Positions 1-64,000 of a stretch of DNA of 64,000 nt are shown here, piece by piece; the first letter of the stretch is position 1; each line of letters begins with the position of its first letter. The stretch spans positions 2,426,967-2,490,966 of the forward strand of contig OY760074.1 in assembly GCA_963663035.1 (NCBI GenBank), written 5' to 3'. Under the pieces are notes generated by a model that was given only the letters and a program-made list of their open reading frames with translations, did no database searches and was not told the DNA's origin. The position numbers and the translations under genes are program-made. The stretch is from Acidobacteriota bacterium (GTDB lineage Bacteria; Acidobacteriota; UBA6911; RPQK01; JADFOI01).

Positions 1-348
1 CACCACCACGCTGAGTAACTGCACCGGCGGCTCGGTGACATCGATGGAAAAAGTCTCCTCAGGCTCTTCCCAATTATCCACCGCCGCCGTGTAGGCAAAC
101 TCTTCATCCAGATCGCCAGCCAGCTGAGTTGCGCCATTTATGCTCTCGTCACTGAGTATTTCATTCATGACATTTTCCGCATGATTCATGGCTCGGTGGG
201 CCAGATCAATGCGGTGAATGTTCTTGAGTCCTCCCGAAAAGATCTGCATCACCACCCCTACGGTGAGTCCCAGAATCGCCAGCGCGACCACGATCTCTAA
301 AAGCGTAAAGCCGCTTGAACGCTGACCAGAATTTTTAGCTATCAGCAT
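1..348 (-). CDS. Type II secretion minor pseudopilin, GspI-like. Partial: the C-terminus runs off the window start.
   Basis: Reverse-complement of 241-348 translates to MLIAKNSGQRSSGFTLLEIVVALAILGL..., a prepilin N-terminal cleavage/methylation motif (GFTLLE). It is absent from the ORF track because no stop lies in the window. It fits the canonical gspE-F-G-H-I order. Confidence 0.5.
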   Translation of the reverse strand, partial: MLIAKNSGQRSSGFTLLEIVVALAILGLTVGVVMQIFSGGLKNIHRIDLAHRAMNHAENVMNEILSDESINGATQLAGDLDEEFAYTAAVDNWEEPEETFSIDVTEPPVQLLSVVV

Positions 349-829
349 TTTCTTTGAGCACCCTCGGAAATCCGGTAATGGGGTCAACCCGGATTCGCAT
401 TGGCCGGCCGGTTTCGCGCCTTAAAGTAAAAAGTGCTCCGGAACTCCTCCCGTTCGCATAAAAACTAATCCTCACCGGAAATTCCTGCTCCTCTGTCTCC
501 ACTGAGACCCCTTCCGGCAAGAAGACCTTTTTGATCTCCTGCTCGAACTCGTCGGCAAAGATGTAAGAATCGGGGACACCTTCATCTTCCTCTTGAACCA
601 GGACAATTCGAAAAACCTTCTGTCTGGAAATGGCCTGAGATCGGGCGTGTCTCATGTGCGTGATCAAGTCCCGCCCGGCCGTTTGCAACTCCAGAGTTCT
701 CAGCCCTCCTGAAAAGGAGGGCATGACAATGCCCACCGCCAGAGCTACCACCATCAAAATAACCATCAACTCAAGGAGGCTGAAGCCCTGATTCGAACGA
801 GCCTCACTCCCAGGAGTTAATATCAACAT
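335..829 (-). CDS. Type II secretion pseudopilin, GspH-like
   Basis: ORF 335..1039 (-). The internal start MLILTPGSEARSNQGFSLLELMVILMVV carries a prepilin methylation motif followed by a single hydrophobic helix. Position is directly downstream of gspG. Confidence 0.6.
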   Translation of the reverse strand: MLILTPGSEARSNQGFSLLELMVILMVVALAVGIVMPSFSGGLRTLELQTAGRDLITHMRHARSQAISRQKVFRIVLVQEEDEGVPDSYIFADEFEQEIKKVFLPEGVSVETEEQEFPVRISFYANGRSSGALFTLRRETGRPMRIRVDPITGFPRVLKENADS

Positions 830-1229
830 CTTCCCCCTCACCGCCTTCCATTCCATCGGCGCCAAGACTCCAGAGGTCATAGCCTCCGTACTCACCGGGT
901 GAACGGTACTGAAAATCCCGGCCCCATGTATCCTTGGGAACAGTGGTCTTGTCCAGGTAGGACCCACTCCAGTTTTCAATGCCCTGCTCTTCGACCAGTG
1001 CCTGCAAGCCCTGACCTGTACTGGGATAACGACCCACATCTAAACGAAACATGTCCAGTGCGTTCCCAAGTTGGTCAATCTGCAGCCTGGCCACCTGCAC
1101 CTTGCTCTGGCCCAGACGGTTCCACAGTCTCGGCCCAACCACTCCCGCCAAAAGGCCAAGAATGACTAGGACCACTATTAACTCTATAAGGGAAAAGCCC
1201 CTCTGCCTTAACTTCTTTCTCTCTTCCAT
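804..1229 (-). CDS. gspG: Type II secretion major pseudopilin GspG
   Basis: The N-terminus RGFSLIELIVVLVILGLLAGVV and the segment QIDQLGNALDMFRLDVGRYPSTGQGLQALV are the characteristic GspG signature. Confidence 0.85.
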   Translation of the reverse strand: MEERKKLRQRGFSLIELIVVLVILGLLAGVVGPRLWNRLGQSKVQVARLQIDQLGNALDMFRLDVGRYPSTGQGLQALVEEQGIENWSGSYLDKTTVPKDTWGRDFQYRSPGEYGGYDLWSLGADGMEGGEGEDVDINSWE

Positions 1230-1242
1230 ATTCTCTTCTCTC

Positions 1243-2463
1243 TTACAGCGGAATGTCGTTAATACTGAAGATGGAATACAACAAGGACACGACCATCACC
1301 CCGATGATGAGTCCCATGACCACAATTATGGCCGGTTCAAAGAGGGCAACCAATCGCTTGAGTGATCTTCTCAGCTCCCGGTCATAGCTTTCAGCAATCT
1401 GCAGCAGCATGTCATCCAGCCTTCCGGTTTCCTCCCCAACTGCAAGCAGGTGCAACGCAAAGGGTGGAAAGATTTGGGCTTCCCGAATGGGTGCGGTTAA
1501 TCCTTCTCCCCTTTTCACACCCGATTTGATGGATTCCATGGTTGAGGCAATGGCCTGATTTTCCACGACTTCCTTGACGATATTGATGGACTGAATCAGT
1601 GGAACCGCACTATGGAGAAGAGTCCCAAGGGTACGGCTAAACCGGCTCACCTCAATCTTCTGAAGAACAGAGCCGACAACCGGCAGCTTCAACTTCCGCT
1701 GGTCCCAATGCAAACGCCCCTCCTCGGTCTTCAGACGAGTGTGGATCCAATACCAGACGGCAAATGCCGCCGACAGGATCAGCCACCAGTAACCGGTCAG
1801 GAGTCCGCTTAATCCCAGCAGGATCAACATGGGAAGTGGAATGGGCGCACCTGCGTTGTCAAAGATGGTCGCGAACTGCGGGATCACAACAGTCATCATG
1901 ACGACAATTGAAATGCTGGCAACGGCAGCCAAGACACAAGGATAGATCAGTGAGGAAATCAAGTAACTGCGAAACTCGTCTACGTCTTCGAGATAATCCA
2001 CCAGGCGCTCTAAAATCTGGTCCAGAGCACCTCCGATCTCTCCCGCTTTGACCAAGTTGACGTAGACTCTGGGGAAAACCTGAGGATAGATGTGGAGTGC
2101 ATCGGAAAGGGACTTGCCACCTTTGATCTCACTGAGAAGTTCGCGGACAACTTCGCTCAGGTAAGGATTCTCCGTTAAATTCGAAAGAATACTCAGGCTG
2201 CGATCCAGAGTTAGTCCGGCCTTCACCAGAGTCGCAAGCTCCTGAGTGAAGATGAGCAGGTCTTCTTGAGGGACCTTTTTTCTCTTCCAGGGAAGTCGAA
2301 TCTCTCGACTCAGTAAGCCAGCTTCCTCACCGGAGAAAACCTTGATGGGCATCTGCCCCTGCTGTTGAAGCCGGGCCATGACCGTCTCCTGGTCAGCCGC
2401 CTCCAAGGTGCCCTCAACCACTTTTCCATCCGGCGTTACCGCCTTGTATCGAAAGGAAGTCAT
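1243..2463 (-). CDS. gspF: Type II secretion inner-membrane platform protein GspF
   Basis: A 406-aa polytopic membrane protein with the GspF/PilC domain architecture. Start taken at the ATG at 2463 (MTSFRYKAVTPDGKVVEG...). Confidence 0.85.
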   Translation of the reverse strand: MTSFRYKAVTPDGKVVEGTLEAADQETVMARLQQQGQMPIKVFSGEEAGLLSREIRLPWKRKKVPQEDLLIFTQELATLVKAGLTLDRSLSILSNLTENPYLSEVVRELLSEIKGGKSLSDALHIYPQVFPRVYVNLVKAGEIGGALDQILERLVDYLEDVDEFRSYLISSLIYPCVLAAVASISIVVMMTVVIPQFATIFDNAGAPIPLPMLILLGLSGLLTGYWWLILSAAFAVWYWIHTRLKTEEGRLHWDQRKLKLPVVGSVLQKIEVSRFSRTLGTLLHSAVPLIQSINIVKEVVENQAIASTMESIKSGVKRGEGLTAPIREAQIFPPFALHLLAVGEETGRLDDMLLQIAESYDRELRRSLKRLVALFEPAIIVVMGLIIGVMVVSLLYSIFSINDIPL

Positions 2464-2539
2464 AGCTAAAGTAGGAGACAGGAGGCAGGAGACAGGAGTC
2501 AGAAGCAAGATCTGAAACCTGGAACCTGAATCCTGGCAC

Positions 2540-4255
2540 TCACGAATCCTGGGTGACTCTCAGAACCTCCGCAATCGTCGTGACCCCCTGTTTGATCTTT
2601 TCAAACCCATCGTCTCGCAAAGTGGTCATGCCACCGCGAACGGCCGCCTTTCTCAGCTTAGTGGCCTCGGCATTGGAAATGGTTAAGCGGCGAATCTCCT
2701 CATCCATTAACATCAACTCAAAAATACCCACCCGTCCCTGATAACCCGTTTGGCCGCATTCTGTGCATCCCTTTCCCTCAAAAACTCTGGTGTCTGAATC
2801 CAGCGGGAACCCGATCTCCTCCAAGATGCCGCTCTCCATCGGCTGCTCTTCCTTACAGTGGGAGCAAATGACACGGACCAGACGTTGGGCCAGAACTCCC
2901 AGTATGGAAGAGGCCAACAAATAATCCTGTGCGCCCATATCCACCAGTCGAGCGATAGCGCTGGGGGCATCATTGGTATGCAGTGTGCTAAAAACCAGAT
3001 GACCGGTCAGGGCAGCTCTGATACCAATCTCAGCGGTCTCAAGGTCACGCATTTCTCCCACCATGATTACATCCGGATCCTGGCGCACGATGGATCGAAG
3101 TCCAGCTGCAAAAGTCAGCCCGATCTGAGGATTGACGTGGATTTGATTGATACCGTTAATCTGGTATTCCACAGGATCTTCAATCGTAATTATTTTCTTA
3201 TCAGGCTGATTGATCTTGGTCAGAGCACCGTAGAGGGTGGTTGTCTTACCGCTGCCGGTGGGACCTGTAACCAGGATGATCCCATGAGGACGCGAGATCA
3301 ACTGCTCGTACTGCTGATGCATCTGGGAGGAAAAGCCGAGTTTCTCCAAATCGTAGATTTGGGTGTTGCTCTTATCCAGGATGCGCATGACCACGCTTTC
3401 TCCATACATGGTGGGAAGTGTGGACACTCGAAGGTCGATATCCCTTCCCAGAACCTTTATCTTAATGCGGCCGTCCTGAGGGATTCTCCGCTCAGCAATA
3501 TTGAGTCTGGCCATAATCTTAACCCGAGAAATGATGGCCGCTTTGAGCTTCTTGGGCGGGGACTCTTCGTCGCAAAGAATGCCGTCAATGCGGAAGCGCA
3601 CCTTGAGATCACGCTCAAACGGCTCAATATGGATATCCGAAGCACGGGATTCGATGGCACGTGACATGATGAGATTAACCAACCGAATGACAGGGGCTTC
3701 CGATGCCAGATCCTTGAGATGTTCCACATCTTCCAGCTCCTCACTGACCAGGTCACTGTCGCCCGCGATGTCCTCCACGATCCTGTCCAGGGTCGAAGCC
3801 TGGCTCCCGTAAAATTTCTCGATCAGATCGAGAATGGCGTTTTCGGGGCCCAAAAACACTTGAAGGTTCTGGAAACCGGTGTAGAGACGAATGGTGTCCA
3901 GCGTGGAGTAATCCTGGGGGTTGGCCATGGCAAGAATCAGTTTGTTCTCGTCCTCCACCTTGATGGGAATGAATTTGCATTCGCGCATAAAGTTCGCCGA
4001 GAAAGTACCCTCCAGCACCGGAACCTGAGGAAGATCCTCGGCCGTCACGTAGGGGATACCTAAATAGGCACTCAGATGGCCCACCAGATCGGCCTCGGAA
4101 ATCGCTCCAATATCTATGAAAAGCTTACCGATTCGGTCCACTGACTGGTGCTGCAGACTGAGAGCAGTCGCCAACTCTTCCTGGGAGATGACTCCTTTTT
4201 CCAGCAGCTCCTGGCCGAAAGGCTTCTGAGTCTTTAGCTGTGACAGCTCAATCAT
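2540..4255 (-). CDS. gspE: Type II secretion ATPase GspE
   Basis: Walker A motif LVTGPTGSGKTTTLY, a T2SSE N-terminal domain, and a C-terminal tetracysteine CxxC...CxxC zinc motif. Confidence 0.9.
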   Translation of the reverse strand: MIELSQLKTQKPFGQELLEKGVISQEELATALSLQHQSVDRIGKLFIDIGAISEADLVGHLSAYLGIPYVTAEDLPQVPVLEGTFSANFMRECKFIPIKVEDENKLILAMANPQDYSTLDTIRLYTGFQNLQVFLGPENAILDLIEKFYGSQASTLDRIVEDIAGDSDLVSEELEDVEHLKDLASEAPVIRLVNLIMSRAIESRASDIHIEPFERDLKVRFRIDGILCDEESPPKKLKAAIISRVKIMARLNIAERRIPQDGRIKIKVLGRDIDLRVSTLPTMYGESVVMRILDKSNTQIYDLEKLGFSSQMHQQYEQLISRPHGIILVTGPTGSGKTTTLYGALTKINQPDKKIITIEDPVEYQINGINQIHVNPQIGLTFAAGLRSIVRQDPDVIMVGEMRDLETAEIGIRAALTGHLVFSTLHTNDAPSAIARLVDMGAQDYLLASSILGVLAQRLVRVICSHCKEEQPMESGILEEIGFPLDSDTRVFEGKGCTECGQTGYQGRVGIFELMLMDEEIRRLTISNAEATKLRKAAVRGGMTTLRDDGFEKIKQGVTTIAEVLRVTQDS

Positions 4256-4801
4256 TTAATACTCGAGGACACTAATCCGTTGCACAAATTGCTCAAAGGA
4301 GATCTTCTCAGTGGTCAAGAGGTCCAGATCCTCCTTGAGGGTTGATATGACCAATACAGTTGTCTTTTTCGTGGAATCCAGTTCATTTCGATCTTCGACA
4401 TGGGCACTTAGGGAGAGACGATTCTGAGGGGTGAGTTGCTTAAACGCAGAACCGTAATCTGCCAGGCACCTCACCATGGCATCTTTCAAAACGCGAAGCT
4501 GCTCCGCCTTTGAAAGCTGTTCTTCCGTCCGCGCCGGTATCTCCCCGAAGGGTGTACGAATCCTGGATCGATTGATATTGAGATGAAAGGAAACCACCAC
4601 ACCGTGGCCCTCCAGGTAAGATCCTTCTGCCTCTCCTGTGACTGCGAAAGGATTGGGGAAATTCTGGCTGAGGATTTCACCCACAATCCGCTCAAAAATC
4701 AGTGTGTTCTTCTTCAGCCTTTGCAGATCCAGATCTGGAGCTGCAAAGGCTGTCGTTCCAGTGAGAAGCAACACGAGTAGAACAGATAGACGATTTCCCA
4801 T
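4256..4801 (-). CDS. Hypothetical secreted or periplasmic protein with a signal peptide, co-transcribed with the ECF sigma/anti-sigma pair
   Basis: Start at the ATG at 4801 (MGNRLSVLLVLLLTGTTAFAAPDL). Its stop abuts the gspE start codon. No recognisable catalytic motif. Confidence 0.45.
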   Translation of the reverse strand: MGNRLSVLLVLLLTGTTAFAAPDLDLQRLKKNTLIFERIVGEILSQNFPNPFAVTGEAEGSYLEGHGVVVSFHLNINRSRIRTPFGEIPARTEEQLSKAEQLRVLKDAMVRCLADYGSAFKQLTPQNRLSLSAHVEDRNELDSTKKTTVLVISTLKEDLDLLTTEKISFEQFVQRISVLEY

Positions 4802-4811
4802 AGCCAATGCT

Positions 4812-5384
4812 CTATCGCGAAAGTAGCGTTCGCAAATAGTGATTGTTTTCCTCCAAATTCTCCACATAGCGCTGTTCAAGACTGAGCAGGTATTGCTCTA
4901 ATTGCTCGACGTTCGTCCTCTGTTGGAGATCCATGTCTTCCTTGACCCGCAGGAGAGCCCTGAGCATCAACTGGCGCTCTTCCGTCTGTTGGGCCACAAT
5001 CCTGTCCTGAACCGTTTCCGTGAGCTGCTGCTCGGAAATCACCAGACGCTTACCCCCGAGATACCCCATATATTGAAGAATGGTCACCACACCGACGATG
5101 ATCAGAAACCCAGCGGCGATCTTCTGAAGTACGGGCACCCAGCCTATGCGGCCCAGCGACCGGCGGAAGGCAATGGCAGCCGGGCGGGTTTCCGCCTCAC
5201 TGGCGCGTTGATGTTCAACTTTCCACTCCCCCAGCATTTCTCGGGTTTCCAACATTTCCACATATTCCCGATTGCATTCAGAGCACTGACTGAGGTGCTG
5301 AAAGAACTCGAACCCCCGGCGGGGGTTCACTTCTTCCCCGTATAGCACATCAATCATCCCGGCTTGACTCTGCTCACAGTTCAT
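4812..5384 (-). CDS. Anti-sigma factor (zinc-finger type, one transmembrane segment)
   Basis: N-terminal HLSQCSECNREY zinc-finger motif, a central hydrophobic helix, and a 4-bp overlap with the upstream ECF sigma gene. Confidence 0.65.
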   Translation of the reverse strand: MNCEQSQAGMIDVLYGEEVNPRRGFEFFQHLSQCSECNREYVEMLETREMLGEWKVEHQRASEAETRPAAIAFRRSLGRIGWVPVLQKIAAGFLIIVGVVTILQYMGYLGGKRLVISEQQLTETVQDRIVAQQTEERQLMLRALLRVKEDMDLQQRTNVEQLEQYLLSLEQRYVENLEENNHYLRTLLSR

Positions 5385-5968
5385 CCTCTTGCCTCCATCA
5401 GTTTTCTCAAGGTCTTTAATCCCAGATACATCCGAGACTTGACCGTGGACAGGGGTATACCCAGGATCTCTGAGATTTCGTGGAATTTCAGTCCCTGATA
5501 CTCCTTCATCAAAATAACCGCCTTCTGTTCTTCGGGCAGCTGACTGAAAACCCCCCTCAGAAGCTCGACGTCCTCCTTGGCCGCCAGCTCTGTCTCCGGC
5601 GTTGCCGTCGCCGCAACAAGCTCTGGCCGGCCTGGAGAATCCTCCTCATCCTGCAAAGACACCAAGTGCACCCTGCGCTGCCGGCGAAAGCGCATCCGGC
5701 ACTCATTCAGGGCGATCTTGTAGAGCCAGGAGGAGAATCGCGCTGGATCGGCAAGGCGATCCAGGTTCGTGTAGGCCTTCGTGAACGTGTCCTGCGTGAG
5801 GTCTTGAGCATCAGTACTATTCCCCACATAGCGACAGATAAAACCGTAAATCTTGCGCTGCCATCTCTCGATTAACTCGCCGAAGCAAGCCCGGTCCCCC
5901 TGGAGCGCCAACTCCAGGAGATACTCGTCGCTGCGCGTCATTTCCTCTCCCGGATACTCAAGATGCAT
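5381..5968 (-). CDS. ECF (sigma-70 family, group 4) RNA polymerase sigma factor
   Basis: Sigma-70 region 2 motif (DLTQDTFTKAY...FSSWLYKIALN) and region 4 helix-turn-helix (EISEILGIPLSTVKSRMYLGLKTLRK). Confidence 0.85.
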   Translation of the reverse strand: MHLEYPGEEMTRSDEYLLELALQGDRACFGELIERWQRKIYGFICRYVGNSTDAQDLTQDTFTKAYTNLDRLADPARFSSWLYKIALNECRMRFRRQRRVHLVSLQDEEDSPGRPELVAATATPETELAAKEDVELLRGVFSQLPEEQKAVILMKEYQGLKFHEISEILGIPLSTVKSRMYLGLKTLRKLMEARG

Positions 5969-6343
5969 GGCGAGCCCAAAAAGTCTAAATAAGTCTGGTC
6001 TTTACCTATGTAAGCGTAGCACTCTTGGGCGATTTGGGGGTGATTGAGGGGAGAAATCCACAAGTCTGAGGCGCAGTAGGACTTTTTCTCTTGACCAACC
6101 TTTGACTTTGCTCAGGTACCCGCTTCCTTGTTTCTCAGTAACTCCTTGAAACATAGAGCTTTAATGACTTCTCTCCCCTTTGGTTCGCCAATTGCTATCA
6201 CTTCTTTTGTGCGAGGCAGTCAAGGGATTGCCCCCGGGTTCATTTTGGAGGGGTTTCGCAGAAACGGCTCGGGAAACCGGCGAGGCCCCGCCCGGGCATA
6301 CTGTGGCTACTGGGTACCGATACTGTGGAGGAAAGGGGATGAA

Positions 6344-7228
6344 CTATTCGGAATCGCGGAAGAATCGAAGCGGATTCAGTGGCTGACCGTTCAGGCGAAC
6401 TTCATAGTGAAGATGGGGGCCGGTGGCACGTCCTGTCGAACCCACATAGCCAATGATATCTCCCTTTTTGACCTTTTGACCCGCCTCGACCGAGTAGCGG
6501 TCTAAATGACCATAGCGAGTTGAGATGCCGAATTTGTGTTCCAGGGTCACCAGATTCCCGTAAGAGAATTTTTGCCCTGCGTTGATCACCACTCCGTCGG
6601 CCGTTGCGGAGACCTTATTGCCTCGAGGGGCAGAAATATCGATGCCGGGATGAAAATCGCGTTCTCCACTAAAAGGATCAATCCGGTAGCCAAACCCTCC
6701 GGAGGGATAGCCACGCACTGGTACGAGAGCCGGTGTGGCTGCCAGGAGAATGCTGCGCGTGTTGTACACATCCTGCAGCTGCCTGAACTGGGCCTCCAGG
6801 CTGATGCTCTTTCGCTCCAGGGAACTAAAATGGATACGGAGACCTTGGGTGTCAAGACTCAGCAGAGGGTTCTCGTAGGCAGAAGGACCGCCCACTCCAC
6901 CGAGACCTTCCTCATCTAAACCAGAAAGGATCTGCAGCTTCGTGGAAGTGACCTCCAAGGAGGCAAGCTTTTCACTCAGCTGCCTTGCAGCCAAGCGAAA
7001 GGTATCGTTCTCTTTGCTCAGATCATAGGAGGTGGCCTGTAACTGTTCATGATCCGTGGTTTTCTTCCACATGTGATAGTAGTGCAAGGTGGACAGGGAG
7101 AACGAAGAAAGGAGAATCCCCGATGCAATCCCCATCATGAGAAGAAACCTTTGAGAGAGTCTGAATCTGCGAGCAGGTAACTCAGCAGAACGAGAAACAA
7201 TGATCGTTAGATCCCCTCTCTTCCTCAT
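6344..7228 (-). CDS. M23 family peptidoglycan metalloendopeptidase
   Basis: HPGIDISAPRGNKV...GSTGRATGPHLHYEVRLNG matches the LytM/M23 HxxxD...HxH metal-binding motifs. An N-terminal transmembrane segment and a coiled-coil region are present. Confidence 0.8.
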   Translation of the reverse strand: MRKRGDLTIIVSRSAELPARRFRLSQRFLLMMGIASGILLSSFSLSTLHYYHMWKKTTDHEQLQATSYDLSKENDTFRLAARQLSEKLASLEVTSTKLQILSGLDEEGLGGVGGPSAYENPLLSLDTQGLRIHFSSLERKSISLEAQFRQLQDVYNTRSILLAATPALVPVRGYPSGGFGYRIDPFSGERDFHPGIDISAPRGNKVSATADGVVINAGQKFSYGNLVTLEHKFGISTRYGHLDRYSVEAGQKVKKGDIIGYVGSTGRATGPHLHYEVRLNGQPLNPLRFFRDSE

Positions 7229-7530
7229 TGCATCACCTCGCCGAGCAACAGCACAGTATGCACTCCATCCACTATCCCACTAACAAGCAACAAAGTACAT
7301 AGTAAAAAGTCGAGTTAGACTGTGTCAAGCCAATGGAGGAACCTCCCCCATAGAAACGACTTCCTGACAGAGTTTCTGCTGCTAAATGTTAGTTCGTCTG
7401 AAAAGACTAATTTCTCGACTTGCACGGGCAATAGTTTAACGCTAACCGAGCCGAGTGAACAGTGACGGCTGTCACCGAAACTACGAAAAGAACCCGTCTC
7501 GTCTCAATCCCCCCGAAACTGAAAGAAGTT

Positions 7531-7891
7531 TGGTGGAGGCGGTGGGAATCGAACCCACGTCCGAAAGCCTTCGGTTGCAGAATCTACATGCTTATCCGCT
7601 TTCTTTTTTGTCATCCAATCAGGCAAATAAAAGCGGCAATAACACCTGCTTGAATGTCCCTCAGATATTTTCTCAACTACCCCCTGAAGGAAACAGGATA
7701 GCTGAAAATCCCGCAAAAGCGACGTCTTACCCGTTCCGCGGGCTGAGCGAGTTTGACGGCTGCGCCTTAATTACGCAGCGAGTGGTAACTGTTCGTTGGC
7801 AGTTATTTTTGTTCACCACTGTTTTACGAGGTTGTGGCACCTCGGCATGCATCTACAGCCTCAACTACTCCCGTCGAAGCCAATCGCCCCC
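7531..7891 (-). ncRNA. ssrA: tmRNA (SsrA)
   Basis: The minus strand starts GGGGGCGAUUGGCUUCGACGGG and ends GGGUUCGAUUCCCACCGCCUCCACCA. This gives a tRNA-Ala-like 7-bp acceptor stem with a G3:U70 wobble, a T-arm and an encoded CCA. An internal reading frame GCC AAC GAA CAG TTA CCA CTC GCT GCG TAA encodes ANEQLPLAA followed by a stop. Confidence 0.8.
7771..7800 (-). other. tmRNA tag-peptide reading frame (ANEQLPLAA plus stop)
   Basis: Direct translation of the minus strand. The C-terminal LAA is typical of ssrA degradation tags. Confidence 0.65.
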
Positions 7892-7904
7892 GAACTACTT
7901 ATCC

Positions 7905-7934
7905 AGTATACCTTCTGGAACCACACAGTTGCAA
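7905..7934 (-). promoter_or_regulatory. Putative sigma70 promoter for ssrA (TTGCAA, 18-bp spacer, TATACT)
   Basis: On the minus strand: TTGCAACTGTGTGGTTCCAGAAGGTATACT, about 13 nt upstream of the mature tmRNA 5' end. Confidence 0.4.
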
Positions 7935-7970
7935 TCAATTCATCCTTCCTCTCTATCTCTTACCTGATCG

Positions 7971-8693
7971 TCACTTTACGGCAACACACCTGTAGCAAAG
8001 AGTAAATTCCTTCTTCTGATCCAGCCAGTCCAGATAATAGCAGGTGATGGGTCCCACGACGCAGCAGACAAACAGGGTCATCAATTCCAAGGGAGAAAGT
8101 AAGATTCGACTGATCCCGATTCGATCCCGAAAGAGTATTTTCGGGATATAGGTCAATCGCTGACCGATGTAATGGAAATATCCTCCCAAGGGCTGCACTG
8201 CGATCTTTTGAAACCCGATCGACTCCAGCAGTGATTGCAGCGCGTATTGGGTAAATCGAAAATAGTCATAGGGTTGCTGGTGTTCGTGCCATCCTTGAGG
8301 AGCAGTCAAATAAAGACAGCCTCCGGGTTTGAGAACACGGTAGATTTCCCTTAAGACTTCCTTGGGGTCCGGAACATGTTCCAGGACCTGGATTTGGAGC
8401 ACTACATCCACACTGTGAGCTGCTAAAGGGATGGCCGCCAGATCGGCACAGATGTGAAGCCTGGAATAATCCCAGGTAGGGTCTCCCACCTTGGAATCGA
8501 GCGCCAGGTATAGATGATCTAAAAAATGTCCGGGAAAACGGACTTCCCCAGCTCCCGCATCCAGCACCACGGCGTGCTCGAATAGTGGCCTGGCTGACTG
8601 GACAAAGGCCTCGATTGAATATTCCAGAGGATTGATCCGGCGTTTCAGCGGTTCCGGCAGCCAATTGTATGCCCGAAGATAGAGATCTGGCAC
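7971..8693 (-). CDS. Class I SAM-dependent methyltransferase (Methyltransf_11-like) with a C-terminal hydrophobic segment
   Basis: VLDAGAGEV (motif I) ... VLEHVPDP ... LKPGGCLYLTAPQ. GTG start. Confidence 0.7.
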   Translation of the reverse strand: MPDLYLRAYNWLPEPLKRRINPLEYSIEAFVQSARPLFEHAVVLDAGAGEVRFPGHFLDHLYLALDSKVGDPTWDYSRLHICADLAAIPLAAHSVDVVLQIQVLEHVPDPKEVLREIYRVLKPGGCLYLTAPQGWHEHQQPYDYFRFTQYALQSLLESIGFQKIAVQPLGGYFHYIGQRLTYIPKILFRDRIGISRILLSPLELMTLFVCCVVGPITCYYLDWLDQKKEFTLCYRCVAVK

Positions 8694-8696
8694 GGG

Positions 8697-8797
8697 GAGA
8701 GAATACAGAATACAGAATCCAGAATCCAGAATTCAGAAGGTAGGAGGTAGGAGGTAGGAGTCTTCTGTCAGTGGTCAGTGGTCAGCTGTCAGCTGCT
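8697..8797. repeat. Heptamer tandem-repeat cluster: AATACAG x2, AATCCAG x2, AATTCAG, AGGTAGG x3, TGGTCAG x2, CTGTCAG
   Basis: Read directly in the divergent intergenic region between the methyltransferase and coaE. Confidence 0.8.
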
Positions 8798-8820
8798 TCG
8801 CTTCATGCTACTATCTCTCC

Positions 8821-9435
8821 ATGCTGAAGGTTGGGCTGACGGGCGGCATTGGCTGCGGCAAAAGCCACATCCTCAGAGAATTCCATAAACTTGGGGTTTA
8901 CACCATTGACGCCGATGAAATTGCCCATCAAGTCATTCTTCCCGATCAACCCGCCTACGGGAAGATCCTCGACACATTTGGGCCTGAGATTCTGGCAACA
9001 GACAAAACGATCGATCGGAAGAAATTAGGCAAGATGGTCTTCTCTGATGAGAAGGCACGGCAAAAGTTGAACCAGATCGTGCATCCCCCGATCCTTCAGG
9101 AGGAGGCGCGGCTTGTCGCCGAGTGTGAAGAACAAGAAACTCCGAGATCTCCCATGATTATGGTTGACGCTGCCCTGATGGTTGAAACGGGATCCTATCG
9201 AAAATACGACTTTCTCATCGTGGTGTATTGCCAGCCTGGGGTTCAGCTCCAGCGCTTGCTGTCCCGCGACAGGTTCTCCCAGGAGGAGACACTGCAGCGA
9301 ATCGGCAGCCAAATGCCCCTTTTGGAAAAGAGCAAATATGCCGATTACATCATTGAAAACTCGGGAAGACTGTCTGAGGCCAACGAACAAGTGAAACAGA
9401 TCTTCACTGAACTGCTCAATCGCTGGGAAGGGTGA
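8821..9435 (+). CDS. coaE: Dephospho-CoA kinase
   Basis: N-terminal P-loop GLTGGIGCGKS, DADxxAH, and a VHPxI motif. Confidence 0.85.
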   Translation: MLKVGLTGGIGCGKSHILREFHKLGVYTIDADEIAHQVILPDQPAYGKILDTFGPEILATDKTIDRKKLGKMVFSDEKARQKLNQIVHPPILQEEARLVAECEEQETPRSPMIMVDAALMVETGSYRKYDFLIVVYCQPGVQLQRLLSRDRFSQEETLQRIGSQMPLLEKSKYADYIIENSGRLSEANEQVKQIFTELLNRWEG

Positions 9436-9516
9436 ACCCCTGACACCTGACAACTGACAGCTGACAGAAGACTCCTGTCTCCTGTCTCCTGCCTCCTGAC
9501 TCCTGACTCCTGCCTT
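9436..9516. repeat. Heptamer repeat arrays: CCTGACA-type x4 followed by TCCTGNC-type x6, forming an imperfect long hairpin between convergent genes
   Basis: acccctgacacctgacaactgacagctgacagaagactcctgtctcctgtctcctgcctcctgactcctgactcctgcc. The two arrays are mutually complementary, so the element could act as a bidirectional terminator. Confidence 0.75.
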
Positions 9517-10467
9517 CTATTCGGTATGAATCAACATCGCCGCCAGAAGGGGAATCATGATCTCGTGATGACCGGTTAGGGCGATTCCCTTCCCTCCCTC
9601 CAGAACGGGCCGTTCCACGACGTTCTTGGTGGGTCGGTAATGCTGAATGAAGTCAAGATTAGCGGTGGTGAAGTTCTTGAGTGGCTGCCCGGCGTTTCGG
9701 ACAAGTGACACGGCTTTCAGGAAAACCTCTGGAAGAATCACGGCAGATCCCAGATTCAAGTAGACTCCCCCCTCGTTGAGAAGCGAGACCTGCTGTGTGA
9801 AGATTCGAAAGTCGATTTGTGAGCTCTTACCCATGGCTTCTCCAGAAGCCTCTGGATGGTTGTGAATAATATCGGTACCGATAGCGATAAGAACCGCCAG
9901 GGGAATGTCCTTCTGATGTGCTTTGAGCAGCAGGGACAGTTCAGGGTACTTGGTATCGTGCTGCTTCATGAACTCGCCCACTGACTCCCCGATACCCTGC
10001 TCCGCCTGGGCTCCTTTGTTGATGGCTTGATTCAGGAGCTCTCCCGTCTCTCGAGCCATTCCAAAGGCTCCCGAGCCCAGTTGCTCCCCGACCTCCTCTG
10101 AGGTAGCACCGCTCAGCGCGATCTCAAAGTCATGAATCATGCCGCTTCCGTTGGTGGCAAGTGCTGTCACAAAGCCTCGCTCCATCAGGTCAAGCAGCAC
10201 GGGCGCCAGTCCAACTTTGACAACATGGCCACCAAACCCCCAGATAATGGCCCGCCCTTCTTCCCGTGCCTTTTGAATCTTTTCCACCAGAGTGCGCAGG
10301 TCATTCGCCCCAAGAAGTTTGGGCAGCGAGGCCGTGAAGGCCGAGAGCGAATCCTCGCTTAAGGGCTGAGCAAAGTGATCGACACTGACCTTGCTGGGAC
10401 GGGATTCAAGCGGATAATCCCTGATCTTTTCGGCCTTGAACTCTTTATACTTGGACATGCCTGGCAA
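9517..10467 (-). CDS. Deoxyhypusine synthase (DS) family-like protein, function unknown
   Basis: [46 protein letters not shown] resembles the DHS-like NAD-binding core (compare VDVLVTTAGGVEEDLIKCL in eukaryotic DHS). The call is weak. Confidence 0.4.
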
Positions 10468-13255
10468 GAAGCTCCCCTAAAACTCTTCCTGTCTGCGATT
10501 TTCTTGATGTCACTATTTTCTCGGGAGGACCAACCGCCACAAGTCGGCCACCGGCTGCTCCGCCCTCCGGACCCAGATCAATGATCCAATCAGCGCATTT
10601 GATGACTTCAAGATTGTGTTCGATCACGATCACGGTGTTACCACGATCGACTAGCTGATTGAGTATGTCAAGAAGCTTTTTTACGTCCTCAAAATGGAGT
10701 CCAGTCGTCGGCTCGTCGAGGATATAGAGAGTCTTGCCGGTTGAGCGCTTGCTCAGCTCACGCGAGAGCTTCACTCGCTGAGCTTCCCCACCGGAGAGCG
10801 TGGTGGCCGATTGTCCAAGTTTAACGTAGCCCAGTCCTACGTCCGAAAGAGTTCGCAGCCTTGCCTGGAGGCGAGGGAGGTTCTCAAAAATCGGATAAGC
10901 TTCCTCAATGCTCATCTCGAGAATGTCCGCTATCGAAAATCCTTTGTACTTGATGGAAAGGGTCTCTCGGTTGTAACGGGCACCCTGGCAAGCTTCACAG
11001 GCCACGTAGACATCGGGGAGAAAATTCATCTCAATCTTGCGCAGCCCATCTCCACGGCAAACCTCACAGCGCCCTCCTTTGACATTGAAACTGAAGCGCC
11101 CGGGTTTGTATCCTCGGACTCGAGAATCCGGCAGCAGGGTAAAAAGCTCTCGGATCGGTGTAAAAAGACCTGTATAGGTGGCAGGATTGGAGCGCGGGGT
11201 CCGACCGATAGGGGATTGATCAATCTCAATGACCTTGTCGATCATCTCCACTCCAGAGATTGCTCGATGTAGCCCCGGCTCCAGCAGAGAACGATACAGC
11301 TGGCGCGAGAGGGCACGATAAAGCACGTCATCCACTAACGACGATTTTCCAGACCCGGAAACTCCTGTCACGGCAATCAACATGCCGAGGGGAAAGGTCA
11401 CATCAATCTCGTGAAGATTGTTGTGACGGACACCGAAAAGCTGAATGGCCTCCCCATTTCCCTTGCGACGCTGGGCTGGGACAGAGATCTCCCGACTTCC
11501 ATTCAAATATTGAGCCGTGAGAGACTCCTGCTGCTGTAAGACTCGCGACAAACTGCCCCGGGCCACAACGTGACCTCCGGCATGACCGCCTCCAGGCCCT
11601 AAATCCACCACATAATCGGCGCTTCGAATGGTTTCCTCATCATGTTCAACGACGATGATCGTATTTCCCAGATCACGGAGCTCCTTGAGTGCGCTCAGGA
11701 GTCTTCGAGTGTCCCGCGAGTGGAGTCCGATGGAAGGCTCATCCAGAACGTACAGGACACCTCTCAGGCGGGATCCAATTTGCGTGGCCAGACGAATACG
11801 CTGAGCCTCACCACTGGAGAGAGAGACTGCTTTTCGTTCCAGAGTCAGATAGGAGAGCCCCAAGTTCAACATAAAACGCAAACGATTGCGGATTTCTTCC
11901 AGGATCTGCCCGGCAATGGCTTCTTCCCGAGCGGAAAGCGCAATCCGCTCCACCGCTTTCAGGCAATGATCCAAGGTGAGTTGACAGTAGTCGGAGATTC
12001 CAAGACTGCCAACTTTCACAGCCCGACTTTCGGGGCGCAGACGAGTCCCACTGCAGACATTGCAGGAACCTTCCTTCACAAAAGTCAATAACTGCTGGCG
12101 TCGCTTATCACTACCCGCAGCCTGAACTCTCCGCCTCAGCCAGTGATCCAATCCTTTAAAGCGGGACCTGTAGAGGTGGCCCGCATAACGGAATTGAATG
12201 GGCTTCTCAATTCCCTCTTGAAGGGCCTGAAGGACTTCTTCGGGGTATTTGCAATAGGGAGTGGTGAGTTTAACCTCAAATTTCTCCAGCAAAATTCTGA
12301 GCGACTCCCGGAAAAAGTGATAAAACTCCTTGTCCGACAAAGCGAGCTTCAAGTCCTTCAAAGGTTTTTTCGGGTTTTCGATCAGCCTTTCCAGGTTAAC
12401 GTGAAGCTGGGAACCAAGCCCGTCGCAGCGGGGGCAGGCGCCAAATCGGCTGTTAAAAGAGAAGCTTCGAGGTTCCAGTGTGGGAACGTTAATCCCACAT
12501 TCGATGCAGGCCATGGTTTCTGAAAAGAGCATCTCCGGGCCATTGATCACGGAAACGGTGACCAGTCCCTGGCCCATGCGGACGGCCTGGCGCACGGAGT
12601 TCTCCATTCTATGGCGCACTTCTTCTTCAATGAGGAGCCGGTCCACCACAATGTCGATACTGTGATTTTTCCTTCTATCCAGGGCTGGAGGGTCCTCCAG
12701 AGTGATCAGGGAATCGTCAACACGCGCCCGCACAAATCCTTCCCGGTGATACTTATCGAATAGTTTCTTGAACTCCCCCTTACGCTCCCGGACGACGGGA
12801 GCCATGATGAGCAATCGACTGCTCTTGGGTAATGCGAAGATTTGCTCCACGATCTGATCGACCGATTGCCTCGTGATAGGCCTGCCACAATTGGGACAGT
12901 GTGGGGTTCCGACGCTGGAGAACAGCAGACGCAGATAGTCGTATATTTCCGTGATGGTGCCGACGGTGGAGCGAGCACTCTTGATGGTTGTCTTCTGATC
13001 AATGGAAATGGCCGGAGAAAGTCCTTCGATGGAATCGACATCCGGCTTTTCCATCTGGTCCAAAAACTGGCGTGCGTAGGTAGAGAGCGACTCGATGTAT
13101 CGTCTCTGACCTTCTGCGTAGAGGGTGTCAAAAGCCAGGCTTGATTTTCCGGAACCACTCAAGCCGGTGATGACCGTCAACTGGTTGCGTGGAATCTCTA
13201 GATCGATGTTCTTGAGATTATGCGCGCGGGCACCCCGAATAGAGATATTCTTCAT
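10445..13255 (-). CDS. uvrA: Excinuclease ABC subunit A
   Basis: [58 protein letters not shown]. Two ABC ATPase modules plus zinc fingers, 936 aa. Confidence 0.95.
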
Positions 13256-13308
13256 GGGTCAAACCTTCTATTGTCGGGGAGTTGAGAATCAAGGTCAAGA
13301 CGAGGGAT

Positions 13309-13447
13309 GGGCCCGCAGGCTAAAGCCTGCGGCTCTGATCGGAGCCAGCGAGGATCAGTCAGAGCCGTGGGCTTTAGCCCACGGGCCAGAGGGGCCGGAG
13401 GAAGCTCTGCCCGGGCCCGCAGGCTAAAGCCTGCGGCTCTGATCGGA
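13309..13447. repeat. REP-like element: two direct copies of a 35-bp hairpin repeat (13309-13343 and 13413-13447) flanking a second hairpin
   Basis: The repeat is gggcccgcaggctaaagcctgcggctctgatcgga (stem gcaggc/gcctgc). The second hairpin is gccgtgggctttagcccacgggc. The element lies downstream of the protease gene and upstream of uvrA. Confidence 0.6.
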
Positions 13448-13463
13448 GGTGGCACCCGAGACT

Positions 13464-14891
13464 CTACTGGAAGGCGACTTTCCGGGTGAGAAGGCGGCCA
13501 TTTCTGACAAATTGGATGACCGTCACCCCGTCTGTGACCTGCTCCAGGCTCTCTCGCATATCGAGGTGGGAGGTGACATTTTGGCCATTGACCTGAGTCA
13601 GGACATCGCCGGCTTGAAATCCGACCTTGCTGGCCAGGCTGTCGGGTAATACGGTTCTAATGAGAAGGCCCTGATCCGTGGGACACTTGAAGTATTTCGC
13701 CAACTGCGGCGTCAGCGGATCAACCACCAGTCCCAGATCCAGCTGGGGAGGTAACACTATCCGGTAGATCTTGACTTGTTCTTCTGGTCTCTCATTTTGG
13801 TTCCACGAGGAAGGAACCTCCAAACGCCACGAAACGACCGGGCCTCTGTCCTGGCGTTCGGTCAACACGGTAGAAATTTCGTGGAGCCGCCCATCGCGAA
13901 GAACTGACAAATCCAGGGTATTTCCTGAGCCTTTCCAGCGAATCGCCTGGGCCAGATCACTCCGACTGAGGACCGGCTGGTCATCGACCCGCACAATCAC
14001 ATCACCACTTTGCAGTCCGGCCTTGTCTGCAGGACTTTCAGGGATCACTTTGTCAACACGCAACGCAGAAACATCAGGATCAGGCATGATACCCAACCAT
14101 CCAGCTCTGATGTTTTTCCTTTCTTCGATAATCCGCTTGACCGAGGTGCTCAGGACCTGCGACGGCAACACCCTCCAAACCTGGAGCCTCTCGCTGAAAA
14201 GATGGGGATGACCCCGCTTCATGATCGCTACCAGCCGATCCTCTTCGTCCAGTACAAAGCCACCCTCCACGGTGTATGGGGCCGACCTCTGACCAGTAGG
14301 CACAATCTGCAGTTCTCGCTCGGGAAGTAATTGATGCCCGCTGACCTTGACTACGGTAGGGGAGGTAATCCTCCAGTCTTCCCCATTCAGGGAAACGACT
14401 CGGAGTCCAGTCTCCTTGAGAGCCGAACCAAATGCCAGAGCGTGTCCTTCAAGGGCTGGAGACTGCAGAACCACCACGGCAATCCGCTCGTCTACTCCAA
14501 TGAGCCGGGCGGAATGTTCCTTCCCATCAAAGGTTGTTACCGACACACGAGCTCCTGGCACACTCAGCTCCGGCCAGTAACTCCCCACATAGGACATAAT
14601 GTACCCGCCAGAATCGATGATCACGCCCTGCAGTTCCGCCATTTCATGAACGTGAACTTGAGGAAGATAGCGGCTTCCATGGACAACTCCGGAAAACTCA
14701 CGATCCAGATAAACCTTGACCAGTGAGCGTCGAAGATCCTTTTGCGCTTGAAGAGGGACCAATGAGCAGACCACCAAGAGGGCTACTGAAAAGAAGAACC
14801 AGCGAAAAGAATTCAGCGAGAACCTCTTCTTTCCGGGTGCGAAACACTCTTGCGTCTGCTCAGTAGCTAGCATGTTCCAGGTAAAAATCAT
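13464..14891 (-). CDS. Periplasmic HtrA/DegP-like protein with two PDZ domains; the protease domain may be degenerate
   Basis: Signal/TM segment FFSVALLVVCSLVPLQA and two PDZ motifs (PESPADKAGLQSGDVIVRVDD; SLASKVGFQAGDVLTQVNG). It sits immediately downstream of an ECF sigma/anti-sigma pair, in an rpoE-rseA-degP-like arrangement. Confidence 0.6.
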   Translation of the reverse strand: MIFTWNMLATEQTQECFAPGKKRFSLNSFRWFFFSVALLVVCSLVPLQAQKDLRRSLVKVYLDREFSGVVHGSRYLPQVHVHEMAELQGVIIDSGGYIMSYVGSYWPELSVPGARVSVTTFDGKEHSARLIGVDERIAVVVLQSPALEGHALAFGSALKETGLRVVSLNGEDWRITSPTVVKVSGHQLLPERELQIVPTGQRSAPYTVEGGFVLDEEDRLVAIMKRGHPHLFSERLQVWRVLPSQVLSTSVKRIIEERKNIRAGWLGIMPDPDVSALRVDKVIPESPADKAGLQSGDVIVRVDDQPVLSRSDLAQAIRWKGSGNTLDLSVLRDGRLHEISTVLTERQDRGPVVSWRLEVPSSWNQNERPEEQVKIYRIVLPPQLDLGLVVDPLTPQLAKYFKCPTDQGLLIRTVLPDSLASKVGFQAGDVLTQVNGQNVTSHLDMRESLEQVTDGVTVIQFVRNGRLLTRKVAFQ

Positions 14892-15396
14892 GGTGTAATT
14901 GGTTTGTCCTGATCTTGATTCGGGAGGGCAACCGCAAGATATACTCTGGTTGAGAGGGGCTGCTCAAAATCACCTCCACATAAGGAGAAGGAGCTTCGCC
15001 GGGTTCCACCCGTCCCGAAGCATTCACCAGACTCCCTGACCCGGACTCATCCTCTTGAACGATGGGGCGGGAAGCCAACACCGGCTCGCCTGTCGTCTGA
15101 ACTACCCTCACCCAGAGGAAGCCCGTCGAGATCAAAATCAGCAACCCGACAACAAAAACGGGTCTCCAAAAGACTTGCCAACCCGAGGACTCCGCCAACC
15201 TCTGATGAACCCGTGAAGAGAAGTCGGAGGGAGCTTCCACCGTCTCTCCCAGGAAACGACTGATCTCTTCCATTGACAGAAAGTCTCGGTAAAGCTTTTC
15301 ACACTCACCGCAGCACCGGATGTGGTCTTGCACTTCGGCCCGTTCGACCGCCCTGATGTCTTCTGCGAGTATCACTTCAACCTGTTTACAGGTCAT
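14860..15396 (-). CDS. Anti-sigma factor (zinc-finger, single TM)
   Basis: HIRCCGECEKLYRDF zinc-finger motif, a TM helix VFVVGLLILISTGFLWV, and a 4-bp overlap with the sigma factor gene. Confidence 0.65.
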   Translation of the reverse strand: MTCKQVEVILAEDIRAVERAEVQDHIRCCGECEKLYRDFLSMEEISRFLGETVEAPSDFSSRVHQRLAESSGWQVFWRPVFVVGLLILISTGFLWVRVVQTTGEPVLASRPIVQEDESGSGSLVNASGRVEPGEAPSPYVEVILSSPSQPEYILRLPSRIKIRTNQLHHDFYLEHASY

Positions 15397-15995
15397 AAGA
15401 CCCCCGCCAGCTTTTCCCTCAGCAACATCTTGGCTCGGTGAACACGTGACTTCACGGTCCCCAGCGAGATGCTGAGGATCTTGCTGAGCTCTAGATAAGA
15501 AAGCTCCTGGACTTCCTTGAGGATAAAGGCGAACCGATATTTCTTGGGGAGTGAATCGATGGCTTTCTGCAGTCGCTCCAACTTCTCATCCCGGGCCAGA
15601 ATTTTCTCCGGTGAACAGCGAAGATCGGGCAAGCGATGGGTCTCGTCCCCTTCCTGAAACCGCCCGGTGACGTTGTAAAAAAAGAAGCGACCCTTGCGCT
15701 CACGTCGTCTGATTTCGTCGATGGCCAGATTGGTGGCAATCCGGTACAGCCAGGTGGAAAATTGATACTGTCCCTTATAGCGATAGGCATTCCGATAGAC
15801 CCGGATGAAAGCCTCTTGTGCCAGATCCACTGCCATATCGTAGTCGTGAATGAGCCGGCTCAAGTAGTTCACCAATTTATCCTGATAACGGCTGACCAGA
15901 ACCTCAAAGGCGTATTCGTTGCCTTTCAGGTAAGCGGAAATAAGCGCCTTATCTGCGCTTCTCGAAATGGGCTCTGAAATAGCTATCTCAGTCAT
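15393..15995 (-). CDS. ECF sigma factor
   Basis: Region 2 (AVDLAQEAFIRVYRN...FSTWLYRIATN) and region 4 (LSYLELSKILSISLGTVKSRVHRAKMLLREKL). Confidence 0.85.
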   Translation of the reverse strand: MTEIAISEPISRSADKALISAYLKGNEYAFEVLVSRYQDKLVNYLSRLIHDYDMAVDLAQEAFIRVYRNAYRYKGQYQFSTWLYRIATNLAIDEIRRRERKGRFFFYNVTGRFQEGDETHRLPDLRCSPEKILARDEKLERLQKAIDSLPKKYRFAFILKEVQELSYLELSKILSISLGTVKSRVHRAKMLLREKLAGVL

Positions 15996-16070
15996 GCTGT
16001 AGTGAAGTCACTTTCCACACATTCTCTCTTGTGTAAACGAAAAATGCGACCTTTTGTTCCGGAAAAGATG

Positions 16071-18725
16071 CTATTTCGCCTCCAACCAGGAGGGTCCTAC
16101 CGCCAGATCGACCTGCAGTGGCACCCTCAATTCGGCCGCTCCTTCCATTTTTTCTTTCACCAGCTTCTTCATCTGTTCGACTTCCGAGTCTTCCACTTCG
16201 AAAACGAGTTCATCATGGACCTGAGAGATGAGTTTGCTCTTGAGCTTTTGCCGGGAAAGCTCCCGGTCGAGAGAAACCATAGCTTTTTTAATGAGATCGG
16301 CCGCCGTTCCTTGAATGGGAGCATTGACGGCTGTTCTTTCAGCGAAACTTCTCAGATTCCGGTTTTTGCTGCGAATTTCAGGGATCTGCCGAATTCGTCC
16401 AAAAAGCGTCTTCACATATCCTTTCTCGTTCACTTCTTCCAGGGTACGATCAATCCAGGTTCTCACTCCCTGGTACTTCTTGAAATAACTATCGATAAAC
16501 TGCTGTGCCTCCTTACGGTCGATTTTCAGGCTTTGGGCCAGACCAAAGGCACTCAGGCCGTAAATGATCCCGAAGTTGATGACCTTGGCATGGCGGCGAA
16601 ACTCCTGGGAATTCATCATGGCATTCATCCCGAAGACTTCCCGAGCAGTTCTCTCATGGATATCTTCTCCTTCTAAAAAAGCCTTCACCAGGACCGGATC
16701 CTGTGAAAGATGAGCCATGACTCGAAGCTCTATTTGAGAATAGTCAGCCGCCAGGATCTGGTATCCGGGCTCTGCAATAAAGGCCAGGCGGATCTTTCTT
16801 CCCAGCTGGCTCCTAATGGGAATGTTCTGCAAATTCGGATTGCTGGAGGAAAGCCGTCCGGTCGCCGCCACCATCTGATTGTAAGAAGTGTGGATACGTC
16901 CCGTGTGAGAACTCACCAACTTTGGCAGTGCATCCAGGTAGGTATTCTTCAACTTGCTCAGCTCCCGGTAATCAAGAATCAGGCGGGCGATCTCATAGGT
17001 TTCAGCCAGCCCCTCCAGAACCTCCACACCTGTGGCATAGTGGCCCCCCTTGCTCGTCTTCCTGGCCACCGGCAGATGGAGTTTTTCGAACAAAACGGTG
17101 GAAAGTTGGCGGGGGGAGTTCAGATTGAACTCCTCATCAGCGATCTCGTAAATCTCTCGGGTTAATCGACTGATTTCCCCTTCCATCTCCTGGGACATTT
17201 GCTCGAGCAAATCACAGTTCACCTTGACCCCGTGCTCTTCCATGCGAGCGAGCACTGGGACCAGTGGTATCTCGACTTCCTCCAGCAATGGCTCCAGATC
17301 TTTTTCCCGAATTAGAGGGCTCAATACATCGTAGAGTTGAAAAGTGACGTCGGCCTGCTCACACAGCACCTCCACCACTTGCTCAGCGAAGAGCCCCTCG
17401 TCATCGCTCTCTGCTTTCTGAAGCTTGTGCTGCAGATAGTCCAGACCCAACTGAGCCAGGGAAAAATCCTTCTGATTGGGCTTCACAAGATAAGCCATCA
17501 ACATGGTGTCCTGAGTATTTTCCTTGAGTTTCCACCCCTGGCGTTTGGCAAAAAAACAGAGTGGTTTGAGATCGTGGATCACCCACTGTTCGGGCCGCTC
17601 AAACAACTGCCTCACCTCATCCGATTCCGCCTTCCACAACTCCTTCGGGAGATACCAGGCCCGGCCGGCCTCATCCGTCACCGACAGGGCCTGCAGTGCT
17701 CCCTCCCGATAGCTACCAGACGGATACAACAAGGCCAGGGCCGCCCTGCTCCCTGTGATGCGGTCTCCCAAAGCCTTCAGATCCTCCCGAGTCTCGAGTC
17801 TCCGGTAGTTCACCGAGGCTGCTTCTTGAGGGGGAATCAATTCTTCCAGAAGATTTGTGAACTCCAGTTCAACAAACAGATCTCGGGCCGCTTCACGATC
17901 GGGTTCCGATACCTTCATCTCGGGCAGACTCAGCTCCAGTGGCAAGTCCTGATGAATGGTCACAAGTTGGCAGCTGAGCTGAATAAGAGGCTCATTTTGC
18001 TGTAAACTCTCACGATAGGACTTGCGTGAAACCTCGTCACGACGGGCCAGCAGCTGAGTGAGGCTCCCATATTGTTTGATGAGGTCCCGAGCACCCTTTT
18101 GACCAATGCCGGGAGCTCCAGGGATATTGTCTGAAGCGTCTCCAACAAGACTGAGGACATCCACCACCATTTGAGGCGGCACCCCAAATTTCTCCTCGAC
18201 TCCCTTGGAATCAAGGCGAGTCGAGCTTCGCGTGTCCAGAACCGCGACGTGATCATTGACCAGTTGAAACATGTCCTTGTCGATGGTCACGATGACCACC
18301 TCCAGACCCTCCTTCACTGCTTTGCGAGCCAAGGTTCCGATCACGTCGTCTGCCTCGTACTGTTCATGGGAACGTACCGGGATACGAAGCACCTCACAGA
18401 CTCGCAGAATCAAGGGAAGCTGTTTGACCAGATCTTCAGGCATGGCGGGACGAGTGGCCTTGTATTCCTTGTACTGCAGGTGGCGTACTGTGGGGCCGAA
18501 TAGATCGATGGCGACCCCCAGATAGTCAGGCTCTTCCTCTTTGATCAATTTCCGCAGCATGTTGACAAACCCATAGACAGCATTGGTGGGAAGGCCCTCA
18601 GCATTGGTGAGGGGGGGGATGGCATGGTAAGCCCGGTAAATGTGGGACATGCCGTCTACCAGGTAAAGTTTGGCTGCCACGCGGGGTATGTTAGCACGTT
18701 GAATCCGGAGGGGAAGCGCTCCCAA
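16071..18725 (-). CDS. polA: DNA polymerase I
   Basis: 5'-3' exonuclease, 3'-5' exonuclease and polymerase domains (QVHDELVFEV motif C region). The true start may be the GTG near 18680 (VAAKLYLVDG). Confidence 0.93.
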   Translation of the reverse strand: MGALPLRIQRANIPRVAAKLYLVDGMSHIYRAYHAIPPLTNAEGLPTNAVYGFVNMLRKLIKEEEPDYLGVAIDLFGPTVRHLQYKEYKATRPAMPEDLVKQLPLILRVCEVLRIPVRSHEQYEADDVIGTLARKAVKEGLEVVIVTIDKDMFQLVNDHVAVLDTRSSTRLDSKGVEEKFGVPPQMVVDVLSLVGDASDNIPGAPGIGQKGARDLIKQYGSLTQLLARRDEVSRKSYRESLQQNEPLIQLSCQLVTIHQDLPLELSLPEMKVSEPDREAARDLFVELEFTNLLEELIPPQEAASVNYRRLETREDLKALGDRITGSRAALALLYPSGSYREGALQALSVTDEAGRAWYLPKELWKAESDEVRQLFERPEQWVIHDLKPLCFFAKRQGWKLKENTQDTMLMAYLVKPNQKDFSLAQLGLDYLQHKLQKAESDDEGLFAEQVVEVLCEQADVTFQLYDVLSPLIREKDLEPLLEEVEIPLVPVLARMEEHGVKVNCDLLEQMSQEMEGEISRLTREIYEIADEEFNLNSPRQLSTVLFEKLHLPVARKTSKGGHYATGVEVLEGLAETYEIARLILDYRELSKLKNTYLDALPKLVSSHTGRIHTSYNQMVAATGRLSSSNPNLQNIPIRSQLGRKIRLAFIAEPGYQILAADYSQIELRVMAHLSQDPVLVKAFLEGEDIHERTAREVFGMNAMMNSQEFRRHAKVINFGIIYGLSAFGLAQSLKIDRKEAQQFIDSYFKKYQGVRTWIDRTLEEVNEKGYVKTLFGRIRQIPEIRSKNRNLRSFAERTAVNAPIQGTAADLIKKAMVSLDRELSRQKLKSKLISQVHDELVFEVEDSEVEQMKKLVKEKMEGAAELRVPLQVDLAVGPSWLEAK

Positions 18726-18770
18726 TAAACATCATTGTATTTATGGAAGTGAGCACTTAGCATTAGCCAA

Positions 18771-19493
18771 GTGTCTTCCCTGGTAAAAATCAATGCCGTC
18801 TGGCGTGTCCCCTTGGTTTTGCTGTGGACCGCTGTAATGGCCACTCTTAGTGTGGCTTTTTCCGTGGTGGATCCGACAGGAGGCCGACAGCACTGGTGTG
18901 CCCACACCTGGAGCCGCTTTATCTTCTTCGTGTCTCGAGTAAAGGTCGAGATTCAGGGTCTGGAAGGGTTGGATCGCCACCGAGGATACGTCTTTGCGGC
19001 CAATCACCTGAGCATCTTTGACCACTGGGCTTTCCTGGCCCATCTACCTTTTCAGTTTGGCTTTGTGGCCAAGGCCTCTTTGTTTCGATTACCCTTCTTA
19101 GGCTGGCATCTGCACCGCTCGGGCTATCTTGCCATCGGCCGTCACAACCACAGAGAGACCTTGCGGGTGTTTCGCTCCGCTGCAAAGAGGATCCGGACCG
19201 GAATGTCCTATGTGATCTATCCGGAAGGGGCGCGGACGTGGGGTGAGACGGTCGGTCCCTTCAAGCGAGGAAGTCTGCTGTTGGCCCGCTACGCTAAAGC
19301 TCCCATCGTTCCAGTGACTTTTATCGGGGCCCATCGCCGCCTGCTGCGGGGTTCTGTACTGCTCACTCCGGGGACGATGCAGATGATCATCCATTCTCCT
19401 ATCGAGTTTGAGGAGTACAAAGACTTTGACTCGAAAACTCTTGCCAAAACGGTGCGAGAGAGGATTATGGAGAATTACCAACAGGTGACCTGA
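18771..19493 (+). CDS. plsC: 1-acyl-sn-glycerol-3-phosphate acyltransferase
   Basis: NHLSIFD (HxxxxD) and YPEGART motifs of the LPLAT family. The start is ambiguous: GTG at 18771 or ATG at 18837. Confidence 0.75.
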   Translation: MSSLVKINAVWRVPLVLLWTAVMATLSVAFSVVDPTGGRQHWCAHTWSRFIFFVSRVKVEIQGLEGLDRHRGYVFAANHLSIFDHWAFLAHLPFQFGFVAKASLFRLPFLGWHLHRSGYLAIGRHNHRETLRVFRSAAKRIRTGMSYVIYPEGARTWGETVGPFKRGSLLLARYAKAPIVPVTFIGAHRRLLRGSVLLTPGTMQMIIHSPIEFEEYKDFDSKTLAKTVRERIMENYQQVT

Positions 19494-20690
19494 ATGGGCC
19501 AGGAAAAGGAACTGATCGACAAGATTCAACAGGTACTCAGGGAGTTCGACATTCCTGCCTGGCTCTTTTACGGCTTTCGGGATCTTGATCCGATTGCCAC
19601 CCGTATTCTCCAGTTCGGGCCTCATCAGCTGGCAACTCGGCGCTGGTTTTATCTCATTCCCGCAGAAAGTGAACCGAAGAGACTGGTCCACCGACTCGAA
19701 TCTTCCCATTTGGATCACCTGCCTGGCAGTAAGGAAGTCTATTTGAAATGGGAGCAACTACAAGAGCAGGTCAGGGCACTCTTAGAGGGCGTTTCGACGG
19801 TGGCCATGCAATTCTCAGAGAACAATGCCATACCTCATGTCTCGAGGGTGGATGCTGGAACAGTCGACCTGGTCCGCTCCTGCGGCCCAAGGGTCGTTTC
19901 CTCAGGAGATCTGATCCAGCGTTTTGAGGCCGTCTGGAGCCCCAGACAGGTCCAGCAACACCGTGCCACAGCTCTTGCCCTGACTGCCACTGTCAAGGCC
20001 GCTTTTGAGCAGGCTGCCGCTGAAATCTCTTCTCAGGGTGAGAGCAACGAGCTGAGCATCCAGCGCTTCATTTTGGATCGCTTTGAGCGGGATGGGTTGC
20101 TCACTGACCACTCTCCCATTGTGGCAGTGAATGAAAACAGCGCCAACCCACACTATCAGCCCAGCGCAGCAGAATACTCCACAATTCACAGAGATGATTT
20201 CCTGCTGATTGACTTATGGGCCAAGTCCAAAGAGGAAGACAGCGTGTATGCCGATATTACCTGGACAGCCTTTATGGGTGAGCGGATACCCGACAAGATC
20301 AACAAAATTTTCCAGGTCGTTCGCCAGGCTCGTGACCGGGGAGTGGACTTCTTGCGCGCCGGGTTTGAGGAAAGGAACCCTCCCCGGGGTTGGGAGGTGG
20401 ACGACGTCGTTCGCGAGAGCATCCGGAAGGCTGGCTACGAAAAATTCTTTGTCCATCGGACCGGTCACAATCTGGGCCAAGAGATACACGGCAATGGGGT
20501 CAACTTTGACAACCTCGAGACGCATGACACACGACAAGTCATCCCCGGTATCGGATGTACCATCGAGCCTGGGATCTATCTGGAAGGAGAATTCGGCGTC
20601 CGCAGTGAGATCAACGTGTTCTTCACCCAGGCAGGACCAGAAGTAACGACACCGCCTCAGGAAGAAATCTGGAGAACCACTGACAACTGA
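19494..20690 (+). CDS. M24 family metallopeptidase (Xaa-Pro aminopeptidase or creatinase type)
   Basis: The C-terminal pita-bread fold motif HRTGHNLGQEIHG...GCTIEPGIY...E. The ATG at 19494 overlaps the plsC stop. Confidence 0.8.
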   Translation: MGQEKELIDKIQQVLREFDIPAWLFYGFRDLDPIATRILQFGPHQLATRRWFYLIPAESEPKRLVHRLESSHLDHLPGSKEVYLKWEQLQEQVRALLEGVSTVAMQFSENNAIPHVSRVDAGTVDLVRSCGPRVVSSGDLIQRFEAVWSPRQVQQHRATALALTATVKAAFEQAAAEISSQGESNELSIQRFILDRFERDGLLTDHSPIVAVNENSANPHYQPSAAEYSTIHRDDFLLIDLWAKSKEEDSVYADITWTAFMGERIPDKINKIFQVVRQARDRGVDFLRAGFEERNPPRGWEVDDVVRESIRKAGYEKFFVHRTGHNLGQEIHGNGVNFDNLETHDTRQVIPGIGCTIEPGIYLEGEFGVRSEINVFFTQAGPEVTTPPQEEIWRTTDN

Positions 20691-20745
20691 CACCTGACAA
20701 CTGACAGGTGAAACGCTGACCGCTGACCGCTGACCGCTTCAACAG
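20680..20745. repeat. Heptamer repeat array: ACTGACA-type x4 then CGCTGAC x3. It overlaps the last codons and stop of the M24 peptidase gene.
   Basis: cactgacaactgacacctgacaactgacaggtgaaacgctgaccgctgaccgctgaccgc. Confidence 0.75.
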
Positions 20746-20750
20746 GAGAT

Positions 20751-20779
20751 TTGCACCGAGATGGGAGAATGTGTATAAT
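20751..20779 (+). promoter_or_regulatory. Near-consensus sigma70 promoter: TTGCAC, 17-bp spacer, extended -10 TGTGTATAAT
   Basis: ttgcac cgagatgggagaatgtg tataat, followed by GGGAG and the ATG at 20807. Confidence 0.55.
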
Positions 20780-20806
20780 TTTGTCATACACTAGGGAGCC
20801 CCTATT

Positions 20807-21052
20807 ATGAGCCCAAAACGTAAACTGCTTACCGTTTCTCTTCCCCCCGATATGGCCAGGAAGTTCGACAAGCTGGCTCGGGGCGAGGGCAAAAACAAAA
20901 GTCAGCTCTTCAGGGAGATGTTCCACACCTATGAACGACAGCGCCTCGAACGTGAATTCAACGACCTCCAGCGTTATGGTGCCAGCGAGGCCCGAAAAAT
21001 GGGTGTCTTGACTGAAGCCGATGTGGAAGCATTAGTATTTCAGGACCGCTGA
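20807..21052 (+). CDS. Ribbon-helix-helix (CopG-like) antitoxin
   Basis: An 81-aa protein whose N-terminus is RHH-like (KLLTVSLPPDMARKFDKLA). It lies immediately upstream of the PIN gene, separated from it by 3 bp. Confidence 0.65.
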   Translation: MSPKRKLLTVSLPPDMARKFDKLARGEGKNKSQLFREMFHTYERQRLEREFNDLQRYGASEARKMGVLTEADVEALVFQDR

Positions 21053-21055
21053 CGG

Positions 21056-21454
21056 GTGCAGGTTGTTTTCGATACGAACATTTTTATCTCTGCGTTCGTC
21101 ATTCCAGGCGGTAATGCGGATAAGGCATATCTTGAGGCCATCCGGGGAACCTTTGAGCTTCTTACCTCTGTAGCCATTCTGACTGAAACTGCGAACACAC
21201 TTCGCACCAAGTTTGCGTGGTCAGACTACAAGATCCAACAACTCCTCCGCGCCATCAGTGGAACCGCCACAGTCGTCAAGACCCAGCCTCACATTCACGT
21301 CCTCAAAGATGAGCCGGACAATCGAATCCTGGAATGTGCACTCCTTGCCGAAGCTGACCTGATCGTGACGGGAGATAAACATCTGCTTTCTTTGCGACAG
21401 TACCGGGATATGTCGATCATCACACTCGCTGATTTTATGGAACTCATTCAGTAA
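21056..21454 (+). CDS. PIN-domain toxin (VapC-like)
   Basis: MQVVFDTNIFISAF...ILECALLAEADLIVTGDKHL carries the PIN-domain acidic residues. GTG start. Confidence 0.7.
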   Translation: MQVVFDTNIFISAFVIPGGNADKAYLEAIRGTFELLTSVAILTETANTLRTKFAWSDYKIQQLLRAISGTATVVKTQPHIHVLKDEPDNRILECALLAEADLIVTGDKHLLSLRQYRDMSIITLADFMELIQ

Positions 21455-21459
21455 CCACA

Positions 21460-21525
21460 GATCACAGCTGGCAGCCCGGCAACGGTTGTCAGTTGTCAGG
21501 TGTCAGCGTTTCAGGGTTTCAGTGG
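21460..21525. repeat. Heptamer repeat array (GTTGTCA x2, GGTGTCA, GTTTCAG x2) between convergent genes
   Basis: ggttgtcagttgtcaggtgtcagcgtttcagggtttcagtgg. Confidence 0.7.
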
Positions 21526-22794
21526 TTAGTCGTTCAAAACTACGGTTTCTGAAGGAGACACCATTCGGTAGCGAACTCCCCGCCACTCGATTGTGCGACT
21601 CAACAGGGAACGGATGAATCCCAACAGGGAAAGGAGAGAGGCCAGGGGTCCCCAGAAAGTATAAGCCCAGCGATACTTCCGCAGAACCGAAGCGTGCTCA
21701 GGAAACAACAGGGAGACAGCCCGTACTCGAAGCCAACCCTTTACGCAACCGAGGGAGTAGACTGAAGCAAGCAGCACTGCAAGTGGGAAAAGAAGACGAC
21801 TGGAGGCAAGATTGGTGTTCCAGAGCGCGGCCGACAGGAATGCCATTCCTCCCCAAAGAGTGATGCTGTTGAGGGCCTGCGAAGCAAAAGCCATCTTCCA
21901 CAAGTTGGGATGGTAAACGCGAGTAATGGAAAGTTGTCGGCCGCTCCACTCCAGTAACTCTTCGAAGCTGCAGTCCTCATGGGAAAAACTCAGGCAGCGG
22001 GGTTGGAAGGAAATGGTTCGCGAATGATCATGCATGGCCCGGCTGATAGCGTAGTCGTCACTCAAGGCATTCCTCCAGTAGTCGATGACTCGGCAATCCT
22101 GAAACACTTGACGACGCACGGCCATGGCTCCCCCCCAAGCAAAGGCGCTGTCTCCTTCTTTCAAGAGCGATGCCGTCCCGGCATTCCAAACTGAGCGCAA
22201 AGCAGAAGCAAAGTTCCCTCGCTGGGGGAGATACCAACGAAATCCCGTACTCACACCCACCTGTGGATCTTTGAGTGGGCCGATCAGATAACGCAGCCAG
22301 TGACTGGCCGGTCGAATATCGGAGTCTCCAAGCGCCAACACCTGGTCTTTGTCGCGAAGCTGACCAAGGGCATGCAGCAGGTTATGCACTTTCTGTCCGC
22401 GCTGCTCGGTCTTGCCCGCAAAGAGAATTTCAGAACTCACCCCGGGATATCGCTCTTTCACCTTCTCCAGAATGGGCACACAGGGATCCGCGGAGTCCCC
22501 GGTCACCAGCAGAATCTGCAAGTCAGGGTAGTCCAACTCGAAGTAGGCCTCAAGATTCTGTTCAAGTCCAGCGTCGACCCCTTTGCAGGGAAGAATCAGA
22601 GAGGCCGCTGGAGCAAACTCATGGGGTGGCTTACCGCGAAACTTTTGAAACAGCCGAAGATAGTCGACTCCTGCCTTGAGAGAATAGAGGGCCTCCAGAA
22701 GAGAGAGGATTGCGAAAGCGACGAGAACGGCAGGAATAAGGGTCAAGACTGACATTGGCGACTGGCCCCGGCCATTGCCAGCAACCGGTTCCAC
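21526..22794 (-). CDS. Membrane glycosyltransferase, GT2/GT21-like (ceramide-glucosyltransferase or HpnI-like fold)
   Basis: N-terminal TM segment, a DSD motif (LGDSDIRP), GGAMAVRRQVF, and several C-terminal TM segments. Confidence 0.55.
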   Translation of the reverse strand: MEPVAGNGRGQSPMSVLTLIPAVLVAFAILSLLEALYSLKAGVDYLRLFQKFRGKPPHEFAPAASLILPCKGVDAGLEQNLEAYFELDYPDLQILLVTGDSADPCVPILEKVKERYPGVSSEILFAGKTEQRGQKVHNLLHALGQLRDKDQVLALGDSDIRPASHWLRYLIGPLKDPQVGVSTGFRWYLPQRGNFASALRSVWNAGTASLLKEGDSAFAWGGAMAVRRQVFQDCRVIDYWRNALSDDYAISRAMHDHSRTISFQPRCLSFSHEDCSFEELLEWSGRQLSITRVYHPNLWKMAFASQALNSITLWGGMAFLSAALWNTNLASSRLLFPLAVLLASVYSLGCVKGWLRVRAVSLLFPEHASVLRKYRWAYTFWGPLASLLSLLGFIRSLLSRTIEWRGVRYRMVSPSETVVLND

Positions 22795-23171
22795 TGAGCC
22801 GGAGTCACCGGCATGACTGAGAGGCGGGGAATCCTCACCAATGGAAAATCGGAAAATTCCGAATCCGCCTTGACGTCAGCCAGGGAAACGATTCGAGGGA
22901 GTGTTTCTTTGGCCTTCACGTCCACTACCACGAGTTTTGCATCATTCTTTCCGGGATCGGGATAAGGATCGGAAATGACTTCAGCGATTCCCACCAAGGC
23001 TCGCTCCTTCCCGGTATGGTAGATGAACGCCAGATCGCCTCTTTTTATATTGCGTAGGTGTTTCAGGGCCAGATTATTGGAGACCCCATCCCAGATGGTT
23101 CGCACGTCTCTTTCCAGATCAGTATTGGAGTAGTCGGAAGGCTCTGTTTTGAGTAACCAGTATTGCGGCAT
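22743..23171 (-). CDS. EVE (PUA-like) domain protein
   Basis: MPQYWLLKTEPSDYS...GDLAFIYHTG is typical of the EVE/DUF55 family. Confidence 0.7.
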   Translation of the reverse strand: MPQYWLLKTEPSDYSNTDLERDVRTIWDGVSNNLALKHLRNIKRGDLAFIYHTGKERALVGIAEVISDPYPDPGKNDAKLVVVDVKAKETLPRIVSLADVKADSEFSDFPLVRIPRLSVMPVTPAQWNRLLAMAGASRQCQS

Positions 23172-23180
23172 ACCAAAGCT

Positions 23181-24371
23181 CTAGCCGACTTTTTCAGGAA
23201 TTCGGCTCACTGTCGATGCCATCGTCTTTCCGACAGCCTGCTCCTCAGCTCCATGTTCCTCTAACATCTGATCAAAGAGCGACCTTTGCCTCTGCTCATA
23301 CCTGTATTCTCGTTCCGTGTGGGTGGGTTTCGTTCCAAAGAGGTTCAATTCCTTGGCCAACAGGCCACCCAGGACTCCAATCACCACGATAATGACCGCA
23401 GCATACTCATCTAACTGGACCGTGAAGGCAAAAGCAATGATTCCCAGCAGCACGGTGACGAAATACAAGAACAGCACAGTCTGTTTCTGGCTCAAACCCA
23501 GATCGAGCAAACGGTGGTGCAGATGCTCCCGATCTGCAGTGGCGATACCCTTATTATTGATGTAGCGGCGCGTCAGGGCAACCACTGCATCAAAAATGGG
23601 AATCCCAAAAATGATCACGGGCACGATCAAGGAAGAGAGGGCGAAGCTTTTCTGAAATCCGGTGGTGGAGAGACATCCCAGGGTAAAACCCAGGAACATG
23701 CTTCCCGTATCTCCCAGAAACACCTTGGCCGGAAAACGGTTATAGCGCAGAAAGCCCAGTGTTGCTCCCGCCAGGGCAATGTAAAAATAAGTCACCTCCC
23801 CGGCCTCGATATTGACGGAGATTAAAAAAAGCGTCACCGAAGTAAAAAGGGCAATGCCGCAAGCCAGTCCGTCCAATCCATCAATCAGGTTCATGGCATT
23901 GGTGAGGCCCACAATCCAGAGAACCGAAAGAGGAAAGGCCAACATTCCCAGGTCAAAGTAGTCCCTCGTTCCTGTCACAAGAGGATTGCTCGCCAGCTCA
24001 AACTGCACTCCCATGTAAACTGCAATACTGGCTGCCACAAACTGACAGGCGAGCTTTACAAAGGGGTTAGCATTATGGGTGTCATCCCATAATCCTATGG
24101 CAATAATGACCAAGCTCCCCACCATCATGCCCACCAAACTGGTGCTCAGAACCTGGGGAATGTAGACGTTGACTGCGGCCCCCAGCAAGAGAGAAATGGC
24201 CACGGAAAGAAAGACTGCTGCACCGCCCAGTCGGGGAATGGGAGTTTTGTGCACTTTTCTGTCAGTGGGAATGTCTACGGCACCGATCTTAGCAGCGATC
24301 TTGATGGAGAGCGGCGTCAGGAGATTGACGGAGCCCAGAGCCACCAGAAATAAAAAGAGATAGATAATCAT
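23181..24371 (-). CDS. Undecaprenyl-phosphate N-acetylhexosamine-1-phosphate transferase (WecA/WbpL family, GT4 MraY-like). Initiating transferase.
   Basis: A polytopic membrane protein with NAMNLIDGLDGLA and the DxxD motifs of the MraY/WecA family. Confidence 0.85.
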   Translation of the reverse strand: MIIYLFLFLVALGSVNLLTPLSIKIAAKIGAVDIPTDRKVHKTPIPRLGGAAVFLSVAISLLLGAAVNVYIPQVLSTSLVGMMVGSLVIIAIGLWDDTHNANPFVKLACQFVAASIAVYMGVQFELASNPLVTGTRDYFDLGMLAFPLSVLWIVGLTNAMNLIDGLDGLACGIALFTSVTLFLISVNIEAGEVTYFYIALAGATLGFLRYNRFPAKVFLGDTGSMFLGFTLGCLSTTGFQKSFALSSLIVPVIIFGIPIFDAVVALTRRYINNKGIATADREHLHHRLLDLGLSQKQTVLFLYFVTVLLGIIAFAFTVQLDEYAAVIIVVIGVLGGLLAKELNLFGTKPTHTEREYRYEQRQRSLFDQMLEEHGAEEQAVGKTMASTVSRIPEKVG

Positions 24372-25621
24372 TTTAGGCGACCTGCAAGACTTGACTCCTG
24401 CCTTTCCAGCCCAGGTCTGCCGGCCAGCGTATGGGTGGTCCGAGGAGCAACCGTACTGGTGTTCTCAGGTGGCAGATGCCGTTGATAAACCTGGTGAATC
24501 ATTTCCACCATTGAGTCAGCCGAGTGCTCTTGCCCGATTCGATGGGCGCCTGCCTGGCCCATTTTTTGCCTGAGGTCGGGGTCGGTGATCAGGGTCTCCA
24601 GCCGCTTCACCAAGGCGTTCACATCTCCGGGGGGAATGAGATATCCGCTCACCTGATCTTCCACCAACTCCGTCAGGCCACCCACCCCGCTAGCCACCAC
24701 GGGTTTTCCGGCTGCCATGGCCTCCAGAGCCACTCTTCCCATCCCTTCATAGAAGGAAGGAAGAACTGACACGTCAAGAATGGCTGTAATTTCTGGAACA
24801 TTGGTCCAGAAGCCGGTGAAAATCACGGCTTCTTCGATCCCCAGAGATTTGACTTGTTCCCTTAATTTCTCTTCCAGATTCCCATCTCCCACAATCAGCA
24901 GTTTCACTCGGTGCCCGCTCTTCAGAAGTCGGGCCATCGCATCAATCAGCTGTTCATGGCCCTTCCCCTCCCACAGCTTGGAGACCACGCCAATCACCAC
25001 TTCTTCCGCTTCAATTCCGAACTGAGTTTTAAGCTCGGGGCAAGGGGCTTGATTTCGAAAGCTCTCCACTTCAATTCCGCTGAAGATCTTGACGAACTTC
25101 TCTGGTGGGGCGATCTTCTCTCGCTGCGCCCACTCCACCATGGGCTGAGAGACGGCGATCATCTGGTCACACCAGCCTGCCGCCATTCGTTCCAGGACAA
25201 TAAAGAGATGGCGCACGACCCAGTTCTCTTCATCATGAAAGGCAAAGCCGTGAACGGTGTGGATGACAATTGGAACGTGGTTCTTCCTGGCAGCAAGACG
25301 TCCCAGAAAACCCCCTTTTGAGTTGTGAGTGTGGACCAGATCGAATCTCTCTCGTGCCAACAAACGGTCCAGCTGCCACAGGGCGTGAAGATCCTTGAAA
25401 GGAGACAACTCGCTGACAAAGTTTCGGATGGGGTAAAACTGCAGGCCGGCCTCGCGAACCAAGGTTTCTAATTTCCCACCGGGAGCACTGGCGAGGCCCA
25501 CCTCAGCTCCACAATTCGCTGAGCCCTGCATCGTCCGAAGTGTAGCGATCCCCGAGCCACTGACAACGGGAAGCGTATGAACATGCAGGATCCGCCGGCC
25601 GGCCAGAGAGACATTCTCCAT
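24368..25621 (-). CDS. Glycosyltransferase family 4 (GT-B, glycosyl transferases group 1)
   Basis: The C-terminal E...E motif LPSFYEGMGRVALEAMAAGKPVVASGVGGLTELV. ATGA overlap with the wecA-like gene. Confidence 0.8.
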   Translation of the reverse strand: MENVSLAGRRILHVHTLPVVSGSGIATLRTMQGSANCGAEVGLASAPGGKLETLVREAGLQFYPIRNFVSELSPFKDLHALWQLDRLLARERFDLVHTHNSKGGFLGRLAARKNHVPIVIHTVHGFAFHDEENWVVRHLFIVLERMAAGWCDQMIAVSQPMVEWAQREKIAPPEKFVKIFSGIEVESFRNQAPCPELKTQFGIEAEEVVIGVVSKLWEGKGHEQLIDAMARLLKSGHRVKLLIVGDGNLEEKLREQVKSLGIEEAVIFTGFWTNVPEITAILDVSVLPSFYEGMGRVALEAMAAGKPVVASGVGGLTELVEDQVSGYLIPPGDVNALVKRLETLITDPDLRQKMGQAGAHRIGQEHSADSMVEMIHQVYQRHLPPENTSTVAPRTTHTLAGRPGLERQESSLAGRLK

Positions 25622-25675
25622 TCACTATTTATTGTACCGAATATAATGCGTCATCCGCGGTAATCGCCGGTAGGA

Positions 25676-27187
25676 TCATTGGATATTCACAAAGACGGGA
25701 TTTGACAACACATTGTAGATGTTTCCGCGCCACCGAGCTCTCATCCGAAAATAGTGTCGACCCGATGGGAGTTTCTGCGTGCTCGTGATCTGGATGGGTA
25801 GGTACTGCTCAACCTGCTCCACGACCTCTCCGTTTCGGATCAGTTCAAGATGGAAGGGTCTATCCTCTTCAGGAGGATTATGGAGCCAATCCAAGTGAAT
25901 GTGCACCTGGACAGGGGATTCACCCTCCACTTCACCTCCTTGAAAAGCCTTGGCTCCCTCAAAGGTTTCCACACTGAGTTGGTGCAAACGAAGCTTTTCC
26001 TCCGGCTGTTGGAAGGTGGCGTAACCGCTTCCCTCACGAAGTGCTTCAAGAACGGCCGCTTCCGACTTCTCCGGCATCAAGAGGATGGTTTGGCCTCCGA
26101 CAAGGTCGTACCAGCTTCCCGGGTTACCTTTGAAGTAATGAAAATTGATTCCGGTGGTCAAAAAGGGAGGTGTCCTGCGCCAACCTTCGATATAGGAATT
26201 TAGGGCAAGGTCCCATACTCTACCGGGCAGAGTTGCCGTGATCCGATCGCCGTAGATCCCTTCAATCCCATGGTAACCATCGGTCAGGAGGAGATCTTCC
26301 GCGTGAGGCTGGCTCACCATTTTGGCTCCCCCCATTTGAACATCCGGATAACGAGCTTCTGGATAGCTCCAATAGACGATTCCACCCCGTTTATTCACAT
26401 AATCGATCACACGCTGATAAGGAAGAATGTCCTGCTGACCTGAGTGCGGATCACCCAGCCTCCCGAAAGGATAGTTGTTCCAGGCCAGCAGCAAAGCGAA
26501 TAGCATGATGCTCGTTGCTACTGCCCAAGGACGCCGCTTACGCAGGATCGTGTAGTCGCTGAGATGAATTTTCAGGTAGCTTCCTGACACCAGCAGGAGA
26601 ATCCCGCAAAGAAAGATGCCCGAGGGAACGAGGATCAAAGTCCAATGGGTAGCAGTATTTCCCCAGGTCTCATTTCCGATGACCGGCAGATTTTCAAGTT
26701 GCCGCTCCGTCAGTCCCAGGACAATCAGATGGCGGTCGAAATTGTAGAGTGTCGGCTCAATCCAGGGCTCTCCCTTCCAATAGTAGTAGGGCGTCACCTC
26801 CACGCCCGGGAGAATGACCAGATCAGGAAACTGCTTTTGTGCCTCTCGTACAGCGGCAAAGTAACGCCCGATTCCATAATCCCGAACCCCTGGCCGAACC
26901 ATTTTGTTGATTCCCTCAACGGCGATTCGATCGAACGGCCAGATCCCATAGACTACCGTGGTCAAAAAGGAGTCGGTCAGAACCAGTACGTCAATGTTTC
27001 GTTCCCTTGCAAAACCTGCCAGCTCTGAGACCTCATACTCACCGTTGCTAAAGGTGGAATGGACATGAATGGCGGCCGGGTAGTGCTTCAGCTCTTTTGT
27101 TGCAGCTTCCCCCTGAAAGCAAAACAAGAACAGGAGAAAAAGCAAAAGGAAGGGACTGCACTTAGAAGAAGTGTTCAAGAGAACCAC
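25676..27187 (-). CDS. PHP-domain (metal-dependent phosphoesterase) protein with a signal peptide and an internal TM segment
   Basis: Signal peptide FLLLFLLFLFCFQGEA, then PAAIHVHSTFSNGEY (PHP motif I, HxHxxxSxDG-like). Confidence 0.5.
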   Translation of the reverse strand: MVLLNTSSKCSPFLLLFLLFLFCFQGEAATKELKHYPAAIHVHSTFSNGEYEVSELAGFARERNIDVLVLTDSFLTTVVYGIWPFDRIAVEGINKMVRPGVRDYGIGRYFAAVREAQKQFPDLVILPGVEVTPYYYWKGEPWIEPTLYNFDRHLIVLGLTERQLENLPVIGNETWGNTATHWTLILVPSGIFLCGILLLVSGSYLKIHLSDYTILRKRRPWAVATSIMLFALLLAWNNYPFGRLGDPHSGQQDILPYQRVIDYVNKRGGIVYWSYPEARYPDVQMGGAKMVSQPHAEDLLLTDGYHGIEGIYGDRITATLPGRVWDLALNSYIEGWRRTPPFLTTGINFHYFKGNPGSWYDLVGGQTILLMPEKSEAAVLEALREGSGYATFQQPEEKLRLHQLSVETFEGAKAFQGGEVEGESPVQVHIHLDWLHNPPEEDRPFHLELIRNGEVVEQVEQYLPIQITSTQKLPSGRHYFRMRARWRGNIYNVLSNPVFVNIQ

Positions 27188-27230
27188 AAAATATGATACC
27201 CGATTTGGGAGTCAACGTGGGGCACGGAAT

Positions 27231-27689
27231 CTACCTGATCGGATCCCCGTCCAGCCAGTCATAGCCGATTTCCGAATCATCGTGGGGAATACGACCTTCG
27301 TCCTCTGGATTGTAGGTGTGAGAAGTAGCGTAAAGAAGACTTGCGGGCCCGCTGATGCACTTGCAACCGTGAGCGACACCGGGGGGGATCTTGAGAACGC
27401 TTGCCTCGTGGCGATCCCCTAGCATCATTTCCATACTCTGACGGTAGGTAGACGATTCCGGTCGCTTATCGTACAAGACGACCTTCAAAACTCCCGTGCA
27501 GACATACCACCAGTCCGTCTGCTTGTTATGAATATGCCAGGCCTTGATGACTCCCGGGTGCATCAATGAGTGACTCCACTGCCCAAAACCCTCCTCGAAG
27601 AAATCGTCCGTCACCCGAATGATCTCGCGAAAAAACCCACGCTCGTCTCGGTGGGTCTTCAAACTTCTGACAACCACCCCATCAATCAT
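27231..27689 (-). CDS. RmlC-like cupin: dTDP-4-dehydrorhamnose 3,5-epimerase, or a sugar 3,4-ketoisomerase family member
   Basis: A 152-aa protein with DERGFFREI and WHIHNKQTDWWYV, typical of RmlC/FdtA-like cupins. Confidence 0.55.
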   Translation of the reverse strand: MIDGVVVRSLKTHRDERGFFREIIRVTDDFFEEGFGQWSHSLMHPGVIKAWHIHNKQTDWWYVCTGVLKVVLYDKRPESSTYRQSMEMMLGDRHEASVLKIPPGVAHGCKCISGPASLLYATSHTYNPEDEGRIPHDDSEIGYDWLDGDPIR

Positions 27690-28765
27690 AGAGGCGTAGC
27701 CTCGCTTAAGATTTTGACAATGCGTCTGGCGGCATCTCCATCTCCAAAGTCAAGCCGGCGTGCTTGAGGTGGCTTGATCGTTGCAACGGCATGAACGATG
27801 TCGGATTGATCAGCTCCAACCACTACGTTCCAGCCAGACTCTACGGTTTCAGTCCATTCTGTCTCCGGGCGTAGCGTTACACAGGGTACGCCGACAAAAT
27901 AGGCTTCCTTCTGTACACCCCCGGAATCGGTGAGGATCACTCGGGCATTCTGTTCAAGCATGAGCATGTCAAGGTAGCTTACCGGTTTGATGCTCTGGAC
28001 ATTGGGCATTTGAGATAAATCCAGTGCGCCATTCACCCCACTAAGACTGTGTTTCGTCCTGGGATGAATGGGGAAAACAATCGTCTCTTTTATCTCGGCA
28101 AAAGCACTAAGAATGCTGCACAGAGCTTCGGGAGAATCGGTATTGTAGGCACGGTGAACTGTGGCTAACAAGTAGTTTCCTGGCTTTAAATCCAGTTTCT
28201 CAAGTATCTTCGAGCGCTGGCGGGCGACATCGCCAAAGGACAACACCGAGTCGTACATGGTGTCTCCGACAAGGTGTACTCCCCTGGTAATGCCCTCTCT
28301 AGCCAGGTTCTCAATAGCGGTCTTGGTTGGGCAGAAGAACAGGTCAGAGCAGTGATCAGCAATCTGGCGATTACGCTCTTCGGGCATTTCACGATTGAAG
28401 GACCGCAAGCCAGCCTCAACATGGGCCAGGGGAACATTCAGTTTCACTGCAGCCAGGGCAGCCGCCAGAGTCGAATTGGCGTCACCATAAACAATGACCC
28501 AATCCGGCTTTTCCGACTGGAGAACTTCCTCCACACCCATCAGCATGTGAGCCGTTTGGAACCCATGAGTTCCTGATCCTACTCCTAAGTTCAGGTCGGG
28601 TTCAGGAAGTTCCAGTTCTTCAAAGAAAACGCGAGACATCTCCGTATCATAGTGTTGTCCAGTGTGTATCAAGATTTCCTGGTGATGGTTTTTCCTGAGC
28701 TCCTTACTGACGGGAGCAGCCTTGATAAACTGGGGGCGGGCTCCTACGATTGTGACGACTTTCAT
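27686..28765 (-). CDS. UDP-N-acetylglucosamine 2-epimerase (non-hydrolysing, WecB/WbpI family)
   Basis: MKVVTIVGARPQFIKAAPV...HVEAGLRSFN... Confidence 0.85.
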   Translation of the reverse strand: MKVVTIVGARPQFIKAAPVSKELRKNHHQEILIHTGQHYDTEMSRVFFEELELPEPDLNLGVGSGTHGFQTAHMLMGVEEVLQSEKPDWVIVYGDANSTLAAALAAVKLNVPLAHVEAGLRSFNREMPEERNRQIADHCSDLFFCPTKTAIENLAREGITRGVHLVGDTMYDSVLSFGDVARQRSKILEKLDLKPGNYLLATVHRAYNTDSPEALCSILSAFAEIKETIVFPIHPRTKHSLSGVNGALDLSQMPNVQSIKPVSYLDMLMLEQNARVILTDSGGVQKEAYFVGVPCVTLRPETEWTETVESGWNVVVGADQSDIVHAVATIKPPQARRLDFGDGDAARRIVKILSEATPL

Positions 28766-29880
28766 GGTTGAGTCTCAGAACCAACCATGGCGCCTTCTAA
28801 TGCAGCCACAACCTCCTGCACCTGTTGGTCGGACATCTCCGGGTAGACTGGGATGGCCAGGGTTTCGCGACTCATTTGTTCTGTAACCGCGAGATCACCC
28901 TCCTTTAATCCGAGAAACTGGCAGGGCTTGGTCAAGTGCAGGGGTTGGGGATAGTAGATAGCAGAGCCAATCCCTTTCTCTCTCAGAATTTGGATAACCT
29001 CGTCACGCTGCCTCAGTCGCACCACAAAAAGATGAAAAACGTGCTTGACCGAGCTGGCTTCATAAGGCACCCCTATGCCGAGATCAGAAAGTTGTTCCTT
29101 ATATTGGGCCGCCACCTCACGACGACGTTGGTTCCAGACATCAAGGTAGTTCAACTTTACCCTGAGGATTGCCGCCTGTAGCTCATCCAGACGACTGTTG
29201 TGCCCTGTCGTCTCGGGGAAGTACTTTTCCCGCCACCCGTGGGTTCGCAGCATTCGCGCCCGCTCGTAAGTTTCAGCGTCGTTGGTGACCACCATTCCCC
29301 CATCGCCATAGGCTCCCAGGTTCTTGCTTGGAAAGAAACTCAAACATCCTGCATCGCCCAGGCTTCCGGTTTTTCTGCCATCGTACTCGGCTCCCATGGC
29401 CTGGGCATTGTCCTCAATGACTTTTAAGCCGTGAGTCCCAGCCAATTCCAATAGGGGGCCCATAGAGGCTGGATGCCCATACATATGGACTGGAATGACG
29501 GCCTTGGTACTGGGTGTCAGCTGCTCTGTGACCTGCTGCACATCAAGACAGTAGGTGTCGGGTTCGATATCGACGAATACGGGTCTCGCACCCACCTGCA
29601 GAACCGCTTCAGCCGTAGCAAAGAAGGTATAGCTGGGCACAATCACCTCATCGCCAGCACCGATGCCTAGACTCTCCAAGGCGATGATCAGGGCGTCAGT
29701 GCCCGATGCCACCCCGATAGCATGTTTGACCCCCAGGTAGGCCGCCACTTCCTGTTCCAACTCTTGAACATTGGGACCAAGCACAAAGTGTCCCGACTCC
29801 AAGACCTGTTGAATCGCACCGTCAATTTCCGACTGAATTGCTCGATACTGAGCTTTTAAGTCAACCAGCGGTATTGTCAT
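28762..29880 (-). CDS. DegT/DnrJ/EryC1 family PLP-dependent sugar aminotransferase
   Basis: MTIPLVDLKAQY...HFVLGPNVQELEQEVAAYLGVKHAIGVASGTDAL. Start taken at the ATG at 29880. Confidence 0.85.
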   Translation of the reverse strand: MTIPLVDLKAQYRAIQSEIDGAIQQVLESGHFVLGPNVQELEQEVAAYLGVKHAIGVASGTDALIIALESLGIGAGDEVIVPSYTFFATAEAVLQVGARPVFVDIEPDTYCLDVQQVTEQLTPSTKAVIPVHMYGHPASMGPLLELAGTHGLKVIEDNAQAMGAEYDGRKTGSLGDAGCLSFFPSKNLGAYGDGGMVVTNDAETYERARMLRTHGWREKYFPETTGHNSRLDELQAAILRVKLNYLDVWNQRRREVAAQYKEQLSDLGIGVPYEASSVKHVFHLFVVRLRQRDEVIQILREKGIGSAIYYPQPLHLTKPCQFLGLKEGDLAVTEQMSRETLAIPVYPEMSDQQVQEVVAALEGAMVGSETQP

Positions 29881-30469
29881 GATCCGTCTCACTCGGACTT
29901 ACCTTGGGTCCTTCCTTTGAATAGCGGGTGCCGCAGCTGCCACATTCTGCCACCTTCTGGTCATCTTCCGGCCCAAAAATCAACTTTGTCCCACACTGAC
30001 AGACCCAGCCCCGAAGCCTTCCGGGATTCCCATAGACGAGGGCATAATCCGGGATGTCCTTGGTGATGACCGCACCAGCCCCCACAAAGGAGTAGCGCCC
30101 CACCATCATTCCACAAACAATGGTGGCGTTCGCTCCAATTGAGGCCCCTCGCTTGACCAGTGTTTGCTGATATTCATTTCTTCGAGAAACATGGCTGCGT
30201 GGATTCACCACGTTGGTGAACACCATCGAAGGACCCAGAAAGGCATAATCTTCTACGGTAACGCCCGTATAAACAGAAACGTTGTTTTGGATTTTGACAT
30301 GGTCACCAATGACCACATCAGAACCGATAAATACGTTTTGGCCGATATTGCAATCGTCCCCAACCTTGGCCCCTGCCATCAGGTGAGAGAAGTGCCAAAT
30401 CTTCGTTCCCGTGCCGACCTCTGCTCCCTCATCTACAAAACTGGATTCATGAGCGAAATAGTCTGTCAT
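29861..30469 (-). CDS. Hexapeptide-repeat sugar N-acetyltransferase (WbpD/PglD-like) with a C-terminal Cys4 zinc ribbon
   Basis: Left-handed beta-helix repeats, ending CQCGTKLIFGPEDDQKVAECGSCGTRY. Confidence 0.75.
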   Translation of the reverse strand: MTDYFAHESSFVDEGAEVGTGTKIWHFSHLMAGAKVGDDCNIGQNVFIGSDVVIGDHVKIQNNVSVYTGVTVEDYAFLGPSMVFTNVVNPRSHVSRRNEYQQTLVKRGASIGANATIVCGMMVGRYSFVGAGAVITKDIPDYALVYGNPGRLRGWVCQCGTKLIFGPEDDQKVAECGSCGTRYSKEGPKVSPSETDHDNTAG

Positions 30470-31476
30470 TTCGCTTCAGCCTCCGCTAGCTCGGACAGCG
30501 ACACCGGCAGACTGCCTGTCTCCAAGGACCTTTGGCTTGCCTCCAGGACCTTGAGCACCCTCAAGGCACTTTCACCGTCGGTCAACGGAGACGTGTGCTC
30601 GCGAATGCAGGTCAGAAAGTGCTCGCACTCGAGCCGCAGTGGTTCCGTCTCATCGAAAAACAAGGTTGTTTCCGCAGTCTGGCGGGGAACCGGAAGTCCA
30701 GCTTCCCACTCGATTCCCTGGTCATAAATCTTGAGTTTGCCCTCGCGAGCTGTGTCATCGAACACCGCCATTTTCTTCTCACCAATGACAACCAGTTTTT
30801 GTTCCTTGTAGGGGTGGAGCCAACTGACAAAAATGTGTGCTCTCACCCCATTTTCGAAAAACAGGCTGGTCACCGTCACATCCACAATGCCCGGCTGCAG
30901 GTAGCTTCCACCAGAAGCGGTCACCTCATTGGGCTCGGACTCTAATAGCTCGCAAATCACCGAGATATCGTGAGGGGCAAAGCTCCACAAGATATTTTCT
31001 TCCTGTCGAACCTTCCCAAGATTGAGTCGACTTGAATAGATGTACCAGATTCTACCCAACTCATTCTTCTGCACGATGTCTTGGAGCAACCTTACCGCTG
31101 GGTGGTAGTTGAGAATGTGACCCACCATGAGCAACACGCCACGGTCCTTGGCCAAGGTCACGAGTTCCCGTCCCTGCTCATACTTGAGCGCCAGCGGCTT
31201 CTCGACAAAAACGTTCTTGCCCCTCAGGACTGCTTCCTTGACATGTTCGTAGTGGGATTCAGCTGGTGTGGCAATTGCCACCGCCTGAATGCTGTCTTCA
31301 GTAAGTACTTCTTCCAAACGGGAGGTTCGGCGAATGTTGGGGTACTCCTCAGAGTAAGCCTGCAGGAGCTCGTCGTTGCTGTCACAAATGCAGCCCAGTG
31401 CTCCCAGCTGGGCAAAATTGCGCACCAGGTTTTTACCCCAGTAGCCACAACCGACAACAGCTAAGCTCTGGTCCAT
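30466..31476 (-). CDS. Gfo/Idh/MocA family NAD-dependent UDP-sugar oxidoreductase (WbpB-like)
   Basis: N-terminal Rossmann motif LAVVGCGYWGKNLVRN. First gene of the minus-strand cassette. Confidence 0.8.
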   Translation of the reverse strand: MDQSLAVVGCGYWGKNLVRNFAQLGALGCICDSNDELLQAYSEEYPNIRRTSRLEEVLTEDSIQAVAIATPAESHYEHVKEAVLRGKNVFVEKPLALKYEQGRELVTLAKDRGVLLMVGHILNYHPAVRLLQDIVQKNELGRIWYIYSSRLNLGKVRQEENILWSFAPHDISVICELLESEPNEVTASGGSYLQPGIVDVTVTSLFFENGVRAHIFVSWLHPYKEQKLVVIGEKKMAVFDDTAREGKLKIYDQGIEWEAGLPVPRQTAETTLFFDETEPLRLECEHFLTCIREHTSPLTDGESALRVLKVLEASQRSLETGSLPVSLSELAEAEAK

Positions 31477-31518
31477 TTACCCATTCCCCAATCTCAATTT
31501 CGGCCAAGTACCCACAGG

Positions 31519-31594
31519 ACTTCGTAGAGTCACCCTATAATATAAAATTAGAGTGGCATAGAGAGTGGCATAACTCGTTGCTTGTCATGAAAGG
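31519..31594 (+). promoter_or_regulatory. Conserved promoter/leader element, copy A: ACTTCGTAGAGTCACCCTATAATATAAAA...TCGTTGCTTGTCATGAAAGG
   Basis: Highly similar to 36344-36407. It contains a perfect TATAAT and lies immediately 5' of the plus-strand cassette. Confidence 0.4.
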
Positions 31595-32683
31595 ATGCAT
31601 TTGACAGTTCACTTGGAGACTGTGAATAGGGCGCTGAGAATAGGGATGATCGGAGTGGGTTTCTGGGGTCCGAAACTTCTTCGAAACCTTGTTGAGATGA
31701 ACGAAGCGGATGTTGTGGCCGTGGCGGATCTGGCTGAAACAAATAGAAGAAAGGTCGGACAAACGTATCCCAGCCTGAGGGTCATTGAAAACCACAGAGA
31801 GATTTTGGAGAACCCTGACATCGAGGCAGTCGTCATCGCCACCCCTGCGGCGACCCACTTTGATCTGGTCCAGGAGGCTCTGAAGGCGGGTAAACATGTT
31901 TTGGTAGAGAAACCGCTTTGCACCAGCACCGATGAGGCGTTGCAATTGACGCAAATGGCCTCCCAACGAGGTGTGATTCTCATGGTGGGTCACACCTTTC
32001 TCTACAACGCCGCAGTCCGAAAGGCGAAGGAATATATCGATAGTCGTGAACTGGGCAGTGTTCTCTATCTTTACGGTAGGAGAGTGAATCTGGGGAAAGT
32101 TCGACAGGATGTGAACTCACTGTGGAATTTTGCACCCCACGACATTTCCATAGTGAACTACTTGTTGAGTTCCGTTCCCGAGTCGGTCCAGGCCTTCGGA
32201 GCGTGCTACATTCAGAAGGACATTGAAGACGTCGTTTTCCTCAACATGCGCTACCCAGATGGGGTGATCTGCTCCCTGCACTTGAGTTGATTGGATCCCA
32301 AAAAGGTTCGGCGGATGACGATTGTCGGAACCGAAAAAATGCTGATCTACAACGACGTTTCAAGCGACCAGAAAATACAACTCATTGACAAAGGCGTTGA
32401 AATCAAGGGTCGGGAGCCCGGCAATGACGAGATGGTGAATTTTGGTGAATATCAGGTACTGCTCCGTTCCGGCGACGTTTTGATCCCCAAGGTGAATTTT
32501 ATTGAGCCCTTGCGAGTAGAGTGCACCCATTTTGTGGAGTGCTGTTTCAAAGGAGATACCCCTTTGACCGATGGGTTGAACGGTCTCCAGGTGGTTGCCG
32601 TTCTGGAAGCCGCCTCCCGTTCACTGCAAAACTCAGGCTCTGAGGTGGAAGTCGATTATCTTGAAGCCAGGGCAGAAGCTTGA
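31595..32683 (+). pseudogene. Gfo/Idh/MocA oxidoreductase paralogue interrupted by an in-frame TGA (32288-32290) at a conserved Trp codon
   Basis: ORFs 31595..32290 and 32291..32683 are in the same frame. HLS*LDPKKV aligns with FVSWLHPYKE of the paralogue at 30466..31476. Confidence 0.7.
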
Positions 32684-33738
32684 AGGTCCTTTCTGTTCTG
32701 GGCACCCGGCCCAATTTCGTGAAGGAGTTTCTGGTACATCGGGAATTCCAGAGAAGGGAAATCAAGGAAATCATCGTTCATACTGGACAACACTATGATT
32801 ACGAAATGTCTCGAGTGTTTTTTAATACTTTCGATCTTCCCGATCCTCACTACCATTTCGAGATTGGAGCCAGAAGCAGTGTGGCCTCAACTGCAGAAAC
32901 GATGCTGAGCCTCGAGGATGTGCTGCACAAGGAAAAGCCGAACGCCGTTCTTTCCTATGGAGATGTCAATTCGACTACCGCAGCCGCCATAGCCGCCGTA
33001 AAGACCAAGATCCCGTTCGTGCACGTTGAAGGAGGAATTCGGACACCTTTTCTGTACAATCCGGAGGAGATCAATCGTCGGCTTTCCGATTGTGTGGCCG
33101 ATTTGATTTTCACGTGTACTCGTACCGACACGGAAAATCTCTGCCGGGAAAACGTTCCCAGGGAGCGGATCTGCTTTTCGGGAGATTTGATGAAAGATGC
33201 ATTGCTGTACACACTGGAGACACAATCCATTCCCGTCAAGAGAGGCGACTATGTGGTGGCAACGATTCACCGTGAAGAAAACGCTGACAATCCGCAGCGA
33301 CTTCGAGAGATTATGCATGGCCTGGTTCAGAGCGAACAGATCATCCACTTTCCTGTACATCCTCGAACCAGAAAACGCTTGGAAAAGTTCGGGATTCTGG
33401 AAGAGGTGAAGAGCTGCGACCGGATTCGGATGACAGAGCCCACAGGATATCTTGAATTTATACGTCTCCTGGCAGGTGCTGACAAGGTCGTGACTGATTC
33501 GGGCGGAGTGCGAAGAGAGGCTTTTCTTTTGAGAAAACCGGTGATTATTCCAGTTGAGCTGGTGTGGTTTCCGGAAATTCTGGAAGCGGGTTGGAAGATC
33601 CATGTTCCACCCAAGGCTTCAGAAGTGGCTGAGGCTATCCGGGAGTTTGAGCCCACAGGACCGCACAACCCCGAGATCTTCGGTAACGGGGAGTCGGCGC
33701 GAAAGATCGTCGACAACATCGTAGAGCATTATCAATAG
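32680..33738 (+). CDS. UDP-N-acetylglucosamine 2-epimerase-like (WecB/WbpI family), second copy
   Basis: MKVLSVLGTRPNFVKEF...FVHVEGGIRT. A TTG start overlaps the preceding TGA. Confidence 0.8.
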   Translation: MKVLSVLGTRPNFVKEFLVHREFQRREIKEIIVHTGQHYDYEMSRVFFNTFDLPDPHYHFEIGARSSVASTAETMLSLEDVLHKEKPNAVLSYGDVNSTTAAAIAAVKTKIPFVHVEGGIRTPFLYNPEEINRRLSDCVADLIFTCTRTDTENLCRENVPRERICFSGDLMKDALLYTLETQSIPVKRGDYVVATIHREENADNPQRLREIMHGLVQSEQIIHFPVHPRTRKRLEKFGILEEVKSCDRIRMTEPTGYLEFIRLLAGADKVVTDSGGVRREAFLLRKPVIIPVELVWFPEILEAGWKIHVPPKASEVAEAIREFEPTGPHNPEIFGNGESARKIVDNIVEHYQ

Positions 33739-33780
33739 TGAAACCGGGCCTTCACGTCGTCGATGAGATGAAACAGTTTC

Positions 33781-34353
33781 ATGCCGATGAACTACTTCAA
33801 ACATCCGAAGGCACTCGTTGAGACCAACGAAATCGGAGCGGACACCCGAGTGTGGGCTTTTGCCCACATCATGAAGGGTGCTCGGGTGGGCAGCGGATGC
33901 AACATCTGCGAGCAGGTATTCATCGAAAGCGGTGCGATCGTTGGGAATCTGGTCACGGTCAAGAATGGCGTCAGCCTTTGGGACAAGATAACTATAGAAG
34001 ACCGGGTTTTTATCGGGCCCAATGCTGCTTTTACCAATGACATGTGGCCTAGAAGCAGAGCCGGTGGGGATTTGCTTCCGACGCTGATTCGCTACGGTGC
34101 AACGATCGGAGCCAATGCGACCTTCCTGTGCGGAATCATCATCGGAAAGTTTGCATTCATCGGAGCCGGTTCGGTCGTTACCCGGGATGTACCGGACTAC
34201 ACCCTCGTTTTGGGAAATCCGGCCAGAAAAGGGGGCTATGTGTGCGAATGTTCCAGGAAGCTCATCCAGGAGGATCCCAACTCTTACCGGTGCCAGCGGT
34301 GTTCGAAAGCGTATCTGGCGACCGCGGAAGGAATCCTGACACCGAATGACTGA
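33781..34353 (+). CDS. Hexapeptide-repeat sugar N-acetyltransferase with a C-terminal Cys4 zinc ribbon, second copy
   Basis: A paralogue of 29861..30469, ending CECSRKLIQEDPNSYRCQRCSKAY. Confidence 0.75.
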   Translation: MPMNYFKHPKALVETNEIGADTRVWAFAHIMKGARVGSGCNICEQVFIESGAIVGNLVTVKNGVSLWDKITIEDRVFIGPNAAFTNDMWPRSRAGGDLLPTLIRYGATIGANATFLCGIIIGKFAFIGAGSVVTRDVPDYTLVLGNPARKGGYVCECSRKLIQEDPNSYRCQRCSKAYLATAEGILTPND

Positions 34354-34370
34354 GAGCGTGTTGCTCACTG

Positions 34371-34445
34371 GAATGTGGGAGCCGCCTCAGTGCGGCGAAT
34401 GGGCCTCTTCGCGGCCTGAGGCCGCTCCCACATTCTCCCAACCGC
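34371..34445. terminator. Long nested hairpin between convergent genes: a 20-bp stem with one mismatch enclosing an inner 8-bp stem
   Basis: gaatgtgggagccgcctcag ... ctgaggccgctcccacattc. Confidence 0.5.
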
Positions 34446-34462
34446 AAGGACAGGAAGGCGGG

Positions 34463-36316
34463 CTAGCGCTTCGCATACACCTGAACTTTGCCGAAGTTCA
34501 TCATCTGGGTAAAGCCGAAACTCCCATCCCTCAAACCCCGATAATATTGCAGATGTTCTCTGTACTGGGCCTCACCGGCGCCAAACTGGCTGGCTTTGGT
34601 GGGATCTACGAACCTTTGTGATATCTCTTCACTCACAATGACAACGTCCGGTGCGAAAATCTCGAGGTCTTCACTCGTCCCTGCGAAAGTCAGTTGAGCC
34701 TCCGCGAAGGCGGGCGGTACATAGCTGTAGCTGTCGTACAGCACTCGAGAATCCGCCTCGAAGGTCTCGGCCAGCCACAGACCGGCCCTCACCGCGGGGC
34801 TCTTCTCCACACGCAATCTCTCTGTAGCTCGAAACTCTTGAACTCTTGTGATGGAGCTAGCAAAATCTGCGGCACCCAGCACGAGAAAGAGCACGAGGAC
34901 AGGAACGGCGAACTTGCGAGAGACGGCGTCGAGAGACGCTCGTGCGAGTTGAGCCAGGAACTGTCCAGCGAGGATGATCAGGACTGGAAACACCGGCAAG
35001 AGATAACGAGGCTCCATCATGCGAACTCGCATCACCAGGAAGCCCAGGTACAAGAGGACCCAAAGCCAAAGAATCACCTCGGGTCGGATGACTGGCCCAG
35101 CCAAGCGCTGACCGATCGACAGATGCTGGGCCTCTTTAGTGGCCAGGTCGTGGAAGAGATAAAGAAGACCCACTGCAGCCATTGCGGCAAATGTAACCCC
35201 CAGCAAATCCTGTGAGACGAGCAGCGACAGCCATCCTTGCACGCCTCCCTCACCCCGAAAATAATGGCCGAAGGCCACATGCCTGGATTGGGAAATCATG
35301 CCGTAGAGGAAGTTGAGTTTCCAAAGCGAGAAGGGTGAGCCAATGACGAAGGCTGTGATAAAGGCAGCCACCGAAATACCAACTTGCGACAGTGTTCTTG
35401 CTAGAAAATCACTTCTGGCCAGGAGCCTCCAGGGCCAGCGCAGGATGCCGAGAACAATGAGGACACATCCTGTAGCACCCAGCAAAATCCTGAACTCCCT
35501 GATTACCGGCAAGTTGCTGCTCTCTACAGCACCATCGGAAGTCAATAAGCGAGCCACAAGTTCAACCCGCATCACCAATCCCAGCGAAACGCTCCCAATT
35601 CCCGCCGCCAGAGTTAGACCACGGGCCCATTTTCTGACCAGCAGGGCAGCGCTCCGAAATGGGCCCACCTCATCGCGGCCTGCGTTCCCCCCAACCGCCA
35701 CAAGCCAGATGACTGGGAGCAGAAAGAGGCCTGAGTACTTGCAGGCAAAAGCCAATCCAGCGGAAGCGGAGGCAAGAACAAGAGACTCCCGGCTTTTGTC
35801 GCCGCCTAGCCTGCAACAGAAATACAGCCCAAGCATGAGGAAGAACAGTTGAGGAACGTCTGGGTGAGCATAAACCGACCATTCGATAAAATTCAACGAG
35901 ATCCCACAGAGCAGGCAGGCCGACACCCAACCGACAAGACGACCGAAGTATCTGCGGGCTAGAAAGAAAGTGCAGAGAACCGTGGCTGCACCAGCCACTG
36001 CCGATACCAGGCGTAAACTGATGATAATCGACTGATCGGTCACTGGAGTGAGGAAGCTCATCAAGAACAGAGGAATGAGAGCGAGGTTGAATTGTAGATG
36101 CCCATACTGCGAGTAGTCGATTCGCAGGGTCCCCTGGGACAGCGCCTGACGCAAAAGCTCCAATTGGGTGGGTTCATCTGAGTTGAAAACAGAGACCAGG
36201 CGAATATTCTCGGATGCGGTGGGGATCATGGCCGTCGCGAGCCACACGAAGTAGCAGCCCGTCAAGACCGCAACGCATATTCCCTCGAGGTTTCTGTTCA
36301 TTGGAATCTCCGGCAT
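34463..36316 (-). CDS. Large polytopic membrane protein, putative GT-C fold glycosyltransferase (ArnT/PMT-like) with a C-terminal periplasmic domain
   Basis: 617 aa with more than 10 predicted TM helices, an early DEP motif (VFNSDEPTQLELL) and a soluble C-terminal domain of about 150 aa. The family assignment is tentative. Confidence 0.45.
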   Translation of the reverse strand: MPEIPMNRNLEGICVAVLTGCYFVWLATAMIPTASENIRLVSVFNSDEPTQLELLRQALSQGTLRIDYSQYGHLQFNLALIPLFLMSFLTPVTDQSIIISLRLVSAVAGAATVLCTFFLARRYFGRLVGWVSACLLCGISLNFIEWSVYAHPDVPQLFFLMLGLYFCCRLGGDKSRESLVLASASAGLAFACKYSGLFLLPVIWLVAVGGNAGRDEVGPFRSAALLVRKWARGLTLAAGIGSVSLGLVMRVELVARLLTSDGAVESSNLPVIREFRILLGATGCVLIVLGILRWPWRLLARSDFLARTLSQVGISVAAFITAFVIGSPFSLWKLNFLYGMISQSRHVAFGHYFRGEGGVQGWLSLLVSQDLLGVTFAAMAAVGLLYLFHDLATKEAQHLSIGQRLAGPVIRPEVILWLWVLLYLGFLVMRVRMMEPRYLLPVFPVLIILAGQFLAQLARASLDAVSRKFAVPVLVLFLVLGAADFASSITRVQEFRATERLRVEKSPAVRAGLWLAETFEADSRVLYDSYSYVPPAFAEAQLTFAGTSEDLEIFAPDVVIVSEEISQRFVDPTKASQFGAGEAQYREHLQYYRGLRDGSFGFTQMMNFGKVQVYAKR

Positions 36317-36343
36317 CCCTGGTAACTGCCGCTTCTACACAGA

Positions 36344-36407
36344 ACTTCGTGGAGTCAACCTATAATATAAAAGAAGAATGGCGTTAATCGTTGCTTGTAC
36401 TGAAAAG
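36344..36407 (+). promoter_or_regulatory. Conserved promoter/leader element, copy B: ACTTCGTGGAGTCAACCTATAATATAAAA...TCGTTGCTTGTACTGAAAAG
   Basis: Aligns with copy A at 31519. Immediately 5' of the methyltransferase operon. Confidence 0.4.
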
Positions 36408-37165
36408 TGATCATGACCCGGTCTGACGACCCTTCAATTCGCACTTTTTATGATCGCTGGTATGAAGCGCGATCTGAGGGGAAAGACATTGATCGTCTCT
36501 GTCGCATTCGTGTCATCCGGAATTTCCTGCGTGCGCTTTCCCTTGGAGATAGTAACATCCTGGAGCTTGGATGCGGCCAAGGGTGGCTGGCAAACGTGCT
36601 CTCGCAGTACGGTCGGGTGACGGCGGTTGACTTGTCAGCCGAGGCAATTCTCGCAGCCAAATCAGCCTACCCTCACATTGAGTTCCGTGCCGGTAGTTTC
36701 CTTGAGATGACCGACCTGCCAAGAGACTGCGATCTGATCGTCTCGTCAGAGGTGGTTGAGCATATGGTCGCCGAAGAGCAGATTCGATTCCTGGCTCTCA
36801 TCAGCGATCACCTTCGCCCGGGAGGATCAGTGATCTTGACCACGCAGAACCGAGAAGTAGCAGGAAGATTTCTGGAGAGTGGCGATCCGGATGCGCCAGA
36901 TCATCTCCAACCGATCGAGCAGTGGCTTTCGATTGAAGAGCTTCGTGCCATGCTCGAGCCAATGTTTGAGATCCTGAAGATGAAAACGGTCCTCTTCTTT
37001 CATCCATTCTTGCGCCGGCATCGGACGCTCAACTGGCTAAGGTATGTGGCGTATTGCCGGCTCGGCCTCTTGCCTGTGATTGAAGGCAGTCTCGATGGAG
37101 GGCCAGGAGGGATGTACATGTGTTGTCTGGCGAGGAAAGCGGCACACCAGGGACGCTGTGGATAG
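36407..37165 (+). CDS. Class I SAM-dependent methyltransferase
   Basis: ILELGCGQGWLANVL (motif I) and LRPGGSVILTTQN. Confidence 0.75.
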   Translation: MIMTRSDDPSIRTFYDRWYEARSEGKDIDRLCRIRVIRNFLRALSLGDSNILELGCGQGWLANVLSQYGRVTAVDLSAEAILAAKSAYPHIEFRAGSFLEMTDLPRDCDLIVSSEVVEHMVAEEQIRFLALISDHLRPGGSVILTTQNREVAGRFLESGDPDAPDHLQPIEQWLSIEELRAMLEPMFEILKMKTVLFFHPFLRRHRTLNWLRYVAYCRLGLLPVIEGSLDGGPGGMYMCCLARKAAHQGRCG

Positions 37166-37242
37166 TGGCTATGCCGACAGGACGCATCAGGAAGAATCCC
37201 TAGGATCACAAGGGCTCACACAACTCTGGTAACTACCGCCGC

Positions 37243-38385
37243 TTGGCGACGACCTACCAACGAGCATTCTACATAGTTTTGTATAGTAGTGGCATGGGTT
37301 TCGAGGTTCTGACTGGGCTGTTTTGCGGACATCGAATTGGACCCCAGCAGATGGGCCAGCACCGTCTGCCTGTTCGAATGTGGGTCGGACTTTCACGAGC
37401 CGTGTCAGGATTTCTGCTCAGGCATCGTTTTCGAGGGCGAGGGCGGCTCCTGAGCCTGGCGACGCGATGGCTGATGCCAAAACCTGCAGGGCCGACGATC
37501 GTGCCGGTTCTCGGGGACCTGCTCATGTGGGTGGACCCTGCGGACGGCGGGTTAGAGCAATCCCTGTATTATTTTGGGGCCTACGAAGCGGGCACCCTTC
37601 ACGTGATGGCGAGGTGTTTGCACCCCGGTGACACGTTTTTGGACATAGGCGCCAACATCGGCTTAATGACCTTGACGGCCTCTCGGGCGGTGGGCGGCAC
37701 GGGACAGGTGCACGCCTTTGAGCCCCTTCCCGAGACTCGCGCGATACTGGAACGCAACCTGGTGCTCAATCACACGCAGGGCGTCGTGGTCCATGGGACA
37801 GCCCTGGGGGCGAGGGCGCGGAGACGCACACTCTATTCTCCTGAAGGCACAAACCGGGGAATGGCTACGCTCCTTCCGCCGGCCACGGCACGCTCGTCAG
37901 TCGACGTGGAAGTGCTGCCTCTCGATGAGATTCTACAGGCACAGGGATTGATTAACGTGCGTATGATGAAAATCGATGTGGAGGGCTGGGAACTGGAAGT
38001 GCTCAAAGGGGCCACCACCTTCCTTGGGCAAGAGAATCCGCCGATCCTTTGCATTGAATACAGCGCCATGCGTCCAGTGCAAGGTGGCACGCTCCTGGAT
38101 CTGGCCCGCTGGCTTACCCGCATCAACAGCTATCGCCTTTATCGGCTGGATCTTGGCAAGAACCATCTGGGGCTGCTGAAGCTCGTTGGGTCCGAACAGG
38201 AGCTGCCGTATCATGACAATCTTTTTTGTGTGACCGACCAACAACGGACTACGCTACCGGCCTCGCTTTTTGCAGACCGTACAGCTCGGTTAACGGGTTC
38301 CCGCAACGAGTCAAGGTCACAGGGTATCCTTTCCCAAAGGGACTGTCCCCTCCCTGTCAAGAAAGAGGACTATTGCCGCGCATGA
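37243..38385 (+). CDS. FkbM family methyltransferase
   Basis: FLDIGANIGLMTL...QVHAFEPLPET...MMKIDVEGWELEVLKGA. The true start probably lies downstream of 37243. Confidence 0.7.
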   Translation: MATTYQRAFYIVLYSSGMGFEVLTGLFCGHRIGPQQMGQHRLPVRMWVGLSRAVSGFLLRHRFRGRGRLLSLATRWLMPKPAGPTIVPVLGDLLMWVDPADGGLEQSLYYFGAYEAGTLHVMARCLHPGDTFLDIGANIGLMTLTASRAVGGTGQVHAFEPLPETRAILERNLVLNHTQGVVVHGTALGARARRRTLYSPEGTNRGMATLLPPATARSSVDVEVLPLDEILQAQGLINVRMMKIDVEGWELEVLKGATTFLGQENPPILCIEYSAMRPVQGGTLLDLARWLTRINSYRLYRLDLGKNHLGLLKLVGSEQELPYHDNLFCVTDQQRTTLPASLFADRTARLTGSRNESRSQGILSQRDCPLPVKKEDYCRA

Positions 38386-39653
38386 CTCAGCAGGTGAGCT
38401 TGAGAAAGTATCCCTATCCTTACCGGAGTGCCCTCACCATTTGCAGTGATATTGACTTGACCACTCCTGAAGAATTCCTTGAAATACACCGCTTCCTCAA
38501 TACCAAGCAACGCACCCCCATGGGTGTTGGTGTGGGGTTGGAGATAGGGGACAGCTTTTGGATGTACTCGGCTGCTCCCGAACCCGGGAGGAGCTTGTCC
38601 TTATTTAACGGCTTGGAGCCTGTAGAAGGCCCCTGGTCGGAAATGATCCTCGATTTCATCCGGGCCGGCTACCTCGACTGTCTGCACACCTATGGAGACT
38701 TCAGTTTCTACGGTGGTTTCAGGAGGGAAATGGCGGTCACGGCAGTGGACTATCTTCAAGACAAGGGCATCCAGATTAGAGTTTGGACGAACCATGGAGA
38801 CCTGCATAACTTTCAAAATATTCAGGAGAATTTTAGCTTGGGAGACTTGCAGCAGGGGCAGACGGCTAATGGGGATTCCTATGAAATTGTTGAGTATCAC
38901 ATGGACCTCACGCGCACTCTCGGAATCACCTTTCTGTGCAGGAGCCGCGACGTCACTCAGTTTTGGGGACAGAACAGAGACCTCCGCCTTCAGGAAGTAT
39001 TTACTCCGACCAGGATGAGCGATCCTGTGAACTGTCTCAAGTGGTTTTACCACCAGCTTCGCCCCGGTGTTAAGAGGTTCATTGCAAACCCTTTGTTACA
39101 AAGCATCAACGTGAGGGATGGGAACTCACTTTTTGCTTTTAAGCGCTATGGCCGGTGCCAGCAGGACCGATCCAATGATCTTGGAAGTGTACTATCGCAG
39201 AAAAATTTTGCGCGGCTGATCAGGGATGAGTCCGTTGCCATTCTCTATACACATATGGGGAAAAGGCTTCAACCGGAAGGGCCCGTGATCCCCGAAGAGT
39301 TCCAAGAAGGTCTGAGAAGGTTAGAAGAACACTTTCGGGAGGGGACAATCTTTGTTACCACTACCGCTCGTCTGTTGAACTACCTTTCAGTCCACCGGGA
39401 CTTAGACTTTCTGGTTGTAGAGAACGAAGATCATCTCAGAGTCACACTCCAATCCAAGGCCCAAGTGGAAAAACTTGGGGGGATTACTTTCTTTGTGGAC
39501 AGTCCAAAGAAACCCAGGTTCTTCTTAGACGAAAAGGAACTTGAGCTTCAAGAGAATCCCAAGGACCATCGCCAACGGAAAAGTTATTCCGTGCCACTAA
39601 CCCCTCTTTCGATCGAAAAGCTCGAGCCTCACTTCAAAACTCATGCTCACTAG
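38382..39653 (+). CDS. Hypothetical protein (424 aa), possibly a divergent polysaccharide-modifying enzyme
   Basis: ATGA overlap with the FkbM stop. Starts MTQQVSLRKYPYPYRSALTICSDIDL. No confident family match. Confidence 0.5.
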   Translation: MTQQVSLRKYPYPYRSALTICSDIDLTTPEEFLEIHRFLNTKQRTPMGVGVGLEIGDSFWMYSAAPEPGRSLSLFNGLEPVEGPWSEMILDFIRAGYLDCLHTYGDFSFYGGFRREMAVTAVDYLQDKGIQIRVWTNHGDLHNFQNIQENFSLGDLQQGQTANGDSYEIVEYHMDLTRTLGITFLCRSRDVTQFWGQNRDLRLQEVFTPTRMSDPVNCLKWFYHQLRPGVKRFIANPLLQSINVRDGNSLFAFKRYGRCQQDRSNDLGSVLSQKNFARLIRDESVAILYTHMGKRLQPEGPVIPEEFQEGLRRLEEHFREGTIFVTTTARLLNYLSVHRDLDFLVVENEDHLRVTLQSKAQVEKLGGITFFVDSPKKPRFFLDEKELELQENPKDHRQRKSYSVPLTPLSIEKLEPHFKTHAH

Positions 39654-40359
39654 AGTGATCCGTTTCTGGCAAGTGTGGGTAAAGTTGCCCTGGGTGGTGG
39701 ACCGCAAGTTCGACTTCGCTTTGAGCCAAGCCCGTCAATATGTGGGTGGCAGGTTGTTGGATGTGGGCTGCGGAGCAAAGCCCTATCGGAAGCTCTATGC
39801 TGCATCTGTTGATAGGCACATTGGCGTGGATTTCACCATTCCCGATGGAAACCGTGAAGAAGAAGTCGCATCTCGAGCGATGGGGCCCGACGTTTTAGCT
39901 GACGGACAACATCTCCCCTTTCGTTCAACATCATTCGATACGGTTCTCTGTACCCATGTCTTTGTACATTTCAAGGAACCTTCTCAAGCTATGGGAGAAA
40001 TGAGCCGTGTTCTCCGAGAAGGTGGACATCTGGTGTTGAGCGCCCGACAGATGTGGCATGTCTACGTCGCTGAGGATTACTTTCGCTTCACCGAAAACGG
40101 GTTAAGGCATCTTGCCAAGAAAAACGGACTCGAAGTGTTGCAAGTTTTCGGAGTGGGCGGTTTTTTCGCACGCTTGGGAGCCAAACTAAGCTACTTTCTG
40201 CACTCGCTCAACCGACGGAAGCTTCGCTTCTTCATCGAGGTTCCTTTGGGAATCCTCATCGTGTTCATACAGGGACTCTTCTACTTTCTGGATTCAATTT
40301 TTCCTACCCCAAACGACGTGGTTTTTAATGTCCTTGTGGCCAGGAAAGGTTCCCAGTGA
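39643..40359 (+). CDS. Class I SAM-dependent methyltransferase (Methyltransf_11-like) with a C-terminal TM segment
   Basis: LLDVGCGAKPY ... ADGQHLPFRSTSFDTVLCTHVFVHF ... LREGGHLVLS. Confidence 0.7.
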   Translation: MLTRVIRFWQVWVKLPWVVDRKFDFALSQARQYVGGRLLDVGCGAKPYRKLYAASVDRHIGVDFTIPDGNREEEVASRAMGPDVLADGQHLPFRSTSFDTVLCTHVFVHFKEPSQAMGEMSRVLREGGHLVLSARQMWHVYVAEDYFRFTENGLRHLAKKNGLEVLQVFGVGGFFARLGAKLSYFLHSLNRRKLRFFIEVPLGILIVFIQGLFYFLDSIFPTPNDVVFNVLVARKGSQ

Positions 40360-41693
40360 GCTTGTTCGTGAAGGACATCTCTGCGACGTTAGGCACGAGA
40401 GTCATACTTCTGTTTGTCGGTTTTTTCACTAACGTTTTTGTTGCAAACAGCCTCGGCTCCGAGAGGCTGGGAGCATTCAGCCTGGTCATGACTACCCTGG
40501 CGTGGCTTACTCTGTGCGCTGGTTTTGGCATAGATGCCTCAAATGTCTATTTTGCAGGGCAAAAGAGATGGACTACGGCATCATTGGTTGCCAATTCACT
40601 TTGGATAGCACTGCTGGGAGGTGTCCTGGCTTCAGTTCTATTCTTGTCGGTTCAGAATTGGGCTTTCGAGACTATCCTCAAAGGGGTCGATCCCAAATGG
40701 CAGTTTGTGGGTCTTTTGGCTTTGCCTGTGATGGTTGCCAGAAACTCTTTGCAGGGGATCTTGAGAGGTACAAACCGAATTCTTGAATGGAACGGGACCG
40801 CTTTGGCAAATGCCGCACTACTGTTGCTGCTGTTTCTCATTCTACTCAAGGGAGCTGGACTGGGGGTGTTGGGAGCGGTTTCGACCCATTTGATCGTTGC
40901 CTTTTTAATGACGGTGACGTTGCTTTTCATCTTGTCGCGAGGCTCAAAGTTATCCTGGAAGATTCATTGGCAAGGGATGAAGGAGAGTCTCGGATACGGA
41001 CTCAAAATACAATCGAGTAATGTCATCAACTTTTTCAACTACTACTTGAATTATTATCTCTTGAATTATTTCTTGAGTACGACTGAAGTAGGCCAATACA
41101 GCGTGGCCATGGCTTTGAGTCAACCTCTCATGATCCTTCCCGCTGCCATTCAGTATGTCCTGCTTCCCAAGGTCTCCATCACTCAAACTTCCGAAGCAAA
41201 GATCTGGATGCCCCTATTACTACGACTAACTGTCTTTCTCATGTTGTCTATGTTGTGCGTCTTCCTTCTGGTCTGCCCTCTTGTTATCGCCTGGTTCTAT
41301 GGCGACGAGTACGCGGCCTCGGTTTTGCCGCTTCGACTACTGATTTCAGGCTGCCTTTTCCTCAGTATCGCGACAGTGACTTCAGGTTATAACGCCGGCT
41401 CTGGACGTCCCGAGATATCAATTTATTCTTCGGGGCTGGGTTTGGTGACGACCGTTACACTTGGCATCTGGCTGATTCCCACCTACGGTTTGGCAGCGGC
41501 CGGCTTCACCTCAGCCGTGGCCTACTTCGTTCTGGCTGTTATTGAATTTATCGGTTACCTCCGAGTATCGGGCAACGGAATGGCGGAGTCGCTCATCATC
41601 AGAGGAGAAGATTTCCGATTTACTTTCAATTCGCTCCGGTCGATGGCAACCCATTGGAAAGCCCGATTTGACCTGGAAAAGGGGAAAGATTAG
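40356..41693 (+). CDS. wzx: Wzx-type oligosaccharide flippase (MOP superfamily polysaccharide biosynthesis protein)
   Basis: 445 aa with about 12 TM helices and the topology of the PF01943 family. GTGA overlap with the preceding gene. Confidence 0.75.
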   Translation: MSLFVKDISATLGTRVILLFVGFFTNVFVANSLGSERLGAFSLVMTTLAWLTLCAGFGIDASNVYFAGQKRWTTASLVANSLWIALLGGVLASVLFLSVQNWAFETILKGVDPKWQFVGLLALPVMVARNSLQGILRGTNRILEWNGTALANAALLLLLFLILLKGAGLGVLGAVSTHLIVAFLMTVTLLFILSRGSKLSWKIHWQGMKESLGYGLKIQSSNVINFFNYYLNYYLLNYFLSTTEVGQYSVAMALSQPLMILPAAIQYVLLPKVSITQTSEAKIWMPLLLRLTVFLMLSMLCVFLLVCPLVIAWFYGDEYAASVLPLRLLISGCLFLSIATVTSGYNAGSGRPEISIYSSGLGLVTTVTLGIWLIPTYGLAAAGFTSAVAYFVLAVIEFIGYLRVSGNGMAESLIIRGEDFRFTFNSLRSMATHWKARFDLEKGKD

Positions 41694-41720
41694 AACCTGC
41701 TTCCTACAGGTGGCAAAGCT

Positions 41721-42884
41721 ATGCATTTGTGCTTCATGGGTAACTTGGAAAGTATTCATCTCAGGAGGTGGATCCAGCACTTTATCGAGCGAGGACACCA
41801 GGTCTCTTTGCTTTCATACTCAGGTGAATCGGTCCAAATGGAGGGGTTGAAGGTACATTCCCTCCTGGAGAACGGTTCTGGAGATACTCAACCCCTTCCG
41901 AGCAATTCCGCTCCCCCTACAGCTCCCCCTCGGGCACCTGAGTGGGCTCAGCGTCTCCTTCCCTTTGGCCTTCTCACCGCCAAGATGAGTCTGAAATGGC
42001 TGCGCCATGGGATCAAGAAAAAGCTGAAGGAAATTCAGCCGGACATTTTACATGGGCATTTTCTAGTGGAGTACGGGTTGTATGCCGCTATCACGGGATT
42101 CTCACCGTTAGTCGTCTCTGCATGGGGTTCGGACCTTCTGCTTCATCCTCAGAGGTCCTTGCTTAACAGGTTGTTGGTCCGCTATACGGCCAAAAGAAGT
42201 TCTTTGTTCCATGTTGCATCTCCTTTCATGGTCACGAAGCTAGAAGAAATGGGACTCCGTCATGACAACATCGTCATTGCCAATCTTGGGGTGGGCGAAG
42301 AGTTCCTTGATGTCCAAACTCAGTCAACGGCAGGGAGAAGTGTATTGGTGAGCACGCGGAAGCTTGGTCAAGTCTACAATCCAGCTACTCTTATCCGGGC
42401 CATGAAGTTGGTGAGCAAGGACCATCCTCAGGTTTTGCTGAGATTAGCGGGAGAAGGTCCGCTTCGCCAAGGTCTCGAAGCTTTGGTGGCTGAGTTGGGC
42501 TTGCAGGCCAATGTTGAGTTCTTGGGCAGTCTCTCTGAAGAAGATGTCAAACAGACTCTGAGCGAAGCCGATCTCTATCTTTCTACCTCGCTCTCGGATT
42601 CAGCCTCTATCGCATTGCTGGAGGCCATGGCGGTCGGACTTCTTCCGATTGTATCGGACATTGCGGGAAACAGGGAATGGATCACAGACGGTGTCAACGG
42701 GTTCCTTGTTGACCCTCACGACACCGATACGATGGCCGCGAGGATCACACTGGCTTTGAGCAGGGCCGACTGGAGACAAGAGGTGTGTCAGCAAAATAAG
42801 GAGATTGTGAAACAGCGAGCTCTCCGGAAAAACCAGATGGACATCGTGGAACAGGCCTACCGGGAGCTACTCTCGCAGAAATAG
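41721..42884 (+). CDS. GT4 glycosyltransferase (tandem paralogue 1a)
   Basis: MHLCFMGNLESIHLRRWIQHF...EAMAVGLLPIVSDIAGNREWITDGVNGFLV. About 70% identical to the next gene. Confidence 0.8.
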   Translation: MHLCFMGNLESIHLRRWIQHFIERGHQVSLLSYSGESVQMEGLKVHSLLENGSGDTQPLPSNSAPPTAPPRAPEWAQRLLPFGLLTAKMSLKWLRHGIKKKLKEIQPDILHGHFLVEYGLYAAITGFSPLVVSAWGSDLLLHPQRSLLNRLLVRYTAKRSSLFHVASPFMVTKLEEMGLRHDNIVIANLGVGEEFLDVQTQSTAGRSVLVSTRKLGQVYNPATLIRAMKLVSKDHPQVLLRLAGEGPLRQGLEALVAELGLQANVEFLGSLSEEDVKQTLSEADLYLSTSLSDSASIALLEAMAVGLLPIVSDIAGNREWITDGVNGFLVDPHDTDTMAARITLALSRADWRQEVCQQNKEIVKQRALRKNQMDIVEQAYRELLSQK

Positions 42885-42890
42885 GATGCC

Positions 42891-44045
42891 ATGCATTTGT
42901 GTTATATGGGTAGGTTCGAAAGTGTTCATCTCAAGAGGTGGATCAAGCACTTTATCGAGCAAGGACATCAGGTCTCTTTGCTTTCTTTCTCAGGTGCATC
43001 ACTTCAGATGGAGGGCTTGAAAGTACATTCCCTCCTGGCGAACTGTTCTGGAGACTCTCCACCACCCACGAGCACGCCCACTCTTCTCTTTGGAGCGCAA
43101 GAGTGGGCTCACCGCCTCCTTCCCCTGGGCCTCCTAACGGCCAGAATGAGTCTTAAGTGGCTGCGCCATGGAATCAAGAGAAAGCTGGAGGAGATTCAGC
43201 CCGACATTTTACATGGGCACTTTCTGATGGAGTATGGTTTCTACGCTGCCACTACGGGATTCTCACCGTTAGTTGTCTCTGCATGGGGTTCGGACCTTCT
43301 GATTCATCCTCAGAGGTCCTTGATCAACAGGTTGTTGATCAACCACACGCTCAAAAGAAGTTCTTTAGTCTACGTTATGGCTCCTTTCATGGCCAGAAAG
43401 ATTGAAGAGATGGGGATCCATAGAGGGAAAATCGTTTCGGCCAATTTTGGGGTAGATGAAGCTTTACTCGATGTACAGGCTCAATCAAGGAATGGGAGAC
43501 CGATACTGGTATGCACCAGGATGCTGGACCACGTCTATAATCACGCCACGCTGATTAAAGCTTTAGCCGTGGTACGCAAAGCCCATTCGGAGGTTTTGCT
43601 TAGATTAGCGGGAGACGGTCCCTTACGGAAGCCTCTGGAAGCCTTGGTGAATGAGTTGAGTTTGCAGACAAATGTTGAGTTTGCAGGCTTTCTTTCAGGA
43701 AGTAAATTAATAGGGGCTCTGAGCACTGCGGACCTCTATCTCTCCACCTCTCTGTCCGATGGAACCTCGGTGTCACTACTGGAAGCCATGGCGGTCGGAC
43801 TTTTTCCGATTGTATCGAACATTGAGGGAAACCGGGACTGGATCGCTGACGGCGCCAACGGATTCCTTGTTGACCCTCACGACCCAGATGCGCTGGCCGC
43901 AAGAATCACCCTGGCTTTGAGTAAGGTCGACTGGAGACGAGAGGTGTGTCAGCAAAATAAGGAGATTGTCAAACAGAGAGCTCTCCGGAAAAGCCAGATG
44001 GAGATCATGGAACAGGCCTACCGCGAGCTATTATCGGAGCAATAG
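42891..44045 (+). CDS. GT4 glycosyltransferase (tandem paralogue 1b)
   Basis: MHLCYMGRFESVHLKRWIKHF...EAMAVGLFPIVSNIEGNRDWIADGANGFLV. Confidence 0.8.
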   Translation: MHLCYMGRFESVHLKRWIKHFIEQGHQVSLLSFSGASLQMEGLKVHSLLANCSGDSPPPTSTPTLLFGAQEWAHRLLPLGLLTARMSLKWLRHGIKRKLEEIQPDILHGHFLMEYGFYAATTGFSPLVVSAWGSDLLIHPQRSLINRLLINHTLKRSSLVYVMAPFMARKIEEMGIHRGKIVSANFGVDEALLDVQAQSRNGRPILVCTRMLDHVYNHATLIKALAVVRKAHSEVLLRLAGDGPLRKPLEALVNELSLQTNVEFAGFLSGSKLIGALSTADLYLSTSLSDGTSVSLLEAMAVGLFPIVSNIEGNRDWIADGANGFLVDPHDPDALAARITLALSKVDWRREVCQQNKEIVKQRALRKSQMEIMEQAYRELLSEQ

Positions 44046-44125
44046 GATTTCAGTTGTTAGTCAGGAGATACGGCTAGCTCTTCGAATGGGCTTTTGACGG
44101 GAGAACCACTTCGAGGCAACTTCAG

Positions 44126-45298
44126 ATGAAGATACTCTACGTCCTCTATCATGAGTATGAGCGAATGCCCATACATGCTGTTGAAGTGATCGAGGAGATG
44201 AACCGCCAAGGGCACCAGGTGGTGGTTGTGACTGCCATTTCACGCCAATTTCTGCGAGGACTCGCCTGGCCCCCCACCATTCAAGTCCATCGGGTCCCGA
44301 TCGTGAATCTTAAGGGTCTTCGAATGATCTCTTTCTGTCTGAGTTCCTTGCTGCTTCTGCCTCGCTGGTGCCTGAAAGAATGCCCGAATATTGTTTATGA
44401 TCGCTTTTCACTCACCTCTCTCGTGACAGTCTGGATGACACGCCTCTTAGGTATTCCCCTGGTTTTGGAGATCAATGGAATCGTGAGCGATGAGTTAGCC
44501 TTGGGTCGGAGTGCGCGTTGGCGTCGTCAACTCTTTAAGCTGGTTGAGGGTTGGGTGTTTCGAGGTGGTGACCATCTCATCACCGTGACCGAAGGTATTC
44601 GTAAGTGGGTCAGCTCTGCTCATTCGGTGCCGCTTGAAAACATAGAGACCATCCTCAATGGCACCAATCCTGGCAGGTTTAAGCCCGTTGATAAGGGTCT
44701 GGCTCGACAGGAACTTGGGCTGGATCCTGAGCGGCCTATCGTCGGCTATCTAGGAAGCCTGTTCCCCTGGTGCGGTCTGGAAGTTCTCATTGAAGCCTCG
44801 CTTATCATTTTGGAAAGTATTCCTGATGGACTGTTTCTGATCGGAGGTGGTCAGGCAGAAATGAAAGTGGCATTGGAGGGAAAAGTGAAGCACCTGGGTG
44901 CGGAACAGCACTTTGTCTTTCAGGGTGAAGTTCCCTGGGATCAGGCCGCTCTGTTTATCAGTGCCTTCGATGTTGCAGTGGCTCCAGCCCAACTCTCAGA
45001 GCGCTCAGGAATCTCACCTCAGAAGGTTTATGCATACCTGGCATGCCAACGCCCTGTGGTGGGAAGTGATATCGAGGGACTGGGTGACATGCTGACACAG
45101 GAGAGGGTTGGATTCTCCTTTCCCTCAGGCGATGCTGAGAGAATGGCCGGAGCCATCATCCAACTGCTTCAGGATCGGGAATTGGCGCAGACGATGGGTG
45201 AGCGGGGAAGACGGTTAGTGTTGGATCGTTTCACCTGGGAACGAGTGGTCCAGAAGACAGTACGGATTTTCAAGGACATCTTGGAATCACGGTGTTGA
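44126..45298 (+). CDS. GT4 glycosyltransferase (tandem paralogue 2a)
   Basis: MKILYVLYHEYERMPIHAVEVIEEMNRQGHQVVVV... Confidence 0.8.
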   Translation: MKILYVLYHEYERMPIHAVEVIEEMNRQGHQVVVVTAISRQFLRGLAWPPTIQVHRVPIVNLKGLRMISFCLSSLLLLPRWCLKECPNIVYDRFSLTSLVTVWMTRLLGIPLVLEINGIVSDELALGRSARWRRQLFKLVEGWVFRGGDHLITVTEGIRKWVSSAHSVPLENIETILNGTNPGRFKPVDKGLARQELGLDPERPIVGYLGSLFPWCGLEVLIEASLIILESIPDGLFLIGGGQAEMKVALEGKVKHLGAEQHFVFQGEVPWDQAALFISAFDVAVAPAQLSERSGISPQKVYAYLACQRPVVGSDIEGLGDMLTQERVGFSFPSGDAERMAGAIIQLLQDRELAQTMGERGRRLVLDRFTWERVVQKTVRIFKDILESRC

Positions 45299-45334
45299 AA
45301 CGACTGAGATGAGAATGAGACAGGGCAAACTGAG

Positions 45335-46513
45335 ATGAAGATCTTCTACGTCTTCTATCATGAGTATGAGCGAATGCCCATACATGCTGTTGAGGTGATC
45401 GAGGAGATGAACCGGCAAGGGCAGCAGGTGGTTGTTGTGACTGCCATTTCACGCCAATATCTGCAAGGACTTGCCTGGCCCAAGAGCATTCAAGTTCATC
45501 AGGTTCCGATACTTCATCTCAGGGGTCTTCGAATGATCTCCTTCTTTTTGAGTTCGTTTCTATTGATGCCTTACTGGTGCCTGAAGGCATCGCCCGATAT
45601 TGTGTATGAACGCTTCTCACTCACTTCTCTAGCGACTCTGTGGATTACACGCCTTTTAGGTATTGCTCTGGTCGTGGAGGTAAATGGAATCGTCACCGAT
45701 GAGTTAGCCTTGAGTCAGACTGCCGGTTGGCGTCTTCACCTTCAGGAGCTGGTTGAGGGTTGGGTGTTTCGAGGGAGTGACCATCTCATCACCGTGACCG
45801 AGGGTATACGTCAGTGGGCCGGATCCGATCATTCGGTGCCGCTTGAGAAAATAGAAACAATCTTCAATGGCACCAATCCTCGCAAATTTAAACCCTTTGA
45901 GAAAGGTCTTGCTCGACAAGAATTTGGGCTGGACCCGGAGCGGCCTATCGTCGGCTATCTGGGAAGCCTGTACCCCTGGTGTGGTCTGGAACATCTGATT
46001 GATGCTTCGCCTATGATTCTTGAAGAAATTCCAGATGCACTCTTCCTGATCGGAGGTGGTCAAACGGAGATGAAATGGGAATTTGAGAGAAGGGCGAAGC
46101 ACCTGGGTGTGGAACAGCACTTTGTCTTTCAGGGTGAAGTTCCCTGGGATAAGGCCGCGCTCTTTATCAGTACCTTCGATGTTGCAGTGGCCCCCGCCCA
46201 ATTCACAAAGCGCACAGGAATATCACCTCTGAAGTTCTATGCCTACCTAGCATGCGAACGCCCCGTGGTCGGAACTGACTTGCAGGGTTTGGGCAACATC
46301 CTGGAGGAGAGAAATGTTGGAAAGTCATTTCCCGTGGGTGAAAAGGAAGAACTGGCGGAGGCTGTGATTCTGCTGCTCCAAGATAGAGAAATGGCGACGA
46401 GCATGGGGAAAAGAGGTAGAGAGTTTGTCCTGAAATCTCATACTTGGGAGCGAGTGGTTGAGAAGACCATCGAGTTACTCAATAGGTGTCTAAACTCGAA
46501 GCGAGGCACTTAG
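45335..46513 (+). CDS. GT4 glycosyltransferase (tandem paralogue 2b)
   Basis: MKIFYVFYHEYERMPIHAVEVIEEMNRQGQQVVVV... Confidence 0.8.
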   Translation: MKIFYVFYHEYERMPIHAVEVIEEMNRQGQQVVVVTAISRQYLQGLAWPKSIQVHQVPILHLRGLRMISFFLSSFLLMPYWCLKASPDIVYERFSLTSLATLWITRLLGIALVVEVNGIVTDELALSQTAGWRLHLQELVEGWVFRGSDHLITVTEGIRQWAGSDHSVPLEKIETIFNGTNPRKFKPFEKGLARQEFGLDPERPIVGYLGSLYPWCGLEHLIDASPMILEEIPDALFLIGGGQTEMKWEFERRAKHLGVEQHFVFQGEVPWDKAALFISTFDVAVAPAQFTKRTGISPLKFYAYLACERPVVGTDLQGLGNILEERNVGKSFPVGEKEELAEAVILLLQDREMATSMGKRGREFVLKSHTWERVVEKTIELLNRCLNSKRGT

Positions 46514-47415
46514 TGCTCACTGAGCCCTTGAATCAGCTCACACCAGAAGAATTGAAGCTCTATGGAAATGTGGAAGCGGTTGAGGAACATCGAATCTATC
46601 AGAAGTTTGCGCATAGTCCTCGGCACCATAAGGACTATTACCGGCTGATGTATTTCGAGTTTGAGCAACGGGCACAGGTTGGGGATCTCTTAACTGAAAG
46701 TGAGCTTCGTCTCTTTGAACGACAAAGGCAGATGGAAAAGGAGCGCATCACACGTTTCATGAAGATCATTGCGCCTCTCCCGGATCACTTTTTTTTAGAC
46801 GTTGGGTGTGGCGTGGGACAATTGACCTACCATCTTGCTCGTGCCGGGGCCCGTGTTGTGGGGATAGAACTCAGTTATGAGGCCGTGCAGGTCGGGTTGG
46901 CGATACTGAATGAGTGTTCGCTGCCTGCTCCTGTGAGTTTTATCTGCCAGAACGCTATCTCCTTACCTTTTCAGAACGGGATCTTTGATCGGGTGGTTTG
47001 TGCGGATGTCATGGAGCACCTGAGCGACGAAGAGAAGCGAGCAGTGCTGCAAGAAGTCTACCGAGTGCTGAAGCCAGGCGGAGAGGTTTTTTTTCACACA
47101 CCGAATAAACGGCGGATACAACTGGGGTTGCTCAGGAGACGTCTCGCCGCATTAATCCGATTGGAAAACCCTATGTCCATACGGCATCACTATCCCGAGG
47201 GGGGAGGCCACGTCGGTCTGACAACGCCAAGAAAGCTGATTCCGATGTTAACTGCCAGTGGTTTTGATTGCAGACGCATTTACTGTCCAGGTGATATCCC
47301 CATTCTCAAAGGGTTAGGCAGACCCGTGAATGATCTGCTGAGTGCAGATACACCGGTCCTGAGGGATTTTCTGGCGGCGAATTTTGTCCTGATTGGGAGG
47401 AAACGCATTGGTTAA
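46486..47415 (+). CDS. Class I SAM-dependent methyltransferase
   Basis: FLDVGCGVGQLTYHL ... LKPGGEVFFHTPN. GTG start overlapping the preceding gene. Confidence 0.7.
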   Translation: MSKLEARHLVLTEPLNQLTPEELKLYGNVEAVEEHRIYQKFAHSPRHHKDYYRLMYFEFEQRAQVGDLLTESELRLFERQRQMEKERITRFMKIIAPLPDHFFLDVGCGVGQLTYHLARAGARVVGIELSYEAVQVGLAILNECSLPAPVSFICQNAISLPFQNGIFDRVVCADVMEHLSDEEKRAVLQEVYRVLKPGGEVFFHTPNKRRIQLGLLRRRLAALIRLENPMSIRHHYPEGGGHVGLTTPRKLIPMLTASGFDCRRIYCPGDIPILKGLGRPVNDLLSADTPVLRDFLAANFVLIGRKRIG

Positions 47416-47502
47416 GCGTGTCACCCTGAAGCTCTATGCTTATCTGGCTTGGTGGGCAATCTCTGACACGGTCTCGGGCAAGAGAGACAAGGGTAAGACA
47501 CT

Positions 47503-48693
47503 GTGAAAATCGTCGTGACCGCAAGGTCTGACCTCTCAGGGCAGGTCACTACGCCAGGAGGCATGGTTCACCTCCTGGAAACTTGCCGAAATCTCCACTT
47601 GCTGGGACACGACGTCACCCTCTTTGTGGGAACTGAAGGGCGCTATCAAGAGGCTGTCCCTTTTAAGATCGTTAATATCCCTATTCCCCGTATACGGTTT
47701 CTAGGTACTTTCTTATTTCCCATTCTCCTCTTCATCTATCTTCTAGCCTGGAGCCTTTTCAACAAGTCCGACGTCATCTATGAGAATTGCGTAACCTACT
47801 CTTTTTCGGGATTATTGGTGGCCAAGCTCTTAGGCAAGCCCCACGCGATGCATGTTCACGGTTTTACTCCCGATGAGATGGAGATGGGAGGACACGGAAA
47901 GTTTCGAGTGGCCTTGGTCCTTTTCGTTGAACGCTGGAACTACCGCCTGTCGGATGCGCTTTTCTGCGTGACCCCGGTCGTCCTTGAGAAAATCAGTGAA
48001 GTGTATGGTGTGTCTCCTGATACCTCATACTTCATCTACAACGGAGTGGACGCGGATCGCTGCAGGCCCATGGACAGGCAGGAATGTGCTCGAACCTTAG
48101 GGATGGATCCCAGCCAGGAATATGTGGGATTCATCGGCTATCTTTACCCTTGGTCGGGAGTTGACAAACTGATTGAGGCGGCTCCTGCAATTGTTGCCAA
48201 ACGTCCCAAAGCTCAATTCGTGGTGGTTGGCCACGGGATCTGGGGACCCCAACTCCCCGTCTTAGCCAAAAAAGCAGGAGTATCGGAGCACTTTCATTTT
48301 GTGGGTTATCAACCGTGGGATCAGATCCCCCTCTTTTGTAATCTCTTCGACGTAGGGGTAACAGCCTACACAGCGGAAAAGGGCGTTGGACGCTATCGTT
48401 CCTCCATGAAGTCTCTGGAATACTCGGCAGCAGGTTGTCCGGTGGTGATTACTCGCGCCCGAGGCGTCTCGGACATTATTGAGGAAGCGGGTTGTGGAAT
48501 CGTGGTCGAGCCAGACGACATGGATGCGTTAGCCAACGCCATCATTGAGATTCTCCAGGACCCGGAACTCCGAAAAACCATGGGAGATAAGGGCCGACAA
48601 CTTATTGAGGACGGCTACACATGGCGACATGTTGCTGAGAAAATGACGGTTGTTTTTGACAAGCTTGTTAAATCACCTTCTGATAGCGGGTAA
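47503..48693 (+). CDS. GT4 glycosyltransferase
   Basis: The GT-B C-terminal domain motif. GTG start. Confidence 0.8.
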   Translation: MKIVVTARSDLSGQVTTPGGMVHLLETCRNLHLLGHDVTLFVGTEGRYQEAVPFKIVNIPIPRIRFLGTFLFPILLFIYLLAWSLFNKSDVIYENCVTYSFSGLLVAKLLGKPHAMHVHGFTPDEMEMGGHGKFRVALVLFVERWNYRLSDALFCVTPVVLEKISEVYGVSPDTSYFIYNGVDADRCRPMDRQECARTLGMDPSQEYVGFIGYLYPWSGVDKLIEAAPAIVAKRPKAQFVVVGHGIWGPQLPVLAKKAGVSEHFHFVGYQPWDQIPLFCNLFDVGVTAYTAEKGVGRYRSSMKSLEYSAAGCPVVITRARGVSDIIEEAGCGIVVEPDDMDALANAIIEILQDPELRKTMGDKGRQLIEDGYTWRHVAEKMTVVFDKLVKSPSDSG

Positions 48694-48756
48694 AGAGAAC
48701 GGCCTGTCTGAAGTTTTTCCACTTCCTCCTTCTGCCCGGATTATAGCTGACAAACC

Positions 48757-50679
48757 ATGTGTGGAATTTGCGGGATTGTTCTAGATCAGGAAAGCAAAGA
48801 GGCCGATCTCAAGAGCCTACAGTCCATGAGAGAGGCACTGTTTCACCGCGGACCGGATGATCATGGATCATATCTGAAAGGTAATGTGGGCTTGGCCATG
48901 CAGCGGCTCAGCATTATCGACTTGGCAGGAGGACACCAACCGATCCATAACGAGGACCAGACTGTTTGGGTGGTCTTCAACGGTGAAATCTACAATTTCC
49001 AGGAATTGCGGAAAGAATTGATCGGTAAAGGGCATCACTTCTCCACCAGGAGTGATACGGAAGTCATTGTCCATCTCTACGAAGAATCCGGCGTCGACTG
49101 TGTGAAGAGACTTCGGGGGATGTTCGCTTTTGCGCTGTGGGACACGAGAAGGAAGACTCTGCTTCTTGCCAGGGACCGTTTGGGCATCAAACCCCTTTAC
49201 TATTACCACCGGAACGGATGTTTTCTCTTTGCCTCGGAGATAAAGGCATTGATTCAACACCCCGCAGTTGAGCGCCAGGTGAGTATGAGGGGACTGGACT
49301 GCTACTTCACTTATGGCTACATCCCAGCCCCTGAAACCATCTTCAAAGATATCTACAAACTGAGTCCGGCTGCAACTCTCTCGCTGCAACAGGGTCATGT
49401 CTCGAAGCAAAAATATTGGGATCTGGACTATACAGACACACTGCAGGGCGATCCTGAGGAGTTGAGCCAGGAGCTCCTGGAGCGCTTGCGAGATTCGGTC
49501 CGGCGTCATTTGGTAAGCGACGTGTCTGTGGGGGCCTTCTTGAGCGGAGGGGTAGACTCAAGTGCCATGGTGGCCCTGATGCGCGAGGAAGCGGACCGGC
49601 CCATTAAAACCTTTTCCTTGGGATACCGAGGAAAGGGCGACGAGCTGGGTTATGCCAGATTGGTCTCCAAGCACCTCGAGACCGAGCACCACGAATTTAT
49701 AGTCAGTCCGGATATGACGGAGCTGTTGCCCGAATTGGTTTGGCATCAGGATGAGCCCTTGTTTGATAACTCCATACTCCCTACTTTTCTGGTGTCGAAA
49801 CTGGCCAGAGAGCATGTCAAGGTTGCCTTGTCCGGCGACGGAGGTGATGAGCTGTTTGGAGGATATGAATGGACTCGCCGATATCAATTCATACGATACT
49901 ACAATCAGCTACCTGGAGGTATCAGGACGATCTTACAGAAGCTGTTGTTGAGAGACGGACACGAACCTGCATACCGTTCCGATTTCACGAGTAAGCTGAA
50001 ACGTTTCATCTCTGACACAACCCTATCCTTGGAGGAAGGCTTTGCCCGCAGGACGACCAATTCAGGGCAATTCAGACAGCAGCTTTATTCCGAAGAAACA
50101 AAAAAGGCACTGGATCGTTATGACGCTTTGACTCTTCAGAGCGAGTGCTTCACTCGAGCATCCGTGCAGGATGAGAGAGACAAGATGCTCTATGTGGATA
50201 GCATGCTTTATTTGCCCGATGATTGCCTTTTCAAAGTAGACCGCATGAGCATGGCCAACTCTCTCGAGGTAAGAGTTCCCTTTCTCGACCATGAGTTCGT
50301 AGAGTTCACCAGTCGTCTTCCCTTTTCTGTGAAGGTTTCCGGCCTCACCACGAAGCGAATTCTGAAGAAGGCCCTTGCCAGTCGACTTCCTTCAACAGTC
50401 TTCTCTCAGAGGAAGCAGGGTTTCACCATTCCCATTGCTGATTGGCTGAGGGGAGAGCTGGGTGATCTGGTGGAGAAGATCATTCTACAGGACAGGGCTC
50501 AGGAACGAGGTTTCTTCAATCCAGATTGCTTGCGATGGATGCTCGAAAGCCATCGAAGTCACCGCTACAATTTGAGCTATCAAATCTGGGCGGTATTCAT
50601 CTTCGAGATCTGGGCAAGACTGTATCTGGACCGGACAGATCTGACCAAACCCGAAGCAACTCTGAAAGACCTACTTTAG
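48757..50679 (+). CDS. Asparagine synthase (glutamine-hydrolysing) family amidotransferase (AsnB/WbpS-like)
   Basis: MCGICGIV (N-terminal nucleophile Cys2) and the SGGVDSS PP-loop. Confidence 0.9.
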   Translation: MCGICGIVLDQESKEADLKSLQSMREALFHRGPDDHGSYLKGNVGLAMQRLSIIDLAGGHQPIHNEDQTVWVVFNGEIYNFQELRKELIGKGHHFSTRSDTEVIVHLYEESGVDCVKRLRGMFAFALWDTRRKTLLLARDRLGIKPLYYYHRNGCFLFASEIKALIQHPAVERQVSMRGLDCYFTYGYIPAPETIFKDIYKLSPAATLSLQQGHVSKQKYWDLDYTDTLQGDPEELSQELLERLRDSVRRHLVSDVSVGAFLSGGVDSSAMVALMREEADRPIKTFSLGYRGKGDELGYARLVSKHLETEHHEFIVSPDMTELLPELVWHQDEPLFDNSILPTFLVSKLAREHVKVALSGDGGDELFGGYEWTRRYQFIRYYNQLPGGIRTILQKLLLRDGHEPAYRSDFTSKLKRFISDTTLSLEEGFARRTTNSGQFRQQLYSEETKKALDRYDALTLQSECFTRASVQDERDKMLYVDSMLYLPDDCLFKVDRMSMANSLEVRVPFLDHEFVEFTSRLPFSVKVSGLTTKRILKKALASRLPSTVFSQRKQGFTIPIADWLRGELGDLVEKIILQDRAQERGFFNPDCLRWMLESHRSHRYNLSYQIWAVFIFEIWARLYLDRTDLTKPEATLKDLL

Positions 50680-50685
50680 AACAGG

Positions 50686-52203
50686 ATGTTTAAGAGCGTA
50701 CTCAATGAGAGCCGGCTACCGTATCTTTTTGTTTGCATTTTTTTGCTGCAGGCCGTGATCTTCATTGACTACACGGTGGATGATGCCTTTATTACTTTCA
50801 GGTATTCCAGGAATCTGATCAGCGGACTGGGACTGGTTTTCACCGCGGGGGAAAGAGTAGAGGGAATCACCAATTTCATGTGGATGCTTCTCATGGCAGG
50901 GCCGATAAAGGCAGGTGTGGACCCCGTACAGGCATCCAAGGTTTTGGGGCTTGCCTCATCTGCTCTACTCATTCTAGCTCTGTGGAAAATCTTGGAGAAG
51001 GAGGGAGTCGGACTGGCTGCACGAACTCTTTCGACTATGCTTCTGGCCCTGGATGGGAGCCTTGTGCTGTGGAGTGTGGGGGGGTTGGAAACATCGTTTT
51101 TTACGCTGCTCTGTTTTGTCGGATCGGCGCTTGCCATCGCCAATAGACCGGGCCAGCGGCTGTATGTCATTTCAGGTCTATTGCTTGGAGTTGGATTTCT
51201 GACTCGACCTGAAGCCGCCATTTTCATTGCTCTTGTGTTTGTCTTCCTGCTTCTCGAGCCGAACAAAACGGAAGCGGAGAAGAAAGGATTACGTCGGTGG
51301 GCGCTGACTGTTTTTATCATTGCGGTGACATTTTTGACTTGGCGCTTGATTTACTACGGAGATATTTTCCCGAACACCTTTTACGCCAAGACCGGCAGAG
51401 GACTCACACAGACCCTGGGAGGGGCACGATACATTTATCGGTACTTCATGCTTTACGGAGGGATGCTGACTATTCCCTTGGCTCTCCTGCCCCTAGCTCT
51501 TGGGAAAGCAAAGAGACTGTACAGTTTCTCATTGATAATCGTTTTTAGTTTCTTTGGGTACGTGTTGCTGGTTTCCGGGGCTGATTGGATGATGCTTTTC
51601 AGATTTCTCTTGCCGGCACTGCCTTTCTTGTATCTCACGGTGGGATTCGGTGTGCAGGAGTTTTCCGAAACATTCATCGCAAACATAAGAAGGCCAGCGG
51701 CAGCAGCCTACTTTTTCAGTTTCTGTGGGCTCTTGCTGTCTGTCATGTTTCTCACTTCTACAGTGACTGCAAGATTCCTGCATGATACTGCCCTTCACGG
51801 GATAACCGTATACACTGGGGGTATTCACCGCGATGCAGGTTTATGGCTCAAGAGGAATGCTCCTGCCACCTCATTAATTGCGGTGGCAGATGCGGGCGCG
51901 ATTCCCTATTTCAGTGAAATGCCGACGCTCGACATGAGCGGACTTGCAGACCCCTACCTGGCCAGGATTGCTCCCACCGAACCACGAGGTTTGAGGCTTG
52001 ATCTGGATTACGTATTTAAAAGGGAGCCTGACTTTATACAGCTCTATTCCACCACTGATATCACCCGGCAAGGATTCACCAACTACTATCGCGGCTATGG
52101 AGAACTGTTTGAGCGAGCCCTGCACGAGGGTCAATATGTTCCGGTTGCACCCTACAACAGCGGACCTGGATTGATCATCTTGCGCCGTCAAGACAGGAAC
52201 TAG
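50686..52203 (+). CDS. Polytopic membrane protein, putative GT-C-like glycosyltransferase or polymerase
   Basis: 505 aa with more than 10 TM helices. The first loop carries YTVDDAFITFRYSRNL, an acidic DD motif before a conserved Arg as seen in GT-C enzymes. Tentative. Confidence 0.4.
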   Translation: MFKSVLNESRLPYLFVCIFLLQAVIFIDYTVDDAFITFRYSRNLISGLGLVFTAGERVEGITNFMWMLLMAGPIKAGVDPVQASKVLGLASSALLILALWKILEKEGVGLAARTLSTMLLALDGSLVLWSVGGLETSFFTLLCFVGSALAIANRPGQRLYVISGLLLGVGFLTRPEAAIFIALVFVFLLLEPNKTEAEKKGLRRWALTVFIIAVTFLTWRLIYYGDIFPNTFYAKTGRGLTQTLGGARYIYRYFMLYGGMLTIPLALLPLALGKAKRLYSFSLIIVFSFFGYVLLVSGADWMMLFRFLLPALPFLYLTVGFGVQEFSETFIANIRRPAAAAYFFSFCGLLLSVMFLTSTVTARFLHDTALHGITVYTGGIHRDAGLWLKRNAPATSLIAVADAGAIPYFSEMPTLDMSGLADPYLARIAPTEPRGLRLDLDYVFKREPDFIQLYSTTDITRQGFTNYYRGYGELFERALHEGQYVPVAPYNSGPGLIILRRQDRN

Positions 52204-52215
52204 GCTAACTTTTCC

Positions 52216-53190
52216 ATGTCCAGCGTTGATGCAATAATCGAGACTGCCAATAGGAAGCGAAAGGAGTTCGTCCGCCACAGGAATACTGACTTTTCTCCCC
52301 GAATTCAGGTCATTGAGGGAACCGCTCGTCAGGAAGGTCGCCCTCCAGAGTTATCCATCACTGTCCCCACACTCGAAGGGAGTCGGGGAGGGGTCTTTCA
52401 ATCGCTCCTGGAGCAGATCAAGAAGCAAAGCCTCCAGAACTACGAGCTCATCATAGTGGAGGGAGATCCTCGACAGGGTCGAGCCATCAACACAGGAGCT
52501 GCTCTGGCAAGGGCGGAACTTCTACTGACACTCGACGATGACACCGTCCTGGGTCATGAGAGAGTCTTTGAAACTCTGATCAGGACGATGAGATCCTATC
52601 CGGACATCGGCATGGCTGGGACTTCGAATCTTGTTCCTGAGGATGCCCCCTGGCTGGTGAGAACACTCATGAACCAGATACCCAGGAGGAGTTCAGAACT
52701 GGTTCACGAGATCACCGACAGTGACATGGCGGAACATCCCTGTCTGGCAATCAGAAAATCGGTCTTTTTTGAGATAGGAGGAGAGAACGAATTGATTCCG
52801 CGAGGACTGGACCCTTACTTGAGGGCTGAAGTCAGAAAGGCTGGATACAGGGTTGTGGTTGTGCCCGAGACCTGGATCCATCATTTGCCTCCCAATTCTC
52901 TTCCAGTGGTGATCAGGCAGTTCTTTCGGAATGGTTCCCAAGCAGCATTCTGCAAAAAGCTTTACCCGCAGTGGGTCATTGAAACCCCCGATCAGCATGT
53001 TGGTGAATTCAAAGAAAGAATTTCTTTTAGCAAGAGGCTGGTGAGATATGCCGGAAGGATCTTGTTGGCCGTTGCGAAGGTCCGGTTGCTTTACCTCTTG
53101 GTTTTAATTGTTTACGCACTGGGATACGTCTATGGCTTCATGACGACGAGGGTGGAACAGCAGGAAAGCAAAGAAGGCGGTCTGGAGTGA
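52216..53190 (+). CDS. GT2 family glycosyltransferase
   Basis: ELIIVEGDP...LLTLDDDTVL (DxD motif) and a C-terminal TM helix. Confidence 0.75.
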   Translation: MSSVDAIIETANRKRKEFVRHRNTDFSPRIQVIEGTARQEGRPPELSITVPTLEGSRGGVFQSLLEQIKKQSLQNYELIIVEGDPRQGRAINTGAALARAELLLTLDDDTVLGHERVFETLIRTMRSYPDIGMAGTSNLVPEDAPWLVRTLMNQIPRRSSELVHEITDSDMAEHPCLAIRKSVFFEIGGENELIPRGLDPYLRAEVRKAGYRVVVVPETWIHHLPPNSLPVVIRQFFRNGSQAAFCKKLYPQWVIETPDQHVGEFKERISFSKRLVRYAGRILLAVAKVRLLYLLVLIVYALGYVYGFMTTRVEQQESKEGGLE

Positions 53191-53192
53191 AT

Positions 53193-54803
53193 TTATGATT
53201 CGCGCTGAGCGGGTCTACGCATTTGGGGCTGTTCATAAATCGCGTCGGTTCCGCGATTGACCAGAATCACCTGTTCGGTGTCGACATCAGACGGTGGTTC
53301 TGTCTCGGTACGGGTCCAGAGTGTCGGAAAGGCCTTTCCCAAGTTTTTGGTCTTGATGACTTTCTGGAGACTTCCCCAGAGCCCATACCAGCGCAACTGG
53401 TCTCGGATATAAATCCCCACTCGCAGCAGGTAGACGATCCATTTGAGCACCCGCGGGCGCCCCTGGGTGAGAGCGAGGCAGGCCTGGAAAAGCCACCTGG
53501 ACAGTCGATCACCCCGGCCAGCGAATCCGCTCATGAGAATCTGAAAGAGAACGATCTGTTCTTTTCTGAGGGTCGGCAACTCCAGTACCGTGCTTTCGTA
53601 ATAGTTCTCCGGCATCTCATCGTCTGTCAGGTATCCTTTCTCCTTGCAGTAATCATGGAGTACCGTGCCTCTCAAGGGATAGAAGATAGTGACCTGAAAG
53701 CTGTCGGGCTGTAACTCGGCCAGCAGCTCAAAGTTCTTGCGGAGGACATCCGCAGTTTCACCTGGCAACCCGACCATGTTAAAGGCATGAGTGTGCAAAC
53801 CATATTTCTTTGCCAGTCGAAAAGCTTCGATGACCTTTCCCTGCGGTGTTTTCCGATCCAGAGTCTCTTTCCTGAAGTCTTCATCTCCGCTTTCCACTCC
53901 TATGGCAACAGCCGCCGCACCAGCCTCACTGATCAACTTCATCTTCTCCTCGGTGATGAGCTCGGGACGCTCCATGAAGGTAAAAGGGATGTTGACCTGA
54001 GAACTGAAGAGATCTCTGATCCTTTCGAGCCTCGGTCTTTGGGTGAGGAAAATCTCATCTACGAAGTAGATGTAATCCAGGCCACCGAGTAATTTCTTTA
54101 ATGCGTGCACCTCCTCGACCATCCGTTCGGGGGATTTCTCACGGCGCCAGGATTTACCTCCGTACATGTTCATCAAGTGGGGACTGCTGCAGTAGGTGCA
54201 GGTAAAAATACATCCTCTACTTCCCTCGAAGGTACCGACGATGTTTGCTCCACTGGCTACACCGCCTTTGAGGTAATGGGAGGTAAAGTGCGCCTCGTCA
54301 AAGATTTGCCAGTCGGGAAAAGGCAACTCTTCGAGATCAATCAAGGGCCGGAGACTATTCTTGTGGACAACACCATTCTCGCGTACCCACACATTTTGAA
54401 CATCCTTCAGGCTCTCTCCCTTTTCCAGCTTCTCAACCAGTTCCAACAGGGCATACTCCCCCTCTCCCTGAACAACGATGTCGAAGGTCTCCATCATCTC
54501 CTGGGCGGCAACTGTGACGTGATGCCCCCCAGCGATAACCGTGATCCCCTCAGGAATCAGTTCCTTGAGTAAACGAACCATTCTCACTTCGTTGCTGCGA
54601 ATGGAAAAGGCAACAAGCTGGGGCTGAAAGTCCTCAAGTTTTTGAACGAAACTTGTTCGTTCATGGCCCGGTTCAACCAGTGTAGTGTCATACAGATCGC
54701 AGTCATGGCCATGAAGTTTCATGACTGCCGAAAGCGAACAGATACCCAGTTGAGGGGTGCGAGCACCCCGCTGGATATTTGGATACACAAACAGAATTTT
54801 CAT
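53193..54803 (-). CDS. B12-binding domain radical SAM protein
   Basis: N-terminal B12-binding-like domain (MKILFVYPN...) plus a CxxxCxxC radical SAM motif (GSRGCIFTCTYCSS). Confidence 0.8.
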   Translation of the reverse strand: MKILFVYPNIQRGARTPQLGICSLSAVMKLHGHDCDLYDTTLVEPGHERTSFVQKLEDFQPQLVAFSIRSNEVRMVRLLKELIPEGITVIAGGHHVTVAAQEMMETFDIVVQGEGEYALLELVEKLEKGESLKDVQNVWVRENGVVHKNSLRPLIDLEELPFPDWQIFDEAHFTSHYLKGGVASGANIVGTFEGSRGCIFTCTYCSSPHLMNMYGGKSWRREKSPERMVEEVHALKKLLGGLDYIYFVDEIFLTQRPRLERIRDLFSSQVNIPFTFMERPELITEEKMKLISEAGAAAVAIGVESGDEDFRKETLDRKTPQGKVIEAFRLAKKYGLHTHAFNMVGLPGETADVLRKNFELLAELQPDSFQVTIFYPLRGTVLHDYCKEKGYLTDDEMPENYYESTVLELPTLRKEQIVLFQILMSGFAGRGDRLSRWLFQACLALTQGRPRVLKWIVYLLRVGIYIRDQLRWYGLWGSLQKVIKTKNLGKAFPTLWTRTETEPPSDVDTEQVILVNRGTDAIYEQPQMRRPAQRES

Positions 54804-54819
54804 CACTTGCGGCTCTCCC

Positions 54820-55016
54820 TAGCCGGGATTATGCATAGGTTTTCGTGACGAAGTGCCGCAGGCGCCGCGATGACAAGGCATGCGAAGGGGTACCCGCTTG
54901 CGGGTCGGGACCCGCAGGCGTACTCATGCAGTACGCCGAGGAGCCCAAGGAAGCATAACGCAGTCAGCGCGGATGATTGCGGCACTGCAGTAGAAAATTT
55001 ATTCATAATCCCGGCT
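54820..55016. repeat. Roughly 200-bp imperfect palindromic element: 14-bp perfect terminal inverted repeats (tagccgggattatg / cataatcccggcta) plus nested inner hairpins
   Basis: Inner hairpins are gtgccgca/tgcggcac, cccgcttgcggg and ggcgtact-catgc-agtacgcc. The element sits in the divergent region between the radical SAM gene and a GT4 gene. Confidence 0.55.
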
Positions 55017-55111
55017 AAACCCTGCTTCTATGTTACAAAATAAGAGGGGCCGACCGTGCAGCCCTCAACAGGAAACGTTACCGTATTGATGGGACGAGGT
55101 ACTGTGGAAGA

Positions 55112-56215
55112 ATGAGAATTCTAGTCATTTGTGATGTTCTGTCTCCGCAGACGGTGGGAGGGGCGGGAAGGTTCGCTCGAGAAGTCACCACGGCTTTCGG
55201 AGAACGGGGTAACGCGGTGGAATTTCTCACTCGACAAGTTTCTGCGAATCGTTCGAGAAACGATGCCAACGATATCAAAACAACCTATTACCCATTTGTG
55301 GGAAAGGCCTTTCCCACTCGTTTTCGAAAGATCTTCAACCAGACCATAAGAGACTTTAAACCTGACCTTGTGCATGTTCATCAACCCCTGCCAGCATTCC
55401 TATTGATTCCATCTTCTTTCTCCCGACCGATCGTCTACACCTTTCACTCCTCCTGGGCGGAGGAGTTTAAGATCAAGTCTTCTCGCTGGCCGCGAGTCTT
55501 CAGAAAGATAGTGAGTCCTTTGCTGGCGGAAGTGGAGAAACGCGCACTCCACCGTGCAACTGCAATAACGGTGCTGAGCGAGTTCTCACAGCGCAAACTG
55601 AAGCGACTTTATAACCGGGAAGGGGTCATAATCCCGGGCGGAGTCAACTCCGAGCGATTTCAACCGATCGAGAAAGTGCAACCCAACCAGACTCTTCGCC
55701 TGGTTACCCTTCGCAACCTGGTCCCACGGATGGGATTACCTCAACTGATCCGCGCCATGAAACTCTTGCCTTCCCACATCGAACTAACGATCGGGGGACA
55801 GGGTCCACTGCGGAATGAGCTAATGGGGCTCATCGGGTCCCTGGGTCTGAGCAAACGAGTGCAATTGGCTGGACACGTGCCGGATGATGATCTTTCTCAT
55901 TTCTATTCGTCGGCCAACTGGTTTGTTCTGCCCACTGTGGCACTGGAAGGATTCGGTCTGGTTATCTTGGAAAGCCTTTCCTGTGGCACTCCGGTGTTGG
56001 GAACAAGGATCGGGGCGATTCCGGAGCTGTTGGAAAAATTCGATCCACAGTGGATCATCAAAGAACCCACTCCGGAGGCCATCGCTGCCACAATACTATC
56101 TGTCAGCGAAAACTCCCCTCCCTCGCCCACCCAGTTGCATGATCGGGTCAGCGCGGAATTCGACTGGAGAAACATTGCCGCGCGCTACCTCGACCTGTTC
56201 GCGAGTCTCATCTAG
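55112..56215 (+). CDS. GT4 glycosyltransferase
   Basis: MRILVICDVLSPQTVGGAGRFAREV...LEGFGLVILESLSCGTPVLGTRIGAIPELL. Confidence 0.8.
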   Translation: MRILVICDVLSPQTVGGAGRFAREVTTAFGERGNAVEFLTRQVSANRSRNDANDIKTTYYPFVGKAFPTRFRKIFNQTIRDFKPDLVHVHQPLPAFLLIPSSFSRPIVYTFHSSWAEEFKIKSSRWPRVFRKIVSPLLAEVEKRALHRATAITVLSEFSQRKLKRLYNREGVIIPGGVNSERFQPIEKVQPNQTLRLVTLRNLVPRMGLPQLIRAMKLLPSHIELTIGGQGPLRNELMGLIGSLGLSKRVQLAGHVPDDDLSHFYSSANWFVLPTVALEGFGLVILESLSCGTPVLGTRIGAIPELLEKFDPQWIIKEPTPEAIAATILSVSENSPPSPTQLHDRVSAEFDWRNIAARYLDLFASLI

Positions 56216-56300
56216 GGAAATGTGGGGACAAAGGGGAAATGTGGGGACAAAGGGGAAATGTGGGGACAAAGGGGAAATGGGGACAAAGGGGAAATGTGGG
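56216..56300. repeat. 19-bp direct tandem repeat GGAAATGTGGGGACAAAGG: three perfect copies, one 17-bp copy and one partial copy
   Basis: Read directly. There are no interspersed spacers, so this is not a CRISPR array. Confidence 0.85.
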
Positions 56301-56364
56301 GACAGACTACCCGTTCACCTTATTTCGGAAATGAGGTGAACGGGTAGTCTGTCCCCACATTTCC
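56290..56364. terminator. Perfect 30-bp stem hairpin with a 15-nt loop; bidirectional terminator candidate between convergent genes
   Basis: ggaaatgtggggacagactacccgttcacc / ggtgaacgggtagtctgtccccacatttcc. Confidence 0.6.
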
Positions 56365-56382
56365 CTCCACCAGCTTCCCCCT

Positions 56383-56613
56383 CTACCTTCTGTCCGCGTC
56401 CTGAGGCTCGTAGAATTCAGGCTGGTGATTGTAAAGATAGGTCCCAAACCACATGAGAAAAAAGGCAATCACGACAATCACCAATAAGACAATCACCTTC
56501 GGCCAGACCCCTCCGCGTCGTGGAGAACCTAGCCTAAAAAGGCCGGAGATCTTTCCCCTGTCTCTCCTTCTCCTGCCTCTACCTCTCCTGTCTCCCTTTC
56601 TCCTCTCTGTCAT
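56383..56613 (-). CDS. Doubtful small ORF (76 aa): an Arg-rich N-terminus plus one TM helix
   Basis: ATGA overlap with the stop of asnB-2. The N-terminus RRGRGRRRRD is encoded by the CT-rich heptamer repeat family, so the ORF may be spurious. Confidence 0.25.
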   Translation of the reverse strand: MTERRKGDRRGRGRRRRDRGKISGLFRLGSPRRGGVWPKVIVLLVIVVIAFFLMWFGTYLYNHQPEFYEPQDADRR

Positions 56614-58496
56614 CCTGTGAGCCTCTTCTCCATCTTTTCATACCACAGCTGAAAGACAAGAAGACCCCACAACTGGTTGGTCTTGCGAACTTTTCCGCTG
56701 AGGTGCTCCTGAAACAGAAAGTTGACCTGTTGTGAATCGAAGAAACCCTGACGATCCAGTCTCTGGGGTGCAAAGTAATGCTCGAACATGGATCGCAGCT
56801 CCTGTTTCATCCAGGTGCCGATGGGAATCATAAAACCCTGCTTCTTCCGGCTGAGGATCTTCGGAGGCAAGTCGTTTTTCAATATTTTTTTCAACAGCTT
56901 CTTCAGGGTAAAGGAGCCTACCTTGCGGTGCCATGGGTGACGAAGCAAGTCCTCTACTAAAAGATGGTCGCAAAAAGGTACTCGAATCTCCAAGGAGTGA
57001 GTCATTCCCATCTGGTCAGCCATATAGAGCAGATCATTCACCAGGTAGGACACCAGATCCACATAAAAGACCTGGTCCACAGGGTTCCACTCCCGAACCG
57101 GCTGAAGTAACTCGTTGAAGTAAGCCTTATCTCGATCCAGTGACGTCAACTTGCTCAGGAACTCCCTGGTGTACAGTGCTCGTCGGTCCTCTGGTGAATT
57201 GAAGCTGACCCACCTGCGATAGCGGTCAAGAGGCTGATCCTCAGGATGTGACAGGAAGCGGCGTGCCCATCCTCCTATGTTTCTACTGGATTCCCCCTCG
57301 GGGATGGCCCTGGACATCCGCGACAAGAGCTTCCGCAAGGCAAGAGGCAACTCCCGGTAACGGGTGTCCCACAAAACGCCCAGGTATCGAGGATAGCCGC
57401 CAAATAACTCGTCGCCGCCGATGCCAGACAATGCCACTTTGACTTGGCCGGCCGTTTGCTGGCTGACGAGATAAGTGGGAATGGCTGAAGAATCGCCAAA
57501 GGGCTCATCCATTGCCTGAACAACATCCAAGATCGTCTGCTGGATGTCGGGCTGGACAACGAACTCGCAGTGCTCAGTCTTGTAATAGTCAGCAACCAGA
57601 CGGCAATACTCCAGTTCATCAAAAGAGGAAAATTGCTCTCCGTAGCCAATAGAAAAGGTCTTCACCGGCTCAGAGGAGCTTTCACTGACCAAGGCAACAA
57701 TGGCACTGGAGTCTATGCCTCCACTCAAAAACACCCCCAGAGGCACGTCACTCATCAGCCGGATCGCCATGGACTCGCGAAGACGTGAATCAATCTGTTT
57801 CTCAAAATCCTCTGCACTTTCCTCTGATAACCGATCAACTGGAGGCTCCCAGTACTGAACAAGTTCATACTCACCTTTTTCATATTCCAGGTAAGTACCA
57901 GGTGGAAGTTTGTAGATGTTTTTGTAGATGGTCCAGGGACAGGGGATGTAGAGAAAACTCTGGTAGAGATCCAGAGCTTCAGGACTCAACTCCAGGGAAA
58001 GTCGCTCCTCTTGAAGCACTGCCTTCAGCTCTGAAGAAAAAATCACTCTTGTTCCCAGAGGAGTGAAATAAAGTGGTTTGACTCCCAAATGATCCCGCGC
58101 CAAAAAGCCTTTCTGCTCTTTTTGATTCCAGATGGCGAAGGCAAAGTCGCCCCTCAAAAATTTGGGGGTCTCCGGCCCCTTTTCTTCAAAGAGATGCAGA
58201 ATAACTTCCGTATCCGTATGCGTCGAAAAGCGATGACCTCGCCCTTCAAGTCCCTCTCTCAGTGTCTGGTAATTATAGATCTCCCCATTGAAGACAATCC
58301 AAAGATCACCCGATTCATTGCTGATCGGCTGATGACCCGTGATCAGGTCAATGATGGTGAGCCGGCGCATACCCAGTGTTGCACCCGGGTTGCTGTAGAC
58401 TCCGTGGTCGTCGGGCCCCCGATGAGTGAGGCACTCATTCATGCGCTCCACCAGAGCAGGGTTTTGTTCCCCAAAGACACCATTAATTCCACACAT
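56610..58496 (-). CDS. Asparagine synthase (glutamine-hydrolysing) family amidotransferase, second copy
   Basis: MCGINGVFG and the SGGIDSS PP-loop. Confidence 0.9.
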   Translation of the reverse strand: MCGINGVFGEQNPALVERMNECLTHRGPDDHGVYSNPGATLGMRRLTIIDLITGHQPISNESGDLWIVFNGEIYNYQTLREGLEGRGHRFSTHTDTEVILHLFEEKGPETPKFLRGDFAFAIWNQKEQKGFLARDHLGVKPLYFTPLGTRVIFSSELKAVLQEERLSLELSPEALDLYQSFLYIPCPWTIYKNIYKLPPGTYLEYEKGEYELVQYWEPPVDRLSEESAEDFEKQIDSRLRESMAIRLMSDVPLGVFLSGGIDSSAIVALVSESSSEPVKTFSIGYGEQFSSFDELEYCRLVADYYKTEHCEFVVQPDIQQTILDVVQAMDEPFGDSSAIPTYLVSQQTAGQVKVALSGIGGDELFGGYPRYLGVLWDTRYRELPLALRKLLSRMSRAIPEGESSRNIGGWARRFLSHPEDQPLDRYRRWVSFNSPEDRRALYTREFLSKLTSLDRDKAYFNELLQPVREWNPVDQVFYVDLVSYLVNDLLYMADQMGMTHSLEIRVPFCDHLLVEDLLRHPWHRKVGSFTLKKLLKKILKNDLPPKILSRKKQGFMIPIGTWMKQELRSMFEHYFAPQRLDRQGFFDSQQVNFLFQEHLSGKVRKTNQLWGLLVFQLWYEKMEKRLTG

Positions 58497-58512
58497 AGTG
58501 GGAACAGAATCT

Positions 58513-59936
58513 TCAGACAGACTGGTCCAGGGGCTCAGTTTCCTCTTCGGAGAGCTCTTCAGCAGCTACAAAGCGCAAGCTAAAGACAAGGCCGGCTACC
58601 AGCCAGAAGGGCTGCATAATGCGGACTATAATGAAGGTGTTGGACCCGATGGCATGGAAGAGGAGGCACACCAGAGCTCCTAGAAAACCGACCGCCAGAC
58701 CTCTGGAGAAGGGTTCATCAGAAAAATAGCGGAAACGATCCATCCCCATTTGAAAAAGTCTAAAACAGAGGAACAACAGAGCAAACAGACCCAATAGCCC
58801 GCTTTCGAGCAACGTTCTAAAGTACTGGGCATCGATAAACTGCCACCCCGTCACCCCATAACCGAGAAGAGGTTCCTCGTAGAAATCCTGCAGAGCCGCT
58901 TGGAAACTTTGCAGTCGAGCAGAGGTTGAGGTATCCAATCGCTGACCAAAAACGAGGACCTGGCCGGCCATGGGCTCCTGGGCTCCTGGGTCCAGGTATA
59001 GGTGACCCGGTCGCGAATAACTTGGGGGAACACATTGGGGAAAAGCAGAAGACAAAAGGTCAGACCCAGCAGACTGTAGCTGACCAGGCGCTGCTTACTC
59101 AAGAGCAGCACCACAGCCAGCCCTGGAATAAAGCCGAGATAGGAAGCTCGTGAAAGCGTGAACAAGAAAGGCACAAAGAGATAAAAAGCAATGGCGAAGT
59201 AACCGATCCGGCTCCTGTATTCCGGTAGATTCAGTGACAGAGCAATACAAATGAGGATCAACAAGGCCAGATAGCCTCCAAAGGTATTGGGTTCTGGGCT
59301 GTCACCTTCAAAGGGAGCTGTTATCCGACCTCCGCCGGGGACCTGAGCGAGACCGATAGCGCCTACAATAAGAGCTGTCACGATGACCGCCACCCAATAT
59401 CGTCGCAGCTGCTTTTGGTCTTCGATGTTGTTGATGACCAGAAAAAAGAGCACAAAGTACTGGATGTACTTCAGCACAAAAAGGGACCCGGCCATGAGTT
59501 GGACCCGGCCGGCCGCTATCCCTATCAGTGTAGAGAGAAAACACGCGAAAGCGTAAAGAAGCATGGCACCATTGAGCGGGGTTTTCTTGAAAATTCCCAA
59601 TTCTTTGTGCAGGGCACTTTTCACCATCCAGGAAACTGCAATGATCACCAGTAGAAAATCATCGAAACGAAAGGTGACACCCCTTCCCAAGGTCCCTCCT
59701 GTAGTGGCGGACTGACCGACACCGAACTCGGGAGAGAGCAGCATGGAGCAGATCAGTAGATAGATGGCGATCTTCGCTCTGAAAAAGACAAGGACGGTGA
59801 CCGCGATCCCTACACCCACCAGAAGGGCCACACTCATCTCCAGTCGGGAGATAAGGAGGGCGACTACAAACAGAACCCCTCCCATGAGAAGCATCAGGAA
59901 AAGCTCAAAGGTGTGCTCGCCAGGGATCCGTGCCAT
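58513..59936 (-). pseudogene. Wzy / O-antigen ligase family polymerase, frameshifted by an 8-bp tandem duplication
   Basis: The N-terminal ORF 58851..59936 carries the TLSRASYLGF motif. The C-terminal ORF 58513..59055 (GYGVTGWQFIDAQYF) is in another frame. Deleting one copy of GGCTCCTG (58973-58988) gives a continuous ...TYTWTQEPMAGQVLVFGQRLD... product. Confidence 0.7.
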
Positions 59937-59943
59937 CTGGTGA

Positions 59944-62349
59944 CTACTCCTCGTCCGTGAGCTTCATCACGTCTTCCATTTCCTCATCGCCAGAGGAGGG
60001 GTGGGAGGGCTTCTTGGGGGATGCTTTAAAACCTCTGAAGATCTTTCGAAGACTCTGACGGCCGAGAAAGCTCGAAAATCGCTCTTTCAAGCCGCCCACG
60101 AGTCCCAAATAGGATTCGGGGGCAAGAACCTCTTCGTACTTATATTTATAGCCATAGTATGGGTAATCGCGGGTATAGTAGATTTCCGCCTCGATGTCGT
60201 TCATCAAAAGACCCACCACGTTTCCACCAACAGATTGCAGCCGACTTTTGGTTCGGTTGACGACTTCGCGTCCAACTCGGCCAATTTGATAGGTAATCAG
60301 TGTCGCCTCGATGCCGGGGGTCAACTGAGAGGCTTCGGCCACCGGAAGCACAGGTGCAATATCCACAATGATGATGTCATAAAGATCACGCATTTCTGAA
60401 AGGATTCCGCTCATCTTGTCCAGGTTCAGGAGTTCAGCGGGGCTATCGACCCTTCTCCCGGCAGTGAGTAGAAAAAGATACTCAAGTCCCGGGTTCAAGT
60501 GGGCATTCTTGAGTCCAAATTTCCCTAAGATCAAATCATCGATTGATTTGGTGGCACTTTCCCACTCAGCCACTCCCAGAAGAACATCCGATAATCCAGG
60601 GGTCTTAGACAATCCAAAGACTCTATGGACCTGGGGACGCCGCAGGTCGGCATCTATCAAGAGTGTCTTCCAACCGGCCTGGCCAAAGATGACCGCTAAG
60701 TTACAGGCGGTGTTCGTCTTACCCTCCTGCAAGACAGAGGACGTGACCAGGACGGTCTTCCAGTCATTTTTCTTTAACATGACCTCGAGCTGGGCACGCA
60801 TTGAACGGAAAGCCTCGGAGACGGGCTCTTGAGGGGCAAAATGAGTACAGAGAGTGGCCATTCGGTCTATTTCCCCGGAGGTGACATCGCTCCCCATCTC
60901 TCCCACCAGCACATTCCCTCTCACCAGGTCTGCATCCAGATGGGGGATCACCCCCAAAACAGGAAGCTCAAGATATCCCTCAACATCATCTATAGTCCCA
61001 ATCGAGGTATCCAGGGACTCCAGCAGGACAGAAAAAATGCCGCCTAAAATCAGTCCGATCAGTACGCCCGCCAGAGATTTCAATAATCTCGAGGGCTGAG
61101 CCAAGGGGATAGCCAAGCTGGCCTGCTCGACAATAGTGACCTCCTTGATTTCACTGGCCTTCTGAATCTCCGCGTCCTGCAACCGCCTCTGGAAAAGATT
61201 GAGGCCATCGGTCTGGAGTACGACGCGCCGTTCCAAAGCTCCAAGTTGGCGGGTGATCTCAGGGACGGTTTCCAGTAGATCCCAACGGATCATTAAAGTG
61301 CGGCGATTTTCAATCAACTCATCCTGAACGGCCTGGTAGCCTTGAAGCAAACTGGAGATGATTTCCCGACCGCTTTCTTCCAGGTCTTCTGTCTCGAGGA
61401 TTTTCTCCTGGACCTCCCTCGATTCCGCAGTGCTGTAGCGCAACAGTCGACGCAATTCGGTTTTGAGCCGGTTGATCTCAACAATCAGCTGCAAAACTTG
61501 CTCTTCCAGTCGATAAAGCATCTGATCTTCTGCTTCGCCCAGTACAGGAGAGAAGGACCAGTACTCCTCGACGCTGGGAATCAGCTCCAACTGTCGCATC
61601 CCCTTTTCCAGATTGGCCATCGTTCTTCCAAGACTCTCGATCCGCTGTTGGATGTCTCCACCTGCGGCGGCATCCAGAGCTAAGACCGTCCGATAGTCTC
61701 GCTTGAACTCCTCGAGTCCTTTTTCCGCCTGGCCCAGCTCTTCCTCAGACTCTTGGATTCGGGCTTGGATGAACAGCACAGCCTCGCGAACCTCTCTATT
61801 TCTCTCTGAGATGTTGTAATTGACAAATTCCTCAGCCGTATAGTTGGCGATATCAACTGCCAGTTCCTGTGAGGAGCCAAAAGCCAGGATGCCCACAGCT
61901 TCGCTGTCTCCCTTTTTTTCAGCCTCGATTTCGATGTCGCTAACCAACCTCACCAGGTTCGGATCATCCCGGACCTTTTGCTCGAGAGCCTCGTAGTCCA
62001 CCTCCTCCTCATCTACATCACTACCTAAAGCATTCATCTCGCTGTATTGATCGTACTTCTGAGCAAGACGCAGCGCCACACGTGCTTTAATCTTCTGACT
62101 TGTGATGATCTCTGACTGGGTGGCGATGTTGTCACCTTGATACCAATATAAGGCCTCGACCAGCAGTGCCTGCATATTGGCCGCCACACGAGTGATTTTC
62201 ACCAACGATTCAGCTTCGAATCGGGGAGGCGGGCTTTCAGTGAAGAACCAGGTCAAAGCCCCGACCAGGCTGGGTGCCAGCAGGAGGATCCACCTCCGGC
62301 GACGTGCGACACGAAAGATGTCTCGAAGGTTGATTTCAAACTCTGCCAT
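59944..62349 (-). CDS. wzc: Polysaccharide co-polymerase fused to a BY-family tyrosine autokinase (Wzc-like)
   Basis: An N-terminal TM helix, a periplasmic coiled-coil region and a second TM helix, then a P-loop (SSVLQEGKTNTACNLA) and a C-terminal Tyr cluster (YYTRDYPYYGYKYKYEE). Confidence 0.85.
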   Translation of the reverse strand: MAEFEINLRDIFRVARRRRWILLLAPSLVGALTWFFTESPPPRFEAESLVKITRVAANMQALLVEALYWYQGDNIATQSEIITSQKIKARVALRLAQKYDQYSEMNALGSDVDEEEVDYEALEQKVRDDPNLVRLVSDIEIEAEKKGDSEAVGILAFGSSQELAVDIANYTAEEFVNYNISERNREVREAVLFIQARIQESEEELGQAEKGLEEFKRDYRTVLALDAAAGGDIQQRIESLGRTMANLEKGMRQLELIPSVEEYWSFSPVLGEAEDQMLYRLEEQVLQLIVEINRLKTELRRLLRYSTAESREVQEKILETEDLEESGREIISSLLQGYQAVQDELIENRRTLMIRWDLLETVPEITRQLGALERRVVLQTDGLNLFQRRLQDAEIQKASEIKEVTIVEQASLAIPLAQPSRLLKSLAGVLIGLILGGIFSVLLESLDTSIGTIDDVEGYLELPVLGVIPHLDADLVRGNVLVGEMGSDVTSGEIDRMATLCTHFAPQEPVSEAFRSMRAQLEVMLKKNDWKTVLVTSSVLQEGKTNTACNLAVIFGQAGWKTLLIDADLRRPQVHRVFGLSKTPGLSDVLLGVAEWESATKSIDDLILGKFGLKNAHLNPGLEYLFLLTAGRRVDSPAELLNLDKMSGILSEMRDLYDIIIVDIAPVLPVAEASQLTPGIEATLITYQIGRVGREVVNRTKSRLQSVGGNVVGLLMNDIEAEIYYTRDYPYYGYKYKYEEVLAPESYLGLVGGLKERFSSFLGRQSLRKIFRGFKASPKKPSHPSSGDEEMEDVMKLTDEE

Positions 62350-62593
62350 TGTTACCTGGAGCTTACCTCCGTGTGAAAAGAAATACCGAGTCTCTCAGAA
62401 GTCCCAGCAGCGGAGTAATGACCCCTACCACATCTCCTAATGTGGCAAGATTACGTCTGGGGACAAATATAACATCATGATTTTGCAAGGTGACGTTCTG
62501 AGAGAAATCGGCCTCCTCCACCAGACTTGACCTTGCCCCCTAAAACGAGTCCAGTTTGAATGTTAGGATTTCCGGTTTAGGAAGGAGGCAAGG

Positions 62594-62872
62594 ATGGCAG
62601 GGAAGCGGTTTAGGGCAGAACAGATCATCATGAAGCTGCGTGAGGCAGAGGTGGGTCTGGCCCAAGGACAGAGGGTGGGACAGGTGTCGAAGCAGATGGG
62701 GGTGAGCGAGCAGACCTACTACCGGTGGCGCAAAGAGTACGGAGGGCTCCGGTTGGACCAGGCCAAGAGGTTGAAGGTGTTGGAGAAGGAGAATACCCGG
62801 TTGAAGAAGCTGGTGGCGGATCTGTCTTTGGACAAGCAGATCCTGAAGGAAGTGTCCTCGGGAAACTTCTAG
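62594..62872 (+). CDS. IS3 family transposase OrfA (helix-turn-helix)
   Basis: [51 protein letters not shown]. Confidence 0.8.
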
Positions 62873-63765
62873 GCCCGGCGAACAGGAGACGAGCGGTGAT
62901 GTGGGTACGAGAGCGATTAGGAGCAGAGCGAGTCTCCGAACGTCGGGCCTGCCAAGTGCTGGGACAGGTTCGATCGACCCAGCGAAGGGAAAGGCAAATT
63001 CCCGATGATGAGGCCCGATTGGTGGCCCGGATGGTGGAGTTGGCTACGCAATACGGGCGTTATGGCTACCGGCGGGTCACGGCGATACTTCATGGGGAAG
63101 GGTGGAAGGTGAATCCTAAGCGGGTGGAGAGGCTGTGGAGACAAGAAGGGCTGAAAGTCCCGTCCAGACAGCCGAAACGAAGGAGGCTGTGGCTTAATGA
63201 CGGTTCCTGTGTTCGGTTACGAGCGGCTCGCAAGAACCACGTCTGGAGCTATGATTTCGTGCATGAACGGACCCATGATGGGCGAGCCTTTCGGCTATTG
63301 ACGATCCTGGATGAGTACACCAGAGAGTGCCTCGCCATTGATGTGAAACGGCAGATGAATCACCAAGACGTGTTGGACCGGCTGGCGGAGTTATTCGTTG
63401 ATCGGGGAGTGCCTGAGTTTATCCGGTCCGATAACGGATCGGAGTTTACGGCACAGGCGGTCCGGGACTGGCTGCAGGCTGTTGGGGTAAGGACCTTGTA
63501 CATCGAGCCGGGCAGCCCCTGGGAGAATGGGTACATTGAGAGTTTCAACGGGAAACTACGGGATGAGCTGCTGAACATGGAGATCTTCGACACGCTGGGG
63601 GAAGCCAAGGTGTTGGTAGAACGCTGGCGGAGGGATTACAATCAGATCCGGCCTCACAGCGCCTTGGCCTATCGGCCGCCGGCGCCAGAGGCCAAACTAC
63701 CTAGGTCGCAGGCACTGGATCCAATCCCTTGGAGTGGACTTCAAATGGTCCCGGGTCTAGCATAG
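62860..63765 (+). CDS. IS3 family transposase OrfB (DDE integrase core), expressed by a programmed -1 frameshift at GGGAAAC (62860-62866)
   Basis: ...[16 protein letters not shown]...DNGSEFTA...[20 protein letters not shown] matches the DD(35)E catalytic core. The ORF track gives the orfB frame as 62725..63765. Confidence 0.75.
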
Positions 63766-64000
63766 AGGGTGGACTCGTTCGTGGGGGCAGGTCAGCTGTG
63801 CCTCGACGCACACCGAAGGCCACAAACAAGATATGAGAATGAAGAAAGAAAGCGTCCTGGCTAAACTATCTCGTACCATAGCTCTACCTCCAAGGTGGAG
63901 TCGGTGTTTGAATAATAGGTAACGGAAATTCCAACTGTGCACACCACCCCGTTTCGAGAAATCATACCTCAGAATACCGACATCTAGGGGGGGGATGCAG

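What the first reader, a model, noticed from the sequence alone, without database searches (positions are those of the whole stretch)
58513..59936. Wzy / O-antigen-ligase-like polymerase gene split by an 8-bp tandem duplication
GGCTCCTG occurs twice in tandem at 58973-58988. Removing one copy fuses the two overlapping ORFs into one roughly 470-aa Wzy_C-type protein with a clean junction (...TWTQEPMAGQVLVFGQ...). Three explanations are possible. The polymerase may be a recent pseudogene, giving a rough or non-polymerised phenotype. It may be a reversible slipped-strand on/off switch. Or it may be an assembly or sequencing artefact. The IS3 element next to wzc suggests a locus in flux.
Basis: seen in the sequence. 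Interest (0 to 1): 0.75.

Follow-up and report, generated by a model that had tools for sequence, protein, structure and literature searches.

The report
Recently broken polysaccharide polymerase gene
A sugar-chain polymerase/ligase-type gene in an uncultured Acidobacteriota genome has been knocked out by a real, inherited 8-base duplication, and the export gene next to it has been destroyed by a mobile element, so this is an ordinary case of a surface-polysaccharide gene cluster starting to decay.

Summary
GGCTCCTG occurs twice in tandem at 58973-58988, inside a minus-strand gene (58513-59936). Removing one copy gives a 471-aa Wzy_C protein that aligns without gaps to many 471-aa homologues. 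The closest intact relatives (96.6% and 92% nt identity) carry exactly one copy, and the 8 bp is the only indel in the gene.

It is not an artefact of one assembly. Three other assemblies of the same species (at least 99.9% identical, but different haplotypes) carry the same duplication.

It does not behave as an on/off switch. No single-copy allele of this strain is on record. Three of the four haplotypes carry a second frameshift (+C at gene nt 64) in the same gene.

The rest of the operon is also damaged. The upstream wza export gene has lost 744 bp and is occupied by an IS3 element in all three assemblies that cover it. One strain also has a nonsense mutation in a neighbouring epimerase gene.

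Substitution counts show no relaxed selection yet, so the break is recent. The likely origin is replication slippage between two CCCA tetramers 8 bp apart.

Verdict: a genuine, recent pseudogene in a decaying wza-wzc-wzy operon. Low novelty.

The parts
58513..59936 (-). Wzy_C-family (Wzy polymerase / WaaL-ligase-like) gene, now a pseudogene. It would be 471 aa if one 8-mer were removed.
   Evidence: Pfam PF04932 6.3e-10, above the gathering score. Aligns without gaps to 471-aa homologues. The model of a 92%-identical homologue best matches WaaL 7TPG.
58973..58988 (.). The 8-bp tandem duplication (GGCTCCTG x2 on the + strand; CCCAGGAG duplicated in gene orientation). The exact period-8 run is 58971-58990.
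   Evidence: Single copy in L001, L005 and L006, and the only indel in the gene.
58851..59936 (-). 5' reading frame: 321 native residues followed by 40 out-of-frame residues and a premature stop.
   Evidence: The same product is on record as P0121.
58513..58972 (-). 3' part in the native frame (M322 to the stop, 150 aa). It encodes the periplasmic loop and the last three long helices, with many invariant residues. It is no longer joined to the 5' part.
59873..59874 (-). Site where sister haplotypes L002, L087 and L004 carry an extra C (GGTTCTG -> GGTTCCTG, gene nt 64). This is a second frameshift; it is absent from the window and from the outgroup L005.
59944..62349 (-). wzc-like polysaccharide co-polymerase / tyrosine autokinase, intact (801 aa). 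Its stop codon lies 7 nt upstream of the wzy start.
   Evidence: Branch substitution counts equal those of the intact relative.
62363..62527 (-). 3' remnant of wza (Poly_export / OPX), about the last 55 codons.
   Evidence: tblastn and blastn against the intact wza of L005.
62528..63795 (+). IS3-family element of 1268 bp with orfA and orfB. Terminal inverted repeats are TGACCT(T)GCCCCC... / ...GGGGGCAGGTCA. It replaces 744 bp of wza.
   Evidence: Same position in L002 and L087.
63796..63879 (-). 5' remnant of wza (first 28 codons).
56610..58496 (-). AsnB-like glutamine amidotransferase, the next gene downstream in the same operon, intact. It lies 355 nt beyond the premature stop.

Best explanation
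This is a genuine, inherited loss-of-function mutation. In an ancestor of this Acidobacteriota lineage, replication slippage between two CCCA tetramers 8 bp apart (ACCCAGGAGCCCATG) duplicated the unit CCCAGGAG inside the Wzy_C-family gene of a wza-wzc-wzy-asnB operon.

The +8 frameshift ends translation after 321 native and 40 foreign residues. That removes the conserved periplasmic loop and the last three helices, which carry a large share of the family's invariant residues. The enzyme should therefore be inactive.

The same lineage has also lost most of the outer-membrane export gene wza to an IS3 element. Sister strains have since added a second frameshift in wzy and a nonsense mutation in a nearby sugar-nucleotide epimerase. 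The whole export and polymerisation module of this polysaccharide locus is therefore being pseudogenised.

Shown: the duplication, its inheritance, the additional lesions and the lack of any intact allele on record. Inferred: the slippage mechanism, the loss of enzyme activity and the phenotype (loss or shortening of one surface or exopolysaccharide).
For: (1) Removing one 8-mer restores a 471-aa protein that aligns without gaps to homologues. The junction is TWTQEPMAGQ, against TWTQAPMAGQ in the 92%-identical P0001.

(2) At DNA level the 8 bp is the only indel compared with L001 (92% nt) and L005/L006 (96.6% nt). These carry the single-copy, pre-duplication sequence CCCAGG(A/C)GCCCA with its CCCA...CCCA microhomology.

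(3) The same duplication is in L002/L003 (ERZ28763718, 2.59-Mb contig), L087 (ERZ25074053, circular 3.44 Mb, 23x) and L004 (Logan ERR14231557). These differ from the window by about 12 SNPs and several indels over 14.1 kb.

(4) L002, L087 and L004 share a second frameshift (+C at gene nt 64). It is absent from the window and from the outgroup L005, and it is the only 1-bp indel in the 14.1-kb three-way alignment of window, L002 and L087.

(5) Only residues 1-28 and about 276-330 of wza remain, flanking an IS3 element; 744 bp are missing. L001 and L005 have an intact wza.

(6) L087 has Q173* in the adjacent epimerase/dehydratase gene.

(7) In the 53-sequence alignment, 24 of 55 invariant columns lie after residue 321: D332, R338, P353, G356, G358, T360, G361, F364, D366, R371, E375, G377, G380, L387, G414, H425, G428, N430, T431, F432, R436, P440, W442 and others. 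In the AF2 model the break sits at the start of the non-membrane segment 317-367.

(8) Branch-specific substitutions are 15 synonymous to 4 non-synonymous on the window branch and 13 to 4 on the intact L005 branch. The gene was under purifying selection until recently.

(9) The exact repaired allele is absent from a collection of about 15 billion proteins, whereas three frameshifted versions are present.
Against: No raw reads were available, so minority single-copy revertants within the populations cannot be excluded.

The assemblies appear to be long-read metagenome assemblies and may come from related samples of one project. Their independence rests on sequence differences, not on metadata.

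Loss of enzymatic function is inferred from conservation and fold, not measured.

Wzc, the flippase and the glycosyltransferases of the locus are still intact, so the locus is not globally decayed.

The +C falling in wzy has roughly a 10% chance expectation (1.4 of 14.1 kb), so on its own it is weak evidence for relaxed constraint.
Confidence: 0.85

Rival explanations
1. Reversible on/off switch. The duplication is one state of a slipped-strand or duplication-excision toggle that turns polysaccharide polymerisation off and on. The model is the spontaneous reversible duplications in pneumococcal capsule genes.
For: Any perfect tandem duplication can in principle be excised precisely. Reversible duplications in cap3A, cap8E and tts are a documented capsule phase-variation mechanism (PMC4243769 citing Waite et al. 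2001 and 2003). The gene still looks selectively maintained apart from the frameshift.
Against: There are only two copies of an 8-mer, and no repeat tract exists in any relative; all have one copy. All four haplotypes of the strain are in the OFF state, and no single-copy allele of this strain is on record. Three haplotypes carry a second frameshift, which makes excision of the 8-mer insufficient to restore the gene. The wza export gene of the same operon is irreversibly deleted.
Confidence: 0.05
2. Assembly or sequencing artefact. The true genome has one copy, and the extra 8 bp was introduced by consensus or polishing error.
For: The source contigs look like long-read metagenome assemblies, which can contain indel errors. 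The low-coverage relative L005 (5x) has several split genes that may be errors.
Against: The identical 8-bp insertion appears in four separately assembled contigs, including a k-mer-based Logan contig and a 23x circular contig. Across 14.1 kb the three long assemblies differ by only one 1-bp indel, so their indel accuracy is high. To my knowledge, an 8-bp non-homopolymer duplication is not a typical long-read error mode.
Confidence: 0.03
3. Still functional despite the split. Either the two pieces are made separately, with the 3' piece starting at ATG 58972-58970 behind the duplicated AGGAG, and reassemble in the membrane. Or a low-level -1 ribosomal slip on the GTTTTTG run downstream restores the frame.
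For: The duplication places a second AGGAG 11 nt upstream of the in-frame ATG of M322; the first is only 3 nt away. A T5 run lies in the 40-codon overlap, where a -1 shift would restore the native frame (sequence inspection). There is no excess of non-synonymous change yet.
Against: M322 is not conserved in the family; T, R and Q occur at that position. No slippery heptamer of the X XXY YYZ type and no stimulatory structure was identified. Sister strains have a further frameshift at codon 22, which argues against selection to keep the N-terminal piece. Without Wza the pathway lacks its export channel. No natural two-gene version of this family was seen among 120 homologues.
Confidence: 0.04

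Closest known systems
Wzy polymerases / WaaL O-antigen ligases (Pfam Wzy_C PF04932; CAZy clan GT-C1, e.g. WaaL PDB 7TPG)
   Same: The repaired protein passes the Wzy_C threshold. The model of the 92%-identical homologue is a polytopic helical membrane protein whose best PDB match is WaaL 7TPG (TM 0.59/0.67), followed by the SEDS polymerase FtsW. It has a long extracytoplasmic loop with invariant Arg and acidic residues, as described for WaaL (R191, R265, H313) and related polymerases (PMC10920833). The gene sits directly after wzc and wza, in a locus with a Wzx-type flippase.
   Different: Sequence identity to 7TPG is only about 15%, and a profile search of PDB sequences finds nothing. Sequence alone cannot say whether it polymerises repeat units (Wzy) or ligates a glycan to an acceptor (WaaL/PglL-like). 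No NCBIfam equivalog matches. Here the gene is broken.
Reversible capsule on/off by spontaneous tandem duplications in Streptococcus pneumoniae cap3A, cap8E and tts (Waite et al. 2001, 2003)
   Same: A short perfect tandem duplication inside a polysaccharide-synthesis ORF abolishes the product. Such duplications can be excised precisely (PMC4243769).
   Different: In pneumococcus the ON and OFF forms coexist and interconvert within a strain. Here only the OFF form is seen in four haplotypes. A second frameshift and an irreversible wza deletion accompany it, and no reversion evidence exists.
Decay of surface-polysaccharide loci by frameshifts and IS elements (rough or semi-rough variants through wzy or other O-antigen gene mutations)
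   Same: There is a combination of an IS insertion/deletion, small frameshifts and a nonsense mutation in one polysaccharide gene cluster, nested across closely related strains. wzy frameshifts and pseudogenes are reported repeatedly in O-antigen and capsule literature (titles). The classic examples, E. coli K-12 rfb and Yersinia pestis O-antigen genes, are from my own knowledge.
   Different: The host is an uncultured environmental Acidobacteriota lineage rather than a pathogen or laboratory strain. The phenotype and the selective driver are unknown.
Classical slipped-strand phase-variable genes (simple-sequence contingency loci)
   Same: A short tandem repeat inside an ORF whose copy number sets the reading frame.
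   Different: Contingency loci have long, conserved tracts (homopolymers or many copies of 2-7-nt units) whose copy number varies among close strains. Here there are two copies of an 8-mer, found in this lineage only, with no copy-number variation among four haplotypes.

Membership tests
Wzy_C superfamily (Wzy polymerase / WaaL ligase, PF04932) | Significant match to the Wzy_C profile above the curated threshold | tested here: met
   Repaired protein: 39.5 bits against a cut-off of 31.7, E 6.3e-10, residues 249-382. All listed homologues carry a precomputed PF04932 hit.
Wzy_C superfamily (Wzy polymerase / WaaL ligase, PF04932) | Polytopic membrane fold of the WaaL/SEDS (GT-C_B / GT-C1) type with a long extracytoplasmic loop | tested here: met
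   AF2 model of P0001 (92% identical): pLDDT 80.9, pTM 0.82, about 14 helices, non-membrane segment 317-367. Best PDB fold matches are WaaL 7TPG (E 3.4e-7) and then FtsW.
Wzy_C superfamily (Wzy polymerase / WaaL ligase, PF04932) | Conserved Arg residues and an acceptor-activating His/Asp/Glu in the periplasmic loops | tested here: inconclusive
   Invariant R204, R310, R338, D332, D366, E375 and H425 exist in the family alignment. I did not obtain a residue-level superposition on 7TPG R191/R265/H313 (PMC10920833).
Wzy-dependent polymerase specifically (as opposed to WaaL-type ligase) | Genomic association with Wzx flippase, Wzc/PCP co-polymerase and Wza/OPX exporter | tested here: met
   wza-wzc-[this gene] are adjacent and co-oriented in the intact relatives L001 and L005. 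A Polysacc_synt flippase is at window 40356-41693.
Wzy-dependent polymerase specifically (as opposed to WaaL-type ligase) | Demonstrated polymerisation of Und-PP-linked repeat units | not testable with these tools
   Needs biochemistry or genetics.
Phase-variable contingency locus / reversible duplication switch | Copy-number variation of the repeat among very closely related genomes or within a population | tested here: not met
   All four haplotypes at 99.9% identity or more have two copies. The exact single-copy allele is absent from the protein collection. Within-sample read heterogeneity is not testable here.
Phase-variable contingency locus / reversible duplication switch | Restoring the repeat number restores an intact gene | tested here: inconclusive
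   True for the window allele. False for L002, L087 and L004, which carry an extra +C frameshift.
Pseudogene (unitary, recent) | Disabling lesion relative to intact orthologues, inherited across strains, with further lesions accumulating | tested here: met
   The operon partner wza is deleted.
Pseudogene (unitary, recent) | Relaxed selection (raised dN/dS) on the lineage | tested here: not met
   15 synonymous to 4 non-synonymous on the window branch, against 13 to 4 on the intact branch. This is as expected if the lesion is very recent.

The most novel reading that the evidence does not exclude
The duplication is not a dead end but a functional state. One possibility is a slowly reversible off-switch of the pneumococcal cap3A type, operating in an environmental Acidobacteriota population. 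The other is that the duplication, by placing a second AGGAG 11 nt upstream of the in-frame ATG, created a naturally split two-polypeptide Wzy that still works.
Probability: 0.05. Interest if true: 0.55.

Novelty: new member of a known kind. Interest (0 to 1): 0.15.

Why it matters
The main value is for annotation and interpretation. The two ORFs should be annotated as one wzy-type pseudogene, and the wza fragments beside the IS3 as remnants.

This lineage probably no longer makes or exports the polymer encoded by this module. That bears on inferences about biofilm or exopolysaccharide production from Acidobacteriota MAGs.

The nested series of lesions across four near-identical haplotypes is a small, clean example of stepwise decay of a surface-polysaccharide operon in a wild population:
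- IS3/wza deletion and the 8-bp duplication are shared by every haplotype that covers the site.
- The +C is shared by three haplotypes.
- Q173* and a 54-bp deletion in the IS are found in one haplotype.

It also shows that apparent frameshifts in long-read MAGs can be real. It does not open a new mechanistic question.

Tried and rejected
- A profile search of PDB sequences with the family alignment found nothing. The fold search was needed instead.
- NCBIfam gave no meaningful equivalog for the protein, only a weak IctB-family hit far below its cut-off. No PEP-CTERM-associated ligase model matched.
- A scan of JGI metagenome contigs for the junction with 1 to 4 copies (TATACCTGGACCCAGG N{4,28} CATGGCCGGCCAGGT) returned 0 hits. 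That collection therefore says nothing about copy-number variation.
- The GTDB genome scan did not recover the window's own species. The nearest species representatives are 77-78% identical Acidobacteriota MAGs.
- The look-up of encoding contigs could not locate the window's own record through the 361-aa product.
- I asked whether the 475-aa ORF at 38226-39653, which has no Pfam hit, could be a second polymerase. Its translation is a soluble, non-membrane protein, so no.
- I looked for programmed frameshift signals in the 40-codon overlap. There is only a T5 run and no canonical slippery heptamer, so I rejected this as a designed recoding site.
- dN/dS gave no sign of relaxed selection. I read this as recency rather than as evidence of function.

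Full report
**Observation.** The + strand reads ...CATGGGCTCCTGGGCTCCTGGGTCC... GGCTCCTG lies at 58973-58980 and again at 58981-58988. The exact period-8 run is 20 nt long (58971-58990). It is the only such run in the window, and none appeared in 200 shuffles. TRF reports it as 2.5 copies. The gene is on the minus strand. One ORF runs 59936-58851 (361 aa), and a second, overlapping ORF in another frame runs 59055-58513. Deleting one 8-mer gives a single 471-aa ORF with the junction TYTWTQEP|MAGQVLVFGQ.

**What the gene is.** The repaired protein passes the Pfam Wzy_C threshold (39.5 bits against 31.7), and the match (residues 249-382) spans the junction. A database search returns more than 3000 relatives. 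Of the best 120, 27 are exactly 471 aa and 100 fall between 440 and 476 aa.

The repaired protein aligns without gaps to the 471-aa homologues from 63% to 92% identity. At the junction the nearest named relative, an Acidobacteria MAG protein, reads TWTQAPMAGQ. None of the shorter database entries ends at residues 321-361. They are contig-end fragments or alternative starts.

An AlphaFold model of the 92%-identical homologue was built from a 53-sequence alignment (pLDDT 80.9, pTM 0.82). It is a polytopic helical membrane protein. Its best PDB fold match is the O-antigen ligase WaaL 7TPG (E 3.4e-7, TM 0.59/0.67), followed by the SEDS polymerase FtsW. That is the relationship described for the GT-C1 clan of Wzy polymerases, O-antigen ligases and SEDS proteins (PMC10920833).

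In intact relatives the gene sits in a wza-wzc-[this gene]-asnB arrangement. The window also holds a Wzx-type flippase, an initiating Glycos_transf_4 enzyme, many GT4 glycosyltransferases and sugar-modifying enzymes between about 23 and 62 kb. A Wzy-type polymerase is the most natural reading. Sequence alone does not exclude a ligase-type role.

**Is the duplication real?** At DNA level the window gene differs from L001 (GCA_027294805.1, 92% nt) and from L005/L006 (two ENA assemblies, 96.6% nt, intact 471 aa) by substitutions plus exactly one indel, the 8 bp. Those relatives read GGACCCAGG(A/C)GCCCATGG, a single unit flanked by CCCA on both sides.

Three further assemblies carry the same duplication:
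- L002/L003: ENA ERZ28763718, a 2.59-Mb contig.
- L087: ENA ERZ25074053, contig 'ctg471289_23x_c', 3.44 Mb. The name suggests a circular contig at 23x coverage.
- L004: a Logan contig from run ERR14231557, seen in two samples.

They are not copies of one sequence. Over 14.1 kb the window, L002 and L087 differ by about a dozen SNPs, a 55-bp tandem-repeat length difference, a 54-bp deletion inside the IS in L087, and one single-base indel. An identical 8-bp non-homopolymer insertion arising as an error in four assemblies, one of them k-mer based, is very unlikely. I conclude that the duplication is a real mutation inherited by this species-level lineage. I could not inspect reads.

**Pseudogene or switch?** Five observations point to a pseudogene.

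First, that single-base indel is an extra C at gene nucleotide 64 (GGTTCTG -> GGTTCCTG, window about 59873/4). It is present in L002 and L087, and also in L004, which overlaps only the wzy region. It is absent from the window and from the outgroup L005. It is therefore a derived second frameshift in the already broken gene. This is why gene callers report 326- and 328-aa products starting downstream. In those strains, excision of the 8-mer would not restore the gene.

Second, the operon's outer-membrane export gene is gone. Compared with L005 only codons 1-28 and the last 55 or so codons of wza remain (window 63879-63796 and 62527-62363). They flank a 1268-bp IS3-family element (62528-63795, orfA/orfB, imperfect terminal inverted repeats). 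744 bp of wza are missing. The same structure is in L002 and L087, whereas L001 and L005 have an intact wza.

Third, L087 has a CAA->TAA nonsense mutation (Q173*) in the NAD-dependent epimerase/dehydratase gene just upstream of the operon, outside the window.

Fourth, the exact single-copy allele of this strain is absent from a collection of about 15 billion proteins, whereas three frameshifted versions are present.

Fifth, no relative has a repeat tract here, and two copies of an 8-mer is not the architecture of a contingency locus.

The lesions are nested. The IS3/wza deletion and the 8-bp duplication are in every haplotype that covers them. The +C is in three haplotypes. Q173* and the IS deletion are in one. 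This is the pattern expected of progressive decay.

**How recent?** I used L001 as outgroup. The window branch of wzy has 15 synonymous and 4 conservative non-synonymous changes. The intact L005 branch has 13 and 4. wzc shows 32 and 16 on both branches. There is no sign of relaxed selection, so the gene was functional for nearly all of the time since the split from the L005 lineage. The break is recent.

**Consequence for the protein (inferred).** The 5' ORF keeps 321 native residues and adds 40 unrelated ones. The break falls at the start of the non-membrane segment 317-367 of the model, ahead of the helices 368-401, 406-425 and 435-462.

In the 53-sequence alignment, 24 of the 55 invariant columns lie downstream of residue 321. 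They include D332, R338, the G356/G358/T360/G361 motif, D366, E375, H425 and R436. In WaaL the phosphate-binding arginines and the acceptor-activating histidine sit in the long periplasmic loop, and related polymerases have equivalent Arg and Asp/Glu residues (PMC10920833). Loss of this region should abolish activity. Together with the loss of Wza, the polymerisation and export module is most probably non-functional.

**Mechanism of origin (inferred).** The pre-duplication sequence has CCCA at both ends of the 8-bp unit (CCCAGGAG-CCCA). Misalignment of the nascent strand on this 4-bp direct repeat during replication gives exactly the observed product: a 20-nt period-8 run, that is two 8-nt units plus the 4-nt repeat.

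**Rivals.**
- A reversible duplication switch of the kind documented for pneumococcal cap3A, cap8E and tts (PMC4243769 citing Waite et al. 2001 and 2003) cannot be excluded for the window allele in principle. The points above contradict it. I give it about 5%.
- An artefact gets about 3%.
- A still-functional split or recoded gene gets about 4%. The duplication does place a second AGGAG 11 nt upstream of the in-frame ATG of M322, and a T5 run in the overlap could allow rare -1 slippage. But M322 is not conserved, no canonical slippery site exists, and the sister strains' extra frameshift and the missing Wza argue against retained function.

**Comparison and novelty.** This is a new instance of a well-known kind: a recent frameshift pseudogene of a Wzy_C-family enzyme, in a surface-polysaccharide locus that is also hit by an IS element, in an uncultured Acidobacteriota lineage. 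The closest species representatives in GTDB are 77-78% identical Acidobacteriota MAGs. The finding is sound and useful for annotation, but it is not surprising to a specialist. Interest is low.

Noticed in passing
window 62363-63879: The IS3 element (62528-63795) does not just neighbour wzc. It replaces 744 bp of the wza (Poly_export) gene, leaving only 28 N-terminal and about 55 C-terminal codons. There is no obvious target-site duplication, which suggests an IS-associated deletion.
   Followed up: yes
window 56215-56345: A 19-nt tandem repeat (GGGAAATGTGGGGACAAAG, 4.8 copies) lies directly after the GT4 gene. It is followed by a strong hairpin whose 3' arm is the reverse complement of the repeat unit. 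The window has 55 bp (about 3 units) more than the sister assemblies L002 and L087, so copy number varies between strains.
   Followed up: partly
window 2473-2502, 8700-8785, 9440-9515, 20679-20738: Several different heptanucleotide tandem arrays lie in short intergenic regions: AGGAGAC, AGAATAC, AGGTAGG, GTCAGTG, CTGACAG, GACTCCT, ACTGACA, CGCTGAC, at 3-6 copies each. Period-7 runs are strikingly over-represented: 7 exact runs, against 0-1 for every other period from 4 to 12.
   Followed up: no
window 56553-56608: A CT-rich 15-nt repeat (TTCTCCTGTCTCTCC, about 3.7 copies) lies immediately downstream of the asnB-like gene's stop codon.
   Followed up: no
L087 4938-5897 (outside the window, upstream of the operon): The sister strain L087 has a nonsense mutation (Q173*) in an NAD-dependent epimerase/dehydratase gene of the same polysaccharide region. 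It also has a 54-bp in-frame deletion inside IS3 orfB (equivalent to window 63139-63192).
   Followed up: yes
window 48757-50679, 53193-54806 and 56610-58496: The polysaccharide locus contains two paralogous AsnB-like glutamine amidotransferases. They resemble the XrtA/PEP-CTERM-type amidotransferase but score below its cut-off. It also contains a B12-binding radical-SAM enzyme, which suggests unusual amidation or methylation of the polymer.
   Followed up: no
window 41721-44045 and 44126-46513: Two pairs of adjacent, similar-sized GT4 glycosyltransferase genes with the same domain architecture, possibly tandem paralogues, lie in the locus. Three SAM-methyltransferase genes and one FkbM-type methyltransferase gene lie between 36.4 and 47.4 kb.
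   Followed up: no
L005 13646-14329 and 17482-18998: The closest relative with an intact wzy (5x-coverage ENA contig) shows a truncated GT4 gene and a split PMT_2 gene. Both are intact in the window. These could be low-coverage assembly errors or independent lesions in that lineage.
   Followed up: no
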